Assembly (NCBI GenBank): GCA_964424555.1
Contig: CAYRIX010000002.1
Span: 1 to 64,000, forward strand
DNA: 64,000 nucleotides
DNA from: an uncultured Eubacteriales bacterium
Lineage (GTDB): Bacteria > Bacillota > Clostridia > Oscillospirales > Acutalibacteraceae
Direction of reading: 5' to 3'
The translations under genes were made by a program, and so were the position numbers. Positions 1 through 64,000 of this stretch are shown here, one piece after another. A model generated the notes under the pieces. The model was not told where the DNA came from. It searched no databases and saw nothing but the letters and a program-made list of their open reading frames with translations. The first letter of the stretch is position 1. Every line of letters starts with the position of its first letter.

Positions 1-303
1 CTGCCTCAAAGTTTGCCAAAGGAACTGCTCCTTCGGTCTGGGTGTGGTCGATCCATGTTGCGAAGCGGACGGTCGTTCCCTTTATACTGTCTGCTATTGT
101 TGCATACGGATCGAAGTTCTCCCACTCGGTACCTTGAACGCCTGAAGGCTTGGTTGCAATAACCTCGCTGTTGTTAGCGTCTCCCGTATTGGAAGCCTGC
201 GATGAGGTGGTGTCCTTATCGCCACCGCCACATGCGGTCAGGGCAAGAACGAGCATGCACATAGCAAAAACTAAGCACAAAGCTCTCTTAATGCCGGTTT
301 TCA
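1..303 (-). CDS. ABC transporter substrate-binding lipoprotein (N-terminal part; gene continues past the window start)
   Basis: Minus-strand ORF missing from the ORF track. ATG is the complement of 301-303, preceded by GGAGGAA. N-terminus MKTGIKRALCLVFAMCMLVLALTACGGG has a lipobox. The VRFATWIDHTQ segment is typical of family-1 sugar SBPs. Confidence 0.55.
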
Positions 304-497
304 TAAAAATTCCTCCTAAATGTATTGTAGAATGTACAGTGCTTCTGTATTCGGCCTCACAACAGATCAAAAAGACACAAGCACCCATACTTCTTTTTTA
401 TAATATCAAATATAAATCGGGTTTTCAATAAAGTTTTTAATCTTTCTTCCGAAAAAATAACCAAATTTCAACCCGATTTATTGTTGATATTTCAGTA

Positions 498-1508
498 TTA
501 ACCCGTGATACCTACACGGTCGATACTCTTGACGAACTTTTTCTGAAGAATTAGATAGACAATGAGTATCGGAATGATGAACATAAAGCAACCTGCCATC
601 ATGATAGCTATTCTCAACGGGTCATCACCTGAAAGCCTCAGTGTTCCGATAGCTTCGGCCGAGGTTATCTCGCTGAGCTTAACTGCCAGCGGCCACTTCT
701 CTGCGTAAAGGTACATCGAAGCCAACTGATAGTCATTCCAATGCCAAATAAGCGAGAAGACGGTAACTGTAGTGATAACAACGCTGGAGGACGGAAGTGC
801 AATTCTGATATAGGTCTTAAGAGGACCTGCACCATCGATCCAAGCTGCTTCCTCAAGCTCCTTGGGAAGTCCCTTAAAGAACTGAGTGTAGATGTAAATT
901 ATGATACCCGAACGGATGCCAACGCCCAATACTGCAGGCAACCAGAAGGTCCACACAGAGTTGAGAACATTGGGTCTTAGATCGATTCCTGTAAGGTCGT
1001 TAATCACGCCGAGCAATCCCAGAAAATCGAGCTTTGAGTAGTTCATGAATATCGGCAGCATCATCATCTGTGTAGGAACGAGGATGAGGAGGAACATGAA
1101 GAATGTGAGCACTCTCTTCTCCTTAAACTCGAAACGTGCCATACCGTATGCGCACAGTGAACAGCTGATGATCTGAATGCCTGCAGATACGATCTCGTAC
1201 AAAATCGTGCTCCAGATAGCACTGCCGTACTTCATAACATGCCATGCATATTCAAAGTTTTCTAAAGTGACATCCGAGGTTATCCAAATGATAGACGGGT
1301 CATAGAAGGAATCTCTTGTTCTGATTGCCGAGCTTATCATGTAGAACAGAGGATACAGGATTATGTATCCTATAGCAATAAGAACAACGTAGCGGAGAAG
1401 CGAAGTGAGAACTCCGTTCGCCTTAATCACTGCCTTGTAGCGGGATTCTTTGGTAGAATTTTTTGCTTTGTCATACAAGCCTTTTACTCTGCTTATAATG
1501 TTTCCCAT
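498..1508 (-). CDS. carbohydrate ABC transporter permease (MalG/LplC-like)
   Basis: Six predicted TM segments. EAA loop ELEEAAWIDGAGPLKTYIRIALP. Stop overlaps the start of the next permease. Confidence 0.85.
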   Translation of the reverse strand: MGNIISRVKGLYDKAKNSTKESRYKAVIKANGVLTSLLRYVVLIAIGYIILYPLFYMISSAIRTRDSFYDPSIIWITSDVTLENFEYAWHVMKYGSAIWSTILYEIVSAGIQIISCSLCAYGMARFEFKEKRVLTFFMFLLILVPTQMMMLPIFMNYSKLDFLGLLGVINDLTGIDLRPNVLNSVWTFWLPAVLGVGIRSGIIIYIYTQFFKGLPKELEEAAWIDGAGPLKTYIRIALPSSSVVITTVTVFSLIWHWNDYQLASMYLYAEKWPLAVKLSEITSAEAIGTLRLSGDDPLRIAIMMAGCFMFIIPILIVYLILQKKFVKSIDRVGITG

Positions 1509-2470
1509 TAGCTTCTACCTCCTGTATCCCAACGTTTTAAGAACAGCTTAGAGAATATAAACATAATCAATGCCATACATACGCCGACGATTATGAAGTA
1601 TATCCAAAGCATTGCAGATGCTGTACCGTAGCTTGAAGCGGCACCTCTCATAAGGGTGTAAGCCTGTGTCATAACCGCATTATTCTTAGCAGTGACCAGC
1701 TCAACCATTGTGAAGACGATAACCAGAATAAGCGTTCTGGACAGCATGGGGAGTGTGATAAACCAGAACTCCTCCCACTTTGTAGCACCCTCGACCTTAG
1801 AGACCTCATAGAGTGAATCTGGGATCGACTGCATACCTGAGATAAAGAGTACTATCTGGATACCGCTGTTCCAAACAAGGTTGAAAATATTGTTGAGCAA
1901 GCTGGCAAAGAAGGTTCCGATCTGTGTGGGCAAGGACAACCATGCTATAATGTCCTCTACCTTAAGCATGTTAGATGCGAACGAATCGGAAACACCTGCC
2001 GAAGAAATATCGCTTGTGGTGGTTTTAAACAGCAGGTCAATAACTACACCCGAAGCGATGATAACGGGAAGGAAGTAAAGACCTCTGAAGAAAAGTCTTC
2101 CACGGAACTTCTGATTAAGAAGCAGAGCCAAAATAAGGCTTATGATTACGATAACGGGAAGAGAGCCCGCCATGGAACCCAAGGAAGCCCATACATTATT
2201 TTGGAAGTTCGCATTGGTGTTCCATGCGTAATCGAAGTTCTTCATGCCTGCAAATTCGAAGTGGTATTCACCGCCCGAAAAGCTTACGTCACAGAAGGCA
2301 TAATAGAAAGACTGGAAGAGCGGAACCACAAAGAACAGGAGAAGACCCAGCTCCCAATGGAGAACAAAACGGCGTCCGTATGTGCTCTTGAGTGACTCTA
2401 TACCTCTGTATTTCTTCTTTTTCTTCAAAGAATTAAGAGGGGCACTGTTTTTCATATTATCTGCTGTCAT
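1508..2470 (-). CDS. carbohydrate ABC transporter permease (MalF/LplB-like)
   Basis: Polytopic. Basic N-terminus KKKKYRG then LplB-like TM1. Conserved EVSKVEGATKWEEFWFITLPM loop. Confidence 0.8.
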   Translation of the reverse strand: MTADNMKNSAPLNSLKKKKKYRGIESLKSTYGRRFVLHWELGLLLFFVVPLFQSFYYAFCDVSFSGGEYHFEFAGMKNFDYAWNTNANFQNNVWASLGSMAGSLPVIVIISLILALLLNQKFRGRLFFRGLYFLPVIIASGVVIDLLFKTTTSDISSAGVSDSFASNMLKVEDIIAWLSLPTQIGTFFASLLNNIFNLVWNSGIQIVLFISGMQSIPDSLYEVSKVEGATKWEEFWFITLPMLSRTLILVIVFTMVELVTAKNNAVMTQAYTLMRGAASSYGTASAMLWIYFIIVGVCMALIMFIFSKLFLKRWDTGGRS

Positions 2471-2473
2471 CTC

Positions 2474-4771
2474 TTATGCCCCCTTTACTGTAAAATCGCT
2501 TGCTGCGACCGTGATATCGCCCTCGGTGTAATCGGTGCTTCCGTAGTTTACGTATACGGTAACACCGTTGTCGAAGGTCGTAACTCTGACATCATCTGTG
2601 AGTATCTTATGATCGACTATCTTAGCACCGTTGACCGAATCAAAATAGCTCTTGTATTCTGCAATATTTGCTTCAATGGTCTCTCGAGCGCCACGCTCGA
2701 TCGTATCGTCCCAATACACAGAGCCGTAGAAAACATTCTGTGCCGAGGTAATAAGGTCGGTATCGTACTCACCGATAAGGGTATAGGTAAGACCTAAGCC
2801 CGACTCAACCGCCTTAAGAAGATTGGTGCGGTCGTTAGTGGAGAGATTGATCGAGGTACCCGACATGGAAACCGAGCCCTTAAAGACTATCTGATAGAAA
2901 GGAACGTCTGCCTCAAAAGAACGGTACTTTGAGGACTGCGTCGGTACATCGTATACATGAGAGCAAAGTGCTGCTGCAAAGGCATTGGCGTCACTGCCCG
3001 CTACCTTGTAGCCATCGGTCTTGTATGCACCGATGATTGCACCGACCTGATCGTCGGTATGTGCTCTTGAGTAGTATTGCTCATCGCAGTAATCAGAGTA
3101 GGTAATACTTGTCAAAGTATCAAGGCTGATACCCGGAAGCTTCCATTCTTTTGCAGCCTCGTTAATATTGGAGGCGACCTCGGACCACTTGGAACGAGAT
3201 ACAAGATAGTATGTGCGAAGCTTCTTATTAGGCGTTCTCAGGTTGTAGGAGAAGTAGTTAAGCTCGGTAAAGCTGCCGTTAGCTGCATCTGCCTTTCCAA
3301 AGCCAGTGGAAACTCCGCCGCCCGAACTGCTGAAGCGAACCATGTCAAAGTTCATGTAAAGGTTGATACCGTTACTGTTGGAATAGTCAACAAGCTTTTT
3401 GATATCGTCCTCATCGCCGAATACTTCATTTATCTCATAGTTACCTGCGACAACTCCGATATCGTTACCGCTTGAACCGAAGCCCACAAGGTTGACGTTA
3501 ATATTGTCAAGCTTGGTTACTTCCTTGACATCCTTAACGATATCGTAAGCCTGTTCAAGAGTGGTTGCCGAAAGCATTGCATCACTCGGAATACCGAAAT
3601 GGAATTCCTTAGTCTCAATACCGCCAACCAGCTTAAGGTTAAGCAACGAATCGTTGGACTTTTCACCGCTCAAAGAGCCTGTTTCGGTGAGATAATCACG
3701 GTAGGTATTTGCCATACCTACATATGAAGCATCGTCTCCGTAGAGCGGGTAGAAGCCGACACAGATCTTGTCGCTTGTAAAAGCATCCGCAAAGATCTTA
3801 GTCTTGACTATGGTTGAGGTGAACAGTGACTGAATGACCTCCTGATAGCCTCTGATATGGAACTCAGAGCTGATATAGGAGTAGCCCGTGAGCTTCTGAG
3901 CTATAACAGTGCTGATACGTGCCGTCTCTGCACCCTCTTTGATGATTGCACAAACACCCTTATCGCCGTTGACTGCGCCGTATACGGGCATTCTGACGGT
4001 CTCGGTGTTGGTTGCATTTTCAAACTGTGTAACGTTAGCATCCTGTCCATATACTACCTCGGTAAGCTCAACAGCAGCATCCTTAGTATTGTCGACTACG
4101 GGACGAACCAAAGCGCCTGAGCCCGAGGGAGTGAACAGATAGTAGCCATCGGTATCCGCATTATTATTGGAGACCGAGCAGAAGAACGGTGCAATGGTCA
4201 CACCACAAACATTGTAATCGTCATTCTCGGTAATTCCGTAAGGATCGACCGAAACATCGACACCTTTATCGGTAAGGGTAAAGGTAACGGGTACAGAAAA
4301 CGCACGGTCCTCAAAGTAACAGGTCATCACAAGACCATCTGCAATAGCCTTGACCGAATATGTACCCTTGTCGATAGACATGGCATAAGCGTTTGTCTCT
4401 TCTTCAAGGAGGTTGGAGGTTGCATAGTACTGTACAATGATGGGAGACTTTACTCTCGGGTGAGCGCTGACCTTTGAGCCCTCACCGTCAACACTGTAGT
4501 CGTACTGCGAGTTGAGCGCATCCTCGGGGATGTAGCTCCACTCGGTCTCGGTCACCTTGTCAAAAAGGATAACGCATTCATCATCTGCATTCCAGATCAA
4601 GCTGTAACGGTCGTTCTCGGCCACACAGGTGGTCTCGAGACGGTCAAGCTCTTCGGGAATTGCAAAATATTCTGCAGCTGCACGATCACTCGAGCAACCA
4701 ACTCCGCAAAGGAGGAGGGCCGAACAAAGCAGCAAACACAGAACTGAACCTAAAATTCGTTTGAACTTCAT
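2474..4771 (-). CDS. large secreted lipoprotein, unknown function (possibly glycan-active)
   Basis: Signal peptide plus lipobox (LLLCGVGCSS). 765 aa with no TM segments. Strong RBS AAGGAGGAG. Lies between the two permease pairs. Confidence 0.7.
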   Translation of the reverse strand: MKFKRILGSVLCLLLCSALLLCGVGCSSDRAAAEYFAIPEELDRLETTCVAENDRYSLIWNADDECVILFDKVTETEWSYIPEDALNSQYDYSVDGEGSKVSAHPRVKSPIIVQYYATSNLLEEETNAYAMSIDKGTYSVKAIADGLVMTCYFEDRAFSVPVTFTLTDKGVDVSVDPYGITENDDYNVCGVTIAPFFCSVSNNNADTDGYYLFTPSGSGALVRPVVDNTKDAAVELTEVVYGQDANVTQFENATNTETVRMPVYGAVNGDKGVCAIIKEGAETARISTVIAQKLTGYSYISSEFHIRGYQEVIQSLFTSTIVKTKIFADAFTSDKICVGFYPLYGDDASYVGMANTYRDYLTETGSLSGEKSNDSLLNLKLVGGIETKEFHFGIPSDAMLSATTLEQAYDIVKDVKEVTKLDNINVNLVGFGSSGNDIGVVAGNYEINEVFGDEDDIKKLVDYSNSNGINLYMNFDMVRFSSSGGGVSTGFGKADAANGSFTELNYFSYNLRTPNKKLRTYYLVSRSKWSEVASNINEAAKEWKLPGISLDTLTSITYSDYCDEQYYSRAHTDDQVGAIIGAYKTDGYKVAGSDANAFAAALCSHVYDVPTQSSKYRSFEADVPFYQIVFKGSVSMSGTSINLSTNDRTNLLKAVESGLGLTYTLIGEYDTDLITSAQNVFYGSVYWDDTIERGARETIEANIAEYKSYFDSVNGAKIVDHKILTDDVRVTTFDNGVTVYVNYGSTDYTEGDITVAASDFTVKGA

Positions 4772-4787
4772 TATAATCTCCTCCTTC

Positions 4788-6971
4788 TTAGAATAGTTTG
4801 AGTATCTCGGTATAAATGGTACCTACAAATCCTCCAAGCTGCTGCAACAGAACTGCAACGGCGATAAGCAGGAATATTACTATGGCACAACCGAACAGGG
4901 TCAGCAGTGTAGTACCGATGAACTTCATTACACCGTAGTCATGCACGATTATCGAGCCTGCGGTCAACAGAATCAATGTATATCCTGTGCAAATTACGGT
5001 CAAAACGCTGAGGAAAGCAGCCTCGTCGGGAACAAGGATGTTCGAGCAAATGATGTAAATAAGGCTTCCCAGCAACGACGGAATAAGGCTGTAGCTTATT
5101 ACCGTGAAAATTTCCTTGATCTTACCCTTACCGCTGAACAGTGTACATACTGCCCAGTTAGTTACGGTCCACAGAATAACCAGACCTGCTGTTTTGGCAA
5201 GGATCAAAAGTGCGTTGTAGCTGGACGGGTCGAAATATGTGAATGCGAAGCCGCCCATTGTTGTTTCCATGACGTCGAAGACGTAATAGAGAGCAATTAT
5301 CACGAGACATATGGGAATCGAGGTAAGACCCTTCTCCTTCATATCACGGAAGTTCTCGAAGGGATGTGTAATCATGGTTGCGGCAAGGTGAGCCTTCTCG
5401 TTCTTGATAAGTCTTACCTTCTTCTTGGTGGAGTAAACCAACAGAGCAATAAGAGCTGCTATCAAAACAACTGCAACAATAATTACCAGCGTGAAGTTTT
5501 CACGCAACCACTCGGTACGTACGCTGTCAAAAGCGAGAGCATATGTCTCACGGTCGTAGCCCTGCTCAGCAAGCTCTATAGACTTATTCATGTAGGTTGC
5601 CGAAAGCTCAGCATCCTCGGTAGTCTGACCCATTGCGTAGTAAGCTCTTGCAAGACCTGCGTAGGCCATCTGACAGTTGCGGTCAGCGGCAAGCACATCG
5701 GTCCACTCCTGCATGGCTTCCTCGTAATCGCCGACAACAGTCTTAGCCTGAGCCGTCTTGATGAGCTTTCCGTGCTCGGTAATATTGAACACGGTAACGG
5801 TATCCTGATTGTTATCAGTGATAATTACCGACTGGGTAGCGAGATTGTAGCTGATAGAACTGGGGTTGTAGAAGGTTCCGTCCTGAAGGCCGCCCTTAAG
5901 ACCGCCACCGAATGCCGAAACAAGGTTACATTCGCTATCATAAATATATATTCTGCCGTAAGTAGCATCGATGGTATAAACGAAACCGTCGTTATCTGCT
6001 GCAACACCAATCAAGCTCTGAGTACGCAAGCTCTTAGTGGTGGGGTTGCTGCCAACCTCGTCATCAACGAAGTTAATGCTGTCAGAGGGCAAAATATTGG
6101 TTCCGCCCGGATTAAGGCGCTTTATCTGAGCCGACTGACTTGTCGCACCGGTTGAGCTGGTTGCGGTATACACGAAGCCTTCGCCGTCAACCCAAAGGTC
6201 GGAGAAGGTGTACGGCAGAGAACGGGTCATCTCGGCACGCTTTTCGTTGTTCATGAACAATCTGTTCCACAGGGTGGTAAGTGCCTGTGTAAAGGTAGCG
6301 GGAACATCGTTAGCACCGTAGAAGCCAAGGAACTCATCCTCAGGTGAGTAAAGGATAGCACCGTAGTACGAACCGTTACTGAGAATGTAAACATATCCCT
6401 TTTGGTCAACTGCAACCTTGACGGGCTGATAGTTGAAGCCTGTGGGGATGAGGTGAGAATCCGGCAGAGTGTAAAGTCTTATAAGCTTGCCTTCAGCATC
6501 GCATTTAATAACACGCTGATGCTGGGTATCGGCAATATAGACGTTTTCAGCTTCATCAACAAAGATGCCCTTGGCCTTCAAGAAGTCTAATCTGGTGCCA
6601 TCCTCATCAAGAACATAGGAAAACTGGCTCTTAATATTATACTCTTCATCAAGGAGTAATACTCTGGACGCACCGCCGTCGAGAACATAGGTAATTCCCG
6701 AGTCTGATACATGAGCATCGTCGATAGTAGAGCTGGCCGAACAGCCAAGATCAAGAGCAGTCAGCACCTTGCCTGTTTCATACATAGGCTTGGTAGGAAC
6801 GACTCGGTTGGTCTGACCTGTAAAATTGTACCAATATGTGTAGGAATCATAGCCTATCTCGTCGGTCTTTTCAGAAACGGCTGAAACACCGATCACAGGG
6901 ACGAGCACGAGAACAGCCATCACACAAAGCAGGACACGGATAAGGAGCTTGCCAAAATTTGTTTTCTTCAT
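4788..6971 (-). CDS. NHL-repeat beta-propeller / TPR-like / Yip1-domain membrane protein
   Basis: Start re-set to MKKTNF (RBS AAGGAGGG, 7-nt spacer). N-terminal signal anchor. About six NHL-like blades (ENVYIADTQHQRVIKCD, KGYVYILSNGSYYGAILY, NDGFVYTIDATYGRIYIYD). A TPR-like helical segment. One TM segment followed by a five-TM Yip1-like C-terminal domain. Confidence 0.75.
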   Translation of the reverse strand: MKKTNFGKLLIRVLLCVMAVLVLVPVIGVSAVSEKTDEIGYDSYTYWYNFTGQTNRVVPTKPMYETGKVLTALDLGCSASSTIDDAHVSDSGITYVLDGGASRVLLLDEEYNIKSQFSYVLDEDGTRLDFLKAKGIFVDEAENVYIADTQHQRVIKCDAEGKLIRLYTLPDSHLIPTGFNYQPVKVAVDQKGYVYILSNGSYYGAILYSPEDEFLGFYGANDVPATFTQALTTLWNRLFMNNEKRAEMTRSLPYTFSDLWVDGEGFVYTATSSTGATSQSAQIKRLNPGGTNILPSDSINFVDDEVGSNPTTKSLRTQSLIGVAADNDGFVYTIDATYGRIYIYDSECNLVSAFGGGLKGGLQDGTFYNPSSISYNLATQSVIITDNNQDTVTVFNITEHGKLIKTAQAKTVVGDYEEAMQEWTDVLAADRNCQMAYAGLARAYYAMGQTTEDAELSATYMNKSIELAEQGYDRETYALAFDSVRTEWLRENFTLVIIVAVVLIAALIALLVYSTKKKVRLIKNEKAHLAATMITHPFENFRDMKEKGLTSIPICLVIIALYYVFDVMETTMGGFAFTYFDPSSYNALLILAKTAGLVILWTVTNWAVCTLFSGKGKIKEIFTVISYSLIPSLLGSLIYIICSNILVPDEAAFLSVLTVICTGYTLILLTAGSIIVHDYGVMKFIGTTLLTLFGCAIVIFLLIAVAVLLQQLGGFVGTIYTEILKLF

Positions 6972-6984
6972 ATCTTTGCCCTCC

Positions 6985-7947
6985 TTATTCCTTAATACCT
7001 GCACTACTCATGGATTCCATAACGTTACTCTGAGAAATCAGATAAACTATTATTGGCGGTAGCATGAGTATACACGTAACAGCCATAGCACTACCCGAAC
7101 GGGCGATACCGCCGGCCGTTATCTGTCCCATGATGGTCGGCAAGGTCTTCAGTGCCTCGCTGAAGATGGTACCGCCCGGTACCGATGCCCAAACATCACG
7201 GAAAGTAAAGAGGGTCAAGGTCAGCCACATCGGCTTAACAATGGGCATTACTATTCTCCAGAAGATTCTGAAATAGCCCGCACCGTCGATCTTGGCCGCT
7301 TCGAGCAATGCATTAGGTAACGCACCCTCCATATACTGTTTCATAAGGAAGACACCCATTGTTGACGCAAAGTGCGGCAGTATATATACCCAATATGTAT
7401 CAACTATGTGGATGCTTGTATATATAATGTAACGTGGGATGTTGAGGGTGTAACCGTTAAACAAAAGCGAAAACTGGATGATGTAGAATATTGTCTTCTT
7501 GAACTTGATATTCGACTTACACAGAACGAATGCAGCCATCGAAGCGATAACGACATAAAGGAAAGTCGTACCGAGGGTTACAAACAAGCTGTTGAAGACG
7601 TATCTTGACAACGGGATTCTAAGATTTGAAAGCAGCTCGGGCAGTGCGGCATAGTTCGCAAAGGTCGGGCGCTTAACGAAGAACTGGGGCGGGAAGATCA
7701 TGATCTCGTCCAAGGGCTTCAAGGATGTACAAATACAGTAGATGAGCGGCAGGATAGAGAAGCAGCCTGCTGCGATGATAAAGAAGAAGTAGAAGAAATT
7801 ACCTACTTTTGAGCGTGTATAACGCTTTGCCTCAGACTTCGAAGCACGTCTGCGCTTCGGAGCTTTGGTTTCGTTGACCGAGTCACGCAAAGCCTTGGCA
7901 CCGCTCGGTAAAATCAAAACTTCCTGTTTTCTTCTGAATAAACTCAC
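6985..7947 (-). CDS. carbohydrate ABC transporter permease (MalG/LplC-like)
   Basis: EAA loop LLEAAKIDGAGYFRIFWRIVMP. Polytopic. Confidence 0.85.
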   Translation of the reverse strand: MSLFRRKQEVLILPSGAKALRDSVNETKAPKRRRASKSEAKRYTRSKVGNFFYFFFIIAAGCFSILPLIYCICTSLKPLDEIMIFPPQFFVKRPTFANYAALPELLSNLRIPLSRYVFNSLFVTLGTTFLYVVIASMAAFVLCKSNIKFKKTIFYIIQFSLLFNGYTLNIPRYIIYTSIHIVDTYWVYILPHFASTMGVFLMKQYMEGALPNALLEAAKIDGAGYFRIFWRIVMPIVKPMWLTLTLFTFRDVWASVPGGTIFSEALKTLPTIMGQITAGGIARSGSAMAVTCILMLPPIIVYLISQSNVMESMSSAGIKE

Positions 7948-7959
7948 TATCCCACCTCC

Positions 7960-8877
7960 TTACTTTCCTGTCATATTGAGTAGTTTTCCTATCAATAGTC
8001 GGAAGACGACCATCATCAGGAATAGCACAACCGAGACCGATGACGCATAGCCCAGCTCGTATCGTACCGTACCAAGGTCCTGCATATGTGATACTATCGT
8101 ATCTGCCGCATAGCTGACGCTTGGGAAACCTGCAAGCTCTATCGCTATTGCGCTGATAGAGAATGCACTGGATATCTGCATAACAGCACTAAAGAGAAGC
8201 ATGTGCTTCATAGTGGGCAGGGTTATGTACCAAAGCTCCTGCCAACGGCTCTTGATACCGTCAATAGAGCCTGCTTCATAAAGCTCCTGATTGACGTTCT
8301 GCAAGCCTGAAATGTTGGAAAGGAAGGAAACACCCATGCTGGACCAAAGCTGAACTGCGATGATTATCGGCTTTATGTATTCAGCGGTCGACAGCCATGT
8401 AACAGGCTCGGTAATAAGACCGAGTGAAAGAAGTGCCGAGTTGATGTAACCGTAGCTGTCACTTGAGAAAGCAACCGTCCAAATGAAGTGTGCGTTACCG
8501 ACAAGTGCGGGAGCGTAGAACATGAAGGACAGAAGCGTACGGACCATCGGAGAAAATTCATTAATAAACCATGCAAGAACAAAGGAGAGAAGGAAGCCTG
8601 CAGGTCCGCAAATGATGGCGAATAACATAGTGTTCTTGAACACAACAGGGAAAACGTCGTCATCAAGGAACATTCTCATGTAGTTACCCAATCCTGCGAA
8701 GGAAGGGGAATTGACCATATCGAAGTTTGTAAAGCTGAGAACTATTGAAGAAGCTATCGGCAATACAAGGAAGACGATAAAGAAGATGAAGAACGGTGAA
8801 AGCATGATATATGACGGAAGCTGTTCACGCAATAAAGCTCTTCTTTTGATCTTTTTCAAATTTACACTGTTTTCCAT
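7960..8877 (-). CDS. carbohydrate ABC transporter permease (MalF/LplB-like)
   Basis: RBS GGAGGAGGG. LplB-like N-terminus. Conserved loop ELYEAGSIDGIKSRWQELWYITLP. Confidence 0.8.
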   Translation of the reverse strand: MENSVNLKKIKRRALLREQLPSYIMLSPFFIFFIVFLVLPIASSIVLSFTNFDMVNSPSFAGLGNYMRMFLDDDVFPVVFKNTMLFAIICGPAGFLLSFVLAWFINEFSPMVRTLLSFMFYAPALVGNAHFIWTVAFSSDSYGYINSALLSLGLITEPVTWLSTAEYIKPIIIAVQLWSSMGVSFLSNISGLQNVNQELYEAGSIDGIKSRWQELWYITLPTMKHMLLFSAVMQISSAFSISAIAIELAGFPSVSYAADTIVSHMQDLGTVRYELGYASSVSVVLFLMMVVFRLLIGKLLNMTGK

Positions 8878-8895
8878 ATATACCCTCCTCCTTTC

Positions 8896-11800
8896 TTACT
8901 TTTTATACTCTGAAATCTTACGTGCGATCTCATTGTCAGCAACTTCGCCCCACTCAAGCATGGCGTCTTTTTCGTTGCTTTCGTTATTGAGAACTGCCCA
9001 GTAAGCCTGATCGACTGCACGAGATACGTAGTAGCCGCCCGGCAGTTCGGGAAGCTCCTCGACCTTAGACCACTGCTCAAGCAGTATCTGGAGGTCGTCA
9101 GCATTCCAGGAATATGAGCTGAATGCCTCTTTGTTGGCAGTTGCAGTACGGGATACAACACCAAGTATAGACTCAACGTTATTATTGTATCTGAGCTGAG
9201 TGTCAGCCGAAGTCCACCAACAGATGAACTCCCATGCGCCATCCTTGTTGGGTGAACGCTTAACAACACCGCATCCGGTTCCCGATCCTGCGATGGAGTT
9301 ATTGATTCCGGTCATTTCGCCGGCCTCATCATAGACGGGATTGCCGGGGATAGTTGTGATCTTCCAGCGTCCCTGAATTTCAGGAGCTGCCTGAGTAAGC
9401 TGAGTATATGTGGTATAGCTCGAGATTCCCAAGGGAGCGGTACCTGTACGGAAACGGTTGTAGAAGTCGATCTGCTTTTCAATACCGTACTTGGTATAGA
9501 AGTCAGTCCACTGAGTAAACGCTGCTATAGCGTCGCCGCCTGTGAGATTGGTCTTGTTACGGCCGTCATTATAAAGAGTAACATCATTCTGGGTCAGCAT
9601 GGTCGGGAACATATGCAAGCTACCCATACCCGCATTGACCGTAGTAGTGGATGCTATCTTGGTGTACGGCACATAAGCGTCCATGTTATTACGCTGAAGA
9701 ATTGTGGCGGCATCAAGGAACTCGGTCCATGTCCAACCCAATCCGTCGTTGGCGGTGGCGGGATCTTCAATTCCAAGATCCTCAAATATATCGGTACGGT
9801 AGTACATTATAAAGAAGCCCTGAGTATCGGGGAGAGCAAACAACTGCATATCGCCCGTACCGTCATCGTACCAATAAGGAGTGGATGCATGGTCGTTTAC
9901 AATGTCAACATAATCGCCATTCTCGTCATATTTACCTTGGAAGCGCTTAAGAACGGTCTTGTAGTCCAACAGATATGTGGAGCCGTCATCTACAGTGGAG
10001 TACTTTGGATCTACCTCTGCCGAGAAATTAGTTAGATCATACAAAGCACCACGCATACCGAGGTTAACAGGATCGGTGCGGCTCATATGGAGTCTTATAT
10101 CAGGGAAGTTACCTGCAAGAAGACCGTTGATAAGCGAAGCGTTAACTATTTCAAGCTCAACGCCGATACCTGTCTCATAGGTGAACGAGTCCTGAATGAG
10201 GTTGCTCAGAACCTGTGTCTGATCACGTCCCCAGTTAACCCATATACGGACCGAGCCTCTGGCATCGGCCGCAACAGAGCCACCGATAGAGGTGAAATCA
10301 TCGGTAAAGGAGGCGAAGAAACGCTTACAGCTAAAGGCGAATGACTTACCGAAGGATGAGGTATTGTCCTTAAAGCCCTTGGACGGAGATGCAAGCTGCA
10401 TCTGATCAACGCTCAAAGGCATCGTCTTCATTTCATACAGCCAAGAACATACAGTGGTGTAGTTGGAATAGAAGTCCGATACATAGTTCTGAGCAGTGTA
10501 CTGGTTATCGTACATCTCCTTGAGAACACGGGCCATATTGTTCAATGCTGCGATGTATTTGTTGCTTCGGTCACCCGAAAGAGCCTTCATGTCCGAAGAA
10601 AGCTTGTTAAGGTCTTCATAGCAGCCGAGCAAGGTCTCTTGGAAGTTCGGTATCTGTCTGAACAGATCATAGTCACGGTTCGGGTCGGGAGAGTCACTGG
10701 TGATCATGATGATATCAATATAGGTATCACCGATAACATCAACAATCTCCTCGAGTCTTGAATAGAACTCAGCAGTCTCACCGAGGGTGACGGTAAGAGC
10801 AAAGGTGTGCGTACCCTTGGTAAGATAGAACTTATAAGGCTCTACCTTTTCTTCGCTTACTGTCTCACCTATAGTTTTGAAGCTCCAATCGGTGCAGTAG
10901 TCAAATCTGAGGTTCTTGCACTCCTCGAACGGAATTACTCCGTCGATAGCCAATGAGCGGTATGTGAAGCCGTCGATAATGGCAGCCTGCTTATAATTGA
11001 TGCCAAAGGTATACAGACCATCAGCAGGGACCTCGACCATCCATGTAATGGTCTCGCCGGGGACCTGCCAGTTAGTGCTACCTATGTAGTTAAGAATAGA
11101 CTTAACGGGGCTGTTGGGAGTAATATCCGACGAGCTGTTGTCTGCCTTAGCAACAAGCGAGTTGGTTGACTTAAGCCAAGCATCCTCACCCTCAAATTCG
11201 ATAACCTCGCCCGAATAATCGGCTTTGCCGTTATTGGCAGCCGAATACTCGTCGTAAGTAACAACAGTCTCGGGAACCTTTAATATAATACTTGCAAGGG
11301 CAACGGGCTCGTATACAGATTCAACAGTGATGGTGTGTTTGCCTGCAGTAAGCAATACCTTGTAGGGGTCAGCAACGACACCGACAGGATCTACTGCATA
11401 CTGTGTGACAAACTGACCGTACTCAACCTGCTCGGGAGTAAGCTCATTTCCGATGGTATCAACACGAACATCACCTGCAGGCTTGTCAGCTGTGGAACCG
11501 CTGTTTACAAACATGCGGGGCAAAGACAATGCCTCAAGACCGGAATAAAGATATTTACCGTCGATCTTAATACCAAGCTCAACAGGGCTGGTGCTGCTCT
11601 TGTCGTCAGAGGTATCTGCAGTGCCGCCTGTCTTGGTAAGAGGAAGGTATGTAAAAGCAAGATTATAAATACCGTCCTCAGGAACCTCTACCTCATAGGT
11701 AACATAGCCCTGCTGCTGGAAAGTAAGATTATCCCTCCATGTAAGACAGGTCTTGCTCTCCTTCTTCTGAGATACAGCGTCCAACAGGACCTCATACTGC

Positions 11801-12093
11801 TCCTGTGACAAAACACTGACAGTACCGTCGGCACCCTCGTACTCATGCTCGGCCGCTTCTACATAGTTCAGCGGATCGATAACTATGTCTTCCTTGGCAT
11901 AGCTGCTTGAGGATATGGATTCGAGGTACTTGACATACTCGTCTGACACATCGCCGCCAGTAACTGTGTTCTCGGTTACGGGAGCATCACTGTTTTGTAC
12001 TTCCTCCGCCGAGGCAGGAAGCACAGCAAAAAGCGATACCATGAGCACGGTTACAAGAACAATGGCCAGCAATCGGATTTTACCAGAATTCAT
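8896..12093 (-). CDS. extracellular solute-binding protein (family 1, LplA-like) fused to an N-terminal extension of about 550 aa with tandem beta-sandwich repeats
   Basis: Start re-set to MNSGKIRLLAIVL (ATG with RBS GGTGAAGAA). Signal peptide. Two internal repeats (YEVEVPEDGIYNLAFTY and WMVEVPADGLYTFGINY). C-terminal ~500 aa is a clear family-1 SBP (FALPDTQGFFIMYYRTDIFEDLGI). Confidence 0.75.
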   Translation of the reverse strand: MNSGKIRLLAIVLVTVLMVSLFAVLPASAEEVQNSDAPVTENTVTGGDVSDEYVKYLESISSSSYAKEDIVIDPLNYVEAAEHEYEGADGTVSVLSQEQYEVLLDAVSQKKESKTCLTWRDNLTFQQQGYVTYEVEVPEDGIYNLAFTYLPLTKTGGTADTSDDKSSTSPVELGIKIDGKYLYSGLEALSLPRMFVNSGSTADKPAGDVRVDTIGNELTPEQVEYGQFVTQYAVDPVGVVADPYKVLLTAGKHTITVESVYEPVALASIILKVPETVVTYDEYSAANNGKADYSGEVIEFEGEDAWLKSTNSLVAKADNSSSDITPNSPVKSILNYIGSTNWQVPGETITWMVEVPADGLYTFGINYKQAAIIDGFTYRSLAIDGVIPFEECKNLRFDYCTDWSFKTIGETVSEEKVEPYKFYLTKGTHTFALTVTLGETAEFYSRLEEIVDVIGDTYIDIIMITSDSPDPNRDYDLFRQIPNFQETLLGCYEDLNKLSSDMKALSGDRSNKYIAALNNMARVLKEMYDNQYTAQNYVSDFYSNYTTVCSWLYEMKTMPLSVDQMQLASPSKGFKDNTSSFGKSFAFSCKRFFASFTDDFTSIGGSVAADARGSVRIWVNWGRDQTQVLSNLIQDSFTYETGIGVELEIVNASLINGLLAGNFPDIRLHMSRTDPVNLGMRGALYDLTNFSAEVDPKYSTVDDGSTYLLDYKTVLKRFQGKYDENGDYVDIVNDHASTPYWYDDGTGDMQLFALPDTQGFFIMYYRTDIFEDLGIEDPATANDGLGWTWTEFLDAATILQRNNMDAYVPYTKIASTTTVNAGMGSLHMFPTMLTQNDVTLYNDGRNKTNLTGGDAIAAFTQWTDFYTKYGIEKQIDFYNRFRTGTAPLGISSYTTYTQLTQAAPEIQGRWKITTIPGNPVYDEAGEMTGINNSIAGSGTGCGVVKRSPNKDGAWEFICWWTSADTQLRYNNNVESILGVVSRTATANKEAFSSYSWNADDLQILLEQWSKVEELPELPGGYYVSRAVDQAYWAVLNNESNEKDAMLEWGEVADNEIARKISEYKK

Positions 12094-12192
12094 TTCTTCA
12101 CCTTCAAAAAAGAGATTTAAACAATGCCCCTTGCAAGAGCAACAAAGCGAATTTGCAGACAAATATCCACTTTGCATAATGTTCTACGTAGT

Positions 12193-12221
12193 ATTATCTA
12201 ACAAATCGGTCATTTTGTCAA
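12193..12221 (-). promoter_or_regulatory. sigma-A-type promoter for the ABC operon (TTGACA-17-GATAAT)
   Basis: Minus-strand reading TTGACAaaatgaccgatttgttaGATAAT, about 95 nt upstream of the 12093 ATG. Confidence 0.4.
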
Positions 12222-12498
12222 TAACAATTTAGCAAAAATATACGAAATTCGGCAAAAAATTTTTATTTTTTATACCAACACTTATATGCAATTTTCCTTA
12301 TTTAGGTTTCGAGAAGACCTTTTCGTTGTCATATTGCACAAATTTTATCGCCACCTCCCACATGATATTCGAGTCCCCAATCGCTATCTACGGTACATTG
12401 TTACGCTTTAAGCGACATATTATCTAACATGTCCGACTCTTTTAAATAATATATATTGCAAAATGGCCGATTGAATGTTGATTTTGACCAATATGCAC

Positions 12499-12527
12499 AA
12501 AAAATCCGAGCTGTTTTACAGCTCGGA
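12499..12527 (-). terminator. intrinsic terminator of eno
   Basis: 9-bp stem TCCGAGCTG/CAGCTCGGA overlaps the eno stop codon and is followed on the minus strand by UUUUUU. Confidence 0.5.
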
Positions 12528-13736
12528 CTCAATTTTCAGCAGTCGATTGTATTTTGAAGTGCGGTCGGTACGGCAGGGAGCTCCCGACTTTATATATTCT
12601 GCACCCACGCCCACCGCAAGGTCGGCAATGAAGGTATCCTCGGTCTCGCCCGAGCGGTGTGAGATAACGGCGGTATAGCCCGCCTGCTTGGCAATTTCAA
12701 TGACCTCAAGCGTTTCGGACAGCGTGCCTATCTGGTTAAGCTTAACCAGAACGGCGTTGGCTATTCCCTGCTCTATCCCGCTTTTCAGACGCTCGGGGTT
12801 GGTCACAAACAGATCATCTCCCACAAGCATTGCCCTGCCTGACAGCTTTTGGGTCATGGTCTTCCAGCCCGAGTAATCCTCCTCGCTCAAGCCGTCTTCT
12901 ACCGAGATAATAGGATAATCACGGATAAGCCCCGATATCTTCTCGGTCAGACTTTGTGATGTCAGCGTTTCGCCGCACTTCGGCAAGCGGTATTCCCCAT
13001 CCCTATACCATTCGCTCGAGGCAACATCAAGAGCGATCTTAACGTCATCGGTTGAATATCCTGCGGTGCTGATACCCTTGATTATATACTCTATGACCTC
13101 ACGGTCATCACGGAGATCGGGTGAGAAGCCGCCCTCGTCTCCGACACCCGTAGATTTCCCCGCCGCCTTGAGTACGGTGCCTAACGCATGGTATACCTCA
13201 GCGCCTGCTCTGAGCTTTTCTGAAAAGCTTCCTTTGGTCGGCACTATCATGAATTCCTGAATATCGATATTATTGGCTGCGTGCGCTCCGCCGTTAAGAA
13301 TGTTCATCATCGGAGTAGGGAGTCTTAGCCCGCTTATTCCACCCAGATAGCGGTATAAGGGCACTCGGTAGTGACGTGCCGAGGCACGTGCCACAGCCAT
13401 TGATACGGCCAACATGGCATTAGCACCCAAATGGCTTTTGTTGGGTGTTCCGTCGAGCTTTATCAACTCACGGTCTATCTGTTTTTGATTAAGAGTGCCT
13501 ATCTCACGCAGGCGGGGTGCAATAACCGTGTTTATGTTGTTGACCGCCTTGCTTACACCCTTTCCGCAATATCTCTCACCGCCGTCACGCAGCTCATGTG
13601 CCTCGAATTTTCCCGTGGAAGCACCCGACGGAGCTATAGCCACCGCACGACAGCCGTCGCTGAGCATTACCTCTGCCGCAACTGTCGGATTACCTCTTGA
13701 ATCCAATACCTCAAGACCCTTGACCTCGATTATCAC
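12516..13736 (-). CDS. eno: enolase (phosphopyruvate hydratase)
   Basis: N-terminus MIIEVKGLEVLDSRGNPTV and conserved enolase core (SHRSGETEDTFIADLAV). Confidence 0.95.
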   Translation of the reverse strand: MIIEVKGLEVLDSRGNPTVAAEVMLSDGCRAVAIAPSGASTGKFEAHELRDGGERYCGKGVSKAVNNINTVIAPRLREIGTLNQKQIDRELIKLDGTPNKSHLGANAMLAVSMAVARASARHYRVPLYRYLGGISGLRLPTPMMNILNGGAHAANNIDIQEFMIVPTKGSFSEKLRAGAEVYHALGTVLKAAGKSTGVGDEGGFSPDLRDDREVIEYIIKGISTAGYSTDDVKIALDVASSEWYRDGEYRLPKCGETLTSQSLTEKISGLIRDYPIISVEDGLSEEDYSGWKTMTQKLSGRAMLVGDDLFVTNPERLKSGIEQGIANAVLVKLNQIGTLSETLEVIEIAKQAGYTAVISHRSGETEDTFIADLAVGVGAEYIKSGAPCRTDRTSKYNRLLKIESEL

Positions 13737-13935
13737 AAAATCATCCTTTCTGTCGCTGCTTAAAACCTATCTTTGAGCATATTTTTGACAGCAATGCGGT
13801 ATTTTATTAAAATTTAGGACTATTTATTCTGCAAAATCTGTAAAAGCTTAAAATTCGTTGACTTTTTAATGTAAAAGATTTATTATATATATTATAATAA
13901 TTACAGGATGTCAAAAACCAAACTGGAGGTTTTGT

Positions 13936-14661
13936 ATGAGCTACGGTCAATACCTGATAGCTGGTCTCAAGGTCGAGATGGAGGTAAACGGAGAAATGCT
14001 TCGTTCACGAAGCGAGAAATACCGTACCGAATTCGACGGAGAGCCTGATATGGTCATCGTTCCGTCAAGAGAAAATCTTGATCGCATGCAGAGTGATTAT
14101 CCGAGGCTGTCACCCGACGCCGTGGAGTACCTCGGTACAGGCTGTATGTTTTATTACAGATTGCTCAGGTTTGATGGCTTCCTGCTTCACTCCTCGACCA
14201 TAAGCTACAACGGTAAAGCGTACATATTCACGGCCGACAGCGGTACGGGTAAGTCGACCCACACTTCACTCTGGCGTCAATATCTTGACGGTGTTGTTAT
14301 GATAAACGACGACAAGCCTGCCATCAAGCTCATTGACGGACAGTTTCAGGCCATTGGAACACCGTGGAGCGGAAAGACCGACCAGAATGCCGATATCTCG
14401 GTGCCTGTTGGCGGTGTTGTATTGCTCCACCGTGGCAGTGTAAACACCATCCGCCCTGCAACAACGCTCGAAGCAATACCCTTTCTGATGCGTCAGACAC
14501 AGGTGCCCTCTAAGCCCGAAACCGTTGATATGCTGACCAACCTGTTGGACAAGTTCCTGCGCCAGACCCCGATATATGTGCTGGAATGTGATATGAGTGA
14601 GGATGCCGTTAAAACGTCCTTTGAAGCTTTAACGGGAACAAAATACGAAAAAAGGAAATAA
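13936..14661 (+). CDS. HPr-kinase C-terminal-domain-like P-loop protein (standalone, hypothetical)
   Basis: RBS GGAGG. Mid-protein Walker A FTADSGTGKSTHTSLW followed by INDDKPAIKLIDGQFQAIGTPW. Motif order matches the HprK-C/PEPCK-like kinase fold. Confidence 0.6.
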   Translation: MSYGQYLIAGLKVEMEVNGEMLRSRSEKYRTEFDGEPDMVIVPSRENLDRMQSDYPRLSPDAVEYLGTGCMFYYRLLRFDGFLLHSSTISYNGKAYIFTADSGTGKSTHTSLWRQYLDGVVMINDDKPAIKLIDGQFQAIGTPWSGKTDQNADISVPVGGVVLLHRGSVNTIRPATTLEAIPFLMRQTQVPSKPETVDMLTNLLDKFLRQTPIYVLECDMSEDAVKTSFEALTGTKYEKRK

Positions 14662-14663
14662 TT

Positions 14664-15464
14664 ATGTCCGAATTTGAATTTAAAGAAGAAAATACCGAAG
14701 GGTCGGGAGATGCCCGATTTACCGATGTTATCGTCGGTCGAAACCCTGTTGCCGAGGCACTGCGCTCAGGCCGTGAGATAGATAAGCTGCTTATTGCCCA
14801 CGGTTCTATGAACGGTTCGGTAAGAGCATTGGTGGCAAAGTGCCGTGAAAAAGGCATTCCTGTCAAGGAGGTCGCTCCTCAAAAGCTTGATTTTATGAGC
14901 GGCGGAGCGTCACATCAAGGCGTAGCGTTGGTCGTTGCCTCTCATAAATACTGTGAAGTAAGCGATATATTGGAGCATGCTGCCGAAAAAGGAGAGGCTC
15001 CGTTTATTATAATCTGCGACGGAATAGAGGATCCTCACAATCTCGGCGCTATAATCCGTACTGCAGAGGCCTGCTCGGTTCACGGTATAATTATCCCGAA
15101 GCGTCGCAGTGCTTCCTTGAATGCCGTTGTTGCCAAAGCATCGGCCGGTGCCTTGGAGTATATGCATGTTGCACGTGTAACTAACATCACCTCATGCATT
15201 GAAGAACTTAAGGAGAAAGGTCTTTGGATCTATGCCGCCGACATGGACGGTCAGCCTTGGTGCTCGGTTGATTACAGAGGAGCCTGTGCGTTTGTTATAG
15301 GCTCGGAGGGCAGAGGAGTCAGTGCTCTTGTAAAAAAGAGCTGTGATGTCACTGTCGCAATGCCTATGATGGGCAAGATCAATTCTCTCAACGCTTCGGT
15401 AGCTGCCGGAGTGCTGATGTATGAAGCCGCAAGGCAAAAGCAAGGAATCAAGGCTAATAACTAA
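14664..15464 (+). CDS. rlmB: 23S rRNA (guanosine-2'-O)-methyltransferase RlmB (SpoU/TrmH family)
   Basis: RNPVAEALRSGREIDKLLIA N-terminal domain. SPOUT motifs DPHNLGAIIRTAEA and VIGSEGRGVS. Confidence 0.85.
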   Translation: MSEFEFKEENTEGSGDARFTDVIVGRNPVAEALRSGREIDKLLIAHGSMNGSVRALVAKCREKGIPVKEVAPQKLDFMSGGASHQGVALVVASHKYCEVSDILEHAAEKGEAPFIIICDGIEDPHNLGAIIRTAEACSVHGIIIPKRRSASLNAVVAKASAGALEYMHVARVTNITSCIEELKEKGLWIYAADMDGQPWCSVDYRGACAFVIGSEGRGVSALVKKSCDVTVAMPMMGKINSLNASVAAGVLMYEAARQKQGIKANN

Positions 15465-15484
15465 GCAATAATGGAGTTGATAAT

Positions 15485-18370
15485 ATGGGAATTTTCGGAA
15501 AGAAAAAGGCTGATGAGTTTGAAAGCTTACATAACGACAACCTTTTTAACGATGATGATGATATCATAATACCTGCAGGGAAAGGCAGGGTCGGTACTCA
15601 CCGTATAGGTCAGAACAGTGCTTATGCGCCTCATGCTTTGACCGCCAACGAGGTAACTAACAGCCGCACCGAGGACATACCGATGACCTCTCATCCTCAG
15701 CCTGATTCGGTATACAAGCGTATGAAGGAGCGTGAGCAGCAAAACGTTGCCACGGCCATAGAAGATGATTATGTTCCGTCTTGGGCAACCGCATCTGCCT
15801 CGCCTGCGGCCGTTACAGCCCAAGCTGTAATGTCAAGCTCTACCCCCATTGCCGAAGCCACTCCAAAGCAGACGCACACCGAACCTGCGGTTGAAAAGAC
15901 ACCTGCTCACTCGGCTTCGACCGATGCTTTTCTTGAGCGCTGCAGAATAGCTGTTGAGAAGGCCACTCAGGAAGAGAGTGCTCCCTCATCGGTAAGACAT
16001 ACCGAAATCAAACCGAAGGCAGAGGATTCTGCGCCTATTAAAGCTCCCGAGTCTGAGGAGTCAAAGCCTCAGAAACCCACTAAGCCCGAAACACGCTCGG
16101 TCGACGATATAATCCGAATGCTCAGAGGCGAGTCAAGCGACGGACGCAATGAAAAACCGTCCTCCGACGGTGTTGTTGCCGCCGCCTTGGATAATTCTGC
16201 AACTGACGAAGCTTCTACCGCGCCCGTTGTAGACAAACCCCAAGAACAGCCTACAGCCGTTGTCGGACAATCCGTTGCACCTGAAGTCGCCGAAACGGTT
16301 GAGCAACAAGACGGTGAACTTAAGGTTGAGGTTGAAGTTATACCGACCGATTCTGACTCGGATATAATGCATACCACCGGTGGCCGCCATATGGGCGATG
16401 AGGACGTACGTATATACGGCAAAATCGTTCGGGGAGCTGTAATTCAACACACCCCCGAGGGAGACGTTGAAGCATCAGATTTTGTGCGTGCGCCAAAGAT
16501 CTCGCAGGACACTATTGTGGCCGATGACAAAACTGTCATGTTCGGCGACCTTGGCGATATGATTTCACAAAGAGCCGATGCTGACCTTAACTCGGATCAG
16601 CTTTACGACCAAGACGACGATTTTGATGATGATGAATATTTTGAGGATCGCCCGTATTACGAAACCACCGATCCTAAGCTTGACGGTATTGATGATTACA
16701 AGGATCTTAACGATGCCGCACGCTTGCGTACAAAATTAATGACCGAAAAGTCAAAAAACAAAACGGTCATGCTGTTTACAATGGCCACCACGGTAATAAT
16801 GCTGGCCATTGCGTTGTTGCCGTCGGGATTTTTACCCAATGTAACGGTCGCCGTTATCAATTTCATCTTGCTCTTTGCGGCAACCGTCATGAACTATGAT
16901 ATATTCAGCGACTTTAAAAATCTTGCCAATATGCGTCCGAAGTTTGATTCGTGTGTTGCGGTTGCCTCTTGTGTAGCCTTGTTGCACGGCGGTATCTCTG
17001 CCTTTTTTATGAACGGTGAAAGCATGGGCTTTGCCGCCGCTGTTGCAGTACTGCTGTTCTGCAACCGTATCTCACGTTTCATGAGCTCCTCACGTATTCT
17101 GAGGGGACTTGAGCTTATTGCCAACTCTGAGGAGAAGCGTGCAATAGTTTCGGTCGGCGGTAACAACGCCAAGGTTATTTCCTCGGGTGCTATCGACGGT
17201 GAGTCTCTTGTTCTTTGCGACCGCAAAGCAGTAAATGTCAAGGATTATCTTAAAAACTGCGGCTACGACAGTCCCATTGACCGAAAGATCAAGGTACTGC
17301 TCATTGCTTCGTCGGCTATAGCATTGGTGATCGGTATAATTTCAGGATATTTCAACGGTGTTCCGGCAGGCTTGTCGGCCGCATCGTTGGTGCTTTGCTG
17401 CTTGTTCCCTGCCTCTGCCGCATTCGTATGTGAACTGCCTATGTACATCGCCTCTAAAAAGGCCGATAAATACGGTGCAATGCTTGCAGGCTACAAGGGT
17501 GCTTACGAGCTTAATCTTGCTAACCTTGTTGCCGTAAGCTCGACCGACCTTTTCCCCGAGGGCTCGGTAAAGCTTTACAACATGAAAACGCTCGGAGAAA
17601 ACGAGATAGGAAAAACCCTGATCGATGCCGCCGCAGTAGCCATTGCTGCCAACAGTCCTTTAAGTGCTATCTTCACCGAGATACTCGGCAACACCGAGGG
17701 CAATACACTCCCCAAGGTCAACGGTGTCCAATACGAGGATAAGATGGGTATATCGGGTTGGATCGGCGAACGAACCATTCTTATCGGTAACCGCAACCTT
17801 ATGCAGGGACACAACATATCGGTGCCGTCCGCATCGGTCGACCAGAAGATACTAAAAGCAGGCTACTTCCCCGTTTATATTGCTGTTGACGGAGTACCCT
17901 GTCTGCTGTTTGTTGTGCAATATGAAACCGACCCTGAGGTCACACGTGAGCTGCAGGTGCTCTGCAACACAGGTATGACCGTCGTTGTAGACCCCAAAGA
18001 CCCTAATACAACCGAGGCTATGATATGCGACTACTTCGGATTGCCTAACGATGCCTTAAAGGTCATGAACCATAACGGAAGAGTAAGCTATGAGCGCACT
18101 GCCGCACCGACCGAGTCGGCCTCGGCTCCTGCCGCTTTCGGTAAAAATGTTTGCGGTTTCTTCTCATGCGTCACCTCTGCCATACGCTTGGGAGGAATAT
18201 ACTCGCTTCTTACCGCTCTGTTCGTCATTGCCGCCGTGCTGGGCATAGTCTTGGTTGCATATCTTGGAATTTCAGGTAAGACCTCGCTTATCAATCCGTT
18301 GACCCTCACAGGCTTCCAGCTTTTGTTTGCGGCAATATCTGCAATCATTTCTAAGATTAAGCTATCATGA
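15485..18370 (+). CDS. degenerate (catalytically dead) P-type ATPase-like membrane protein with an acidic disordered N-terminus of about 400 aa
   Basis: P-type topology: two TM, an A-domain-like segment (IDGESLVLCD), two TM, and a P/N-domain segment alignable to heavy-metal ATPases (IAVDGVPCLLFVVQYETDPEV...TTEAMI). DKTGT is replaced by SSTDL. TGDN and GDGxND are absent. C-terminal TM segments are present. Confidence 0.7.
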   Translation: MGIFGKKKADEFESLHNDNLFNDDDDIIIPAGKGRVGTHRIGQNSAYAPHALTANEVTNSRTEDIPMTSHPQPDSVYKRMKEREQQNVATAIEDDYVPSWATASASPAAVTAQAVMSSSTPIAEATPKQTHTEPAVEKTPAHSASTDAFLERCRIAVEKATQEESAPSSVRHTEIKPKAEDSAPIKAPESEESKPQKPTKPETRSVDDIIRMLRGESSDGRNEKPSSDGVVAAALDNSATDEASTAPVVDKPQEQPTAVVGQSVAPEVAETVEQQDGELKVEVEVIPTDSDSDIMHTTGGRHMGDEDVRIYGKIVRGAVIQHTPEGDVEASDFVRAPKISQDTIVADDKTVMFGDLGDMISQRADADLNSDQLYDQDDDFDDDEYFEDRPYYETTDPKLDGIDDYKDLNDAARLRTKLMTEKSKNKTVMLFTMATTVIMLAIALLPSGFLPNVTVAVINFILLFAATVMNYDIFSDFKNLANMRPKFDSCVAVASCVALLHGGISAFFMNGESMGFAAAVAVLLFCNRISRFMSSSRILRGLELIANSEEKRAIVSVGGNNAKVISSGAIDGESLVLCDRKAVNVKDYLKNCGYDSPIDRKIKVLLIASSAIALVIGIISGYFNGVPAGLSAASLVLCCLFPASAAFVCELPMYIASKKADKYGAMLAGYKGAYELNLANLVAVSSTDLFPEGSVKLYNMKTLGENEIGKTLIDAAAVAIAANSPLSAIFTEILGNTEGNTLPKVNGVQYEDKMGISGWIGERTILIGNRNLMQGHNISVPSASVDQKILKAGYFPVYIAVDGVPCLLFVVQYETDPEVTRELQVLCNTGMTVVVDPKDPNTTEAMICDYFGLPNDALKVMNHNGRVSYERTAAPTESASAPAAFGKNVCGFFSCVTSAIRLGGIYSLLTALFVIAAVLGIVLVAYLGISGKTSLINPLTLTGFQLLFAAISAIISKIKLS

Positions 18371-19542
18371 TAAAAGCTTTATTTTACCCCGACAAGCTCC
18401 AAGCAGACCGAATAAATCGCTTGGCAAAATTTGCTGTCATGCTGATAGCCTTCAGTGTGTTTCTTCCGTATCCGATAACGTCCTCTTTAACACTTGGCAC
18501 AGGCCTTGCTTTCTGCCTCCTGCCGAGTATAAGAAAGACGCTGTTCGCAAAAAAATCCGTTTTTATTGCTTTCGGGTTTTTGCTGCTGACCGCTACCGTA
18601 GCCTTGTGCTACGGTAACTATGTGGGCTTCAGGCGCACCTGTGTTTTTGCGGCACTGGTGGGTGTTGTGTCGGTAGCACGGGCTTTGGCAGATAAATCCT
18701 TTTTTGAAAAACTGATGAACGTTTTTGTTATCGGTGGCTGTCTTGCCTCGTTGCAGGGGATAATTGAGTTTGCAGTAAATCTCAGCGTCGCCGATTACCG
18801 CAGTATTGGATTTTATACCAATCCTAATTTCTTTGGAACGGCTCTGACCTTGGTTATTTTGATATGTGCCTACAAAGCATCGACCCACGCAAGCCATGTT
18901 TGGCTCTATTATGCGGTCGCAGTGCTTAATGCCGTTGCTTTGTATCTCAGCGGAAGTATGAGTCTTTGGCTGGTGGCAATTATCTGTATAATCCTTATGC
19001 TCGCACTGCATCGTGAATATAAACTGCTCATCATATTCTCTTCGCTGATTTTGTTGGCTGTCATTGTACTGCTCGCTGTACCCGATCTTATTCACCGTTT
19101 GGATGAGCTTTCGGCCACCATTGACAACCGTGTAAAAATATGGACATTTGCCATTAAAAATTTCAAAGAAGCTCCTTTGTTCGGTCATGGCTTTTACAGC
19201 TACAAATTCCTTTACTCACAGCTTGCTCAGCCTAATGATGTCTACCCTGCTTCAATGTCGCACAGCATTTATCTCGACAGTCTTCTGTGCCATGGTATAG
19301 TAGGAACAGCCGTGGTCGCAACCGCCTTTATAAGCTATTTTGTTTCTCTGTTCTCCTGCCGCATCGGTTTGAAACGGCAATCCAAAAAATCTCCTATAAC
19401 AGGCTTTATTATCGCACTTTCAGTGGCCTTCGCACTGTACGGTCTTATGGATACCACCTTTATCTGGATACAGACGGGTGCTATATTAATGCTGATAGGC
19501 AGCGGTTTAGGTGTTGAAGAAAAAGAATTGAACAGTATGTGA
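18367..19542 (+). CDS. O-antigen ligase (Wzy_C)-family polytopic membrane protein
   Basis: ATGA start/stop overlap with the upstream gene. About 10-12 TM segments. Wzy_C signature SMSHSIYLDSLLCHGIVG. Confidence 0.75.
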   Translation: MIKALFYPDKLQADRINRLAKFAVMLIAFSVFLPYPITSSLTLGTGLAFCLLPSIRKTLFAKKSVFIAFGFLLLTATVALCYGNYVGFRRTCVFAALVGVVSVARALADKSFFEKLMNVFVIGGCLASLQGIIEFAVNLSVADYRSIGFYTNPNFFGTALTLVILICAYKASTHASHVWLYYAVAVLNAVALYLSGSMSLWLVAIICIILMLALHREYKLLIIFSSLILLAVIVLLAVPDLIHRLDELSATIDNRVKIWTFAIKNFKEAPLFGHGFYSYKFLYSQLAQPNDVYPASMSHSIYLDSLLCHGIVGTAVVATAFISYFVSLFSCRIGLKRQSKKSPITGFIIALSVAFALYGLMDTTFIWIQTGAILMLIGSGLGVEEKELNSM

Positions 19543-19589
19543 GACAATCGAAAGCCAAGCAATAGTATATAATATTTCTCAGTCGTTAA

Positions 19590-19640
19590 AAAATCCGTGA
19601 GAGACTACTTGTATCAAGTATCTCTCACGGATTTTCTGCT
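19590..19640. terminator. bidirectional intrinsic terminator (Wzy-like gene / ribF convergent)
   Basis: 15-bp stem AAAATCCGTGAGAGA/TCTCTCACGGATTTT flanked by A and T runs. Confidence 0.55.
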
Positions 19641-19645
19641 TTTCT

Positions 19646-20518
19646 CTATAGCTCACAGGATAATATCCCCGAATGAAATGCCTTTACGGCCTTTTCTTTG
19701 TCATTTTCAATGGCATCAGCCAGCTCCTCAAGGCTACCGAACCTTTCCTCTTCACGCATGTAGTCAAGCAGCTTTAAGGTTACGGTCTTCCCGTAAAGGT
19801 CACCGTCAAAGTTAATAATATAGGTCTCACTCAAGGGCTTTTTAAGCACGAAGGTGGGACGTATTCCGATATTTGTGACAGCAGGGTAGTCCTTTCCGTC
19901 AACCGTAACAGCCGAAGCATATACACCAAACCTCGGTGTTACAAGTTGCTCATCCAAGCACTGATTAATTGTGGGGAAGCCCATCGTTCTTCCCCGCTCC
20001 TCGCCGTGGACAACCTCGCTTTCGAAGGAAAAGGGCCGACCCAAGAGTACATTGGCAAATGAAATATTGCCATCCGCAATCAGCTCACGTATAAGGGAAG
20101 AGGAAACTGTCTGGCCCGAAACAGTGGTAGCGGGAACAACAACCGCCTCTGCGCCGTGTTCAAAGCAGTAATGCGATATTAAAGCCGCATCGCCTTGACC
20201 TCCCTTGCCAAAACGATAGTTAAAGCCGCAAACAACGGCCTTGACATTGTACTTTTCAAACAAAAGCTCCAGAAATTCCACGGGATGATAATCATGCACT
20301 TGGTCGTAATCAAGCATGAATATCTCGGAGAACCCCATTGTTTTTAACAACTCAATTTTCCGCTCGGTGCTCAAAAGCATGGGGACAAAGATATTCTGTG
20401 TTCTTCGCTTGGGTGGCTCGGGGAAGGTCACTGCAACCGGTGTCAGATCCTTAAAATTCAGAGCCGCCTTTAGCACCGCAATGTGGCCCTTGTGAAGCCC
20501 GTCAAACGTGCCCAACAC
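19646..20518 (-). CDS. ribF: bifunctional riboflavin kinase / FMN adenylyltransferase
   Basis: GTFDGLHKGH nucleotidyltransferase motif and C-terminal riboflavin-kinase domain. Start appears to be GTG/TTG (no in-frame ATG), so the exact start is uncertain. Confidence 0.85.
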   Translation of the reverse strand: MLGTFDGLHKGHIAVLKAALNFKDLTPVAVTFPEPPKRRTQNIFVPMLLSTERKIELLKTMGFSEIFMLDYDQVHDYHPVEFLELLFEKYNVKAVVCGFNYRFGKGGQGDAALISHYCFEHGAEAVVVPATTVSGQTVSSSLIRELIADGNISFANVLLGRPFSFESEVVHGEERGRTMGFPTINQCLDEQLVTPRFGVYASAVTVDGKDYPAVTNIGIRPTFVLKKPLSETYIINFDGDLYGKTVTLKLLDYMREEERFGSLEELADAIENDKEKAVKAFHSGILSCEL

Positions 20519-20560
20519 AATAACATGCCCGTTAATAACACCTCTCCCCTTTCGTCGATT

Positions 20561-21451
20561 TTACTCGTATATGACACACTTTGTAGTTATCTCTCTTGAT
20601 TCATTGTCGTATTCCGACAGTCCCAAAAATGTTTTGTCGGTGTATATTTTGAATATTTCCCCGACGCTTGCATCGCTCGGAAATCTCAATCTGTCCGTGC
20701 TTAAAGCCGCTCCGTTCAGGAACCGCTTGGCCTGTGCCTCGGAAACATTAAGGCTTCTAAAGCTCGGCACAGCACGGTCCGCAGGTAAAAGGCAACCCGT
20801 AGGGTCGGCTTCTATCTCCTCGAGGGTCTTGCACTCGTTGATGGAAAACCCTGCCGCATCGGTACGCCTTAACGAAATCAATGTTGCTCCACAGCCCAAG
20901 GCCTTTCCGATGTCGTCTGCCAACGACCTTATATAAGTACCCTTTGAGCAATGGACATCCATAACAAAATCGTTGCCGATTCGGGATATGAGCTTTATGC
21001 CGAGAACCGTTACGGTTCTCGGCTCACGTTCTATATCATGACCCTTTCGTGCAAGGTCATAAAGCCTTACACCGTCTTTTTTTATGGCCGAAAACATCGG
21101 TGGAATCTGGTCATAAGTACATGTGAAATGCCGAATGACATCATGCAACTGCTCATCGGTAACCGAAGCCTCACATTCCGACAAAACCTCGCCCGTAATA
21201 TCGAGCGTATCGGTTGTGACGCCTAATCTTACACCTGCGGTGTAGCTTTTGTCGGCCTCCAATACATACGAGCAAAGCCGTGTGGCTCTGCCTATGAGAA
21301 TCGGCAGGACACCCGTTGCCATCGGATCTAACGTACCAGTATGGCCAACACGCTTTGTGCCGTATATACGTCTTAACACTGCGGCCGCCTTAAAGGAGGT
21401 AAAGCCTTCGGGTTTATCAAGCAGGATAAGTCCGTTCATATCTTCCTCCAA
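20561..21451 (-). CDS. truB: tRNA pseudouridine(55) synthase
   Basis: GLILLDKPEGFTSF...VGHTGTLDPMATGVL catalytic motif. Confidence 0.95.
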   Translation of the reverse strand: MEEDMNGLILLDKPEGFTSFKAAAVLRRIYGTKRVGHTGTLDPMATGVLPILIGRATRLCSYVLEADKSYTAGVRLGVTTDTLDITGEVLSECEASVTDEQLHDVIRHFTCTYDQIPPMFSAIKKDGVRLYDLARKGHDIEREPRTVTVLGIKLISRIGNDFVMDVHCSKGTYIRSLADDIGKALGCGATLISLRRTDAAGFSINECKTLEEIEADPTGCLLPADRAVPSFRSLNVSEAQAKRFLNGAALSTDRLRFPSDASVGEIFKIYTDKTFLGLSEYDNESREITTKCVIYE

Positions 21452-21453
21452 AA

Positions 21454-22401
21454 TTACATAAGCGATGTTATATAAGCCTTAAGCTTGGTTTTGGCTTCAT
21501 CACAGGTATCAAACTCACAGCCTGCGGCACGTATGTGACCGCCGCCGCCGAATTGATGGCATATAGCCGCCGCATCATAAGGCTCAAAGGTGCGAAGTGA
21601 AACCTTCCACTTACCGTCGGCCTTTTCACGTACCGTTATGCCTATCAGCACACCCTCGATCTGACGAGAAAGAGCGGCTATGCCGTCCATATCGCTTGAG
21701 TCACAGCTTGTTTCCTTGATCATGGCCTGAGTGACCGTGACAATAGCACATTTTCCGTCGCAAATATATTCAATACCGTTGAGCACCCGACGTTCCATTT
21801 CGAGTCGGCTCTGCGATTTGACCTCAAACATTACACGGTTGATCTCGTCATAATCGGCACCAAGCTGCATCAGCTCGGCAGCAAAAACATGGGTTCTCGG
21901 TGTGGTGTTTGAGAATTTAAAGCACCCTGTATCGGTGGCAATTCCTGTATAAAGACAGTTTGCGATAAAGGGCGTAATTTCAGCGCTCATTTCCTTTATC
22001 ACAAGATAAACGCACTCAGCCGCAGCCGCACTGTCGCCCTCAAGATACAGCCTTTCGGCAAATCCGACATTGGTTGAATGGTGATCGATAGCAAGCTCTA
22101 TTTTATCCTTATATTCATCCCTTAAGCTTCCCAACAGCTTGTCGTCTGCCACATCGACCGAGATGACCGTTTCGGTCTCGAATTCCTGTCGGCCCTTGAC
22201 GGTAAGATAGCCAAACTTATGTGGAATCGGATCAGAACAAAGGACATTCGCCTTTTTACCCAAGCTCCTCAAAGCCGAACAAAGCGCAAAGGCAGAGCCC
22301 AACGTATCACCGTCGGGATGGGCATGGGTCAAAATAGCGTATTTGTCATTTTTCAGAAGAAATGATGCAGCCTCTTGAGCTGATATCAGCTTACTCATCA
22401 C
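21454..22401 (-). CDS. nrnA: DHH-family phosphoesterase (NrnA-like bifunctional oligoribonuclease/pAp phosphatase)
   Basis: DHH motifs HAHPDGDTLGSAFAL and DHH. DHHA1 GGGH at the C-terminus. Confidence 0.85.
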   Translation of the reverse strand: MMSKLISAQEAASFLLKNDKYAILTHAHPDGDTLGSAFALCSALRSLGKKANVLCSDPIPHKFGYLTVKGRQEFETETVISVDVADDKLLGSLRDEYKDKIELAIDHHSTNVGFAERLYLEGDSAAAAECVYLVIKEMSAEITPFIANCLYTGIATDTGCFKFSNTTPRTHVFAAELMQLGADYDEINRVMFEVKSQSRLEMERRVLNGIEYICDGKCAIVTVTQAMIKETSCDSSDMDGIAALSRQIEGVLIGITVREKADGKWKVSLRTFEPYDAAAICHQFGGGGHIRAAGCEFDTCDEAKTKLKAYITSLM

Positions 22402-22765
22402 TGTTTTCCTCTTCTGCTTTAACGGTCTCGGGGAAAGAATCGATTATTCTTGCAATATGTGCGCTGTGCTCGATGGAGTTATCGGCCACAAAACGCAGCT
22501 CAGGCGTTTTTCTGAGCTTCAGGCGCACACCCAACTCACGGCGCAAAAAGCCTGCCGCATTTTTGAGGCCTTTGACGCTTTCAACCGTCTTGTCAAAGCC
22601 CTCAATAGCACTGACATAGACAGTGGCATACGAAAGGTCGCCCGAAACATCGACCTTAACGATACTTAAAAGCTTGCTGACTCGTGGGTCTTTCATTTCA
22701 CGGAAAAGATCGGATAACTCACGCTGGATATCAGCAGCGGCTCGTCCAATTTTAAAACTCGGCAT
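22391..22765 (-). CDS. rbfA: ribosome-binding factor A
   Basis: Start re-set to MPSFKIGRAAADIQRELS (RBS AAAGGAAAG). Typical RbfA KH-like sequence. Confidence 0.9.
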   Translation of the reverse strand: MPSFKIGRAAADIQRELSDLFREMKDPRVSKLLSIVKVDVSGDLSYATVYVSAIEGFDKTVESVKGLKNAAGFLRRELGVRLKLRKTPELRFVADNSIEHSAHIARIIDSFPETVKAEEENSDE

Positions 22766-22800
22766 AATTTCTTTCCTTTTCGTCTTATTGTTATACAATT

Positions 22801-22925
22801 TTGAAAACGGCGATTAGCCTCCCTCTTGGAGGGAGGTAGCACACCGTAGGTGTGATGGAAGGAGTACTCCCTCAAAGAGGGCACCATCGGGTGACCCTAA
22901 GACCACCCGATGCTAAAATAATTTG
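22801..22925 (-). other. structured intercistronic RNA element between infB and rbfA (four stable hairpins, no ORF)
   Basis: Stems CATCGGGTG/CACCCGATG, CCCTC/GAGGG, CACAC/GTGTG and CCTCCCTC/GAGGGAGG, packed into about 125 nt of an otherwise tightly coupled operon. Confidence 0.3.
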
Positions 22926-22943
22926 TGATGGATTAAAATGTTT

Positions 22944-25484
22944 TTAATCTCTATACTCTTCCATTATGAAGGCTTCGAAGATATCGCCTTCCTTGATGTC
23001 ACCGAACTTCTCAAGTCCGACACCGCACTCGTAGCCGTCGGCGACCTCTTTGACATCATCCTTGAAGCGGCGGAGAGAGCCTATCTCATCCTCGGCAACA
23101 ACGATACCGTCACGGACAACACGGACCTTGGCATCACGGGTGATCTTACCGTTCTTGACATAACAGCCTGCAATGGTGCCGATACCGCTGACCTTATAGG
23201 TCTGACGGACTTCAAGCTCACCCAAAACAGCCTCACGGTACTTGGGTGCGAGCATTCCCTTCATTGCGGCGGTTATCTCGTCGATACAGTCATAAATTAC
23301 TCGGTAAAGTCTTATCTCGACGTTGTCACGCTCGGCTGCCTCCTTGGCAACGGGGTCAGGACGAACATTGAAGCCGACTATAATAGCACCGGAGGTTGCG
23401 GCCAGCATCTCATCCGACTCATTAATAGCTCCTACTCCGCCGTGAATAACATTAACACGCACCTCGTCATTGGATATCTTGACAAGGCTCTCACGTACAG
23501 CCTCAACCGAGCCCTGAACGTCAGCTTTAACTATAACATTAAGGTCTTTGACCTCTCCCTGCTCAAGCTGGCTGAATAGATTATCAAGTGTGACCTTCTG
23601 TGTGGATTTAAATATTTCATCCTTGGCCTTTTGCTTACGCTGTTCAACAAGCTGACGTGCAAGACGCTCATCGGATACGGCGTCGAAATTGTCACCTGCT
23701 GACGGCACCTCATCAAGACCTGTTATCTCAACAGGAACCGACGGGCCTGCCTCCTTGACACTGCGGCCGTTTTCATCAAGCATTACTCTGACACGTCCGA
23801 CCGAAGTGCCTGCGACGATTATATCGCCCGAACGCAGTGTTCCGTTTTGAACAAGCAATGTCGCAACAGGACCACGACCCTTATCAAGACGGGCCTCGAT
23901 GACGACACCCTTACCCTTACGGTCGGGGTTGGCCTTAAGCTCCTGCATTTCGGCGATAAGCAATACGTTGGCGAGCAGCTCATCGATACCGTCGTGAGTC
24001 TTGGCCGAAACGGGAACGCAGATGATGTCTCCGCCCCATTCCTCGGGGACAAGACCGTGCTCAGTCAACTGCTGCTTAATGCGGTCGGGATTAGCCTCGG
24101 GCTTATCCATCTTATTGATTGCAACAATTATCTGAACCTCTGCCGCCTTGGCATGGTTGATAGCCTCGATCGTCTGTGGCATAATACCGTCATCAGCGGC
24201 AACGACAAGAATAGCGATATCGGTAGCCATAGCACCACGCTGACGCATCGAGGTAAATGCGGCATGTCCGGGAGTATCAAGGAAGGTGATCTCGTTGCCC
24301 TCGTGGTTTACACGGTAAGCACCGATGTGCTGGGTAATACCGCCTGCCTCACCCGAGGCTACCTTAGCATTTCGAATGGCATCAAGCAAAGAGGTCTTAC
24401 CGTGGTCAACGTGACCCATAACGACAACAATGGGGCTACGGGGCTTCAAGGTCTCCTCGGTATCCTCGGAAATATCCATAATACGCTCTTCAATGGTGAC
24501 CACTACAGCACGCTCGACCTTACAGCCCATTTCGGTTGCAACTATCTCAGCGGTATCATAGTCAATGGTCTGGTTGACAGCAGCCATCATTCCAAGCTTC
24601 ATCAACTGCTTGATGACCTCGGCCGCAGTCTTTTTCATGGCGGCGGCAAGCTCGCCAACCGTGATCTCCTCACCGATGGTAACGGTGATAGGAGTCTTTT
24701 TGATCTTTTCGAGCTGAAGTCTGCGAAGCTTATCGGCCTCGGTCTCGCGCTTTGCGCCCTGCGGACGGCGGTAGTCCTGTGACTTCTGCTTTATCTTCTG
24801 CTTACGCTGAACGTTATCGTTGCGCATAGCATTTGCAGGAGCAATATTTTCATATCGCTCGTTGTACTTATCAATATTAATATTTGAGGCACGGGTGTCG
24901 ACCTTGCGTATTTCGACAGGTCCACGGTTGGGAGCCTCACCCTTCTTTTCCTTCTTGGGTCTGGGCGGAATGTTGACCGGCTCGTGCGCCTTCTCGGGCT
25001 TCTGCTCGGATTTGGGAGCCTCCTCTTTAGTCTCTGGCTTCTTATCCTGCTTAGGCGCTGATTTCTTCTCAGGCTTTGCCTCGACCTTATGCTCAGTCTT
25101 CTTGTTAGATGCAGCTTCAGCCTTTGCCTCTTTTTTTACTTCGGGCTTTTCTTCTGCCTTCTTTTCGGCAGCCTTTTGAGCCGCCTGAGCAGCCTTAAGC
25201 TGTTCAAGAACAGCCATCTGTTCTGCAAGCTTACGGTCCTTTTCAGCCTTGCGCTCCTTGGCACGCTCCTCACGTGCACGCTCGCCTGCAGCGAAATATT
25301 CATCAAAATTTTCAACCTCACGACTTTGAGTTACATAGTCAAAAATAAGGTCAAGCTCAGTATCCTCCAAAGAGGTCTGGCTTTTTTTGTCCACTCCCAG
25401 TTTTTCTTTAAGGAGTGTAATAATATCCTTGCTGTTGATATTAAAATCCTTGGATACCTCGTGTATCTTATACTTAATCAGCAT
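22944..25484 (-). CDS. infB: translation initiation factor IF-2
   Basis: K/E/A-rich N-terminus. G-domain [21 protein letters not shown]. Confidence 0.97.
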
Positions 25485-25812
25485 GTGTGAATTCCTCCTT
25501 CGATCTCATCAAGACTTTGGTCAGAGCATCTGCAAAGCCTTCGTCGCATACGGCCACAATGCCGGCCTTTATTCCGATTTTTGCGGAAACCTCAAGAATA
25601 GTATACGGTATTCTTTCAACAGGTATTTTTCCGCCACTGAAATATTTTATTTCTTTTTCACTTTTTTCGGATATGTCGGACGCAACGGCGATAAACCTTG
25701 CCTTGTGCTTTAAGCAAGCCTCTTTAGAGGCGGCAAAGCCGATGCTGAGCTTTCCTGCCTTACGTGCCAGTCCTACATAGGACAGTACGGGGTCATTATT
25801 CATCCGACTCAA
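25474..25812 (-). CDS. L7Ae-family RNA-binding protein (YlxQ-like)
   Basis: [23 protein letters not shown]. Position between ylxR and infB. Confidence 0.8.
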
Positions 25813-26065
25813 GCTCCTTCACTATCTGTTCGGAAACGCTGTCGGGGATCGCCATTGAAAAGGCTCGCTCAAGTCTTTTTGCTTTGACCGCTTTTTTATA
25901 GCATTCGGTGCTGTGACAAATATATGCACCTCGGCCGTTGGCCTTGCCTGAACGGTCAAGCATAACATTACCCTCGGGTGTCTTGACAACACGTACAAGC
26001 TCTCTTTTTGGCTTCATTTCACCGCAGCCCGTGCACTGTCTTAGGGGTTGCTTTTTCGGTGTCAT
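25796..26065 (-). CDS. YlxR-family (DUF448) RNA-binding protein
   Basis: RQCTGCGEMKPKRELVRVV...GRGAYICH. Follows nusA. Confidence 0.8.
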   Translation of the reverse strand: MTPKKQPLRQCTGCGEMKPKRELVRVVKTPEGNVMLDRSGKANGRGAYICHSTECYKKAVKAKRLERAFSMAIPDSVSEQIVKELESDE

Positions 26066-26101
26066 TGCGTTTCCTCCGTTTATTCTTTATTTCAGTTTCG
26101 G

Positions 26102-27226
26102 TTACTGAATGCTGTCGTCACCCTCACCGTAGAATCCGCTTTCAGGGTGAATATCGATCTTCCAGCCTGTCAATCTTGCGGCAAGACGAACATTCTGACC
26201 CTTGTTGCCTATAGCCAACGAAAGCTGGCTGTCGGGAACGGTTACACGGCATACCTTCGGGTCTTCGCTTTCGACCGTTACGGTAAGGACCTTTGCAGGT
26301 GACAAAGCCTCGGTAATAAATGCAACAGGATCATCCGAATATTTTACGATATCGATCTTCTCTCCGCCCAATTCATCAACGATAGCGTTGACACGTGCGC
26401 CTCTCTGACCGATACATGCACCGACTGCATCGATGTCGGGATTCTGTGACCAGACAGCCATCTTGGTTCTGGAGCCTGCCTGACGGGAGACTGCCTTTAT
26501 CTCTATGGTGCCGTCGTATATTTCGGGGACCTCGGTCTCAAACAAACGTTTAACGAGTCCGGGATGGGTTCTCGATATCATGGCACGGGGACCTCTGTCC
26601 TCATTTTTAACATCAACAATATAGACCTTGATATGATCGCCCTCATGAAGCTCTTCATCGGGCACCTGCTCTGTCTTGGGCAGAACTGCCTCGCCACGGC
26701 CGATGGTAATGGTTGCGTTGCCCGTCTTGGGATCGATACGCTGAACTATGGCAGTAACAAGCTCCTTATTACGGCTCTGGAATTCCTCAAAGGTCTGGCC
26801 ACGTTCTGCCTCTTTAACACCCTGACGGATGACGTGCTTGGCGTTCTGAGCAACTATACGGCCGAACTTTCTGGTCTCGAGCGGAATATCTATAAACTCT
26901 CCTACCATAGCATTCTTGTCGACCTTCAAAGCATCCTCCAAAAGGATCTGGGTATATTCATCCTCGATCTCGTTCACAACGGTCTTACGGACGTATACCT
27001 TAAACACTCGGTTTTCAATGTCCATCTCGCAAAAAACCACATCTTTGGAACCGTAGTCCTTTTTGGCGGCGGTGATAATAGCCGTTCTTATCTTGTCTGC
27101 AAGATAAGCCTCGGGGATACCGCTCTCCTCTGCCATCATCTTGAGTGCATCAAAAATCTCTGCTGTAATGTCGATCTCGGTTTCTTTAACCTTCTTAGCC
27201 CTTGCCATTTTCTGATTTACCTCCAA
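26102..27226 (-). CDS. nusA: transcription termination/antitermination factor NusA
   Basis: N-terminal domain, S1 domain and two KH domains (GACIGQRGARVNAIVDELGGEKIDI). Confidence 0.95.
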   Translation of the reverse strand: MEVNQKMARAKKVKETEIDITAEIFDALKMMAEESGIPEAYLADKIRTAIITAAKKDYGSKDVVFCEMDIENRVFKVYVRKTVVNEIEDEYTQILLEDALKVDKNAMVGEFIDIPLETRKFGRIVAQNAKHVIRQGVKEAERGQTFEEFQSRNKELVTAIVQRIDPKTGNATITIGRGEAVLPKTEQVPDEELHEGDHIKVYIVDVKNEDRGPRAMISRTHPGLVKRLFETEVPEIYDGTIEIKAVSRQAGSRTKMAVWSQNPDIDAVGACIGQRGARVNAIVDELGGEKIDIVKYSDDPVAFITEALSPAKVLTVTVESEDPKVCRVTVPDSQLSLAIGNKGQNVRLAARLTGWKIDIHPESGFYGEGDDSIQ

Positions 27227-27252
27227 TATATTATTTGAAATATTAAACTAAA

Positions 27253-27723
27253 CTAAAACGAAGCATCGTCAAGCTTGACGTACACCAGCTCGGCCTTGGT
27301 AAAGCTTATGTCAGCACCGTCACTTTCTATCGTGACACCACCGTCGTATGACTTTAATTTGCCCGAAAACTCACGCTGACCGTCCTTGGGACGTATCAGT
27401 TTTACCTTGACATCGGCACCCATATACTTCTCAAAGTGCCAACTTTCGGTCAGCTCACGCTCAAGACCGGGTGAGCATACCTCAAGATAATACGAGACAT
27501 TGATAGGGTCAGCCTCGTCAATGATCGGGTCAATAAGTCGGGAAACATCGGTACAATCGTTGATGTCAACGCCCTCCTCCTTGTCGATAAAGACCCTCAA
27601 ATACCATGATGCGCCCTCTTTGACGAACTTTACATCCCAAAGCTGAACGCCCAAGGCTTCAACTGCATCTTTTATCAGTGCCGAGACCTTCAAAGCGGTC
27701 GGGTTCTGTGCCAAAACACTCAC
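27253..27723 (-). CDS. rimP: ribosome maturation factor RimP
   Basis: VEALGVQLWDVKFVKEGASWYLRVFID. First gene of the operon. Confidence 0.9.
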   Translation of the reverse strand: MSVLAQNPTALKVSALIKDAVEALGVQLWDVKFVKEGASWYLRVFIDKEEGVDINDCTDVSRLIDPIIDEADPINVSYYLEVCSPGLERELTESWHFEKYMGADVKVKLIRPKDGQREFSGKLKSYDGGVTIESDGADISFTKAELVYVKLDDASF

Positions 27724-27800
27724 TCCTTACTTCAAACTTCCGAACAAAAACTAAAGAGCGGGTCGCCCCACTCTCCTTCGTTTGAATATCTTACCTAAGG

Positions 27801-27829
27801 AATATACCACAAACTGACCTTTTTGTCAA
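27801..27829 (-). promoter_or_regulatory. sigma-A promoter of the rimP-nusA-infB operon (TTGACA-17-TATATT, extended -10)
   Basis: Minus-strand reading TTGACAaaaaggtcagtttgtggTATATT. Confidence 0.45.
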
Positions 27830-27873
27830 TAGTTTTGGGAAAGATATTTTTACAAAAATTCTCTTGAACCCTC

Positions 27874-27902
27874 TTGACGGTCACGGGACCGTGTGATATA
27901 AT
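27874..27902 (+). promoter_or_regulatory. divergent sigma-A promoter (TTGACG-17-TATAAT, extended -10) for the DUF1836-like/NfeD/flotillin operon
   Basis: TTGACGgtcacgggaccgtgtgaTATAAT. The spacer contains an imperfect palindrome GTCACGG-N2-CCGTGTGA. Confidence 0.5.
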
Positions 27903-27956
27903 CTTAATAACATCAAGTGATAGAAATGCCACTTATGAAAAACGGAGGTGGACCAA

Positions 27957-28511
27957 ATGGCAACCGTATTGCCCGGAACCCAAATTGAGGTCTCAAAAAT
28001 AGAGAAAGGTGTATCTCGAGCGATGGCCGACGGAATGTTTGCCGCAGGAGGTATTACACTTTCGCAGGTATCGGTCATGACAGGCCTTGAGTCGTATGTC
28101 ATTCAAAACTGGGTCAAGCGCAAATTTGTTTCGTCACCACAAAAACGGATGTACTCTCAAAATCAGTTTGCACGTATATGTATTATAAATATGTTGCGTG
28201 AGTCGCTGCAGTTGGAAAAGATAATAGAGTTAATGCAGTACATAAACGGAACATTAAGTGACGAAAGCGACGACCTTATAGGTGACGGTGAGCTTTATCA
28301 CAGGTATGTTGACATGCTGGCAGGGCTTGATGCCTCACACATTGATGATCAAGCCATAAACACAGCAGCGGAAACCGCCTCGGCTGATTATAAGGAGCCA
28401 ACCGAGGGTGCAAAACAGAGATTAAAAAAGGTGCTTACCGTTTTTGCTTATGCGCATTTTGCATCGGTCGCACGCAAAAAAGCCGAATTGATGTTAAACG
28501 ACCTTGAATAA
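27957..28511 (+). CDS. hypothetical protein (DUF1836-like)
   Basis: ATG with RBS GGAGGTG. The ORF-track start is a GTG inside the RBS. Conserved QNQFARICIINMLR segment. Confidence 0.6.
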   Translation: MATVLPGTQIEVSKIEKGVSRAMADGMFAAGGITLSQVSVMTGLESYVIQNWVKRKFVSSPQKRMYSQNQFARICIINMLRESLQLEKIIELMQYINGTLSDESDDLIGDGELYHRYVDMLAGLDASHIDDQAINTAAETASADYKEPTEGAKQRLKKVLTVFAYAHFASVARKKAELMLNDLE

Positions 28512-28539
28512 TTTGAGCCTTTTGGAAAGGAAGGATTGT

Positions 28540-29220
28540 ATGTTTCAGTGGTGGGATTCTTTGAGCACAGTTTCGCAAATATTGGCTTGTATGGCCATAC
28601 CTGCAACGTTAATTCTTGTAATTCAGACAGTATTGATGCTGATAGGTCTTGGCTCAGGCGATGACGCAGATATTGACGCAGATGCCGATATTGACGTTGA
28701 TACCGAAGTTGATGTAGGTACAGACCTTGATGCCGACGGAGATATAAGCGATGTTGGAGACGGCGTATTCGGCGACGATATTCCCGATGGCGACATTGAC
28801 CCGTCAGGCTTCGACGGACTGAGGATTTTCTCGGTCAGAGGCATCATCGCGTTCTTCGTCGTCTTCGGTTGGATGGGCATAGCGCTTGATTCGGCCAATG
28901 TATCCACCTACATCACCTTGCCTGTATCCATAGCTGCCGGCTTCGGAATGATGGTTCTTATCGCATTTCTTTTTAAGGCAATAATGAAGCTGGAATCCAA
29001 CGGCAACATCGACATCCGCAACGCATTAGGTGTTTCGGGTACGGTATATCTGAAAATACCCGCTAACCGCAACGGTCACGGTAAGGTCAACGTTATGATC
29101 CAAGGCACCTACTGTGAAAAGGACGCCGTAACCGACTCGGCAGAGCCGTTGCCCACGGGCAGTGAGATCGTCGTAACAGGCTTCAGCGGTCAAAACACAC
29201 TTGTAGTCAGAAAGAAATAA
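28540..29220 (+). CDS. NfeD-family membrane protein (YuaF-like flotillin partner)
   Basis: Start MFQWW (RBS GAAAGGAAGGA). TM, Asp-rich DADIDADADIDVD linker, TM, then a C-terminal OB-fold typical of NfeD. Confidence 0.8.
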   Translation: MFQWWDSLSTVSQILACMAIPATLILVIQTVLMLIGLGSGDDADIDADADIDVDTEVDVGTDLDADGDISDVGDGVFGDDIPDGDIDPSGFDGLRIFSVRGIIAFFVVFGWMGIALDSANVSTYITLPVSIAAGFGMMVLIAFLFKAIMKLESNGNIDIRNALGVSGTVYLKIPANRNGHGKVNVMIQGTYCEKDAVTDSAEPLPTGSEIVVTGFSGQNTLVVRKK

Positions 29221-29299
29221 AAGTAGTATTAAGGTTTTAAGTGCCCACACACAATATGACGTGCCAAGCACTGAAATATAAATTTTAGGAGGTAAAGCT

Positions 29300-30724
29300 A
29301 TGAACTCATCAACAATTATTCTCATTTGCGCACTTGTACTTGTGGCATTTTCCTTTATCATATGGATATGCTCACGCTATAAAAAGTGCCCGTCTGACAA
29401 GATCATGGTCAAGTACGGTAAGGTTGGCAAGAACAAAGACGGCACCAACCGAAGCGCAAAATGTATCCACGGTGGTGCGTCCTTCGTAATTCCGGTATTC
29501 CAGTCTTACGAATTTTTGGATCTGACCCCTATTTCCATTCAGGTCGATCTTAAAAATGCACTTTCCCGTCAGAACATCCGTATCGACGTTCCGTCACGTT
29601 TCACCGTCGGTATTTCCACCGAGCCCGGTGTTATGCAGAATGCGGCAGAACGCTTGCTCGGACTCCAGCTCTCTGAAATTCAGGAGCTTTCCAAGGACAT
29701 CATCTTCGGTCAGCTGCGTCTTATCATCGCAACCATGGACATTGAGGAGATAAACACCGACCGTGACAAGTTCCTCGCTGCCGTGTCTTCCAACGTTGAG
29801 ACCGAGCTGAAAAAGATCGGACTCCGTCTTATCAACGTTAACGTAACCGATATCAGTGACGAATCAGGCTACATTGTAGCCCTCGGTAAAGAGGCCGCCG
29901 CTAAGGCTATCAATGACGCTAAGAAAAGCGTTGCCGAGCAGGACCGTGAGGGTTCTATCGGTCAGGCAAATGCTCAGATGGATGAGCGTATCAAGGTTTC
30001 CGAGGCCAACTCGATCGCTATTCAGGGTGAAAACGACGCCAAGATGAAGATTGCCATGTCGGATGCCGCTTTGAAGGAAAAGCAGGCAGAAGCACAGCGT
30101 ATTGCCACCGCCGCCGAAAAAATCCAGGCCGCAAAGGCTTTGGAGGAGTCCTACTCTGCCGAGCGTGAGGCTGAAGAAGCCAGACGTGCCAAAGAGCAGG
30201 CAACTTTGGAGGCTGACGTTATTGTTCAGACCGAGGCTAAAAAGCGTCAGCTTGAGCTTGAGGCCGAGGCCGAGGCTGAGCAGATTCGCCGCAGAGCACA
30301 GGGTGAAGCCGATGCTATCTATGCAAAAATGGAGGCTCAGGCCCGAGGTGCTGAGGAAATCCTCAGAAAGCAGGCCGCAGGTTTTGCCGAGATTGTAAAA
30401 TCTGCCAACGGAGACGCCGACGCAGCATTGAGATTGCTCATTGCCGACAAATTAGAGGACCTTATGCGTGTACAGGTCGACGCTATCAAGAACATCAAGA
30501 TCGACAAGGTCACCGTTTGGGACAACGGTCAGAACGGCGATGGCAAAAATGCCACTGCAAACTTTTTGTCCGGTATGATGAAATCGGTACCCCCGTTGCA
30601 GGAGGTATTCGCAATGGCCGGTATGGAGTTACCCGAACTGCTGGGTAAAAAGCTCCCCGAGACCGAGGCTGAGTCCGAAGTTCCCACCGTTGAAGCCGAA
30701 AAGGTAACACCTGAAGAAAAATAA
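29300..30724 (+). CDS. floT: flotillin-family SPFH/Band-7 protein (FloT-like)
   Basis: N-terminal TM, PHB domain, long EA-rich coiled coil (LELEAEAEAEQIRRRAQGEA). Immediately downstream of nfeD. Confidence 0.9.
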   Translation: MNSSTIILICALVLVAFSFIIWICSRYKKCPSDKIMVKYGKVGKNKDGTNRSAKCIHGGASFVIPVFQSYEFLDLTPISIQVDLKNALSRQNIRIDVPSRFTVGISTEPGVMQNAAERLLGLQLSEIQELSKDIIFGQLRLIIATMDIEEINTDRDKFLAAVSSNVETELKKIGLRLINVNVTDISDESGYIVALGKEAAAKAINDAKKSVAEQDREGSIGQANAQMDERIKVSEANSIAIQGENDAKMKIAMSDAALKEKQAEAQRIATAAEKIQAAKALEESYSAEREAEEARRAKEQATLEADVIVQTEAKKRQLELEAEAEAEQIRRRAQGEADAIYAKMEAQARGAEEILRKQAAGFAEIVKSANGDADAALRLLIADKLEDLMRVQVDAIKNIKIDKVTVWDNGQNGDGKNATANFLSGMMKSVPPLQEVFAMAGMELPELLGKKLPETEAESEVPTVEAEKVTPEEK

Positions 30725-30847
30725 TCCTCCGATCGTGAATTTGTAGGGGACGGGTTTCCCGTCCCGCTGGAGGCGAAACGCCTCCCCTACGATATAAAAG
30801 CAAGAGGTGAAGCCCTTACGTTTAAGTTATATTTAAAAAAACTGCTT

Positions 30848-31306
30848 TTGATAGTATGTTTGTTTTTGATGTGGCTTGCTGTCAGCGTCTTTATTGCTAC
30901 GGCGTTGGGATTGGCAAATGACACTGGAATAAACTATACCTCATATGCCCTGTGTATGGCTGCAAGCGGTGTCATTACCACCGTTGCCGCAGGTGTGGTA
31001 AAGGCTCGTGATCTTAGTCATAAGGTCGAATATGTGACCGAAGCCTTGGTAAACCGTCCGACATTTTGGGGTGAGGTGCGCTCAATACTGAAATCCAAGC
31101 CCTTTATTGCCGAACTGCTTGGCTTCGCTACGTGGCTTGGGCCTTTGATGGTGTATGTATGCACATCACCCGAAAACGTCTCCAAGCCGATTGGAAGACT
31201 TATTTTGACATCCTTGTTTGTGATTGTAAATTTCACCGCAATATTTGCATTTCTTGACCTTTTGGTGACATTCATTATCCGCAAAATATGGATGAGAGGA
31301 TATTAA
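30848..31306 (+). CDS. small polytopic membrane protein, hypothetical
   Basis: Four hydrophobic segments. Start ambiguous (TTG, or ATG at 30869 with no SD). Stop is 1 nt from the next gene start. Confidence 0.35.
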   Translation: MIVCLFLMWLAVSVFIATALGLANDTGINYTSYALCMAASGVITTVAAGVVKARDLSHKVEYVTEALVNRPTFWGEVRSILKSKPFIAELLGFATWLGPLMVYVCTSPENVSKPIGRLILTSLFVIVNFTAIFAFLDLLVTFIIRKIWMRGY

Positions 31307-31307
31307 A

Positions 31308-31982
31308 ATGAAACTATATCGTTGCCCGCATTGTGGAAAAAAGGTGTTTAACTCTTCGCACTATTCTATTATACGCTTATTAAGTCTACGACCCATACAT
31401 GCCGAGATACCATTATATGAGTCCTCGGTTATGCACTGTCCCGGCTGTACACAAGTGAGTGCCTTTTTTCACCACAACAAAACGTACATTTACTTAGAGG
31501 CTGCTGTATTGCTCAGCTACTTGGTAACCTTTGTAGGTGCAATGATTGCGATGCTATACTGTAGTACCCTCGCATTATTGATCGGGTCATTGTTTTTGGT
31601 TGAACTCTGTTTTATGGTATATCTTAAACGCCATCGCTCTTTGATACCTCTACACAAATATAATGATTACTATAAGTCGGCATTGCCAATGTCAAACTGC
31701 CAAATTAAGGTCAATAGCGTAAAATATCTGAAGCCGTATGGAACTTATGCATTCAAATTAAAAGAGACAACCAATGATGCCGAGTTTAAAGTGGCATTTC
31801 CCGATGGTTTGATTCCAATACAATTGTTTCAAAGTGTCACCAACCCGCTCATTTTTTCGGCACATATCCTATCGGTCTCAAAAGTACCTCAAAATATTCT
31901 TTCTGAGGGTGCTGAATTTTTAATTGAAGATACCGACGGTATATTCGTTGCAAAAGGCATATTCGAAAAGCTGTTTTACTAA
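31308..31982 (+). CDS. zinc-ribbon-containing membrane protein, hypothetical
   Basis: RBS GAGAGGA. CPHCGKK...CPGC zinc ribbon, two TM segments, ~100-aa C-terminal domain. Lower GC than flanking genes. Confidence 0.6.
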   Translation: MKLYRCPHCGKKVFNSSHYSIIRLLSLRPIHAEIPLYESSVMHCPGCTQVSAFFHHNKTYIYLEAAVLLSYLVTFVGAMIAMLYCSTLALLIGSLFLVELCFMVYLKRHRSLIPLHKYNDYYKSALPMSNCQIKVNSVKYLKPYGTYAFKLKETTNDAEFKVAFPDGLIPIQLFQSVTNPLIFSAHILSVSKVPQNILSEGAEFLIEDTDGIFVAKGIFEKLFY

Positions 31983-31993
31983 ACAACAATAAT

Positions 31994-32037
31994 GCCACCC
32001 CATCTGTTACGTTTGGTCACAGATGGGGTGGCTTTTT
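31994..32037. terminator. bidirectional intrinsic terminator
   Basis: 13-bp stem GCCACCCCATCTG/CAGATGGGGTGGC followed by TTTTT, between convergent genes. Confidence 0.6.
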
Positions 32038-32048
32038 AGTTTAGTTAT

Positions 32049-32702
32049 TTACTTTCTCTCAAATTTTACTGCAGCCTCTTCGGTTACAATATAGAGAGCC
32101 TTGTCGGTCAGCTTATACTCAACCGCATCATCCTCAGCAAACTGTCTTGTGTCGGAAATATAAAGCTTTCCGCTGTCGATCTTGTAGAAGAATTCGGTCG
32201 ACTTAAGCTCATCAGCCAGTTCTTCGGTCAGATTTTCGGCTTTAATTTTCTCAAGCACACTGTCGACAAGCTCCTGCTCGGTCATTCCAACGCTATCAAG
32301 GTACTCTGCCCACTCATCATCAGTGACATCAAGCTTTTCTCTGATATATTTGACAGCACCGTCACAAACCAAGTCCAAAACCTTTTCAGCCAGCTCCTTC
32401 ACGGCATCCTTGGACATGGTCATTTCACCCTTGCCGCCGTTGGCAAAACGAAGCGAAACCTCAAGGGTTAAGGTCGATAGGTCAACATATTCCTCCATGT
32501 CACCAAGCTCGGCCTCTAATTCATCAACCATGATTTCGGGCATAATAACATTACCCGTCCAATCACCGATAATAAGCTCTTTGGCCTCTTCGTCAGTGAC
32601 TACGGCGGAGTCCTCAGGATACTCACCGCCGCATGCAGTAAGACCTACTGTTAAAGACAGACACATTAAAAGACATAACATTAATGCTAACAGTTTTTTC
32701 AT
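32049..32702 (-). CDS. secreted lipoprotein, paralog A
   Basis: Start re-set to MKKLLALML (RBS AAGGAGAAA). Lipobox LTACGG. Shares many blocks with the downstream paralog. Confidence 0.75.
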   Translation of the reverse strand: MKKLLALMLCLLMCLSLTVGLTACGGEYPEDSAVVTDEEAKELIIGDWTGNVIMPEIMVDELEAELGDMEEYVDLSTLTLEVSLRFANGGKGEMTMSKDAVKELAEKVLDLVCDGAVKYIREKLDVTDDEWAEYLDSVGMTEQELVDSVLEKIKAENLTEELADELKSTEFFYKIDSGKLYISDTRQFAEDDAVEYKLTDKALYIVTEEAAVKFERK

Positions 32703-32756
32703 AGCGCATTTCTCCTTAAAAAGATTTTTGTACAAGCACTCCACCTCTACAATATT

Positions 32757-32785
32757 ATTATACATAAAGGTCTATTGTATGTCAA
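32757..32785 (-). promoter_or_regulatory. consensus sigma-A promoter (TTGACA-17-TATAAT) for lipoprotein A
   Basis: Minus-strand reading TTGACAtacaatagacctttatgTATAAT. Confidence 0.55.
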
Positions 32786-32826
32786 CAAAAATATAAGCCT
32801 CGGGCAAATAATAATGTCCGAGGCTT
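32786..32826 (-). terminator. intrinsic terminator of lipoprotein B
   Basis: Stem AAGCCTCGG/CCGAGGCTT followed on the minus strand by a U-run. Confidence 0.5.
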
Positions 32827-32837
32827 ATAGCTTGATT

Positions 32838-33602
32838 TTATTTTACTTTGGTAAAAGTTGCTTTCACACCATCCTTGAATGACATCTTAAGGGTGGTGGC
32901 AGTGAGTTCGTAATCAGAAACCTCTACATCATCACCTTTGAAATCCTTGTCCTCGGATGTATAAAGCTTGCCGTTTTCAAGCTTGTAATACTCGGCCTCG
33001 GGTTCTATTTCGTCCCTCATTTCCTTAAGGAGCTCTTCTCGGTCTACCTCAGCCAATATGGCATCCTTAAACTCCTGCTCGGTCATACCTGCAGCGTCAA
33101 GGTATTCCTCCCAAGAGGTGCCGTTTGCCTCGGCAAGGTCCTTTACATACTCGATCATTCCGTCACAAAGTATATCGATAAGATTATCAACGTACTTTTC
33201 AGCGGCTTCGTCGGTGATGACCGAAATATACGTTCCGTCATCCTTAAAGGTGAGTGTAAAATCTACATCCAGCAGCTTATTAAGATCGAAATATTCACTC
33301 ATTTCACCGGCATCTTCGCCAATCAGCTCTGAGAGATAGTCATCAGAGACAGACATTTTTCCTGTCCATGAACCGATTATCATTTCCTCATCAGTCAGGG
33401 TCACGGAAGAAGTACTTTCGGTAACCTGAGACGTACTGCTGTCAGGTGTCTGAGACGGACTGCTGTCGGCAGTACCGCTACTCTCACTGCTGACACCGTT
33501 ATCCTTAACCTTATCGGGCATCTCGCCGCCGCATGCTGTCATCGAAAAACAAAGCACAGCCAGCATTGCAACACACATTAATATTGCTAATATTCTCTTC
33601 AT
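32838..33602 (-). CDS. secreted lipoprotein, paralog B
   Basis: Start re-set to MKRILAILM (RBS AAGGAGA). Lipobox MTACGG. S/T-rich linker. Paralogous to 32049..32702. Confidence 0.75.
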   Translation of the reverse strand: MKRILAILMCVAMLAVLCFSMTACGGEMPDKVKDNGVSSESSGTADSSPSQTPDSSTSQVTESTSSVTLTDEEMIIGSWTGKMSVSDDYLSELIGEDAGEMSEYFDLNKLLDVDFTLTFKDDGTYISVITDEAAEKYVDNLIDILCDGMIEYVKDLAEANGTSWEEYLDAAGMTEQEFKDAILAEVDREELLKEMRDEIEPEAEYYKLENGKLYTSEDKDFKGDDVEVSDYELTATTLKMSFKDGVKATFTKVK

Positions 33603-33653
33603 AACTGTCTCCTTATTGAAAATTTTATACATAGTATAGTCTATGTCACGTAG

Positions 33654-33682
33654 ATTATACACTATTTTGTGCGATTTGTCAA
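33654..33682 (-). promoter_or_regulatory. consensus sigma-A promoter (TTGACA-17-TATAAT, TG-extended) for lipoprotein B
   Basis: Minus-strand reading TTGACAaatcgcacaaaatagtgTATAAT. Confidence 0.55.
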
Positions 33683-33740
33683 GTAATAATGAGCTTGCTA
33701 AAAGCTAACTTCGCCGAGAGCATCCGTTTTTCTATAATAA

Positions 33741-33778
33741 AATGACAAAAACCGCCCGTGACATTTAGCCACGGGCGG
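33741..33778 (-). terminator. intrinsic terminator of the PFOR gene
   Basis: 9-bp GC stem CCGCCCGTG/CACGGGCGG followed by UUUUUG on the minus strand. Confidence 0.6.
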
Positions 33779-33803
33779 AAAATTAAGTTTAGTTAATTTT
33801 TAA

Positions 33804-36800
33804 TTATTTACCATAGAGTTCCTGGAGCTTCTCGAGGTGTGCACGAGCAGCCTTTGCATTCTCAGCGGCCTTCTCGAACAGCTCTTCAGCACGCTCGGGG
33901 AACGAGCGGGTAAGCGAAGAATAACGAGCCTCGCCGAGGATGAACTCCTTGTAGTCTGCAGTAGCAGGCTTGGAGTCGATGGTGAAGGGGTTCTTGCCTT
34001 CTGCCTTCAAAGCAGGGTTGAAGCGGAACATATTCCAGTAGCCGCACTCAACAGCCTTCTTCATCTCGTTCTGGCAGTTGACCATACCACCCTTAATAGA
34101 GTGCATCTCACAGGGAGAGTATGCGATGATGATGGAGGGTCCCTTGTAAGCTTCTGCTTCCTTGATAGCCTTCAGGGTCTGGTTCTGATCAGCACCCATA
34201 GCGATCTGTGCTACGTATACGTAACCGTAAGACATTGCGATCTCGGAGAGCGACTTCTTGGAGATGGCCTTACCTGCAGCAGCGAACTGTGCAACCTGAC
34301 CAATCTGAGAAGCCTTGGAAGCCTGACCGCCGGTGTTGGAGTAAACCTCGGTATCGAATACCATGATGTTTACATCTTCGCCGCTGGCCAGAACGTGGTC
34401 AACACCGCCGAAGCCGATGTCGTATGCCCAACCGTCACCACCGAAGATCCAAACGGACTTCTTGGAGAGGAATTCTTTTTCTGCAAGGATTGCAGGAGCA
34501 GTGGGGCAACCTTGTGCAGCAGCCTTTTCGAGCTCAGCAACAAGTGCCTTAGTAGCTGCGGTATTCTTGTCACCGTCTTCGACGGTTGCAAGATATTCCT
34601 CGGCAGCAGCCTTGAACTCGGCAGATGCCTTGTCGGAAGCCATCATCTCTTCGACCTGAGCGATCAAGCGAGCACGGACAGCCTTCTGACCGAGGTACAT
34701 ACCGAAGCCGTGCTCAGCGTTATCCTCGAACAAGGAGTTAGCCCAAGCAGGACCGTGGCCTTCAGCGTTAACGGTGTACGGAGAAGTAGCAGCAGGGCCA
34801 CCCCAAATGGACGAACAACCGGTAGCGTTGGAGATATACATTCTGTCACCGAACAACTGGGTAACAAGACGTGCATAAGCGGTTTCTGCACAGCCTGCGC
34901 AAGAGCCCGAGAACTCGAGGAGAGGCTTCTTGTACTGAGAAGCAATGATGTTCTGAGAACCTGCAACGCCGTCCTTCTCGGTGACGTTAGCTACGCAGTA
35001 GTCAAAGCTCTTCTGCTCTTCAAGCTGGGTATCCTGAGCCACCATCTTGAGAGAGTTGGTGGGACATACGCCGATACATACGCCGCATCCCATACAATCC
35101 ATCGGAGAAACAGCCAGAGTATAGGTGTACTCGGTCTTAACGATGGGCTTGGGAGCCTTCTTCATGTTAGCGGGAGCCTTTGCGAGCTCGTCAGCATCAA
35201 GTGCGAAGGGACGGATGGTAGCGTGCGGACATACGTAAGCACACTTGTTACACTTTGCACAGGTGTCAGCATTCCACTCGGGAACGAGAACGGCAACGCC
35301 GCGCTTCTCGTAAGCGGATGCACCCTGCTCAAAGGTACCGTCAGCGTGGTCAACGAATGCGGAAACAGGCAGGCTGTCGCCGTTCATGAGACCAACAGGC
35401 TTCATGATGTTGTCGACCATCTTTACGAGCTTGTCGCGGCCTTCAGACTTCTCGGCAACAGTGGTGTCAACAGCATTAGCCCAAGCTGCGGGAACATCGA
35501 TCTTAACGAATGCGGTTGCACCGGCATCGATTGCCTTCTCGTTCATTTCGACGATCTCTTTACCCTTCTTCATGAACTTCTGTGCCTTTTCCTTCATGTA
35601 GCCGATTGCTTCCTCAGCGGGAAGAACCTTGGAAAGTGCAAAGAATGCAGACTGAAGAACGGTGTTGGTACGCTTGCCGAGACCGATCTGTGCGGCCAGG
35701 TCGATAGCGTTAACGGTGTAAAGCTGAATGTTGTTTTCAGCGATATACTTCTTAGCTTCAGCAGGCATATGCTCGTCGAGCTCCTCAGCAGTCCACTGGC
35801 AGTTGATGAGGAATACGCCGCCGGGCTTAACGTCGTTGACCATCTTGTAACCCTTGATTACGTAAGAGGGGTTGTGGCAAGCAACGAAGTCAGCCTTGTT
35901 GATGTAGTAGGGGCTCTTGATGGGCTTGTCGCCGAATCTCAAGTGAGAAATGGTGATACCGCCGGTCTTCTTAGAGTCATACTGGAAGTATGCCTGAACA
36001 TACTTGTCGGTGTGGTCACCGATGATCTTGATAGAGTCTTTGTTAGCACCAACGGTACCGTCACCGCCAAGACCCCAGAACTTGCACTCGATGGTGCCTT
36101 CTGCTGCGGTGTTGGGAGCAGGTTTCTCTTCGAGAGAAAGATGGGTAACGTCGTCGTTGATACCGAGGGTGAAGTGAGCCTTGGGCTCGTCCTTCTTCAA
36201 TTCATCATATACAGCAAAGATGCTGGAAGGAGGAGTATCCTTGGAACCGAGACCGTAGCGGCCGCCGATAACCTTAGCACTTCTTCCGCAAGCTGCAAGA
36301 CCTGCAACAACATCGAGGTACAAAGGCTCGCCCAAAGAACCGGGCTCCTTAGTTCTGTCAAGAACTGCGATCTTCTTAGCGGTTGCGGGGATAGCCTCGC
36401 AAAGCTTCTCAGCAACGAAAGGACGGTACAGGCGAACCTTAACAAGACCGACCTTCTCGCCTGCAGCGAGCATATAATCGATAACCTCTTCTGCAACGTC
36501 GCAGATAGAGCCCATAGCGATAATGACCTTGTCAGCATCGGGAGCACCGTAGTAGTTGAAGAGCTTATAGTCAGTGCCAAGCTTTGCATTGACCTTGTCC
36601 ATGTACTCCTCTACGATAGCGGGAAGCTTGTCGTAGTACTCGTTGCAGGACTCTCTGTGCTGGAAAAAGATGTCGCCGTTCTCGTGAGAACCGCGCATTA
36701 CGGGACGCTCAGGGTTGAGAGCTCTCTTTCTGAAAGCGTCAACAGCATCCATATCGCACATTTCCTTAAGATCCTCGTAGTCCCAAACCTCGATCTTCTG

Positions 36801-37340
36801 GAGCTCGTGAGAGGTACGGAATCCGTCGAAGAAGTTGATGAAAGGTACGCGGCCCTTGATGGTTGCAAGGTGAGCAACTGCACCGAGGTCCATAACCTCC
36901 TGAGTGTTGGTCTCAGCAAGCATTGCGAAACCGGTCTGACGGCAAGCATAAACGTCAGAATGGTCGCCGAATATGTTAAGAGCCTGAGAAGCTACGCAAC
37001 GTGCCGATACGTGGAATACGGAAGGCAGAAGTTCACCGGCGATCTTGTACATGTTGGGGATCATCAGAAGAAGACCCTGAGATGCGGTGTAGGTAGTGGT
37101 GAGAGCGCCTGCGTTCAACGAACCGTGAACGGTACCTGCAGCACCTGCTTCAGACTGCATTTCGGAAACCTTAACGGTGGTTCCGAAGATGTTCTTGAGG
37201 CCCTGAGCCGACCACATATCAACATAGTCTGCCATCGGGCTGGACGGTGTGATAGGATAAATACCTGCTACTTCGGTAAACGCATAGGATACGTGAGCAG
37301 CGGCATTGTTACCGTCCATGGTTTTCATTTTTCTTGCCAT
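33804..37340 (-). CDS. nifJ: pyruvate:ferredoxin (flavodoxin) oxidoreductase, single-polypeptide PFOR
   Basis: 1178 aa. N-terminus MARKMKTMDGNNAAAHVSYAFTEVAGIYPITPSS. Two 4Fe-4S ferredoxin CxxCxxCxxxCP motifs. TPP domain GGDGWAYDIGFGG. Strong GC3 codon bias. Confidence 0.97.
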   Translation of the reverse strand: MARKMKTMDGNNAAAHVSYAFTEVAGIYPITPSSPMADYVDMWSAQGLKNIFGTTVKVSEMQSEAGAAGTVHGSLNAGALTTTYTASQGLLLMIPNMYKIAGELLPSVFHVSARCVASQALNIFGDHSDVYACRQTGFAMLAETNTQEVMDLGAVAHLATIKGRVPFINFFDGFRTSHELQKIEVWDYEDLKEMCDMDAVDAFRKRALNPERPVMRGSHENGDIFFQHRESCNEYYDKLPAIVEEYMDKVNAKLGTDYKLFNYYGAPDADKVIIAMGSICDVAEEVIDYMLAAGEKVGLVKVRLYRPFVAEKLCEAIPATAKKIAVLDRTKEPGSLGEPLYLDVVAGLAACGRSAKVIGGRYGLGSKDTPPSSIFAVYDELKKDEPKAHFTLGINDDVTHLSLEEKPAPNTAAEGTIECKFWGLGGDGTVGANKDSIKIIGDHTDKYVQAYFQYDSKKTGGITISHLRFGDKPIKSPYYINKADFVACHNPSYVIKGYKMVNDVKPGGVFLINCQWTAEELDEHMPAEAKKYIAENNIQLYTVNAIDLAAQIGLGKRTNTVLQSAFFALSKVLPAEEAIGYMKEKAQKFMKKGKEIVEMNEKAIDAGATAFVKIDVPAAWANAVDTTVAEKSEGRDKLVKMVDNIMKPVGLMNGDSLPVSAFVDHADGTFEQGASAYEKRGVAVLVPEWNADTCAKCNKCAYVCPHATIRPFALDADELAKAPANMKKAPKPIVKTEYTYTLAVSPMDCMGCGVCIGVCPTNSLKMVAQDTQLEEQKSFDYCVANVTEKDGVAGSQNIIASQYKKPLLEFSGSCAGCAETAYARLVTQLFGDRMYISNATGCSSIWGGPAATSPYTVNAEGHGPAWANSLFEDNAEHGFGMYLGQKAVRARLIAQVEEMMASDKASAEFKAAAEEYLATVEDGDKNTAATKALVAELEKAAAQGCPTAPAILAEKEFLSKKSVWIFGGDGWAYDIGFGGVDHVLASGEDVNIMVFDTEVYSNTGGQASKASQIGQVAQFAAAGKAISKKSLSEIAMSYGYVYVAQIAMGADQNQTLKAIKEAEAYKGPSIIIAYSPCEMHSIKGGMVNCQNEMKKAVECGYWNMFRFNPALKAEGKNPFTIDSKPATADYKEFILGEARYSSLTRSFPERAEELFEKAAENAKAARAHLEKLQELYGK

Positions 37341-37471
37341 GGGATAATTTCCTCCTTATGTGAATTAACTTTAGCAAATATGGTATAAGCAGACAAGAAA
37401 GCCTACTTGTCCACGTACACATTAACTATACCACTTTTCAAGTGCGAAGTAAATAGTAAACTTTGAAAAAT

Positions 37472-37491
37472 TCGTGATTTTTTTCACAAAG
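37472..37491. promoter_or_regulatory. Rex/CRP-family-like palindromic operator upstream of PFOR
   Basis: TTcGTGA-N6-TCACAAA, matching the TGTGA-N6-TCACA / Rex TTGTGAA-N4-TTCACAA pattern with one or two mismatches. About 135 nt upstream of the nifJ ATG. Confidence 0.3.
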
Positions 37492-37519
37492 TTTATGGTA
37501 AAAGTGCAATAATCTGACT

Positions 37520-38977
37520 TTATCGGCCCAATTCAGGCCGCTTGTCAGGATCGGACAGCTCTTTCAGCACCTTGACCGTGACAGGTATAGCCATCAGAAG
37601 CGCGATCATATCGGCCACGGGCTGAGCCAGCAGTACACCGTCAAGACCGAAAATAAACGGCAGTATCAGAACGGCAGGGATGAACGACAGACCGTTTCGG
37701 GAGACAGACAAAACGGTTGCGCTGAAAACTCGTCCCATTGTCTGCAGCATCATATTGCTCATGACCACCCAGGACATTACCGGAAATGTGATTATCTGCC
37801 ATCGCATTGCGTTGGTGCCTATCTCAAGTGCTATGGGGTCGTTGGCACGGAAGATTGCCACGATATTTTCGGATAAAAGGTAGGCAGGAACGGCAATGAC
37901 AATAATAAAACCAACTGCCACCTTAACGCAGAACCAGAACGACCTTGTGACACGCTTGTAAAGACCTGCACCGTAGTTAAAGCCGCAAACGGGCTGAAAG
38001 CCCTGACCGAAGCCGATGAGCGTTGATGCGGCAAACATCATAATTCGTCCGACCACCGTCATTGCGGCAACCGCCGAGGTTGCGGCCGAAGCGACACCGG
38101 GATAGGCCAACGCACCGTAGATGCCTGCCATATTGTTGAGACAGGCGGTTGAAATGCTGTTGAGACCCTGACGTCCCAAGGACGGCAGACCGCCCTTGCA
38201 TATCTCACTAACCGTCGCCTTGCTGAAACTGACGTTTTTAAGCCTTATCTTAATGCAATCCGAGCGCTCGGTGCCGACAAGCAGCAGAATAAAGCTGACC
38301 GTCTGACCGATAATGGTAGCCAACGCGGCACCGACGACCTCCATATCCCAAACGAGGATAAACAGCGCGTCAAGTCCGACATTCAGCACCGCACCTGCCG
38401 AAATACCAAGCATCGCATAGGTTGCATTACCCTGAAAGCGTATCTGATTGTTGAGCACCAAGGATGCCATTGTAATAGGTGCACCTATGAGGATTATTCT
38501 CATATACTGCACGGTGTAATCAAGGAAATCACCGCCGGTTCCCAGCAGATACGCCAACGGCTCGGCAAATATCTGTCCAAGAACAAGTATGACACTACCC
38601 AAAATAACAGAATACCAAAAACCCGACGATGCCACGCGCTCGGCAGACTTCAGGTCGTGTTTGCCAAGTGCCCTGGAAACGAAATTACCCGAGCCGTGTC
38701 CGAAGAAAAAGCCGAAGGCCTGAATGACCGCCATAAGTGACATTACAACACCGACTGCCGCCTGGGCTCGGGTCTGCATCACAGCCTGTACGGCTTCAGC
38801 CTCACCTAAACCGATCTTGCCGACGAAATAGGTATCGGCCATATTGTAAAAGGTGGTGACCAGCATACTGACAATGGTTGGGACAGCCAATTTCAGGATC
38901 AGCTTTTCAACAGGCTCTGTGGTCATCCTTTTGAACTTTTCCTCCCGATTCAGTTCGACGTTTGAAGTCACGGACAA
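37520..38977 (-). CDS. MATE-family efflux transporter
   Basis: 12 TM segments. MATE N-terminus LAVPTIVSMLVTTFYNMADTYFVGKIG. Confidence 0.85.
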   Translation of the reverse strand: MSVTSNVELNREEKFKRMTTEPVEKLILKLAVPTIVSMLVTTFYNMADTYFVGKIGLGEAEAVQAVMQTRAQAAVGVVMSLMAVIQAFGFFFGHGSGNFVSRALGKHDLKSAERVASSGFWYSVILGSVILVLGQIFAEPLAYLLGTGGDFLDYTVQYMRIILIGAPITMASLVLNNQIRFQGNATYAMLGISAGAVLNVGLDALFILVWDMEVVGAALATIIGQTVSFILLLVGTERSDCIKIRLKNVSFSKATVSEICKGGLPSLGRQGLNSISTACLNNMAGIYGALAYPGVASAATSAVAAMTVVGRIMMFAASTLIGFGQGFQPVCGFNYGAGLYKRVTRSFWFCVKVAVGFIIVIAVPAYLLSENIVAIFRANDPIALEIGTNAMRWQIITFPVMSWVVMSNMMLQTMGRVFSATVLSVSRNGLSFIPAVLILPFIFGLDGVLLAQPVADMIALLMAIPVTVKVLKELSDPDKRPELGR

Positions 38978-38979
38978 AA

Positions 38980-39807
38980 TTACAACTTCCCTTCCCTGTA
39001 CAATTCCAAAAGGTATTTTGCAACACCGTCATTGTCATTAGTATCAACAACGATATCTGCATGCTTTTTTGCTACATCCTGAGCATTACCGACAACGACT
39101 GCAACATCAGCGTTTTGAAGCATCTCCACGTCATTCCCGTTGTCACCGAACGCCACAACCCGATCGAAGCCGTACATTTCTTTAAGACGTTTTATAGTAT
39201 TCCACTTGCCTGCTGCATCAACATAAACCTCTACAAAATATTTGTCACCGCTGTAGGTGTCGAGATAATGTGAGAACTTTATCCCGTCAATGCTTTGCAG
39301 AGCGTGTACCACCGCATTCATCGTGTCTTTAAGGTCAATTCCGTTGATATAAACCGTGTTGTCCCCAACGGTATAGTCCTCCACCTTTTCAAATCGGCGG
39401 TACAGCTTTTGACGTTTGGCAACAAATTGCCGCTCATAGTCGTTTTTGAGTTGGGTAAACTCACACTCGATATACTCGCCGTTAAAACTGTAGACAAACG
39501 GCGGACGGCCATTGGATTTGAAAACATCTATCACACGACGAGCAAGTTCAGTTGGGTATCGGTTTACATAAACCTGCGTTTTGGTGGGCACATCGGTCAA
39601 AAATACACCGTTCATCATAACGGCGGGGATCTTGAGGCGTAGTCCGTCAAGCAGACCCGATGCCGAAGAGACCGAGCGCGCCGTTGCAACGGTAAAATTC
39701 ATACCATTATCAATCAGAAAATTCAATGTTTCCTTGCTGAATTTTGAAAGATGTCCGTGTGAATCAAACAATGTGCCGTCGAGGTCGCTTACATAAAGTG
39801 TCTTCAT
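38980..39807 (-). CDS. Cof-type HAD-IIB family hydrolase
   Basis: N-terminal DLDGTL motif (YVSDLDGTLFD). C-terminal GDNGND. Confidence 0.85.
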   Translation of the reverse strand: MKTLYVSDLDGTLFDSHGHLSKFSKETLNFLIDNGMNFTVATARSVSSASGLLDGLRLKIPAVMMNGVFLTDVPTKTQVYVNRYPTELARRVIDVFKSNGRPPFVYSFNGEYIECEFTQLKNDYERQFVAKRQKLYRRFEKVEDYTVGDNTVYINGIDLKDTMNAVVHALQSIDGIKFSHYLDTYSGDKYFVEVYVDAAGKWNTIKRLKEMYGFDRVVAFGDNGNDVEMLQNADVAVVVGNAQDVAKKHADIVVDTNDNDGVAKYLLELYREGKL

Positions 39808-41687
39808 TGAAGCTCCTCCAGCTCAGCGCCCAAGCGCTCCCATTCCGTCATCAATTCTTCAAGCTTCGTGTTGAGCGCGTCGGCCTCAGCCGACAGCTCG
39901 GCCACCCTTTCATAGTCCGACACTACCTCGTCGGACGACATGAGAGCATTGACCTCATCCAATTTACCTTCGGTCTCGGCTATCTCCTGCTCGCACTTGG
40001 CAAAGGCCGTTTTCAGCTTGCGGAGACGCGAAGCCTCCTCCTTTTTGCGGAGGTATTCGTTTTTATTCTGTGATACCGCCTTTTCCCTTTTAGGAGCCTC
40101 GGCTGATTGGCGCACCTCAGTATATTTATCATAGTTACCCTCTAAAATTTTGACGGTGCCGTTTTCAAAATACATGACCTTTGAGGCCAGCCTGTTTATA
40201 AGATAACGGTCATGCGAAACGCAGACCAAGGTTCCGTCAAAGCCATCCAAAGCCTCCTCCAAGACCTCACGCGATTCGAGGTCTAAGTGGTTGGTCGGCT
40301 CGTCCAATAAAAGCAGGTTGTTGTGGGACAGCATCAGGCGGCAAAGCGCGACCCTTGCCCGTTCGCCGCCCGAAAGGGTTTCGATTTTTTCAAAGACCTC
40401 CTCACCCTTAAAAAGGAACAGGGCAAGCGCACTTCTCAAAGCCGTGTCACCCAAGGCGGGATAGTCGTCACGCAATTGTTGGAAAATAGTTTTATCAAGA
40501 CACAGGTCGCGCTGGTGCTGATCGAAATATCCGACCGACACACCGACACCGTACTGAACGGCGGTCTTGTCCAGAATCTGCCTGAGCAAGGTGGTTTTTC
40601 CGCAACCGTTGGGGCCGATTATGAAAATTCGGTCTCCTCGGCGCACATCCAACGAAACATTATTATAAAGATAACGGCCGTCGAACGCTCTTGACAAATC
40701 TTCACCCTTCAAAACCTCGTCGCCGCTTCTGACGGCGGCTGAAAAGGACAAACTCATTCCCTCTTTTTCGGAGTCAGGTATCTCAAGGTCACGTAACAAG
40801 CGATCGATCATTTTTTGCTTATTTTCGGCCGTTTTTATATTCTTTTCACGGTTCCAGCGACGCTGCTGTTCGATGATTTTCTCGATTCTCGAAACCTCAC
40901 GCATGGTGTTGTCGTAATTGCGCTGAACAGTCAGCTTGCGCTCCTCTTTCACCTTCTGATACTTAGTATAGTTGCCGTCACAGCAGTACAGCTTGTGATT
41001 GTCCATTTCAAAAATGCGGTTGGCAACACGGTCAAGAAAATAACGGTCATGTGAAATGATAATAACCGCTTTTTTGCAGGTGCGGATATACCCGTCGAGC
41101 CACTCGATAGCGTCAATATCAAGATGGTTGGTCGGCTCGTCCAAAAGAATAACATCGGGCGCCGACAAAAGAAGTTTACATAATTCTATTTTTGAACGCT
41201 GGCCGCCTGAAAGCTGAGGCACATTCAAAAGCAGTTCCTCGTCCGAAAAGCCGAGGCCTAAAAGAGCCGACCTTGTGCGTGCACGGTAGGTGAGTCCCCC
41301 TAAAGCCTCAAATTTTTCACGAAGAGCATGATGCCTTTCAATTAGCTCGGCACTTTGGTCGGTCTCAAGCCGTAATGTCAGCTCACTCAGCTCATCCTCT
41401 GATTTAATAAGTTCGTCAAAGACCGACAAGGCCTCATGGTAAGCGGTTTTTTGTGAGCCTTGGCAGGCATGCTGATTGAGTACACCGATGCTCACACCGC
41501 TTTTGCGGACGACACTGCCCGAATCAGGCAATTCTTCACCCGAAATCATGCGAAAAAGCGTGGTCTTGCCGCAACCGTTGCCGCCGATAAGACCAACAAT
41601 ATCATCGGGCTCGATATCGAACCCGATGTTTTCAAAAAGTAAATTGTCACCGTAGGACTTTGAAAGTCCGTTGACACTTACAAGCAT
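39804..41687 (-). CDS. ABC-F family ATPase (tandem ABC domains, C-terminal coiled coil)
   Basis: Two Walker A sites (GGNGCGKTT, GPNGCGKTT), two LSGG signatures, inter-domain linker, K/E-rich C-terminal coiled coil. No TM domain. Confidence 0.85.
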   Translation of the reverse strand: MLVSVNGLSKSYGDNLLFENIGFDIEPDDIVGLIGGNGCGKTTLFRMISGEELPDSGSVVRKSGVSIGVLNQHACQGSQKTAYHEALSVFDELIKSEDELSELTLRLETDQSAELIERHHALREKFEALGGLTYRARTRSALLGLGFSDEELLLNVPQLSGGQRSKIELCKLLLSAPDVILLDEPTNHLDIDAIEWLDGYIRTCKKAVIIISHDRYFLDRVANRIFEMDNHKLYCCDGNYTKYQKVKEERKLTVQRNYDNTMREVSRIEKIIEQQRRWNREKNIKTAENKQKMIDRLLRDLEIPDSEKEGMSLSFSAAVRSGDEVLKGEDLSRAFDGRYLYNNVSLDVRRGDRIFIIGPNGCGKTTLLRQILDKTAVQYGVGVSVGYFDQHQRDLCLDKTIFQQLRDDYPALGDTALRSALALFLFKGEEVFEKIETLSGGERARVALCRLMLSHNNLLLLDEPTNHLDLESREVLEEALDGFDGTLVCVSHDRYLINRLASKVMYFENGTVKILEGNYDKYTEVRQSAEAPKREKAVSQNKNEYLRKKEEASRLRKLKTAFAKCEQEIAETEGKLDEVNALMSSDEVVSDYERVAELSAEADALNTKLEELMTEWERLGAELEELQ

Positions 41688-41707
41688 TTGTTTCTCCTAA
41701 AATTTTG

Positions 41708-42736
41708 TTACAGAAGCTCGGCCATATCAAGCACCAACCGCTCGGTCTTTTCCCAGCCGAGGCAGGGGTCGGTTATGGATTTGCCGAACACACCCTCTCC
41801 TATTTTCTGGCATCCGTCCTCAATATAGCTTTCTATCATAAAGCCCTTGACCAATTTTTTGATGTCGGCAGAATGGCGGCAGCTATGCAGTACTTCTTTA
41901 CAGATACGGATCTGCTCTAAATACTGCTTACCCGAGTTGGAATGGTTGGTATCAACAATAAGCGCCATATTCTTGAGATTGCGCTCGGAATAATCCTGAC
42001 AAAGATTGATGAGATCCTCGTAGTGGTAGTTGGGGTGCGAACGTCCCTTGCTGTCGACCGAGCCTCTGAGGATTGCGTGGGTCAAGGGGTTGCCGTCGGT
42101 CGTGACCTCCCATCCTCGTGAAATAAAGGTCTGCGGATGCTGAGCAGCCGTAATGGAGTTAAGCATGACCGACACATCACCACTGGTGGGGTTCTTCATT
42201 CCGACAGGAATCTCGATACCGCTGGCAACAAGGCGGTGCTGTTGATTTTCGACCGAACGTGCGCCGACCGCTACATACGATAAAACATCCGACAGATAAT
42301 AATAGTTATCGGGGTAAAGCATCTCATCGGCGCTCGAAAGACCTGTCTCTTTAATAGCTCGGATGTGCAGATGACGGATAGCCATAAGACCCTTTATCAT
42401 ATCGGGCTTTTCGTTGGGGTTAGGCTGATGCACCATACCCTTATAGCCGTCACCCGTGGTTCTCGGCTTATTGGTGTATATGCGGGGTATCATAAGTATC
42501 TTGTCCTTGACCTCTGACTGCAGACGTGCAAGACGGTTGATGTATTCGATGACAGGCTCCTCGGTGTCGGCCGAGCACGGGCCTATTACCAAGATCATTC
42601 GGTCATCCTTGCCCTCAAACACCTTGGCTATTTCAGCATCCCGCTGTGCCTTTGCCTTGGCGGCATCGGCTGGCAAAGGAAGTTCCTTTATAATTTCCTC
42701 AGGATGAGGTAATACTCTTTCATTAATTACTGCCAT
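41708..42736 (-). CDS. 3-deoxy-7-phosphoheptulonate (DAHP) synthase, class I
   Basis: Start re-set to MAVINERV (RBS GGGAGG). DDRMILVIGPCS...RIYTNKPRTT and GKSITDPCLGWE match AroG/F/H. Confidence 0.9.
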   Translation of the reverse strand: MAVINERVLPHPEEIIKELPLPADAAKAKAQRDAEIAKVFEGKDDRMILVIGPCSADTEEPVIEYINRLARLQSEVKDKILMIPRIYTNKPRTTGDGYKGMVHQPNPNEKPDMIKGLMAIRHLHIRAIKETGLSSADEMLYPDNYYYLSDVLSYVAVGARSVENQQHRLVASGIEIPVGMKNPTSGDVSVMLNSITAAQHPQTFISRGWEVTTDGNPLTHAILRGSVDSKGRSHPNYHYEDLINLCQDYSERNLKNMALIVDTNHSNSGKQYLEQIRICKEVLHSCRHSADIKKLVKGFMIESYIEDGCQKIGEGVFGKSITDPCLGWEKTERLVLDMAELL

Positions 42737-43013
42737 TTTACATTTCCTCCCAAACAAGGCGACACCTTATTGTTATCATCATATTTTATCACATCTTTTT
42801 GCGAATTTAAAGTACCTTAAGCAATAAAATTATACATTTTACGGAATATATTTGCACTTTTTTGCTGTTTTACAGACTAATTCTTCGGTTTTGAGTGTAT
42901 ATTTTTAAGGTACAACTATAAAAGTTACAAATCCTTAATTGAAAAAGGTGAGAATTTGTGCTACAATGTTTTACGTTAAAAACATTCCATACCATATTTT
43001 AAGGTGAAACGTA

Positions 43014-45239
43014 ATGAGTTTAAAAGAAAATCTTAAAGGCTTTGGCTCCAACGTTCTCCATGTATTAAAAAGAGCGTTCTCATTTTTAGGCCGTCACACT
43101 TATGTTTTAAGTCTTGTGCTTGGTCTTGTGCTTAATTTTATAATAGAATGCCTGCACCGTCACTCGCTTGTTGACGGCCTTCTTCATGTTGTTCAAAGTC
43201 CGCTACCCTTTATTTTTAACTCACTTGTCATTGCAACCGTAATGGCAGTGTGCTCGCTTTTTAAGCGCCGATATTTTCTTTACTGTCTTTTCGGCGCACT
43301 GTTTCTGGGCTTTGGCATTGCCAACTGTGTACTGCTCGCCATGCGTGTTACTCCGCTTGAATGGGCCGACCTGCAGGTCGTAAAAATAAGCCTTATCACC
43401 AAATATCTCACGCCCTTTTATATCGGACTGATAATTTTTGCCATCTCGCTCGCACTTGCGGCACTGGTTTGGCTTTTTGTAAAGCTTCCCAAAGCACGGG
43501 TGAACTATCTTCGTGAAGGTATCTCGGCCGTGTCGTATATCGCTGTGCTGACGGTGTGTCTTCTGACCTTCAGAGCAACGGGCATTCTGTTGGCAAGCCA
43601 CACCAAAAACCTTGCCAACGCATATAAGCAGTACGGCTTTAACTATTGCTTCCTGTGCAGTGTATTTGATCTTGGTATCGACCAGCCCGAGCTTTATACT
43701 AAGGATGACATTGACCGCATCACATCATCTGTCACCGAAGCCTCCCGTAACAATCAGACCGTAAAACAGCAGGCAGCCTCGGTTCAGAACAAAGAGCCCT
43801 CACCTAACGTAATTTATCTGCAGCTTGAGACCTTCTTTGATGTCAATCATTTATCTAATGTAGAGTTTTCAGAGGATCCTATCCCTAATTTTACAAAGCT
43901 TCACACCGAGTATTCCTCGGGTTACCTCGGTGTTCCGTCCATCGGTGCGGGCACAGCCAATACAGAGTTTGAGATAATCTCGGGAATGTCGCTGAACGAC
44001 TTCGGTATGGGTGAATACCCTTATAAGACCATTTTGCAGACCGAGCCGAGCGAAAGTGTGTGCTATAATCTGAAAAACCGAGGCTATACCACACATGCGA
44101 TACACAACAACACGGGAGTGTTTTACGACCGTAATCTTGTTTTCTCCAACCTCGGCTTTGATACCTTTACCTCGCTCGAATATATGCAGGATGTTGAGTA
44201 CACCTCGGCAGGCTGGGCAAAGGATAATGTACTGTTGGGCTGTATAAACGATTGCCTTGATTCAAGCGAGGGCAGTGATGTTGTATACACCATAACCGTT
44301 CAAAGCCATGGCAAGTACCCTTCGGACTATCAGGATGAATTGCCGATAGATGCCGTTGGCTTCAGCGATGATGAGGATACCAATAAGGAATTCAGATATT
44401 ACATCAACCAGCTTTATGAGGTTGACCAATTTATCGGTGAATTGATTGCTTCACTTGAGGCAAGAAACGAGCGTACCGTTGTTGTAATGTACGGCGACCA
44501 CCTGCCGAGCTTCGACATATCACCCGAGGATCTTGAGGGCGGTGACCTTTTTGCAACCGAATATGTTATATGGAACAACTTCGGACTTGAAAAGCAGGAT
44601 GGCAACATTATGGCATACCAGATATCGGCAAAGATCATGGAGCTTATCGGCCTTGACGACGGTATGCTGACCAAGCTGCATCAGAACTTCAGCCAAGAGC
44701 CTCAATATCACGATTGGCTTCGCACTTTAGAGTACGACATGCTTTACGGTGAAAAATATTCCTTTGGCGGAAAGGAAAACTATCCTTATAAAACAACCGA
44801 TATCAAGATGGGTGTTAAGGATGTCACCATCTCGGATGTCGAGCTTAATGCTGACGAAACCGTAACAGTTTCGGGACTGCATTTTACCGATCACAGCCGC
44901 ATAATGATAAACGACAGCATGGTCGACACAATATTTGTTGACAACTTCACGCTCACGACCGATGAAAGCGTTGAAATTCTTACGGGCGACCACCTTGCCG
45001 TTGTTCAGGTGGACAACAGCGGAAATGCTTTAAGCAGCAGTAAATATTACCTTATCGGCGGAACCGAGGAATACCCCACCGTCACCGAAGACAAGGACAA
45101 TATCATATACAAGCCAAAGGGCTTCAAGCTTTCGACCGCCATTGCAATAATAGTTGCAGGCATAGCTGTTATTTCCTTATCCATAACGATTTTGACTGTA
45201 ACGATCCGCCGTCGCAGGTCGAACAACACTAAAGATTAA
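43014..45239 (+). CDS. LTA-synthase-family (LtaS-like sulfatase-domain) membrane protein with C-terminal beta-sandwich domain and C-terminal TM anchor
   Basis: Five N-terminal TM segments. Extracellular sulfatase/alkaline-phosphatase-like domain. Extra ~150-aa C-terminal region ending in one TM plus RRRRSNNTKD. Confidence 0.8.
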   Translation: MSLKENLKGFGSNVLHVLKRAFSFLGRHTYVLSLVLGLVLNFIIECLHRHSLVDGLLHVVQSPLPFIFNSLVIATVMAVCSLFKRRYFLYCLFGALFLGFGIANCVLLAMRVTPLEWADLQVVKISLITKYLTPFYIGLIIFAISLALAALVWLFVKLPKARVNYLREGISAVSYIAVLTVCLLTFRATGILLASHTKNLANAYKQYGFNYCFLCSVFDLGIDQPELYTKDDIDRITSSVTEASRNNQTVKQQAASVQNKEPSPNVIYLQLETFFDVNHLSNVEFSEDPIPNFTKLHTEYSSGYLGVPSIGAGTANTEFEIISGMSLNDFGMGEYPYKTILQTEPSESVCYNLKNRGYTTHAIHNNTGVFYDRNLVFSNLGFDTFTSLEYMQDVEYTSAGWAKDNVLLGCINDCLDSSEGSDVVYTITVQSHGKYPSDYQDELPIDAVGFSDDEDTNKEFRYYINQLYEVDQFIGELIASLEARNERTVVVMYGDHLPSFDISPEDLEGGDLFATEYVIWNNFGLEKQDGNIMAYQISAKIMELIGLDDGMLTKLHQNFSQEPQYHDWLRTLEYDMLYGEKYSFGGKENYPYKTTDIKMGVKDVTISDVELNADETVTVSGLHFTDHSRIMINDSMVDTIFVDNFTLTTDESVEILTGDHLAVVQVDNSGNALSSSKYYLIGGTEEYPTVTEDKDNIIYKPKGFKLSTAIAIIVAGIAVISLSITILTVTIRRRRSNNTKD

Positions 45240-45257
45240 TCTTTCTTAAATAAAACT

Positions 45258-45299
45258 AAGACCGCTCAAGGTGTAAAGCCTTAAGCGGTCTTGATTTTT
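45258..45299. terminator. bidirectional intrinsic terminator
   Basis: Stem AAGACCGCT/AGCGGTCTT followed by GATTTTT, between convergent genes. Confidence 0.55.
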
Positions 45300-45924
45300 A
45301 CAGACTGTCAAGATACTGCAGCACATCCTCAAACAGCTCGGTGCCGCTGTCCTTTTTCAAATACAGTGGATGGTGCGGATGTCCCTTAGCCTTAGACCTT
45401 GCACCAACGGTATACCATTTTGCACCGAAGCGCTCACCTCGAACTATCATATCCTTTACGCAATCCTTAAGATACGGTCGCTTTTCGATTATCGTACCCC
45501 AAGCCGCCCATATAGCAGGCTTGTGCCCATCACCGTAAGACGACAGAATATACTCAAACGCTCTCATGTTTTCCGTGTGCATAGGCTCATTGAAATCGGG
45601 GTCCATATCATCGGGATTGGTTGCCCTCTGCGGATACACATTAAACATTATAAATGAGTCATAGCCGTTATGTAACGCAATACGCTCAACGCTTTTAAGC
45701 GTATTGTCAAGATTATCAGGCTCGGCAGTCGATGGGTTTATCCCAATGCAGATAAGCGGATTTTTGCCCTTAGTACCTAAAATATAACGGTATTCCGAAT
45801 ATCGGCACGGTATATACAGCCATTTTTTTGCATCATATTCGTGCTCCGAGGTCTGCTCCTCGGCTAACGCAGTCTTAAAGGCAAGTATCTCAACCTTTTG
45901 AGACACCGTCGACGGGATATGCAT
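45298..45924 (-). CDS. hypothetical protein (DUF1643-like)
   Basis: 208 aa, soluble. Motifs CIGINPSTAEPD and HPLYL. Starts at the base immediately after the secA stop. Confidence 0.6.
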   Translation of the reverse strand: MHIPSTVSQKVEILAFKTALAEEQTSEHEYDAKKWLYIPCRYSEYRYILGTKGKNPLICIGINPSTAEPDNLDNTLKSVERIALHNGYDSFIMFNVYPQRATNPDDMDPDFNEPMHTENMRAFEYILSSYGDGHKPAIWAAWGTIIEKRPYLKDCVKDMIVRGERFGAKWYTVGARSKAKGHPHHPLYLKKDSGTELFEDVLQYLDSL

Positions 45925-48651
45925 TTAGTCGACATCCTTTCCGCAACAGCGCTTGTACTTCAGACCGCTTCCGCAGGGGCAGGGAGAATTTTTGCTTACT
46001 ACACCCTTGCCACGTACAGTGGTATTCTTATCCACCTTTTCTTCCTCGGCCACCTTTTCACGCTTGGGCTCCTCATCCTTGCGGCGCACCCTTGCGCAAA
46101 TCACCATTTTGGTAGTATCCTCACGAATGGCATCGGTCATGGCACTGAACATATCATAGCCCTCATTACGGTACTCGACAACGGGATTATGCTGACCGTA
46201 AGCACGAAGACCTATGCCCTGTCTCAGCTCATCCATGGCATCAATATGATCCATCCAATGTGTATCAACGCTTCTGAGCAGCATAACTCGTTCTATCTCT
46301 CGCATCATCTCAGAGCCGTATTCCTCTTCCTTGCGGTCGAGCAAATCGATAGCCTTATTCTTAAGCAGATCGGCCACATCACCCTTGTCAAGCTTGTTCA
46401 ACTCATCCACGGTGAATTTAAGGTCGTTCTCTCCGCAAAGCCAGCCACGGAAATAATCTCTTAAGCCGTCGAGATTCCAATCATCGGGAATGTCACTTGT
46501 GAGATATGTGCCGACTGCCGACTCGATGGTATCGCTGACCATCTTTCGAACTGTATCCTTGATATCCTCGCCGTCAAGCACACGGTTACGCTGAGCATAG
46601 ATAAGCTCACGCTGCTTGTTCATAACGTCATCATAATCAAGAACATTCTTACGGATTCCGAAGTTGCGTCCCTCAATACGTTGCTGAGCACTTTCGATGG
46701 ATTTGGTCAGTATGCCTGTTTCGATAGGCATGTTCTCATCTACCCTGAGCATGTTCATCATATTATATATACGCTCACCGCCAAAAAGACGCATAAGGTC
46801 ATCCTCTAAGGAAACGTAGAAACGGCTTGCGCCGGGGTCACCCTGACGTCCTGCTCGGCCTCTCAGCTGATTGTCGATACGTCTTGACTCGTGACGTTCG
46901 GTGCCAATGATAAACAGACCGCCTGCTTCCCTTACCTTTTCGGCCTCGGGCTCAATTTCGGACTTGAACTGACCGTGGAACTTGTGATACTCCTCACGTG
47001 CCTTTAAAATATCGGTATCCTGAGTTTCGGCAAAGCCTGTAGCCGCCGAGATTAGCTCCTCAGAATAGCCCAGTTTACGAAGCTCGGATTTGGCAAGGTA
47101 TTCGGCATTACCGCCCAGCATAATATCGGTGCCTCGTCCTGCCATGTTGGTGGCAATGGTCACAGCACCAAACTTACCTGCCTGAGCGATTATCTCGGCT
47201 TCCTTATCGTGATATTTTGCATTCAAAACATTGTGCTTGATACCTTTTTTTCTAAGCAAGGTGGAAAGCTGTTCGGATTTTTCAATCGAAATAGTGCCGA
47301 CCAGCACAGGCTGACCCTTTTGATGGCATTCAGCGATATTTTCAATAACAGCGTTGAACTTCGCCCTTTCGGTCTTGTAGATAACATCATCCATATCCTG
47401 ACGTACAACGGGCTTGTTGGTAGGTATCTCAACAACGTCGAGCTTATATATCTGCTGGAACTCGGTCTCTTCAGTCATGGCTGTACCCGTCATACCTGCC
47501 AGCTTATCATAAAGGCGGAAGAAGTTCTGGAATGTAATGGTAGCAAGCGTTCTCGATTCATGGGCGATCTTGACACCCTCTTTGGCCTCGATTGCCTGAT
47601 GCAGACCCTCGTTGTAACGGCGTCCGTACATAATACGTCCCGTAAACTCATCAACGATAAGCACCTCGCCGTCCTTGACAACATAGTCAACATCACGCTT
47701 CATAATACCGTAAGCACGGATGGCCTGCTGAATGTGGTGTGATATCGTGATATTCTCGGGGTCGTTAAGATTTTCAAGGTTAAAGAAAGCCTCAGCCTTT
47801 TCGACACCCGAAGGAGTCAGCGTGCAGGTCTTGGCCTTTTCGTCAACAACGTAGTCTCCGTCTATTGCCAATTCTTCATCGGTCTTTTTATCGTCGGTCT
47901 CACGGATACGGACGCATTTGAGTGAGCGTGCCAGCTTGTTGGCCGACACATAAAGGTCTGATGACTTATCTCCTCGACCCGAAATGATAAGCGGAGTTCT
48001 GGCTTCGTCGATCAAGATAGAGTCAACCTCATCGACAATGGCATAATTATGACCTCTTTGTACCCTCTGCTCCTTATAAATGACCATATTGTCACGAAGA
48101 TAGTCGAAGCCCAACTCGTTATTGGTGCAATAGGTGATGTCGGCATTGTATGCGACCTTTTTCTCCTCGTTGGTCATACCCGGCACAACAAGCCCTACGG
48201 TCAGTCCCAAGAAACTGTAGACCTTGCCCATCCATTCGCTGTCTCGACGTGCAAGATAGTCGTTGACCGTAACGATATGAACACCCTTTTCAGTCAAAGC
48301 ATTAAGGTATGCAGGCAGAGTTGCGACCAAGGTCTTACCCTCACCTGTGCGCATCTCACTGATACGTCCCTGATGAAGTATGATACCACCTAAAATCTGC
48401 ACAGGAAAATGCTTCATTGAAAGCACACGCCAGCTTGCCTCTCTACAGACGGCAAAGGCATCAGGCAGTATGGCATCCAAAGGCTTGCCCTCTTTTAACT
48501 GTGCTTTGAGCTTGTCGGTCATACCTTTAAGCTCGTCATCGCTCATTGCGGCATATTTTTCTTCAAGGTCTAAGACCTGCTGCTGCAACGGTCTTATACG
48601 CTTGATCTCTTTTTCACTGTAGTTTCCGAAAAGTTTTTGCAGTAAACCCAT
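45925..48651 (-). CDS. secA: preprotein translocase ATPase SecA
   Basis: DEAD-like motor domains ([31 protein letters not shown]). C-terminal zinc finger [14 protein letters not shown]. Confidence 0.97.
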
Positions 48652-48853
48652 TTTAAAGCTTTCTCCTTAAAGTATGTATTTTAATGAGCACACCCATATT
48701 TCCTTCATAACCCGTCATTCTAAAACCATTTACGGCTGAAGAAGCTTTCCAAAAGCTCCTCGGCTTGGTTCGAAATGACAACACATTATATAGTGTACCA
48801 CATAATTGTTAAAATTTAAAGTATTTTTAATAAGCATTTATATTATTTTTGTG

Positions 48854-48882
48854 TTGAAATTTATGTCTGTTTAATGTATACT
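48854..48882 (+). promoter_or_regulatory. sigma-A promoter of glyA (TTGAAA-17-TATACT)
   Basis: TTGAAAtttatgtctgtttaatgTATACT, about 50 nt upstream of glyA. Confidence 0.45.
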
Positions 48883-48930
48883 GTTACCGATTAGAGTACT
48901 AATTTAAACTTTAAGCAAAGGAAGATGAAA

Positions 48931-50184
48931 ATGTATTCGGATATTTTAGATTCGGTCGGCTTTGTAAGTTCGAAAGACCCCGAGGTCGGTGCTTCTATGG
49001 AAAAAGAACTGCGCCGTCAGCAGAATAATATTGAGCTTATCGCATCGGAGAACTTTGTCTCCCCCGCAGTTATGGCTGCTATGGGCTCGGTGCTCACCAA
49101 CAAGTATGCCGAAGGGTATCCCGGTAAGCGTTACTACGGCGGATGTCAGTTTGTCGACATCGTTGAGGATATAGCAAGGGACCGTGCCTGCAAGCTGTTC
49201 GGTGCAAGCTTTGCCAACGTTCAGCCCCACTCGGGTGCGCAGGCAAATCAGGCTGTTTATCTTGCGCTCTTGCAGCCCGGTGATACCGTTATGGGTATGA
49301 ATCTTGCCCACGGCGGACACCTCACCCACGGCTCACCCGTAAACTCCTCGGGTAAGCTTTACAACTTTGTCGCCTATGGTGTAAACGATGAAGGCTACAT
49401 TGATTACGATGAGATGAGAAAAATTGCAGAGGACTGCAAGCCTAAGCTCATCGTTGCAGGTGCTTCGGCTTATGCCCGTGAGATAAAATTCGACGTAATT
49501 TCCGACATTGCCAAGTCGGTCGGCGCTCTGTTTATGGTCGATATGGCTCATATCGCAGGTCTCGTTGCCGCAGGTCTTCACATCAATCCCTGTAAATATG
49601 CCGACGTTGTTACCACCACCACCCACAAGACCCTCAGGGGTCCCCGTGGCGGTATGATCCTTTGCAACGACGAGGAGATATTCAAGGCTATCAACAAGGC
49701 CGTATTCCCCGGCAATCAAGGCGGTCCCTTGATGCACGTCATCGCAGGTAAGGCCGTTTGCTTCGGCGAGGCTTTGACCCCCGAATTTAAAGCATATCAG
49801 GAGCAGATCGTAAAGAACGCCGACGCTCTTGCAGGCTCGCTTATCGCAGAGGGTATCAACCTTGTTTCCATGGGCACCGATAACCACCTGATGCTCTTGG
49901 ACCTGCGCGGAACAGGTGTTACAGGTAAAGAACTCGAGCACCGTCTTGACGAGGTCAACATCACCGCTAACAAGAACGCCATTCCCAACGACCCCGAAAA
50001 GCCGTTTGTGACAAGCGGTGTCCGTCTTGGCACCCCCGCTGCAACCACCAGAGGTCTCAAAGAAGAGGATTTTGTTGAGATCGGCAAGGTCATCGCTCTG
50101 TGCGTAAAGGACTTCGACTCGAAAAAGGACGAGATCAAGCAGCGTGTTGCCGCAATCTGTGAGAAATATCCCTTATACAAATAA
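48931..50184 (+). CDS. glyA: serine hydroxymethyltransferase
   Basis: PLP-lysine motif [14 protein letters not shown]. Start chosen at the second ATG (MYSD..., 6 nt after AAAGGAAG). The ATG at 48925 is also possible. Confidence 0.95.
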
Positions 50185-50208
50185 ACTTATCAAAACGGTC
50201 AAAAGCAC

Positions 50209-50237
50209 TTGATTTTATTAGCTTAAAAGTGTAAAAT
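50209..50237 (+). promoter_or_regulatory. sigma-A promoter of fba (TTGATT-17-TAAAAT, TG-extended)
   Basis: TTGATTttattagcttaaaagtgTAAAAT. Confidence 0.5.
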
Positions 50238-50272
50238 AACAGTGTAGATTATATTCTTTGGAGGAATTATAA

Positions 50273-51136
50273 ATGTTAGTATCTGCAAAAGAAATGCTAA
50301 ATTCGGCAAAGGCCGGCAAATATGCCGTCGGTCAGTTCAACATCAACAACCTTGAGTGGACCAAGGCTATCCTTCTCACTGCTGAGGAGCTTAAGTCTCC
50401 TGTTATCCTCGGTGTTTCCGAGGGTGCAGGCAAGTATATGTGCGGCTACACCACCGTTGTCGGTATGGTAAACGGCATGATAAACGAGCTTGGTATCACC
50501 GTTCCCGTAGCACTTCATCTTGACCACGGCTCTTACGAGGGCGCAAAGAAGTGCATTGAGGCAGGCTTCTCTTCGGTTATGTTCGACGGTTCTCACTATC
50601 CTATTGAAGAAAACATCCAGAAGACCAAGGAATTGGTTGCTATCTGTGAGGAAAAGGGCCTCTCTTTGGAGGCTGAGGTCGGCGCTATCGGCGGCGAGGA
50701 AGACGGCGTTATCGGCTCGGGTGAGGTTGCAGATCCCGAGGAGTGCAAGATGATCGCAGACCTTGGTGTTACCATGTTGGCCGCAGGTATCGGCAACATC
50801 CACGGTAAGTACCCCGAAAACTGGGCAGGTCTTTCCTTTGACACCCTTGATGCTATCCAGCAGCTTACAGGCACCATGCCTCTCGTTCTCCACGGCGGCA
50901 CAGGTATCCCTGCCGATATGATAAAGAAGGCTATCTCTCTTGGCGTTTCCAAGATCAATGTCAACACCGAGTGCCAGTTGGCATTTGCCGCTGCAACCCG
51001 TGAGTATGTTGAAGCAGGCAAGGATCTGCAGGGTAAGGGCTTCGACCCCAGAAAGCTTCTCGCCCCCGGCTTTGAGGCAATTAAGGCTACTGTTAAGGAA
51101 AAGATGGAGCTCTTCGGCTCGGTCGGCAAGGCTTGA
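50273..51136 (+). CDS. fba: class II fructose-bisphosphate aldolase
   Basis: Class II FBA N-terminus. Metal ligands LHLDHG and LHGGTG. Confidence 0.92.
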   Translation: MLVSAKEMLNSAKAGKYAVGQFNINNLEWTKAILLTAEELKSPVILGVSEGAGKYMCGYTTVVGMVNGMINELGITVPVALHLDHGSYEGAKKCIEAGFSSVMFDGSHYPIEENIQKTKELVAICEEKGLSLEAEVGAIGGEEDGVIGSGEVADPEECKMIADLGVTMLAAGIGNIHGKYPENWAGLSFDTLDAIQQLTGTMPLVLHGGTGIPADMIKKAISLGVSKINVNTECQLAFAAATREYVEAGKDLQGKGFDPRKLLAPGFEAIKATVKEKMELFGSVGKA

Positions 51137-51165
51137 TTCCTGCTTTATCTAAAAACCAATTAAAT

Positions 51166-51195
51166 GGGGCGAACTCAGTTCGCCCCTACATTTAT
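51166..51195 (+). terminator. intrinsic terminator of fba
   Basis: Perfect 9-bp stem GGGGCGAAC/GTTCGCCCC with a 3-nt loop. Confidence 0.5.
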
Positions 51196-51217
51196 ACAAA
51201 AAAGTTTGAGGTGCATC

Positions 51218-52216
51218 ATGTCCAAACGTCCGTTACTCGTTTTTGCAGGTCAGTCCAATATGATGGGTGCGGCTGTGTACCCTGCAAGTGAGCAGATTAC
51301 TTTTGAAAACTCGTTTGAGTATCTGCACAAGCCCAAAAGAATGGGAGAGCTTGTCGGCAACTTTAAAAATCACGGTTTTCCGTCGGGTGAATTTTCATAT
51401 ATCGACATGAAAGCCGCCTACGGTAATATCACTTTTCCTCAATTTAAAAGCAGTCTGACCGATTACAAAAATAATACCTACTTTTGCCCGTCGATGTGCA
51501 ATCTGGTTGACGATGCTGCTAAGATTACCGCACCCTTTAACTCATACAGCGAAAAGACTGCCGGGTTGGGGGTCTGCGTAGCACCTTTTGTAGTAAAAGC
51601 TCTCGAAGAAAACGGCTACCCCTGTTGCTATGCCCACATTGCAAAGGCTGCAGTTTCAATAAGGCATTACCTTGAAGGAGGTGCTTCGAAGTATTTTGAC
51701 CAAAAGGTCACCGACTTTTTCAAGGATTCGGCCAAAAAATTTCCCGATGATGACCTGAGTGAAAAAGTGCTTTTGTGGTTGCAGGGCGAAAGCGACGGCA
51801 ACACCGAGGATTGCTATGACCGTTATCTTACATGCCTTGAGCAGTTGTGGCAAAAGGCGAAAAGATTGGGATTCACAAAATTCCTTATTATCCGTGTGGG
51901 ATATTGGGGCTTAAAAACCATATCAGGCATAATGCGTGCACAGGAACATTTCTGTGAAAGAACCGAAAATGCCTACATCATTACCAGAGCCATGTCTTAT
52001 TTCAAGCACCCAACCCTGAACGAGGACGGATGGTTCAAAACGCCTCCAACAGATGAGTACTGCAACTGCCGTGACAGCTTCTTCGGTTTTGGCAACAACC
52101 ACATCAACGAAAAAGGCTTTAAAGTTATCACCGACCACGCCGTACCCAACATCCTCCGCATCTTAAACGGCGATGAGCCTGTTTTAGAGGAAGAAAACAT
52201 AATACCGCTTATATAA
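51218..52216 (+). CDS. SASA-family carbohydrate esterase (sialate O-acetylesterase-like, SGNH fold)
   Basis: Start re-set to MSKRPLLVFAGQSNMMGA (RBS GAGGTG). GQSNM motif of the SASA/DUF303 family. No signal peptide, so probably cytoplasmic. Confidence 0.7.
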   Translation: MSKRPLLVFAGQSNMMGAAVYPASEQITFENSFEYLHKPKRMGELVGNFKNHGFPSGEFSYIDMKAAYGNITFPQFKSSLTDYKNNTYFCPSMCNLVDDAAKITAPFNSYSEKTAGLGVCVAPFVVKALEENGYPCCYAHIAKAAVSIRHYLEGGASKYFDQKVTDFFKDSAKKFPDDDLSEKVLLWLQGESDGNTEDCYDRYLTCLEQLWQKAKRLGFTKFLIIRVGYWGLKTISGIMRAQEHFCERTENAYIITRAMSYFKHPTLNEDGWFKTPPTDEYCNCRDSFFGFGNNHINEKGFKVITDHAVPNILRILNGDEPVLEEENIIPLI

Positions 52217-52256
52217 AAAAGCTGTATCGCTTCAATGAAGTGATACAGCTTTTAAT
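52213..52256. terminator. bidirectional intrinsic terminator (convergent esterase / citrate synthase)
   Basis: 16-bp near-perfect stem AAGCTGTATCGCTTCA/TGAAGTGATACAGCTT flanked by A and T runs. Confidence 0.6.
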
Positions 52257-52257
52257 T

Positions 52258-53673
52258 TTAGAACAAATGCTTGATCTTGGAAAGCTCTGCCTGATGCTGA
52301 TCGATCTCAACTCGGTCGTGAATCGGAACGTAGGTCAACGGATGGATGGTGCTCTTGTAAGCAGGGCGGATGATCCTGCCGCCTGTCATGAGCTCCTCGG
52401 CACGGTGAGCGCACCAGCCTGCTACACGGGAGATGGCAAACAGAGCTGTATACATCTCAACAGGCAGATCCATCATGGAATATACGAAGCCTGAATAGTA
52501 ATCAACATTGGGGCAGATAATCTTGCTTCCACCCTTAACCTCGGCGAACAGACCGGGTGCCAACTCGGCTATTTTATCCATCAACCTCAGTTCGTCCAGC
52601 TTGCCCTTGGCTATGGCAAGCTTTTCAGCACTGCGGCGAAGCAATACAGCTCTCGGGTCAGACAGAGTATATATAGCATGACCCATTCCGTAAATAAGAC
52701 CCGAACCGTCAAATGCCTGTTTTTTAAGTATTTTCGTGAGATAATCGGCGATCTCATTCTCGTCATCCCAGTTTTTAACGTGCTCTTTAATGTCGTTCAT
52801 CATTTCTACGACCTTAATATTGGCACCACCGTGCTTAGGACCCTTGAGCGAGCTTACCGAACCTGCGATAGCAGAGTAAATATCGGTACCCGAGGAGGTC
52901 AACACACGGGTGGTGAAGGTCGAGTTATTACCGCCGCCGTGCTCTGCATGAAGCATCAAAGCAAGATCTAAGAGATGCACCTCATCCTCGGTATAGCTCG
53001 AATCGGGACGTATGATGTGGAGAATATTCTCGGCCGTAGACAACTCAGGCTTGGGGAAATGCATGTAAAGGCTCTCTTTATCATAAAAATGCTTTTTGGC
53101 CTGATATGCATATGCAACGATTATCGGGAAACGTGCAAAAAGCTCAATACTCTGACGCAGGTTGTTCTCAATGGAATTGTCGTCAGCCTTTTCGTCAAAC
53201 GGAGACAAGGCAAGCACCGCACGTGACAGATTGCTCATAATATTGCGGCTGGGCAGACGCAGGATCATATCCTCGGCAAAATAATCGGGCAGCATACGCA
53301 TTGAGCCAACAACACTGTTGAACTTCTGAAGCTCCTCTTCGGTCGGCAGCTTGCCCATCATAAGAAGATATGCTACCTCTTCAAATCCAAATCGATTTTC
53401 TTTGATGCAGTTATCGACAAGATCCTCAATAGAATATCCTCGGTAGGTCAGCTCGCCGTGGATGGGCATACGCTCACCCTCGTTGAGCAGATAACCGTGA
53501 ACATTGCATATCTGAGTTACACCTGCCAGAACTCCCGTTCCGTCAGAGTTTCTGAGGCCGCGCTTGACGTTATAGCGCTCAAAATCCGATTGCGGTATTG
53601 AGTTGTGTTTTTTGTATTCCGTACTGAGGGTCTCGAAATAGCCCTCGGGAATATTAAATTTGATTTCAGACAT
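52258..53673 (-). CDS. citrate synthase
   Basis: Motifs HAEHGGGNNSTFTTRV, GMGHAIY, NVDYYSG. Length and termini typical of Firmicute type citrate synthase. Confidence 0.9.
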   Translation of the reverse strand: MSEIKFNIPEGYFETLSTEYKKHNSIPQSDFERYNVKRGLRNSDGTGVLAGVTQICNVHGYLLNEGERMPIHGELTYRGYSIEDLVDNCIKENRFGFEEVAYLLMMGKLPTEEELQKFNSVVGSMRMLPDYFAEDMILRLPSRNIMSNLSRAVLALSPFDEKADDNSIENNLRQSIELFARFPIIVAYAYQAKKHFYDKESLYMHFPKPELSTAENILHIIRPDSSYTEDEVHLLDLALMLHAEHGGGNNSTFTTRVLTSSGTDIYSAIAGSVSSLKGPKHGGANIKVVEMMNDIKEHVKNWDDENEIADYLTKILKKQAFDGSGLIYGMGHAIYTLSDPRAVLLRRSAEKLAIAKGKLDELRLMDKIAELAPGLFAEVKGGSKIICPNVDYYSGFVYSMMDLPVEMYTALFAISRVAGWCAHRAEELMTGGRIIRPAYKSTIHPLTYVPIHDRVEIDQHQAELSKIKHLF

Positions 53674-53893
53674 AATAACCTCTCTATTAGACCTGCATCC
53701 TCGGCAGGCTTCTTAAAAAATTTAAGTTAACGGGCAATATTTTACTAAAATATTCTAAAATAGTCAAGCAAAAACCCGAAAAACTTAATTTTGTTAACCT
53801 AAATACTTAATTTCTGCGTATCAGCACTAATATAATAAACCGACCGCCTCACTTTTTAAGGGAAACGGTCGGCTCAGACTAATGAAAATAAAG

Positions 53894-55258
53894 TTAGTTT
53901 TTGAGACTTTGCAACGGTGCAGGTATTCTTCCGCCGCGTGAAATAAACTTCATCGGAGAATATTTGCTTACCGGCATAACAGGGCCCGAACCGAGCAGAC
54001 CGCCGAAATTGAGCTCCTCGCCCACTTCAAGTCCGATTGCGGGGATGACACGGACGGCGGTGGTCTTGGAGTTGACCATTCCGATAGCAGCCTCGTCGGC
54101 AATGATGGCCGAAATAACCTCACTGGGGGTATCGCCCGGAATGTTTATCATATCAAGACCGACCGAGCAAACAGCTGTCATGGCTTCTAACTTTTCAATT
54201 GTCAAAGCACCGCTTCTTGCGGCATCTATCATACCTGCATCCTCGGTAACGGGGATAAATGCACCCGAAAGACCGCCAACGTGGCTGGATGCCATAACGC
54301 CACCTTTTTTAACAGCGTCGTTCAGCATTGCAAGACAGGCGGTAGTGCCACAGGCACCGACCGATTCAAGACCGATCTCCTCCAAAATATGAGCCACCGA
54401 GTCACCAACCGCAGGGGTAGGTGCCAATGACAGATCAATAATTCCAAACTGAACACCAAGGCGCTGGCTGGCTCTTTGGGCTACCAACTGACCCATTCGA
54501 GTGATCTTGAAGGCAGTACGCTTGATAAGATCGGCAACACCCGAAAGATCAAGGTCTTGAGCCTCGGGGCGTGCCAATGCGGCACGGACGACACCCGGGC
54601 CCGAAACACCGACATTGATAACACAGTCGGGTTCACCGGGGCCATGGAATGCACCTGCCATGAAGGGGTTATCCTCGGGAGCGTTACAGAAAACGACCAG
54701 CTTAGCCGCACCGATACACTGACGGTCTGCTGTCTTTTCAGCCGTCCTGCGAACCACCTGACCCATCATGGCAACAGCGTCCATATTAAGACCCGTCTTG
54801 GTAGAGCCGATATTGACTGAAGAACAGATATGGTCAGTAACACTGAGGGCCTCGGGGATGCTTTCGATAAGCTCTTTGTCGCCTGCGGCAAAGCCCTTCT
54901 GAACAAGTGCCGAATACCCGCCGATGAAGTTTACGCCTACCTCACGTGCTGCTTTTTCAAGTGTGACAGCGAATTTTACAACATCCTTTGAACGGCATGC
55001 GGCGGCTATCATTGCGATAGGTGTGACTGAAATTCGTTTGTTGATGATGGGAATACCAAGCTCTTTTTCTATTTCCTGACACACAGGAACAAGGTTCTTG
55101 GCCTTTCTTGTTATCTTCTCATAAATACGCTCACAGGCCTTATCAATATCACTGTCGATACAGTCGAGCAGTGAAATACCCATGGTTACGGTACGGATAT
55201 CAAGATTCTCGTCCTGTATCATGCTTATGGTTTCGAGAATATCTCTGGTTTCTAACAT
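53894..55258 (-). CDS. UPF0210-family (DUF711) protein
   Basis: N-terminus [33 protein letters not shown]. Paired with the ACT protein directly upstream on the same strand. Confidence 0.8.
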
Positions 55259-55270
55259 TTCAGTTCACCC

Positions 55271-55540
55271 TCAGATTCTGTGCATAGAGTTAAAAAGATC
55301 CTCATGCATAACATGGACCGCCATGCCGATCTCCTCGCCTAATTTGGCCATAGCATCGCTGAAATCACCGAAAGGAATATTCAGCTTATCAACATCACCT
55401 ATCATTATCATACAGAACATATCCTGTAAAATAGACTGCGAAACATCGAGAATGTTTACGTTATATTTTGCACACTCGGTCGATACCTTGGCCAAAATAC
55501 CAACAGTATCCTTGCCGACAACCGTCAAAACCGCTTTCAT
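55271..55540 (-). CDS. ACT-domain protein (UPF0237 family)
   Basis: Start re-set to MKAVLTVVGKDTVGILAKVS (RBS AAGGAAG). About 89 aa ACT fold. Canonical partner of UPF0210. Confidence 0.8.
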   Translation of the reverse strand: MKAVLTVVGKDTVGILAKVSTECAKYNVNILDVSQSILQDMFCMIMIGDVDKLNIPFGDFSDAMAKLGEEIGMAVHVMHEDLFNSMHRI

Positions 55541-55719
55541 TGAAAACACTTCCTTAATATATATTGGGATTATTTTATCACAATTCGCACATAAAGTAAA
55601 CACCCAAAATTCAAAACTCTGAAATACGCTTCTTCCCTGCCTTCTTAAAAAGGCTTATTGAAATTTGATACAATGTGTGATAGAATTAGTAAAAACAGTT
55701 TCGCATTGAAGGAGTTCTT

Positions 55720-56418
55720 ATGGCTAAGAAAAAACCTGCTGACAGCTTCAGCATTAAGGATAGTATGATCTACGAGCGCTCTGACCGCAAAAGAGCCGAC
55801 GAAGCAGAAGCATTACCCAAAAAGCCGAAAAAACACGGTAAGATAATCCTGACTGTGTTTATTATAGCCGTAATACTGTTTGTCGGTGTGCCATGGATAA
55901 TCGTCACGGTAGTCGACTCGCCTGCAGAGTCAATCGCCAACGACGGCAAGCCCGACCGCACCTATGAGCAGATCTTGGCTGATACCGTTGCAACCGATAA
56001 GTCAACCGAGCTGTATAACATGAAAAATCCCAATATCACCGACCACACGGCGGTCGAAGCTCTGATCCGCCATCTGCAGATAGAGTCTGAGCTTGGCGGC
56101 TATACCGTGGAGATTCAATCCGACACCAAGCCTTACACCGTAACCTTAAGCTTCGAGCTTTCGCACGATGTACCGGAGGATGGGCACGACATGTGGGAGC
56201 AAAAGATGATAAAGTACTCCTGCGCCATCATGTCACTTATCGACAACATTGCTCAGGTGAATTGGACGTTTCCCGTTTCAGGCGGTACCGACGGTGCATT
56301 CTTTAACCGTGCCGATGCCGAAAAGCTTTACAACCTTGGTGTAACACCTGCAACCTTTGCCAAGAGCCCTCAAAGTGTTCAGCTCATGCTTAACCAATTA
56401 GGAATTGATCTTTACTGA
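55720..56418 (+). CDS. single-pass membrane protein with extracytoplasmic domain, hypothetical
   Basis: Basic N-terminus, one TM (IILTVFIIAVILFVGVPWIIVTVV), ~170-aa C-terminal domain. Good RBS. Confidence 0.55.
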   Translation: MAKKKPADSFSIKDSMIYERSDRKRADEAEALPKKPKKHGKIILTVFIIAVILFVGVPWIIVTVVDSPAESIANDGKPDRTYEQILADTVATDKSTELYNMKNPNITDHTAVEALIRHLQIESELGGYTVEIQSDTKPYTVTLSFELSHDVPEDGHDMWEQKMIKYSCAIMSLIDNIAQVNWTFPVSGGTDGAFFNRADAEKLYNLGVTPATFAKSPQSVQLMLNQLGIDLY

Positions 56419-56495
56419 TAAAGCTTCTTGACAGTCTCAAAAAGCAGTTGGATCTGCAATGCGCCCTAATGAACGCAATGCATCGACAAAATAAG

Positions 56496-56546
56496 CTACC
56501 CGAAAAAGAGATTTTGTTTTTCTCTTCTTCGGGTAGTTTTGTTTTT
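56496..56546. terminator. long-stem bidirectional intrinsic terminator
   Basis: 16-bp stem CTACCCGAAAAAGAGA/TCTCTTCTTCGGGTAG (one mismatch) followed by TTTTGTTTTT. Confidence 0.55.
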
Positions 56547-56547
56547 A

Positions 56548-56907
56548 TCATTCATCGCTATGCATATAGATACCTGTTATCAGCAAGCTGCTTTTTTGCA
56601 GCCATTTCACTAAGGATTTGACTATACCCTTCTTGCAATAACCAAAGTCAACAGCTATCCGCACCATTTTTCGGTCTTCAAAAACCTTATCTAAACAAAT
56701 GTAGCGTATGCTATATCTGTGATGCCTGTTCCAGCTATGCATAAAATTAAATATCTCTTTCTCGGTGTCCTTGCCAAGCTTATGAGAGACAAGTACCGAA
56801 AAGGTTATATCAAGATAAACCTGCGGATAGCTATTATCCTCTGCCTCACGAAATATGTTGCCGCTTTCCCGCTTTGAAAATATATCTAAGAAATCACGAA
56901 TGTGCAT
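56548..56907 (-). CDS. orphan small protein (119 aa), unknown function
   Basis: Complete ORF, about 40% GC against about 50% in neighbours. AT-rich flanks, terminators on both sides. No recognisable motifs. Confidence 0.45.
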   Translation of the reverse strand: MHIRDFLDIFSKRESGNIFREAEDNSYPQVYLDITFSVLVSHKLGKDTEKEIFNFMHSWNRHHRYSIRYICLDKVFEDRKMVRIAVDFGYCKKGIVKSLVKWLQKSSLLITGIYMHSDE

Positions 56908-57052
56908 TAACCTTAATCCCTTTTCAGTTTCAAATATATTATATGTAACATTATATGTGTTATGTCCGATAATATATTATTGTAACTTATGTGCAAATTC
57001 TTGTCAAGTTAAGTTTAATTTTTAAGGTGCTTACGGTCTATCGGCATAAAAA

Positions 57053-57084
57053 CAGCATCCGAGAAAAGCAGATCTCGGATGCTG
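57053..57084 (-). terminator. intrinsic terminator of the GH99/WbsX-like gene
   Basis: 12-bp stem CAGCATCCGAGA/TCTCGGATGCTG with T/A runs on both sides. Confidence 0.5.
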
Positions 57085-57090
57085 TTGGTT

Positions 57091-58215
57091 TTATTTTTGA
57101 TCAACAAAAACCTTTTTAATGGCTTCAAGATATCCGTAGCCGTAAAGGTCATCGGGCAGAAGATAGCTCGACTCGGTCCACTCGTTCCACGAATTTACCG
57201 TGATGAGCGGTGCAGGCAGCTCATGCGTATCGACAAACTCTTTGGCGGCACGAAAAGCCTTTTCAACATTTTCGGGCGTGTTGTTTGTGCAGATCCAGCC
57301 CTTAAAATCGGTATGTCGGGGGCTGTTATCCCAACCGACCGAAACATGCGGAAAATACGGCGCACCATAATCATTATAAAGCCTTTCCCAATTACACTTG
57401 ACATCTTTGAAAGCCTCGGTATAATCACGGTTCATATTGGTCATATGTACAAACTGATAGCTTGCAATGCTGTCATAGCCTAAGGTGCTTATTATATCCT
57501 TAAGACCGAACTTGAGCTCGCTACCGTCAACACCCGATGCATTGACGGTATTACTACCTTGCGGACAGTATTGCAGGTGAAGTCCCTCAAAACCTGCCTC
57601 CACGGTCTCATCACGCAACCAATCCAATGCGGCTCGGGCATTTTCGAGACCGCCCAAACCGTTTACAAAAGCAGGGGTGTCGTAAATCATCAAAACAGGC
57701 TTGCCGTCAATTTTATAATAGCTTGGATGTCCAAAGTATTTATCTATCCAACGACGGCCGATCTTTTTAAACTGCTCAAAGCTCACACTGCCCTGCCAAA
57801 TTACCGTCTTACCGTATTCCGATGAAGCAAGTGACTTGCACCACAGATGATTTGCGTCATGGTTTGCCCACATAACGTAGAACTTCATTTTGTCTACATT
57901 CTTGGCCTTTAAAAAACCATCGTTAAGGCACTGTTCCAAAAACGGGCGGTCGTCATACCAATACCAGTCATAAATAAATACATTAACACCGTGCTTTACT
58001 GCAAGGTCAATCTGTTGCTCCATCGCCTCGGGGTCGGCCTCGTCCTGAAAACCGAGCAACGGCTTTCTGGGCCAGTTGTGTCCATCCCTTACAGCCTTGG
58101 CATCCCGTACGGTCTGCCATTCGCCCATGCCCTCGGGCCAAAATATACGTGTGCGTGGCTCCTTGCCCGTATATGCAGGCCAGATAAATGCCGCTATATC
58201 ATATTGCTTTCTCAA
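57091..58215 (-). CDS. glycoside-hydrolase-like protein (GH99-like / WbsX-family), cytoplasmic
   Basis: IAAFIWPAYTGKEPRTRIFWPEGMGEWQTV and FIYDWYWYDDRPFLE resemble the WbsX/GH99-like family. No signal peptide. Confidence 0.5.
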   Translation of the reverse strand: MRKQYDIAAFIWPAYTGKEPRTRIFWPEGMGEWQTVRDAKAVRDGHNWPRKPLLGFQDEADPEAMEQQIDLAVKHGVNVFIYDWYWYDDRPFLEQCLNDGFLKAKNVDKMKFYVMWANHDANHLWCKSLASSEYGKTVIWQGSVSFEQFKKIGRRWIDKYFGHPSYYKIDGKPVLMIYDTPAFVNGLGGLENARAALDWLRDETVEAGFEGLHLQYCPQGSNTVNASGVDGSELKFGLKDIISTLGYDSIASYQFVHMTNMNRDYTEAFKDVKCNWERLYNDYGAPYFPHVSVGWDNSPRHTDFKGWICTNNTPENVEKAFRAAKEFVDTHELPAPLITVNSWNEWTESSYLLPDDLYGYGYLEAIKKVFVDQK

Positions 58216-58320
58216 TCAGATTACCTCTTTTTTACTTTTTTAAAATTATACCTTGGAATTCCACAAAAGTCAACACAAATATAACAAAAACCTCAATTTG
58301 TATTGCCTTTTATTTAAAAT

Positions 58321-58375
58321 TTTGAAAAAATATAGATAAAGCAGTGGAGAGTCGAACCTGAATCTCCACTGCTTA
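58321..58375 (-). terminator. intrinsic terminator of galM
   Basis: 12-bp stem AAGCAGTGGAGA/TCTCCACTGCTT followed by a U-run on the minus strand. Confidence 0.55.
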
Positions 58376-58382
58376 AAACTCA

Positions 58383-59420
58383 TTATTTTACAGTCAACTT
58401 ATATGCCGTGGTACGACGGTAGATCTCGGCCTTTTTAAGCACAGGCGACGGGAAATGTGCAAACGAGGTCGCATTGGGATAGCCTTGGGTCTCAAGACAT
58501 ATAGCACCGTGGCGCTGATACTCAACATCATATTTTCCCTTTAACGGTTTCATACCGTTGCCTGCATAGATTTGGCAACCCGGCTGATCGGTGTAGCAGA
58601 CCATCTCAATACCGGTTTTATCGCTGTAAAGACGTGCAAACTCACGGTATCCCTTGCCGTCAAGGATAAAGTTGTGGTCGATACCGTTGACTAACTTGGC
58701 AGGAGCATAATCTGAGTTTATTACCTCGCCCAAATTTTTACCCTGTCTGAAATCAAACGGTGTTCCGCGGACTGCCAAAATATTACCGTTAGCAAGGCAC
58801 TTGTCATCGGTCTCGCAGAAGGCCGAAGCCGACATCTGCAGTGTGTGGTTAAGGATGGTCTCGGGCTTGTCAGCACCGTTCAGGTTGAAATAGGTGTGGT
58901 TGGTGAGATTCAACACAGTATCAGCATCACTGATTGCGTAATAATCCAGCACCAAGGTACCGTCAAGCTTCAAGGAATAGGTTATCTGCATATCAAGGTT
59001 GCCGGGGTAACCCTCGTCACCGTCACGGCTGAGCAAGCTGAACTCAATAGTGTGATTGTTTATATCACGCACATTAAAGAAACGGTGGCTAAAGCCTACA
59101 TTTCCGCCGTGCAGATGGTTAGGGCCGTTATTGGTGGCAAGCGTGTACTCCTTGCCGTTTAAAGTGAATTTTCCGCCCTCGATACGGTTTCCGAAACGGC
59201 CGATAGTGGCACCCATATAACCGATCTTTCCTGTATAAGGCTCAACACTGTCGAAGCCTAATACAACGTCGGTATTATTTCCGTCACGGTCAGGACCGCA
59301 GAATTTTACCAAGGTTGCGCCAAAATCGGTGACATAGGCTGTGTACTTGCCTCTTTTAAGCTTGTACAGCTTAGCCTCACGTCCGTCAGGGGTAATGCCG
59401 AATGATGTTGATTTGATCAT
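58383..59420 (-). CDS. galM: aldose 1-epimerase (galactose mutarotase)
   Basis: Aldose-epimerase fold motifs (NGPNHLHGG, catalytic HxE region). Confidence 0.9.
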   Translation of the reverse strand: MIKSTSFGITPDGREAKLYKLKRGKYTAYVTDFGATLVKFCGPDRDGNNTDVVLGFDSVEPYTGKIGYMGATIGRFGNRIEGGKFTLNGKEYTLATNNGPNHLHGGNVGFSHRFFNVRDINNHTIEFSLLSRDGDEGYPGNLDMQITYSLKLDGTLVLDYYAISDADTVLNLTNHTYFNLNGADKPETILNHTLQMSASAFCETDDKCLANGNILAVRGTPFDFRQGKNLGEVINSDYAPAKLVNGIDHNFILDGKGYREFARLYSDKTGIEMVCYTDQPGCQIYAGNGMKPLKGKYDVEYQRHGAICLETQGYPNATSFAHFPSPVLKKAEIYRRTTAYKLTVK

Positions 59421-59478
59421 AAATTAACCACCTTTTATATTACACCGTAGGAACGACACCCTCGCCGTCCCGAGCGGT

Positions 59479-60279
59479 TTATTTTATTGAAAACAACTGT
59501 TTCGCATTTTCCGAGGTAACCTTCAGCACCTCATTAACGCTGATATTTTTTATTTCTGCAACCTTCATTGCAGTGTAATAGATATATGCCGAATGACAGG
59601 TCTTACCACGGTAGGGCACAGGTGACAGATACGGCGCATCGGTCTCAAGCAGTATACTTTCGAGCGGTATTGCCTGAACCGTTTCGACCAGCTTACGTGC
59701 GTTATTGAACGTAATCACGCCGCCGACACCGATATGCATTCCGAGCTTTATAAGCTCTAACGCCATCTCACGGCTGCCCGAAAAGCAGTGCAGACTGCCC
59801 TTAGGTTTTACCTTACGGATAATTTCCAGAGTATCGCCGTGAGCATCACGATCATGGACGATGACGGGCAACCCCAATTCGTTCGCCAATTCAAGCTGGC
59901 GGCGAAATACCGCCTTTTGCTGCTCCTTACGATCGGCAGAGTAATGATAGTCCAAGCCTATCTCTCCTATCGCCACTACCTTTGGTCGTTTGACGAGCTC
60001 CGAAAGCCTTACTTCATCAAGTTCGAGCCCTTGGGTCTCGACCAGCTCGGGATGGATACCTACCGCCGTATAACAAAAGCTGTAGGCATCGGACATCCTC
60101 AAACAGTTTTCAGCAGAAAATCCGAGGTCGGTCGAATTATTGATAATATATCCTACGCCGTGTCCCGACAAAGTATTCAGCAACTCATCACGGTCAGCAT
60201 CAAAGCGCTCGTCGTCATAATGCGCATGCGTGTCGAAAATACTGTGAGGCGGTGCAAAAAACTCCTGCTCCAGTTCCAT
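59479..60279 (-). CDS. tatD: TatD-family metal-dependent hydrolase (DNase)
   Basis: FDTHAHYDDERFD N-terminal metal-binding motif. TIM-barrel amidohydrolase pattern. Confidence 0.9.
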   Translation of the reverse strand: MELEQEFFAPPHSIFDTHAHYDDERFDADRDELLNTLSGHGVGYIINNSTDLGFSAENCLRMSDAYSFCYTAVGIHPELVETQGLELDEVRLSELVKRPKVVAIGEIGLDYHYSADRKEQQKAVFRRQLELANELGLPVIVHDRDAHGDTLEIIRKVKPKGSLHCFSGSREMALELIKLGMHIGVGGVITFNNARKLVETVQAIPLESILLETDAPYLSPVPYRGKTCHSAYIYYTAMKVAEIKNISVNEVLKVTSENAKQLFSIK

Positions 60280-62216
60280 TATCTTACCTTGGCACCTGCA
60301 GGAACACCGTCGAGGAATACCACCTTGACATCGTCCCCGCCTGCATCGGCAGCAAGTATCATTCCTTGGGACTCAACACCGCAAAGCACAGCCGGCTTAA
60401 GGTTTGCGACACAGATGACTGTCTTGCCGACAAGCTCGTCGGGAGTGTACCACTTGGCAATACCCGATGCGACAATTCTTTCCTTACCGCTACCGTCATC
60501 CAAGGTGAGCTTCAAGAGCTTCTTGGCCTTTTTGATGGGCTCGCAATTAACGATTTTGCAGGCACGAAGATCAATCTTCATAAACTCGTCAAAGGTGATT
60601 TCATCAAGGAAGGCAATGCCCTCTGCTTTTTCAGCCTCAACTTCGGCGGCTTTTACGGCGGCCTCTTGCTCAGCTGCCAACTCGGCCAATACCTTTTCAG
60701 TATCAAGACGGGCGAACAACGGTTGACCCTCACCTACGGTGTAGGAGTCAACTGCACCAAACTCCAAAGCATCGCAATCGCACTTGATCTGTGCGATGAT
60801 CTTGTCAGAGCTTTCAGGGCAGATGGGTGCGATCAACTGAGCAAGAATGCGAATGCCCTCAAGCAGGTTGTACATAACAGCCGAGAGACGATCCTTTTTA
60901 TCCTCGTCCTTGGCCAAAGCCCAAGGCATTGTCTCATCAATATACTTATTGCAACGGCGTGCGAGATTCATAACGGTCTCGCAAGCATCGGCGTTGCGGT
61001 AAACATCCATTAGCTGATCGTACTTCTTGACCGTTTCAAGAGCTACATTGCGAAGATCGGTGTCGAACTCGTCAAAATCGGCGTTAGGCTTAGAAACAGT
61101 ACCGCCGAAATACTTATTAGTCATGGCGATGGTACGGTTGACAAGGTTGCCCAAGGTGTTGGCAAGGTCGGTGTTATACTTATTCATAAAGTTCTCGTAG
61201 GTGATAACACCATCCTGAGCAAAGGGCATCTCGGAAAGCAGATAGTAACGGACAGCATCGGTACCGAAACGCTTGACCATATCATCGGCATAGATAACAT
61301 TGCCCTTAGATTTGCTCATCTTGTCGTCGCCCGACAAAAGCCACGGATGACCCAAAACCTGCTTCGGCAACGGCTCACCCAATGCCATAAGAATTATGGG
61401 CCAATAAATGGTGTGAAAACGGACAATGTCCTTACCGATAACATGCAAATCGGCAGGCCAGTATTTCTTGTAATCGTCAGAACTGCCGTCGGGATTGTAG
61501 CCAACACCCGTGATATAGTTGGTCAACGCATCAAGCCAGACATATATAACATGCTTGTCGTCAAAATCAACGGGGATACCCCATTTGAACGAGGTACGGG
61601 ATACGCAAAGGTCGGAAAGACCGGGCTTGATGAAGTTATTTACCATTTCGGCTTTACGGGATGCAGGAGTGAAGAAGTCGGGATTGCTCTCGTAATACTC
61701 AACAAGGCGGTCCTGATACTTGGAAAGCTTTAAGAAATATGCCTCTTCCTTGGAATCGATACAGTCACGGCCGCAATCGGGGCACTTGCCGTCGACCAAC
61801 TGTGAGGATGTGAAGAACGACTCACAAGGTACACAGTATTTACCCTCGTATTCGCTCTTATAGATGTCGCCCTGCTCATAGAGCTTTTTGAATATCTTTT
61901 TGACGGCATCCTCGTGGTCGGCATCGGTGGTACGGATGAAACGGTCATAGGTGACATTAAGACAATCCCAGACTGACTTTATCTCACCTGCGACATTGTC
62001 AACAAGCTGTTTTGGGGTGAGACCCATTCCTTTTGCGTTTTCTTCGATCTTCTGTCCATGCTCGTCAGAGCCTGTGAGGAAACGGACGTCAAAGCCCTTT
62101 TTCCTCTTATATCTTGCTATCATATCGGCCAGCACGATATCATAAGAATTGCCGATATGCGGCTTCTTTGAGGCATAAGCGATAGCTGTTGTAATGTAAA
62201 ATTTCTGTTTGTCCAT
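60279..62216 (-). CDS. metG: methionine--tRNA ligase with C-terminal tRNA-binding (EMAP-like) domain
   Basis: HIGN (HIGH) and KMSKS motifs. Zinc knuckle CPDCG. C-terminal OB-fold domain. Confidence 0.95.
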   Translation of the reverse strand: MDKQKFYITTAIAYASKKPHIGNSYDIVLADMIARYKRKKGFDVRFLTGSDEHGQKIEENAKGMGLTPKQLVDNVAGEIKSVWDCLNVTYDRFIRTTDADHEDAVKKIFKKLYEQGDIYKSEYEGKYCVPCESFFTSSQLVDGKCPDCGRDCIDSKEEAYFLKLSKYQDRLVEYYESNPDFFTPASRKAEMVNNFIKPGLSDLCVSRTSFKWGIPVDFDDKHVIYVWLDALTNYITGVGYNPDGSSDDYKKYWPADLHVIGKDIVRFHTIYWPIILMALGEPLPKQVLGHPWLLSGDDKMSKSKGNVIYADDMVKRFGTDAVRYYLLSEMPFAQDGVITYENFMNKYNTDLANTLGNLVNRTIAMTNKYFGGTVSKPNADFDEFDTDLRNVALETVKKYDQLMDVYRNADACETVMNLARRCNKYIDETMPWALAKDEDKKDRLSAVMYNLLEGIRILAQLIAPICPESSDKIIAQIKCDCDALEFGAVDSYTVGEGQPLFARLDTEKVLAELAAEQEAAVKAAEVEAEKAEGIAFLDEITFDEFMKIDLRACKIVNCEPIKKAKKLLKLTLDDGSGKERIVASGIAKWYTPDELVGKTVICVANLKPAVLCGVESQGMILAADAGGDDVKVVFLDGVPAGAKVR

Positions 62217-62384
62217 AGCTAGTTACCTTCCTTTACACTAATGATGTGTTTGAATTTTCATGCACCGAATGAAAGCACATAAATTTATATTTTATTTTAC
62301 CACAATTACCCTATTTTTACAAGTGAAAACATCAGAAAAGACAAAAAACACAAGACCGCAAGAACGGTTTTGTGTTTTTATACC

Positions 62385-64000
62385 CTATATTTGCTTTTCC
62401 ATGGACTTTATGTAAGCACCCTTGGAGTCGCCGTCACACGCACATTGGAGCATGAGATACGATATTCCCGTCGGGCATTCTTGGGTCATTTTTACGTCAA
62501 ACAGTACGGCATCTTCAAAATACACCCTTGCAAGCTCTTTGTCAATATCGTACTCGACCGAAAGCTTGGCCATATCGCTTCCTATATCCTTTGTACTAAC
62601 CTCAAAGCAAAGCGGTGATTGTACGCCGGCGTATTCGTCACAAGGGTTATACCAACGGTCGGTCAGTATAAAGCGGATGCTCTTTTCAATAAGCTTGAGC
62701 TGTACCTTAACCGTTCCCTTTCTTGACATTGGGAAATTCCATACAACACCCTCAATATCATACATCAAACGCTCGTCACGGTGCTTTGAAACAAGCAGCA
62801 TCTCACCGTAGCCGCCGTCAGGATCAGGCATTAAAACAGCACCGTGGGTGCGGTTCCATGCACAGTGACCGTTGCCTGCAATATGAGCCGTATGTCCCGA
62901 AAGGCTTTTGACATAGACTTGGGTAGAAACCTTATTAAGACCTGTCAAAAAATCCTCTTTTGCAGACTGTTGATAAAGCCAGTCAATATCAAATATCACA
63001 AATCGGCGTGAAGCGACATTCTGTCCCACCGACACAAGCACCTTGTTAAAGGGCAGTTCAAAGGCCTGAAACTGGTGTACGCTTTTATCATTTGACGACC
63101 CGACACCGCCTCTGTAACGGAAGTCGGAATTATTCCGTATCTCGTTCAGTAATATTTCACGGTAACCTATCCAACTGTCACCGCCGTCATCCGATATTGC
63201 AGCATGTGCAGCATCACGGTTTGTGAAAGCATCCTCACCCGTGCCGTTTGCGACACCCTCACTGAACGGCTGCTGTGTCGTGTGATCGACCTCAGGCAGA
63301 GGCTTGGTATTGTTCCAAAATGTCACCACCCTGCCGTCCGACAGCCTTAATAAAAACGCTGTTGTGTTTGTGCCGTAAAAGGTCGACGGCACCGCCTCGG
63401 TCCAGCTTTCTCCACCATCACAAGAAAAGCTTTGGTAGAATTGGTCGGTAGGAGTGCGGATGATCATCATCATTTTATTCGGCGACAGCTCAACTGCATA
63501 CGGCTCCGAGCCGCTTCCCTTACACCAACGCAAGCCTTTATGGGGCGGCACAAGCTCGAACTCGGCATTAAGGCTTACCTCGCTTATGCTCCATGTGAGT
63601 CCGAAATCATCCGAGTAAAAGAAGGTTGGTGTACAGGTGCCCCACTTCTGAGCTGTTATCCACACACGGTCGGAAAATGAGGAACCCACAGGCAGGAACG
63701 AATCATAATAATCATCATCCGATATCTTTATCCACTGTGGGTCTGAATCATCAGGCCCGAGCTTTGACCTTAAGCACCAAAAGCCTTCGACTTTATGAGA
63801 ATATTTATCGGCAACACTCAGATACACGTCGGCCTGCTCTATATATGTACATGCATTCATGGCACCGTGAGAATACTTCGTTACCCACGATATTCCGCCG
63901 TCATGCGATGCCAGATACTGAGTAACCTCTTGGCTGATTGTTTTGCCGTGAAGTCTTTCGTAGGACCTTATCTCGCCGTCGGGCAATATGCAGACATCTC
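62385..64000 (-). CDS. BNR/Asp-box repeat beta-propeller protein (sialidase-like), N-terminally truncated by the window edge
   Basis: Four Asp-boxes (SHDGGISW, SDDFGLTW, SCDGGESW, SDDGGDSW). ORF stays open to the window end. The ORF-track start is a TTG. Confidence 0.75.
   Translation of the reverse strand, partial: DVCILPDGEIRSYERLHGKTISQEVTQYLASHDGGISWVTKYSHGAMNACTYIEQADVYLSVADKYSHKVEGFWCLRSKLGPDDSDPQWIKISDDDYYDSFLPVGSSFSDRVWITAQKWGTCTPTFFYSDDFGLTWSISEVSLNAEFELVPPHKGLRWCKGSGSEPYAVELSPNKMMMIIRTPTDQFYQSFSCDGGESWTEAVPSTFYGTNTTAFLLRLSDGRVVTFWNNTKPLPEVDHTTQQPFSEGVANGTGEDAFTNRDAAHAAISDDGGDSWIGYREILLNEIRNNSDFRYRGGVGSSNDKSVHQFQAFELPFNKVLVSVGQNVASRRFVIFDIDWLYQQSAKEDFLTGLNKVSTQVYVKSLSGHTAHIAGNGHCAWNRTHGAVLMPDPDGGYGEMLLVSKHRDERLMYDIEGVVWNFPMSRKGTVKVQLKLIEKSIRFILTDRWYNPCDEYAGVQSPLCFEVSTKDIGSDMAKLSVEYDIDKELARVYFEDAVLFDVKMTQECPTGISYLMLQCACDGDSKGAYIKSMEKQI

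What the first reader, a model, noticed from the sequence alone, without database searches (positions are those of the whole stretch)
1..12221. Twelve-kb operon with two complete permease pairs, no ATPase, two giant extracytoplasmic proteins and an embedded NHL/Yip1 membrane protein
Seven minus-strand genes run from the promoter at about 12.2 kb to 498, with spacings of -1 to 20 nt. A separately promoted SBP gene follows and runs off the window start. The gene order is SBP-fusion (1065 aa), permease, permease, NHL/TPR/Yip1 protein, 765-aa lipoprotein, permease, permease. CUT1-type importers normally have one permease pair. Here there are two, plus two very large cell-surface proteins and a non-transporter membrane protein in the middle. 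There is no nucleotide-binding-domain gene, so a shared MsmX-like ATPase elsewhere would be required. This looks like a Gram-positive polysaccharide-utilisation-style locus in which capture, possible processing and import are co-transcribed. The unusual accessory components make it the most likely undescribed system in the window.
Basis: partly seen in the sequence, partly recalled or inferred. Interest (0 to 1): 0.72.

Follow-up and report, generated by a model that had tools for sequence, protein, structure and literature searches.

The report
Conserved double-importer sugar-uptake gene cassette
This is one copy of a seven-gene cassette with fixed gene order, found in many gut Clostridia, that combines two sugar importers with an oversized sugar-binding protein, a predicted surface glycosidase of an unstudied family and an unusual membrane protein; I found no paper describing it.

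Summary
Seven tightly packed minus-strand genes (498..12093) encode:
- a 1065-aa fusion of a solute-binding protein (SBP) with extra N-terminal domains,
- permease pair 1,
- an NHL/TPR/Yip1 membrane protein,
- a 765-aa DUF5696 lipoprotein,
- permease pair 2.

A lipoprotein SBP gene starts 193 nt downstream and runs off the window. No transporter ATPase gene lies in the window or within 10 kb of 86 related loci.

The seven-gene order is identical in all 84 independent related loci, wherever the contig allows. This holds down to 32% identity and whether the search starts from DUF5696, the Yip1 protein or the giant SBP. Some genomes carry two or three copies.

All four permeases keep their ATPase-coupling (EAA) loops.

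Related loci are flanked by laminarinase-like GH16 lipoproteins (38/84), AraC regulators, a second SBP (31/70), GH36, GH2 and GH63-like enzymes, and giant surface proteins.

Best reading: the core of a Gram-positive glycan-utilisation locus, powered by a shared ATPase encoded elsewhere. The substrate, whether DUF5696 is catalytic, and the role of the Yip1 protein are inferred. No literature mentions DUF5696.

The parts
12193..12221 (-). Promoter-like site TTGACA-17-GATAAT upstream of the cassette
   Evidence: 11 of 12 consensus matches, the best minus-strand site in 1..14000. It leaves a leader of about 100 nt before the ATG at 12093. This is a consensus match only.
8896..12093 (-). Giant SBP fusion (1065 aa). 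Order of parts: Sec-type signal peptide, two beta-sandwich (CBM-like) domains, a four-helix bundle, and a CUT1 oligosaccharide-binding SBP domain.
7960..8877 (-). Permease A1 (UgpA/MalF-like membrane subunit of importer 1)
   Evidence: BPD_transp_1, 32.8 bits. UgpA and GlcT hits. The EAA loop EAGxIDGIxxRWQELxYITLP is conserved in 79 orthologues. Median identity to orthologues is 66%.
6985..7947 (-). Permease B1 (UgpE/MalG-like membrane subunit of importer 1)
   Evidence: NCBIfam UgpE E 8.7e-19 and GlcU E 4.9e-17. The EAA loop EAAkIDGA is conserved. GTG start with an AAGGAGG ribosome-binding site.
4788..6971 (-). NHL/TPR/Yip1 membrane protein (727 aa). Order of parts: signal peptide, extracellular six-bladed NHL-type propeller, TPR region, one transmembrane helix, then a C-terminal Yip1 domain with several transmembrane helices.
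   Evidence: Pfam Yip1, 56.7 bits, at residues 544-713 of the 738-aa ORF; also NHL and TPR_19. Hydropathy peaks at 9-27, 494-512 and then five between 549 and 707. The ectodomain matches the PknD NHL sensor propeller 1rwi at E 2e-8. 684 homologues were found; the 120 listed are 698-774 aa long.
2474..4771 (-). DUF5696 lipoprotein (765 aa). Predicted three-domain GH129-like glycosidase: N-terminal beta-sandwich, (beta/alpha)8 barrel, C-terminal beta domain.
1508..2470 (-). Permease A2 (MalF/UgpA-like membrane subunit of importer 2)
   Evidence: BPD_transp_1, 26.5 bits. The variant EAA loop EvskVEGATkWEEFWFiTfP is conserved in 82 orthologues. It aligns with A1 over only 52 residues, at 36% identity.
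498..1508 (-). Permease B2 (UgpE/MalG-like membrane subunit of importer 2)
   Evidence: BPD_transp_1, 53.4 bits. UgpE E 4e-20. The EAA loop EAAwiDGA is conserved. 20% identical to B1. Its start overlaps the A2 stop by one base.
400..428 (-). Promoter-like site TTGAAA-17-TATTAT (with extended TG) ahead of the second SBP gene
   Evidence: 10 of 12 matches. This is a consensus match only.
1..304 (-). 5' part of a conventional lipoprotein SBP gene (SBP2), cut off by the window start
   Evidence: Translation MKTGIKRALCLVFAMCMLVLALTACGGGD..., with a GGAGG ribosome-binding site. Full-length orthologues of 435-516 aa carry SBP_bac_1 or SBP_bac_8. A small SBP lies within 600 nt downstream of the cassette in 31 of 70 loci. 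A lipobox is present in 36 of 37.

Best explanation
The region is one copy of an ancient seven-gene cassette with fixed gene order. I read it as the uptake core of a Gram-positive glycan-utilisation locus in Acutalibacteraceae and related gut and rumen Clostridia.

Proposed mechanism, with the status of each step:

(a) Capture. The giant SBP is exported. Its two CBM-like beta-sandwiches hold a polymer or large oligosaccharide at the cell surface, and its C-terminal CUT1 SBP domain binds the oligosaccharide product. The fold is shown; the binding is inferred.

(b) Endo-cleavage. In many related loci, neighbouring GH16 lipoproteins probably make the first cuts. No such gene lies beside the cassette in this window. 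This rests on association only.

(c) Trimming. The DUF5696 lipoprotein has a GH129-like three-domain fold with conserved carboxylates. It probably trims or debranches the captured glycan next to the transporters. The fold is shown; catalysis is inferred.

(d) Import. Two very different CUT1 permease pairs, both with intact ATPase-coupling EAA loops, import two kinds of product. Pair 1 would be served by the giant SBP. Pair 2 would be served by the downstream lipoprotein SBP where one exists, as in this window. Two intact membrane pairs are shown; the pairing with the SBPs is inferred.

(e) Energy. Both importers would be powered by a shared MsmX/MsiK-type ATPase encoded elsewhere. Its absence from the loci is shown; its identity was not tested.

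(f) Scaffold. The NHL/TPR/Yip1 protein would act as a membrane-embedded scaffold or accessory. It may retain the giant SBP, which has no lipid anchor, and organise the components. The only precedent is the Yip1 protein YknW, which modulates assembly of the YknXYZ ABC exporter. This step is inferred and is the weakest.
For: - The gene order is identical in all 84 independent related loci: 76 are complete and 8 are cut only by contig ends. DUF5696 identity there runs from 77% down to 32%.
- The same cassette is reached from the Yip1 protein and from the giant SBP.
- Each permease scores far higher against its positional orthologue than against its paralogue (minimum margin 97 bits). All four EAA loops are conserved.
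- E182 and D560 are invariant. D244, D476, D622 and E656 are at least 53/56 conserved.
- Flanking genes in related loci: GH16 in 38/84, a small SBP in 31/70, AraC regulators in 19 (sequence search) to 26 (clustering), GH36 in 10, GH63-like in 8, GH2 in 4.
- The flanking GH16s are closest to laminarinase-type enzymes (E 1e-15 to 2e-18).
- No ABC ATPase ORF lies in any of the 86 loci.
- The giant SBP lacks a lipobox in 69/75 orthologues. The small SBPs have one in 36/37 and DUF5696 in 69/83.
- The membrane subunits are much more conserved (median 50-66% identity) than the three extracytoplasmic proteins (36-44%), as expected if specificity diversifies outside the membrane.
- Two or three copies occur in some genomes.
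- YknW precedent: PMC4887032.
Against: - There are no expression, binding or activity data for any component.
- DUF5696 has no sequence-level link to any GH family. Pfam at E<=10 returns only DUF5696, and a profile search of PDB sequences gives nothing significant.
- The position right after barrel strand 4, where GH13, GH31 and GH36 carry their nucleophile (from my knowledge of those families, not tested by superposition), is not conserved: residue 551 is D in 23, S in 15 and R in 6 of 56 sequences. The catalytic residues could not be mapped, because no structural alignment or model coordinates were available.
- GH129, GH101 and GH36 act on alpha-linkages, while the flanking GH16s act on beta-linkages. 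No single substrate follows from this.
- The window copy has no adjacent glycoside hydrolase or regulator; its upstream neighbour is enolase.
- In 39 of 70 loci there is no second SBP, so the partner of permease pair 2 is unclear there.
- The window protein's own N-terminal domains give no CBM hit at all.
- The Yip1 scaffold role rests on analogy only.
Confidence: 0.68

Rival explanations
1. DUF5696 is not an enzyme. It would be a catalytically inactive glycan-binding lipoprotein built on a glycosidase scaffold. It might act as a surface glycan-binding protein, or as the substrate-delivery partner of permease pair 2 in the many loci that have no second SBP.
For: - The gene lies immediately upstream of permease pair 2, with a median gap of -1 nt across 83 loci.
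- 39 of 70 loci have no small SBP downstream.
- The canonical post-strand-4 position is not conserved.
- No sequence link to any GH family was found.
Against: - Several carboxylates (E182, D476, D560, D622, E656) are invariant or nearly so across 56 sequences that are only 32-78% identical to the window protein. This pattern is typical of an active site.
- The nearest structural neighbours are all active enzymes.
- I know of no type I ABC importer that uses a TIM-barrel protein in place of an SBP.
Confidence: 0.2
2. The cassette serves the cell's own envelope rather than nutrition. It would recycle or remodel a cell-surface glycan, or work as a sensory device in which the PknD-like NHL propeller detects an extracellular ligand and gates transport.
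For: - The closest solved relative of the ectodomain by sequence is the sensor domain of the kinase PknD.
- The window copy sits among housekeeping genes, a few kb from a Wzy_C-type gene, with no catabolic enzyme nearby.
- Giant surface proteins with Flg_new repeats follow the cassette in 34 loci.
Against: - The Yip1 protein has no recognisable signalling output domain.
- Related loci carry AraC regulators and catabolic GH16, GH36, GH2 and GH63-like genes.
- Multi-copy diversification within a genome fits nutrient foraging better than envelope upkeep.
Confidence: 0.08
3. Two unrelated ABC importers and two unrelated genes merely lie next to each other, with no functional unit.
For: - The two permease pairs are only distantly related.
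- A second SBP has its own promoter-like site.
Against: - The seven-gene order is invariant in all 84 independent loci and in the extra loci reached from other components, down to 32% identity and in several paralogous copies per genome.
- The gaps are -1 to 18 nt.
Confidence: 0.02

Closest known systems
CUT1-family (TC 3.A.1.1) oligosaccharide ABC importers of Gram-positive bacteria that share an orphan ATPase (MsmX in Bacillus, MsiK in Streptomyces; from my own knowledge)
   Same: - Permease pairs of the MalF/UgpA and MalG/UgpE types with EAA loops.
- A family-1 SBP fold.
- No ATPase gene in the operon.
   Different: - Two very divergent permease pairs in one operon.
- An SBP enlarged by about 600 residues of beta-sandwich and helical domains, and lacking a lipid anchor.
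- Two conserved non-transporter genes set between the pairs.
Gram-positive polysaccharide utilisation loci (gpPULs, as defined for Roseburia/Eubacterium rectale; from my own knowledge)
   Same: Taken across related loci, the elements are a carbohydrate transporter, glycoside hydrolases (GH16, GH36, GH2) and an AraC regulator, with several paralogous loci per genome.
   Different: - The core is a rigid seven-gene module, not a loose assortment.
- The in-cassette enzyme candidate belongs to an uncharacterised family.
- This window copy has no adjacent regulator or known glycoside hydrolase.
GH129 alpha-N-acetylgalactosaminidase NagBb (5wzn) and the GH129-like 3,6-anhydro-D-galactosidase DagB/ZgGH129 (5opq, 8rzk)
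   Same: - The same three-domain layout over the whole chain: N-terminal beta-sandwich, TIM barrel, C-terminal beta domain.
- In DagB a residue outside the barrel (Asp202) belongs to the catalytic machinery. DUF5696 has an invariant Glu182 in the same domain.
   Different: - Only 13-15% identity, and no HMM-level relationship.
- Catalytic residues not mapped.
- DUF5696 is a lipoprotein embedded in a transporter operon.
YknW of the Bacillus YknWXYZ four-component ABC exporter
   Same: A bacterial Yip1-family membrane protein encoded with, and modulating the assembly of, an ABC transporter (PMC4887032).
   Different: - YknWXYZ is a MacB-type exporter with a membrane-fusion protein and its own ATPase.
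- Here the partners are type I importer permeases.
- The Yip1 domain here carries an extracellular NHL propeller and TPR region of about 460 residues. I have not seen such a region described for YknW, but I did not compare the two architectures.
Bacteroidota SusC/SusD-type utilisomes (from my own knowledge)
   Same: Functional analogy only. A conserved transport core is encoded together with surface glycan-binding and glycan-cutting lipoproteins, and is multiplied and diversified within a genome.
   Different: No homology. There is no outer membrane and no TonB-dependent transporter. A physical complex has not been shown here.

Membership tests
CUT1 / type I ABC carbohydrate importer | Two membrane subunits of the BPD_transp_1 family, each with an EAA coupling loop | tested here: met
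   Found four times, that is two pairs. Pfam and NCBIfam hits; EAA loops conserved in about 80 orthologues each.
CUT1 / type I ABC carbohydrate importer | Extracytoplasmic family-1 solute-binding protein | tested here: met
CUT1 / type I ABC carbohydrate importer | Cognate nucleotide-binding subunit (MalK/MsmX type) | tested here: not met
   None in the window: the only ABC ATPase there is ABC-F type. None within 10 kb of the cassette in the 86 loci scanned. Whether one is encoded elsewhere in the genome cannot be tested with a 64-kb window.
Gram-positive PUL (gpPUL) | At least one polysaccharide-degrading enzyme gene in the locus | tested here: inconclusive
   In the window the only candidate is DUF5696, which has a glycosidase fold but unproven activity. 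Related loci carry GH16 in 38/84 cases.
Gram-positive PUL (gpPUL) | Carbohydrate transport system in the locus | tested here: met
   Two CUT1 permease pairs and two SBP genes.
Gram-positive PUL (gpPUL) | Transcriptional regulator in the locus | tested here: not met
   None next to the window copy; the upstream neighbours are enolase and a SpoU methylase. AraC regulators occur in 19-26 related loci. The downstream side lies outside the window.
Glycoside hydrolase family 129 (also GH101 and GH36) | N-terminal beta-sandwich, (beta/alpha)8 barrel and C-terminal beta domain | tested here: met
Glycoside hydrolase family 129 (also GH101 and GH36) | Significant sequence similarity to family members | tested here: not met
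   12-15% identity in structural alignments to the GH129 entries. No PDB sequence hit. No Pfam hit other than DUF5696, even at E<=10.
Glycoside hydrolase family 129 (also GH101 and GH36) | Catalytic nucleophile Asp and general acid/base in the barrel | tested here: inconclusive
   D560 is invariant, and D476, D622 and E656 are nearly so. They could not be superposed on D435/E478 of NagBb or D486/E517 of DagB. The position right after strand 4 (residue 551) varies.
Yip1 family (PF04893) | Yip1 multi-pass membrane domain above the Pfam threshold | tested here: met
   56.7 bits against a cut-off of 28.6, covering profile positions 3-172 of 173. Five hydrophobic segments between 549 and 707.
YknWXYZ-type four-component exporter | MacB-type permease, its own ATPase and a membrane-fusion protein encoded with the Yip1 protein | tested here: not met
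   The partners here are BPD_transp_1 importer permeases. No membrane-fusion protein or ATPase is present.

The most novel reading that the evidence does not exclude
The seven products would assemble into one surface machine, a Gram-positive counterpart of the Bacteroidota utilisome. In it, the Yip1 domain would bridge two different ABC importers in the membrane. Its NHL/TPR ectodomain would hold the giant SBP, which has no lipid anchor, by that protein's conserved helical bundle. A glycosidase of a new family (DUF5696) would cut the captured glycan directly above the two translocation pores. Yip1 proteins would then be general organisers of bacterial ABC transporters, and DUF5696 would found a new GH family.
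Probability: 0.22. Interest if true: 0.85.

Novelty: new variant of a known kind. Interest (0 to 1): 0.62.

Why it matters
Acutalibacteraceae and related Oscillospirales are abundant in human, livestock and rumen microbiomes, are mostly uncultured, and their glycan foraging is poorly understood.

- The cassette has a fixed order and occurs in several copies per genome. It could serve as a genomic marker for their glycan-utilisation loci, as SusC/SusD pairs do in Bacteroidota.
- It gives DUF5696 a testable function. A profile of the family finds 5,728 protein clusters (at 50% identity) in public data, and no paper in the searched library mentions it.
- It gives a bacterial Yip1 protein a defined genetic partner.
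- It raises a mechanistic question: why are two divergent importers, one giant unanchored binding protein and a glycosidase-like lipoprotein kept together so strictly?

If DUF5696 is active, it would probably define a new glycoside hydrolase family.

Tried and rejected
- Sequence search of DUF5696 against PDB chains: no hit at E<=1. A profile search gave only insignificant matches, the best at E 0.36 to a GH13 strand-3 region.
- Permissive Pfam scan (E<=10) of seven diverse DUF5696 proteins: only DUF5696, with no GH101 or GH129 family.
- NCBIfam: nothing for DUF5696 or the giant SBP.
- Pfam on the window protein's own N-terminal sandwiches and helical bundle: nothing meaningful. The CBM-like label therefore rests on weak hits in homologues and on the predicted fold.
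- The afdb50 fold library was unavailable.
- Rfam found no leader RNA or riboswitch anywhere in the window.
- The terminator scan found nothing convincing inside the operon or between permease B2 and the second SBP.
- Literature searches for DUF5696, PF18952 and Yip1 combined with ABC or glycoside hydrolase terms found nothing relevant.
- A motif search for ABC ATPases in 86 loci found none. The 627-aa ORF at 39804..41687 was considered as the missing ATPase and rejected as ABC-F type.
- The longer 1093-aa start for the SBP fusion was rejected, because it would begin 8-16 nt after the -10 hexamer and lacks a signal peptide at its N-terminus.
- A recent tandem duplication of one importer was rejected, because the pairs share only 20-36% identity over partial alignments.
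- Per-domain conservation did not single out an obvious interface.

Full report
**1. Observation**

The ORF map and the junction analysis confirm seven co-directional minus-strand genes between 498 and 12093:

| Gene | Coordinates | Size |
|---|---|---|
| SBP fusion | 8896..12093 | 1065 aa from MNSGK |
| Permease A1 | 7960..8877 | 305 aa |
| Permease B1 | 6985..7947 | 320 aa |
| NHL/TPR/Yip1 protein | 4788..6971 | 727 aa |
| DUF5696 lipoprotein | 2474..4771 | 765 aa |
| Permease A2 | 1508..2470 | 320 aa |
| Permease B2 | 498..1508 | 336 aa |

- The gaps are 18, 12, 13, 16, 3 and -1 nt. Six of the seven genes have a GGAGG-type ribosome-binding site; the SBP fusion has a weaker GAAGGTGAAG.
- The best minus-strand promoter-like site in the region is TTGACA-17-GATAAT at 12221..12193.
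- A further gene starts at 304, 193 nt after permease B2. It has its own promoter-like site at 428..400. It encodes a lipoprotein (lipobox LTAC) whose full-length orthologues are ordinary 435-516-aa SBPs.
- No transporter ATPase gene is present. The only Walker A plus LSGGQ ORF in the whole window (39804..41687) is an ABC-F type protein.
- Rfam finds nothing in the window.
- The surrounding genes are housekeeping: enolase, SpoU methylase, RibF, TruB, IF-2, NusA, PFOR, SecA and others.

**2. A conserved unit, not a chance juxtaposition**

A scan of one genome per species with a DUF5696 alignment found 344 stretches that encode a relative. The best 80 loci were fetched.

- They come almost entirely from Acutalibacteraceae, Oscillospiraceae and unclassified Clostridia MAGs of human, ruminant, rabbit and chicken guts.
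- I extracted ORFs and compared them with the seven window proteins. Of 84 independent loci, 76 carry all seven genes in the same order and on the same strand.
- The other eight are cut by contig ends. None has a gene missing or inserted inside the block.
- This holds while DUF5696 identity falls from 77% to 32%.
- Entering from the Yip1 protein or from the giant SBP leads to the same arrangement.
- Several genomes hold two or three copies, for example JAZNJD01, CANQSG01 and DJET01.
- A profile search of 1.84 billion representative proteins finds 5,728 DUF5696 clusters at E<=1e-3, of which 3,540 are at E<=1e-30. The 150 listed are all 728-785 aa long.

**3. The parts**

*Permeases*
- All four keep their EAA coupling loops in about 80 orthologues each, so both pairs should dock an ATPase.
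- The two pairs are ancient and distinct. A1 and A2 align over only 52 residues at 36% identity. B1 and B2 are 20% identical.
- Every orthologue scores at least 97 bits higher against its positional counterpart than against the paralogue.

*DUF5696*
- It has a conserved lipobox.
- Its AlphaFold2 model is confident (pLDDT 90.3, pTM 0.90). It shows an N-terminal beta-sandwich, a (beta/alpha)8 barrel and a C-terminal beta domain.
[quoted passage not shown] GH101 (17.5) and GH36 (16.6) follow, then many GH13, GH31 and GH36 barrels.
- Foldseek agrees: E 4.6e-35 to 5opq and 3.8e-26 to 5wzn.
- The published description of DagB gives the same three-domain layout and catalytic residues Asp202, Asp486 and Glu517 (PMC5698469).
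- The relationship is structural only (13-15% identity).
- Conserved carboxylates exist: E182 and D560 are invariant, and D244, D476, D622 and E656 are at least 53/56 conserved. The residue right after strand 4 (551) is variable.
- I could not superpose the structures. Catalysis is therefore plausible but not demonstrated.

*Giant SBP*
- The model (pLDDT 86) shows a signal peptide, a disordered linker, two beta-sandwiches (about 60-275 and 295-436), a four-helix bundle (438-556) and a CUT1 SBP domain (613-1065).
- In homologues both sandwiches give weak CBM_35, CBM_6 and Golvesin_C matches, mostly below threshold. The window protein's own sandwiches give none.
- It lacks a lipobox in 69 of 75 orthologues. 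The small downstream SBPs have one in 36 of 37. This is unusual for a Gram-positive SBP.

*Yip1 protein*
- It has a signal peptide and an NHL propeller whose nearest solved relative by sequence is the PknD sensor domain (E 2e-8).
- A TPR stretch, one transmembrane helix and a Yip1 domain with five hydrophobic segments follow.
- It has no recognisable enzymatic or signalling output domain.

**4. Context elsewhere**

Clustering the flanking ORFs of the related loci and scanning representatives gives these recurrent neighbours:

| Neighbour | Loci |
|---|---|
| GH16, often lipoproteins, 46 ORFs | 38 of 84 |
| Small SBP within 600 nt downstream | 31 of 70 |
| AraC-family regulators | 19-26 |
| Giant (1300-2200 aa) surface proteins with Flg_new repeats | 34 |
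| GH36 alpha-galactosidase | 10 |
| GH63/MGH1-like | 8 |
| Xylose-isomerase-like TIM barrels | 7 |
| GH2 | 4 |

- The GH16s are closest to laminarinase-type (endo-beta-1,3-glucanase) structures, at modest E-values of 1e-15 to 2e-18.
- From my own knowledge, that subfamily also contains O-glycan-active enzymes, so the substrate class stays open.
- None of the 86 loci scanned, each with up to 10 kb of flank, contains an ABC ATPase ORF.

**5. Interpretation**

The best-supported reading is a carbohydrate-uptake core of a Gram-positive polysaccharide-utilisation locus. It comprises two CUT1 importers, a CBM-bearing capture and binding protein, a surface glycosidase candidate and a Yip1 accessory protein. 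It would be powered by a shared orphan ATPase, as is usual for CUT1 systems of Firmicutes (from my own knowledge).

- The membrane subunits are far more conserved (median identity 50-66%) than the three extracytoplasmic proteins (36-44%). This fits a constant translocation core with diversifying substrate-facing parts.
- The Yip1 protein's role is the least certain. The only precedent I found is YknW, a Yip1 protein that modulates assembly of the YknXYZ ABC exporter (PMC4887032).
- Because the giant SBP has no lipid anchor, some retention mechanism is needed. Binding to the TPR/NHL ectodomain is an attractive but untested idea.

Rivals:
- DUF5696 is a non-catalytic binding or delivery protein for pair 2.
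- The cassette serves the cell envelope or acts as a sensor.
- The genes are adjacent by chance. The neighbourhood data effectively exclude this one.

**6. Novelty**

- Every building block belongs to a known class: CUT1 permeases, a family-1 SBP, a GH129-like fold, and Yip1, NHL and TPR domains. The overall logic, surface capture and cutting followed by ABC import, is that of known Gram-positive glycan loci.
- What appears undescribed is the rigid seven-gene module itself: the pairing of two divergent importers, the unanchored giant SBP, and the two accessory proteins.
- No paper in the searched library mentions DUF5696 or PF18952.
- I therefore rate it a new variant of a known kind. A specialist in gut glycan metabolism would want to follow it up. 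The main claims (substrate, enzyme activity, complex formation) remain to be tested.

Noticed in passing
Related loci, e.g. L009:14583-18494, L023:15667-19716, L086:17857-22115, L002:16104-19910: Giant (1300 to more than 2100 aa) surface proteins with Listeria-Bacteroides (Flg_new) repeats follow the cassette or its second SBP on the same strand in 34 of 84 loci. The L009 example has a hydrophobic C-terminal tail. In close relatives of the window this gene comes right after the small SBP, so it probably lies just beyond the window start.
   Followed up: partly
Related loci, e.g. L040:690-2132, L085:2651-3613 and 17683-19476, L086:3725-5221: Laminarinase-like GH16 genes, many with lipoprotein signals, flank the cassette in 38 of 84 loci, sometimes on both sides. 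The window copy has enolase in that position instead.
   Followed up: partly
L046, L047, L059 (one MAG, JAZNJD01); L023, L056, L071 (CANQSG01); L025, L066 (DJET01): Single genomes carry two or three diverged copies of the whole seven-gene cassette, as expected for paralogous loci with different specificities.
   Followed up: partly
window 498-2470 versus 6985-8877: Permease pair 1 is clearly more conserved across loci (median 66% identity) than pair 2 (50-51%). The MalF-like subunit of pair 2 has a variant but conserved coupling loop, EVSKVEGA, in place of EAA-x-DGA.
   Followed up: partly
window 2474-4771 (DUF5696 residue 551): The residue right after barrel strand 4, where related barrels carry the nucleophile, is variable (D23, S15, R6 of 56). 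An invariant Y-S-D motif lies nine residues later (558-560). The active-site geometry may differ from GH13, GH31 and GH36.
   Followed up: partly
L087:17126-20686: In a JGI metagenome copy the DUF5696 gene is longer (815 aa), and the following permease A2 (365 aa) has no Pfam hit on record. This looks like a more divergent branch of the cassette.
   Followed up: no
window 15485-19542 (+): A 961-aa ORF with no Pfam match at E<=0.001 overlaps by 4 nt the start of a Wzy_C (O-antigen ligase/polymerase-like) membrane protein gene. A 241-aa ORF at 13936-14661 also has no match.
   Followed up: no
window 33837-37388 (+): A 1183-aa open frame runs antisense to the pyruvate:ferredoxin oxidoreductase gene (33804-37340, minus strand). 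It has no Pfam hit and is most likely a shadow ORF.
   Followed up: partly
window 39804-41687 (-): The only ABC ATPase in the window is a two-cassette ABC-F type protein (ABC_tran_Xtn and ABC_tran_CTD domains). It is not a candidate energiser for the importers.
   Followed up: yes
window 62385-63986 (-) and 43014-45239 (+): A 533-aa protein with BNR/Asp-box repeats (sialidase-like propeller) and a 741-aa membrane protein of the sulfatase family lie elsewhere in the window. They are unrelated to the cassette as far as I checked.
   Followed up: no

Follow-up and report, generated by a model that had tools for sequence, protein, structure and literature searches.

Oscillospirales (Acutalibacteraceae, Ruminococcaceae and allied groups) rank among the main degraders of fibre in the guts of humans and ruminants, and their glycan uptake is far less understood than that of Bacteroidota. 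CUT1-type importers of Firmicutes usually rely on a shared ATPase, which is encoded elsewhere. The eukaryotic Yip1/YIPF proteins reside in the Golgi and ER, and their cytosolic N-terminal region engages Rab GTPases. Among bacterial members of the Yip1 family, YknW of Bacillus subtilis/amyloliquefaciens is a non-permease accessory of the four-component ABC system YknWXYZ and influences how the YknXYZ complex is assembled (PMC4887032). An extracellular NHL propeller, coupled to a cytoplasmic Ser/Thr kinase, is present in PknD of Mycobacterium tuberculosis (PDB 1RWI/1RWL). Here, a stretch of 64,000 nucleotides from an uncultured Eubacteriales bacterium of the Acutalibacteraceae (contig CAYRIX010000002.1, positions 1 to 64,000; hereafter the window) was found to encode a protein that combines an NHL propeller, a TPR-like stalk, a transmembrane (TM) helix and a Yip1 domain. 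Its gene belongs to a cassette that appears to be an undescribed sugar-uptake gene set, since literature searches revealed no published account of the cassette or of its DUF5696 (PF18952) component.

Domain organization and topology of the fusion protein

The NHL-TPR-TM-Yip1 protein of 727 amino acids is encoded on the minus strand from the ATG at 6971, with the stop codon (4788-4790) included in the coordinates of the gene in Table 1. The ATG is preceded at a distance of 8 nt by the Shine-Dalgarno (SD) sequence AAGGAGG, and the product is 100% identical to a database protein of the same length (P0001). A plus-strand reading of this segment was rejected due to many stop codons. A GTG start at 7004 was also rejected, since it would overlap the 3' end of the permease B gene and since the SD sequence and the N-termini of homologues favour the ATG at 6971. 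The coding strand had not been specified in the preliminary description.

The N-terminal hydrophobic segment, initially considered either cleavable or anchoring, covers residues 9-31 and is followed by V-S-A↓V. With alanine at position -1 in 29/30 homologues and valine at position -3 in 20/30, this segment is probably a cleavable signal peptide (residues 1-31). The prediction of about six NHL-type blades was borne out by six four-stranded blades that superpose on solved NHL domains, by matches of the family profile to the NHL-type proteins Thin (1.4e-19) and TRIM2 (6e-16), and by the NHL HMM (PF01436), which scores 26.1 bits for the whole protein against a cut-off of 20, with no single repeat passing by itself. 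Residues 399-491 could likewise be recognized as the TPR-like helical segment. Within it, residues 407-455 of the family profile align with consensus TPR proteins; repeats in these targets inflate the E-values. Pfam TPR_19 scores 19.9 bits in the window protein, below the cut-off of 25, and 26.8 bits, above it, in a homologue (P0306). This stalk contains a juxtamembrane motif, Y477..F481...R485, which is invariant across phyla. In the AF2 model the last TPR helix (474-491) is separated by one non-helical residue from the single TM helix (493-516) that had been proposed to precede the C-terminal domain. Such a near-direct continuation would place the ectodomain near the membrane surface, with inter-domain geometry modelled at moderate confidence (pTM 0.66).

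Assignment of the C-terminal five-helix domain to the Yip1 family, with an unrelated fold as the stated alternative, is upheld by a match to PF04893 (E=3.6e-15, 56.7 bits against a cut-off of 28.6) over positions 3-172 of the 173 in the profile. The match covers residues 533-702 and begins in the linker, as its first 19 residues precede residue 552. Standalone Yip1 homologues also match this family above the cut-off. Five helices are modelled by AF2 at residues 552-571, 587-611, 618-643, 648-677 and 681-726, and this bundle is predicted to have a cytoplasmic N-terminus, since in 30 homologues K/R residues abound ahead of the first helix and are scarce in the outside loops. The linker contains 8 K/R in the window protein (family mean 6.8 K/R, net charge +3.6), the N-tail has a net charge of +2.2 across the 30 homologues, and the predicted outside loops contain 0-0.5 K/R. 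By the positive-inside rule, the linker is thus placed inside, and the propeller is placed outside, as had been proposed for it, and not in the cytoplasm.

Table 1. Features of the cassette and of the fusion protein in the window
Feature	Positions	Strand	Basis
Promoter-like TTGACA-17-GATAAT, 5' of SBP1	12193..12221	minus	11/12 consensus, best in region; consensus match only
SBP1, giant solute-binding protein, 1065 aa from ATG 12093	8896..12093	minus	Pfam SBP_bac_1 at residues 765-994 of 1093-aa ORF; start and SD
Permease A, MalF-like, EAA loop	7960..8877	minus	BPD_transp_1; EAA motif at residue 201
Permease B, MalG-like, EAA loop	6985..7947	minus	Weak BPD_transp_1; EAA motif at residue 216
NHL-TPR-TM-Yip1 fusion protein	4788..6971	minus	ORF and translation, SD, identical database protein
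Residues 1-31, probable cleavable signal peptide: basic N-tail, hydrophobic core, V-S-A↓V	6879..6971	minus	Hydropathy, homologue conservation
Residues 41-398, six-bladed NHL beta-propeller, predicted extracytoplasmic; low-confidence helical insert 221-252	5778..6851	minus	
Residues 399-492, TPR-like helical stalk	5496..5777	minus	AF2 helices, consensus-TPR matches, cross-phylum invariant residues
Residues 493-516, TM helix	5424..5495	minus	Hydropathy peak 3.39; split-form C-termini
Residues 517-551, basic linker, predicted cytoplasmic; fusion joint	5319..5423	minus	K/R content; split-form alignment
Residues 552-727, five-TM Yip1 domain	4791..5318	minus	PF04893 match, AF2 helices
DUF5696 protein, 765 aa, probable lipoprotein, GH129/GH101-like glycosidase fold	2474..4771	minus	
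Permease C, second MalF-like, EAA loop	1508..2470	minus	BPD_transp_1; EAA motif at residue 222
Permease D, second MalG-like, EAA loop	498..1508	minus	BPD_transp_1 E=3.4e-14; EAA motif at residue 220
SBP2, first 101 aa of ordinary-sized binding protein, lipoprotein signal LTAC↓GGG, cut by window start	1..304	minus	Sequence

Composition and conservation of the cassette

The gene had been placed inside a sugar ABC operon, which is correct in that it lies among genes of sugar-type permeases and is co-transcribed with them, but the operon is not a simple one, as it encodes two permease pairs, two binding proteins and the DUF5696 protein. Adjacent cassette genes in the window either overlap or are separated by 3-18 nt, without a terminator-like site at their boundaries, and an Rfam scan of positions 1-13000 gave no match. 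CUT1-type components are present twice, with permeases A and B accompanied by SBP1, and permeases C and D by SBP2. In SBP1, a signal peptide is followed by an N-terminal extension of ~600-700 aa and a C-terminal SBP_bac_1 domain; its N-terminal 640 aa match no Pfam family even at relaxed thresholds, and full-length orthologues were found in three phylogenetically distant taxa. Permease B is 84-98% identical to its counterparts in close relatives, permeases B and D share 20% identity, and between A and C there is only a short weak match. The SBP2 fragment has 70-73% identity with the SBP2 encoded after permease D in two related loci (L001 and L004). No sugar-type ABC ATPase is encoded in the 64-kb window, where only an ABC-F protein is present at 39804-41687, and none was found in the related loci examined.

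The predicted fold of the DUF5696 protein is similar to GH129/GH101 enzymes, with the closest structures being the alpha-N-acetylgalactosaminidase NagBb (5WZN) and a 3,6-anhydro-D-galactosidase of Zobellia (5OPQ), at an identity of only 13-15%. Searches of PDB sequences, either with the single sequence or with a profile, gave nothing significant. Among acidic candidates, D560 is the only residue invariant across phyla, while D476, E656 and D/E244 are mostly conserved. The protein may be regarded as GH129/GH101-like by modelled fold, with putative catalytic residues.

A search for the same synteny in other genomes, as had been recommended, revealed that the order SBP1, permeases A and B, NHL/TPR/Yip1, DUF5696, and permeases C and D is kept in 80/80 fetched loci. 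It is complete from SBP1 to permease D in 65 of these and cut by contig ends in the other 15; no locus departs from it, even at identities as low as 39%. Of 69 loci, 35-41 have an SBP2 gene after permease D. The distribution of this cassette of 8-9 genes covers Clostridia, including those of the gut, Bacilli such as Paenibacillus and Spirochaetes such as Treponema, and some genomes carry 2-3 paralogous copies. NHL-TPR-TM and Yip1, either fused or as a gene pair, constitute its invariant centre, and they co-occur obligately with the other cassette genes in a fixed order.

Relatives of the fusion protein were counted at no fewer than 462 loci in species-representative genomes, and the candidates scored included 684 full-length homologues at E<=1e-5, far more than chance would yield. 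In seven loci (L089-L095), an NHL-TPR-TM gene (481-502 aa) is found next to a Yip1 gene (205-218 aa), with overlapping stop and start codons in 4/7. Carriers of this split form include Paenibacillus castaneae, Treponema, Lachnoclostridium and some Oscillospiraceae. The split NHL-TPR proteins end at the TM helix, which serves as a C-terminal anchor, and a bare K/R tail. The linker of the window protein aligns with this tail and with the N-terminus of the Yip1 gene product (HPF..F motif), and the cassette proteins of these loci align over their full length with their window counterparts. Since two adjacent genes occupy the equivalent position elsewhere, the window protein represents a gene fusion of NHL-TPR-TM and Yip1, which establishes a fusion/fission relationship between the two genes. 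The arrangement had been reported as not recognized from any description, and indeed no publication was found; it is, however, not rare, as the two genes that it joins occur widely as a separate pair. Fused and split forms are intermixed in a neighbour-joining tree of Yip1 domains, requiring 13 parsimony changes, and as this tree carries no support values, no conclusion is drawn on whether the fusion arose once. Some homologues have an additional domain of 170-300 aa inserted in the ectodomain.

Proposed role in glycan import and alternative explanations

A glycan-binding scaffold, a sensor and a regulator of the adjacent transporter had been suggested as roles, of which the scaffold fits best. 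We propose that the NHL-TPR-TM-Yip1 protein is a dedicated non-catalytic accessory subunit, acting in assembly or tethering, of a two-transporter glycan-import machine, a reading that we judge to have an even chance of being correct. The signal peptide is probably removed, and in the mature protein a rigid, short TPR stalk would carry the propeller close to the external face of the membrane, where a single TM helix, joined to the five-helix Yip1 bundle, would provide the anchor. This bundle could pack laterally on ABC permease dimers, and the NHL/TPR ectodomain would bind membrane-tethered extracytoplasmic cassette partners, namely DUF5696, with its GH129-like fold, or SBP1, or both. Capture or processing of oligosaccharides, the presumed cargo, would thereby be held beside both importers, in a role comparable to that reported for YknW in assembly of its ABC system.

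CAZymes that flank the cassettes vary, comprising GH16 (25/100 upstream neighbours), GH32/43, GH5/130, GH43, GH36, GH78 and GH2. Such a glycan-utilization setting, to which AraC-type regulators also belong, is what would be expected if the propeller, perhaps with the TPR segment, directly captured an oligo- or polysaccharide at the cell surface and delivered it to DUF5696 or the SBPs, in analogy to the surface glycan-binding proteins of Bacteroides PULs. Conserved aromatic-rich ectodomain motifs (YxYxY; Y44, Y46 and W47; G-S-Y-Y-G-A at 200-205) and the ectodomain insertions of some homologues, as expected of substrate-adapting modules, also speak for such capture. However, the most conserved ectodomain motifs are identical beside very different CAZymes (G204, F214, G216, G219, V223, Y477, F481 and R485, among others, are invariant across cassettes), when a substrate-specific site should diverge, and no CBM or lectin family was detected by Pfam in the window protein and the homologues examined. 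Direct capture hence appears unlikely, and invariance of the motifs despite differing flanking enzymes is better accommodated by a constant protein partner of the proposed tethering subunit. The aromatic-rich motifs could nevertheless offer a docking surface for sugars, recognizing a chemical property shared by every substrate.

Frequent proximity of AraC-type regulators (13/100 upstream and 9/85 downstream ORFs) would suit an ectodomain that senses substrate or envelope state, with the Yip1 bundle regulating the transporter or signalling to a regulator, as in the case of PknD. This role, part of the initial proposal, is disfavoured, and we consider it distinctly less probable than glycan capture: the protein has no cytoplasmic signalling or output domain, its sole sizeable cytoplasmic segment being the predicted 35-residue basic linker, and the split NHL-TPR protein ends in its bare K/R tail. 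Moreover, regulators are not constant in the cassette and are separate proteins where present. In Paenibacillus, a separate Cache histidine kinase and an AraC-type response regulator are present, and the window locus has no adjacent regulator and an enolase gene upstream.

Very improbable is an enzymatic function, in which the six-bladed propeller, as a lyase- or lactonase-type catalyst, would convert the substrate ahead of its uptake. A weak SGL/gluconolactonase-like Pfam match, below the cut-off, and the presence of virginiamycin B lyase in the Foldseek list hint at it, but the top structural and profile matches are non-enzymatic NHL domains. The propeller has no invariant His, Glu, Cys or Lys among the aligned homologues, nor the His, Glu, Asn or Cys constellation of metal-dependent propeller enzymes, and its invariant polar residues appear to be repeat-structural Asp at canonical per-blade NHL positions, as judged by eye. 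That an unrelated membrane protein resides by chance in a sugar operon is contradicted by the 80/80 synteny and the same order across Clostridia, Bacilli and Spirochaetes, and can be dismissed.

A wider proposal, which we advance tentatively and hold to be more doubtful than the tethering role, is that the cassette may encode an ancient, cross-phylum, multi-subunit glycan-import machine, in which two ABC importer cores, the ~1000-aa SBP, the second SBP and the GH129-like protein would be physically coupled by the NHL-TPR/Yip1 hub. It would represent a counterpart of the Sus utilisome at the cytoplasmic membrane, redeployed with varied flanking enzymes for various polysaccharides. If so, this would be the first functional role of a bacterial Yip1 domain in nutrient uptake. 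Should the protein act as the proposed hub, a new ABC importer architecture with two permease pairs and tethered extracytoplasmic partners would be defined, and bacterial Yip1 domains would gain a general role as organizers of ABC complexes. The cassette lies beside varying CAZymes in a PUL-like manner, and no function has been described for its core proteins NHL-TPR, Yip1 and DUF5696. As Paenibacillus species with the cassette can be cultivated, the role of these proteins is approachable by experiment.

Comparison with described systems

The window protein shares with eukaryotic Yip1/YIPF proteins, the founders of PF04893, the Pfam family and a five-helix membrane core, but its large extra domain is predicted to be extracytoplasmic and only the 35-residue basic linker precedes Yip1. 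To our knowledge, bacteria have no Rab GTPases. Lack of such partners, together with the short linker, argues for membership of the Yip1 fold or domain family and not for a trafficking function. Like YknW, it is a bacterial polytopic membrane protein of the Yip1 family encoded with an ABC transporter. YknW, however, has no ectodomain, and its partners are the MacB-type exporter YknYZ and a membrane-fusion protein, in a system that exports or defends against SDP toxin. In the window, two pairs of type I importer permeases (with EAA loops), SBPs and a GH-like protein take the place of these partners, with no gene for a membrane-fusion or MacB-like protein in the cassette. The precedent of YknW is hence a loose one. 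In comparison with PknD, propeller and TM helix are kept, but neither a kinase nor another output domain is present, and within the membrane there is a Yip1 bundle.

At the level of the locus, the cassette shares an SBP with MalF/MalG-like permeases, neighbouring GHs and AraC-type regulators, and the lack of an ATPase gene with Gram-positive CUT1-type polysaccharide loci (MalEFG-type), an example being the beta-glucan locus of Blautia producta (PMC10318527). It differs from them by the duplicated permease pair, the ~1000-aa first SBP and the invariant NHL-TPR, Yip1 and DUF5696 proteins. With the Sus-like utilisome of Bacteroidota, composed of SusC/D, surface glycan-binding proteins and a surface hydrolase, a functional analogy alone may be drawn. 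The proteins are unrelated, with a TonB-dependent outer-membrane transporter in one case and ABC importers in the other, and any complex formed by the cassette proteins is putative. Common to both would be a transporter co-encoded with tethered extracytoplasmic binding or GH-like proteins, and the repetition of paralogous loci with variable enzymes.

Gene, domains and predicted topology

The gene recognised in the preliminary description is real, and its ORF assigns it to the minus strand, with an AAGGAGG Shine-Dalgarno sequence 8 nt upstream of its ATG. The plus-strand reading of the same interval is closed by stops throughout, and an alternative minus-strand GTG at 7004, giving 738 codons, was discarded, because a gene starting there would run into the 3' end of the upstream permease. 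An identical protein of 727 aa (P0001) is present in the public collection. An AlphaFold2 model built from 30 homologues (mean pLDDT 78.7, pTM 0.66) bears out the order of parts originally read from the sequence: a hydrophobic N-terminus (helix 6-27; hydropathy maximum 9-27), about six NHL-type blades (strands 43-397 forming six blades of four strands each, interrupted at about 221-252 by a helical insert that is poorly predicted; NHL Pfam score 26.1 bits vs a cut-off of 20), a TPR-like segment, and a single TM helix followed by a five-helix Yip1-like domain. In the TPR-like segment, six helices are predicted across residues 399-491, and the TPR_19 Pfam match falls below threshold. Helix 493-516 (hydropathy maximum 494-512) begins one non-helical residue later, such that in the model the last helix of the TPR stalk enters the membrane almost directly and the stalk is attached to the Yip1 bundle, whose five long helices (552-571, 587-611, 618-643, 648-677 and 681-726) account for the other hydropathy maxima. 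The Yip1 match (PF04893; E=3.6e-15; 56.7 bits, gathering score 28.6) covers residues 533-702, corresponding to profile positions 3-172 of 173, and this score excludes an unrelated fold.

The N-tail MKKTNFGK contains three K/R and the 35-residue loop 517-551 after the single TM helix contains eight, with none in the predicted outside loops. This pattern is kept across the 30 homologues (N-tail net charge +2.2, first 15 ectodomain residues -2.6, on average 6.8 K/R in loop 517-551, and 0.1 and 0.0 in loops 572-588 and 644-649). The hydrophobic N-terminus closes with V-S-A↓V, with Ala at -1 in 29 of 30 sequences and Val, Ala or Ile at -3 in 27 of 30; hence, of the cleavable and anchoring versions initially considered, a cleavable signal peptide is likely. 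Given this N-terminus and the charge pattern, the predicted topology has the propeller and TPR lying on the outer side of the cytoplasmic membrane, as had been proposed, and not in the cytoplasm.

An import cassette and its surroundings

All genes of the operon share one strand, and consecutive genes are separated by -1 to 18 nt. After permease D, a 194-nt gap is followed by a lipoprotein that the window start cuts off after its residue 101; the part present shares 70-73% identity with the ordinary-sized binding protein (SBP2) that follows permease D in relatives. EAA loops are present in all four permeases. Permeases A and C, like B and D, are only distant relatives, so the two pairs did not arise by a recent duplication. 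The 64-kb window was found to contain no sugar-type ABC ATPase, its sole ABC ATPase being an ABC-F protein. The N-terminal extension of SBP1 (about 600-700 aa; residues ~30-700) has no Pfam match; by eye, two beta-sandwich/CBM-like repeats (…YEVEVPEDGIYNL…, …WMVEVPADGLYTF…) and a helical region can be discerned.

Features of the operon and DUF5696 genes of split-type loci
Feature	Position	Strand	Remark
SBP1, giant binding protein	8896-12093	minus	SBP_bac_1 confined to last third
Permease A	7960-8877	minus	
Permease B	6985-7947	minus	
NHL-TPR-TM-Yip1 gene	4788-6971	minus	uninterrupted 727-codon ORF from ATG 6971
DUF5696 protein	2474-4771	minus	Pfam E=3.5e-128
Permease C	1508-2470	minus	
Permease D	498-1508	minus	
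Promoter-like site TTGACA-17-GATAAT	12221-12193	minus	region's best; precedes SBP1, the first gene
DUF5696, split-type locus L091	10646-13462		
DUF5696, split-type locus L094	10667-13228		
DUF5696, split-type locus L095	10677-13253		

Between the best promoter-like site and the SBP1 start, a leader of about 90 nt (12094-12186, minus), matching no Rfam family, contains a terminator-like hairpin (12125-12141) followed by a T-rich run, which could be an attenuator. A second promoter-like site (400-428, minus; TTGAAA-17-TATTAT with extended TG) in the 194-nt gap suggests that SBP2 may also have its own expression. Elsewhere the window carries housekeeping genes (enolase, IF-2, PFOR, SecA, MetRS), and the cassette is thus chromosomal and not obviously mobile. 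Opposite the PFOR gene (33804-37340, minus; 1178 aa; strong Pfam matches) runs an ORF of 1183 aa without a family match (33837-37388, plus), probably a codon-bias shadow ORF, though strikingly long. Another ORF of 961 aa (15485-18370, plus), which follows two ORFs of the same orientation (13936-14661 and 14664-15464), gave no Pfam match at E<=1e-5.

A word-indexed search returned 684 homologues at E<=1e-5 among 8000 candidates scored. The best 120 are all about 700-770 aa, unnamed or 'hypothetical', and carry a precomputed Yip1 match, in most cases together with NHL. Some fused homologues (P0289, 1030 aa; P0306, 897 aa; P0339, 1000 aa) contain an extra 170-300 aa in the N-terminal part of the propeller region without Pfam match, which may be an added binding module. 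Scanning one genome per species revealed at least 462 loci with a relative, the best 80 coming almost exclusively from MAGs of gut or rumen origin that carry the labels Acutalibacteraceae, Oscillospiraceae, Ruminococcaceae or Clostridia. The full order SBP1-permA-permB-NHL/Yip1-DUF5696-permC-permD on one strand is observed in 65 of these 80, and the other 15 are contiguous sub-runs ended by contig edges; the synteny suggested for comparison holds without deviation, even at query-protein identities as low as 39%. SBP2 follows permease D in 35-41 of the 69 loci with permease D. Seven assemblies among the best 80 loci hold two or three paralogous cassettes each (L024/L030/L066; L072/L077/L080; L035/L059; L021/L074; L054/L078; L057/L076; L037/L075), reminiscent of how utilisation loci have multiplied in Bacteroidota.

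Flanking genes are variable and mostly carbohydrate-active. The 100 ORFs just upstream of cassettes include 25 GH16, 13 AraC-type regulators and 10 enolases, and downstream neighbours comprise AraC regulators, large Flg_new surface proteins, GH16, GH36, GH78 and GH2. The Paenibacillus locus has a Cache histidine kinase paired with an AraC response regulator on one side and GH32/GH43 genes on the other; that of Treponema is flanked by GH5 and GH130, and that of Lachnoclostridium by GH43 genes with an AraC regulator. This arrangement, a constant uptake core with variable enzymes, is the pattern of polysaccharide-utilisation loci. Enolase (12516-13736, minus), the upstream neighbour of the window's cassette, is kept in that cassette's own clade (L001-L011, L015), with GH16 or AraC-type genes taking this place in more distant cassettes. 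DUF5696 is constant beside very different CAZymes, which is notable; its residue D560 does not vary across phyla, and further acidic positions are only mostly conserved.

Fused and split forms

When residues 490-727 (the Yip1 part) were searched against 1.84 billion cluster representatives, 1271 matches at E<=1e-3 (91 at E<=1e-30) were obtained. Their lengths fall mainly into one class near 700 aa and another of roughly 205-234 aa; those of intermediate length look like truncated gene calls. The short class represents complete standalone Yip1 proteins, and a profile search with these retrieved named 'YIP1 family protein' examples from Paenibacillus castaneae, P. alkaliterrae, P. camelliae, Cohnella, a Bacillus sp., Treponema MAGs, Lachnoclostridium and Lachnospiraceae. 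In the split loci, the same cassette contains two genes in place of one: the first (481-502 aa) encodes a signal peptide, propeller, TPR, C-terminal TM helix and K/R tail, and the second, directly following and preceding DUF5696, encodes Yip1 (205-218 aa), with overlapping stop/start codons in four of seven loci. All three loci inspected (P. castaneae, a JGI-metagenome Treponema and Lachnoclostridium) hold the full cassette, every component of which aligns full-length with the window's proteins, including the SBP1 extension. Since these split cassettes share gene order and full-length matches, the window protein is a fusion of two adjacent, co-translated genes, joined at the cytoplasmic linker 517-551. 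By classical gene-fusion evidence, the two products, an NHL-TPR ectodomain protein and a Yip1 membrane protein, would act together physically. Fused and split forms are intermixed in a neighbour-joining tree of Yip1 domains, drawn without support values. DUF5696 is longer in split-type cassettes (853-938 aa vs 765 aa) and has an extra N-terminal region there, with a faint DUF1995 match in L091 and L092, and its anchor differs by lineage (lipoprotein, TM helix or signal peptide).

Proposed role and comparison with known systems

The protein co-occurs, obligately and in preserved order, with two importer cores, two binding proteins and the GH-like DUF5696 protein, and is very probably an accessory subunit dedicated to this import cassette; a specific scaffold or tether mechanism has about an even chance. 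NHL and TPR domains mainly mediate contacts between proteins. The most conserved ectodomain motifs are identical across cassettes tied to different substrates, pointing to a constant protein partner and not to a substrate-specific site, and the same constancy makes direct glycan capture by the protein rather unlikely. A sensor or gate is more doubtful still, as neither the window protein nor the split forms contain a cytoplasmic output domain for signalling, and an enzyme is highly improbable, since in the compared ectodomains none of the His, Glu, Cys or Lys residues is invariant, as a catalytic centre would require. An incidental neighbour can practically be dismissed. YknW, the one bacterial Yip1 protein that has been studied, contacts other YknXYZ subunits, modulating assembly of the ABC complex (PMC4887032). 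Because of this precedent, the nature of NHL and TPR, the constant motifs and the lack of catalytic residues and output domain, we infer that the NHL-TPR/Yip1 protein would serve as the structural hub of the cassette.

The arrangement had not been recognised as described, and indeed 8 million openly accessible full texts yielded nothing on DUF5696/PF18952, nothing that pairs Yip1 and NHL, and no account of the cassette; with at least 462 loci, it is commoner than initially realised. A widespread, uncharacterised uptake module is seen through this protein, and its significance would rise if the components proved to form one machine. The individual components are known, and so is the principle of an ABC sugar importer locus equipped with accessory proteins; neither the architecture nor the trio of conserved accessory proteins is. 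By domain content, the protein belongs to Pfam Yip1 and to the NHL propeller class. It falls outside YknW-type systems, since the partner transporter class differs, and is not a PknD-type sensor, as it lacks the output domain. The sugar ABC operon initially proposed stands as a CUT1-like importer, but is more elaborate than described, differing from such importers by its two permease pairs, a giant binding protein of about 1000 aa and three invariant extra proteins.
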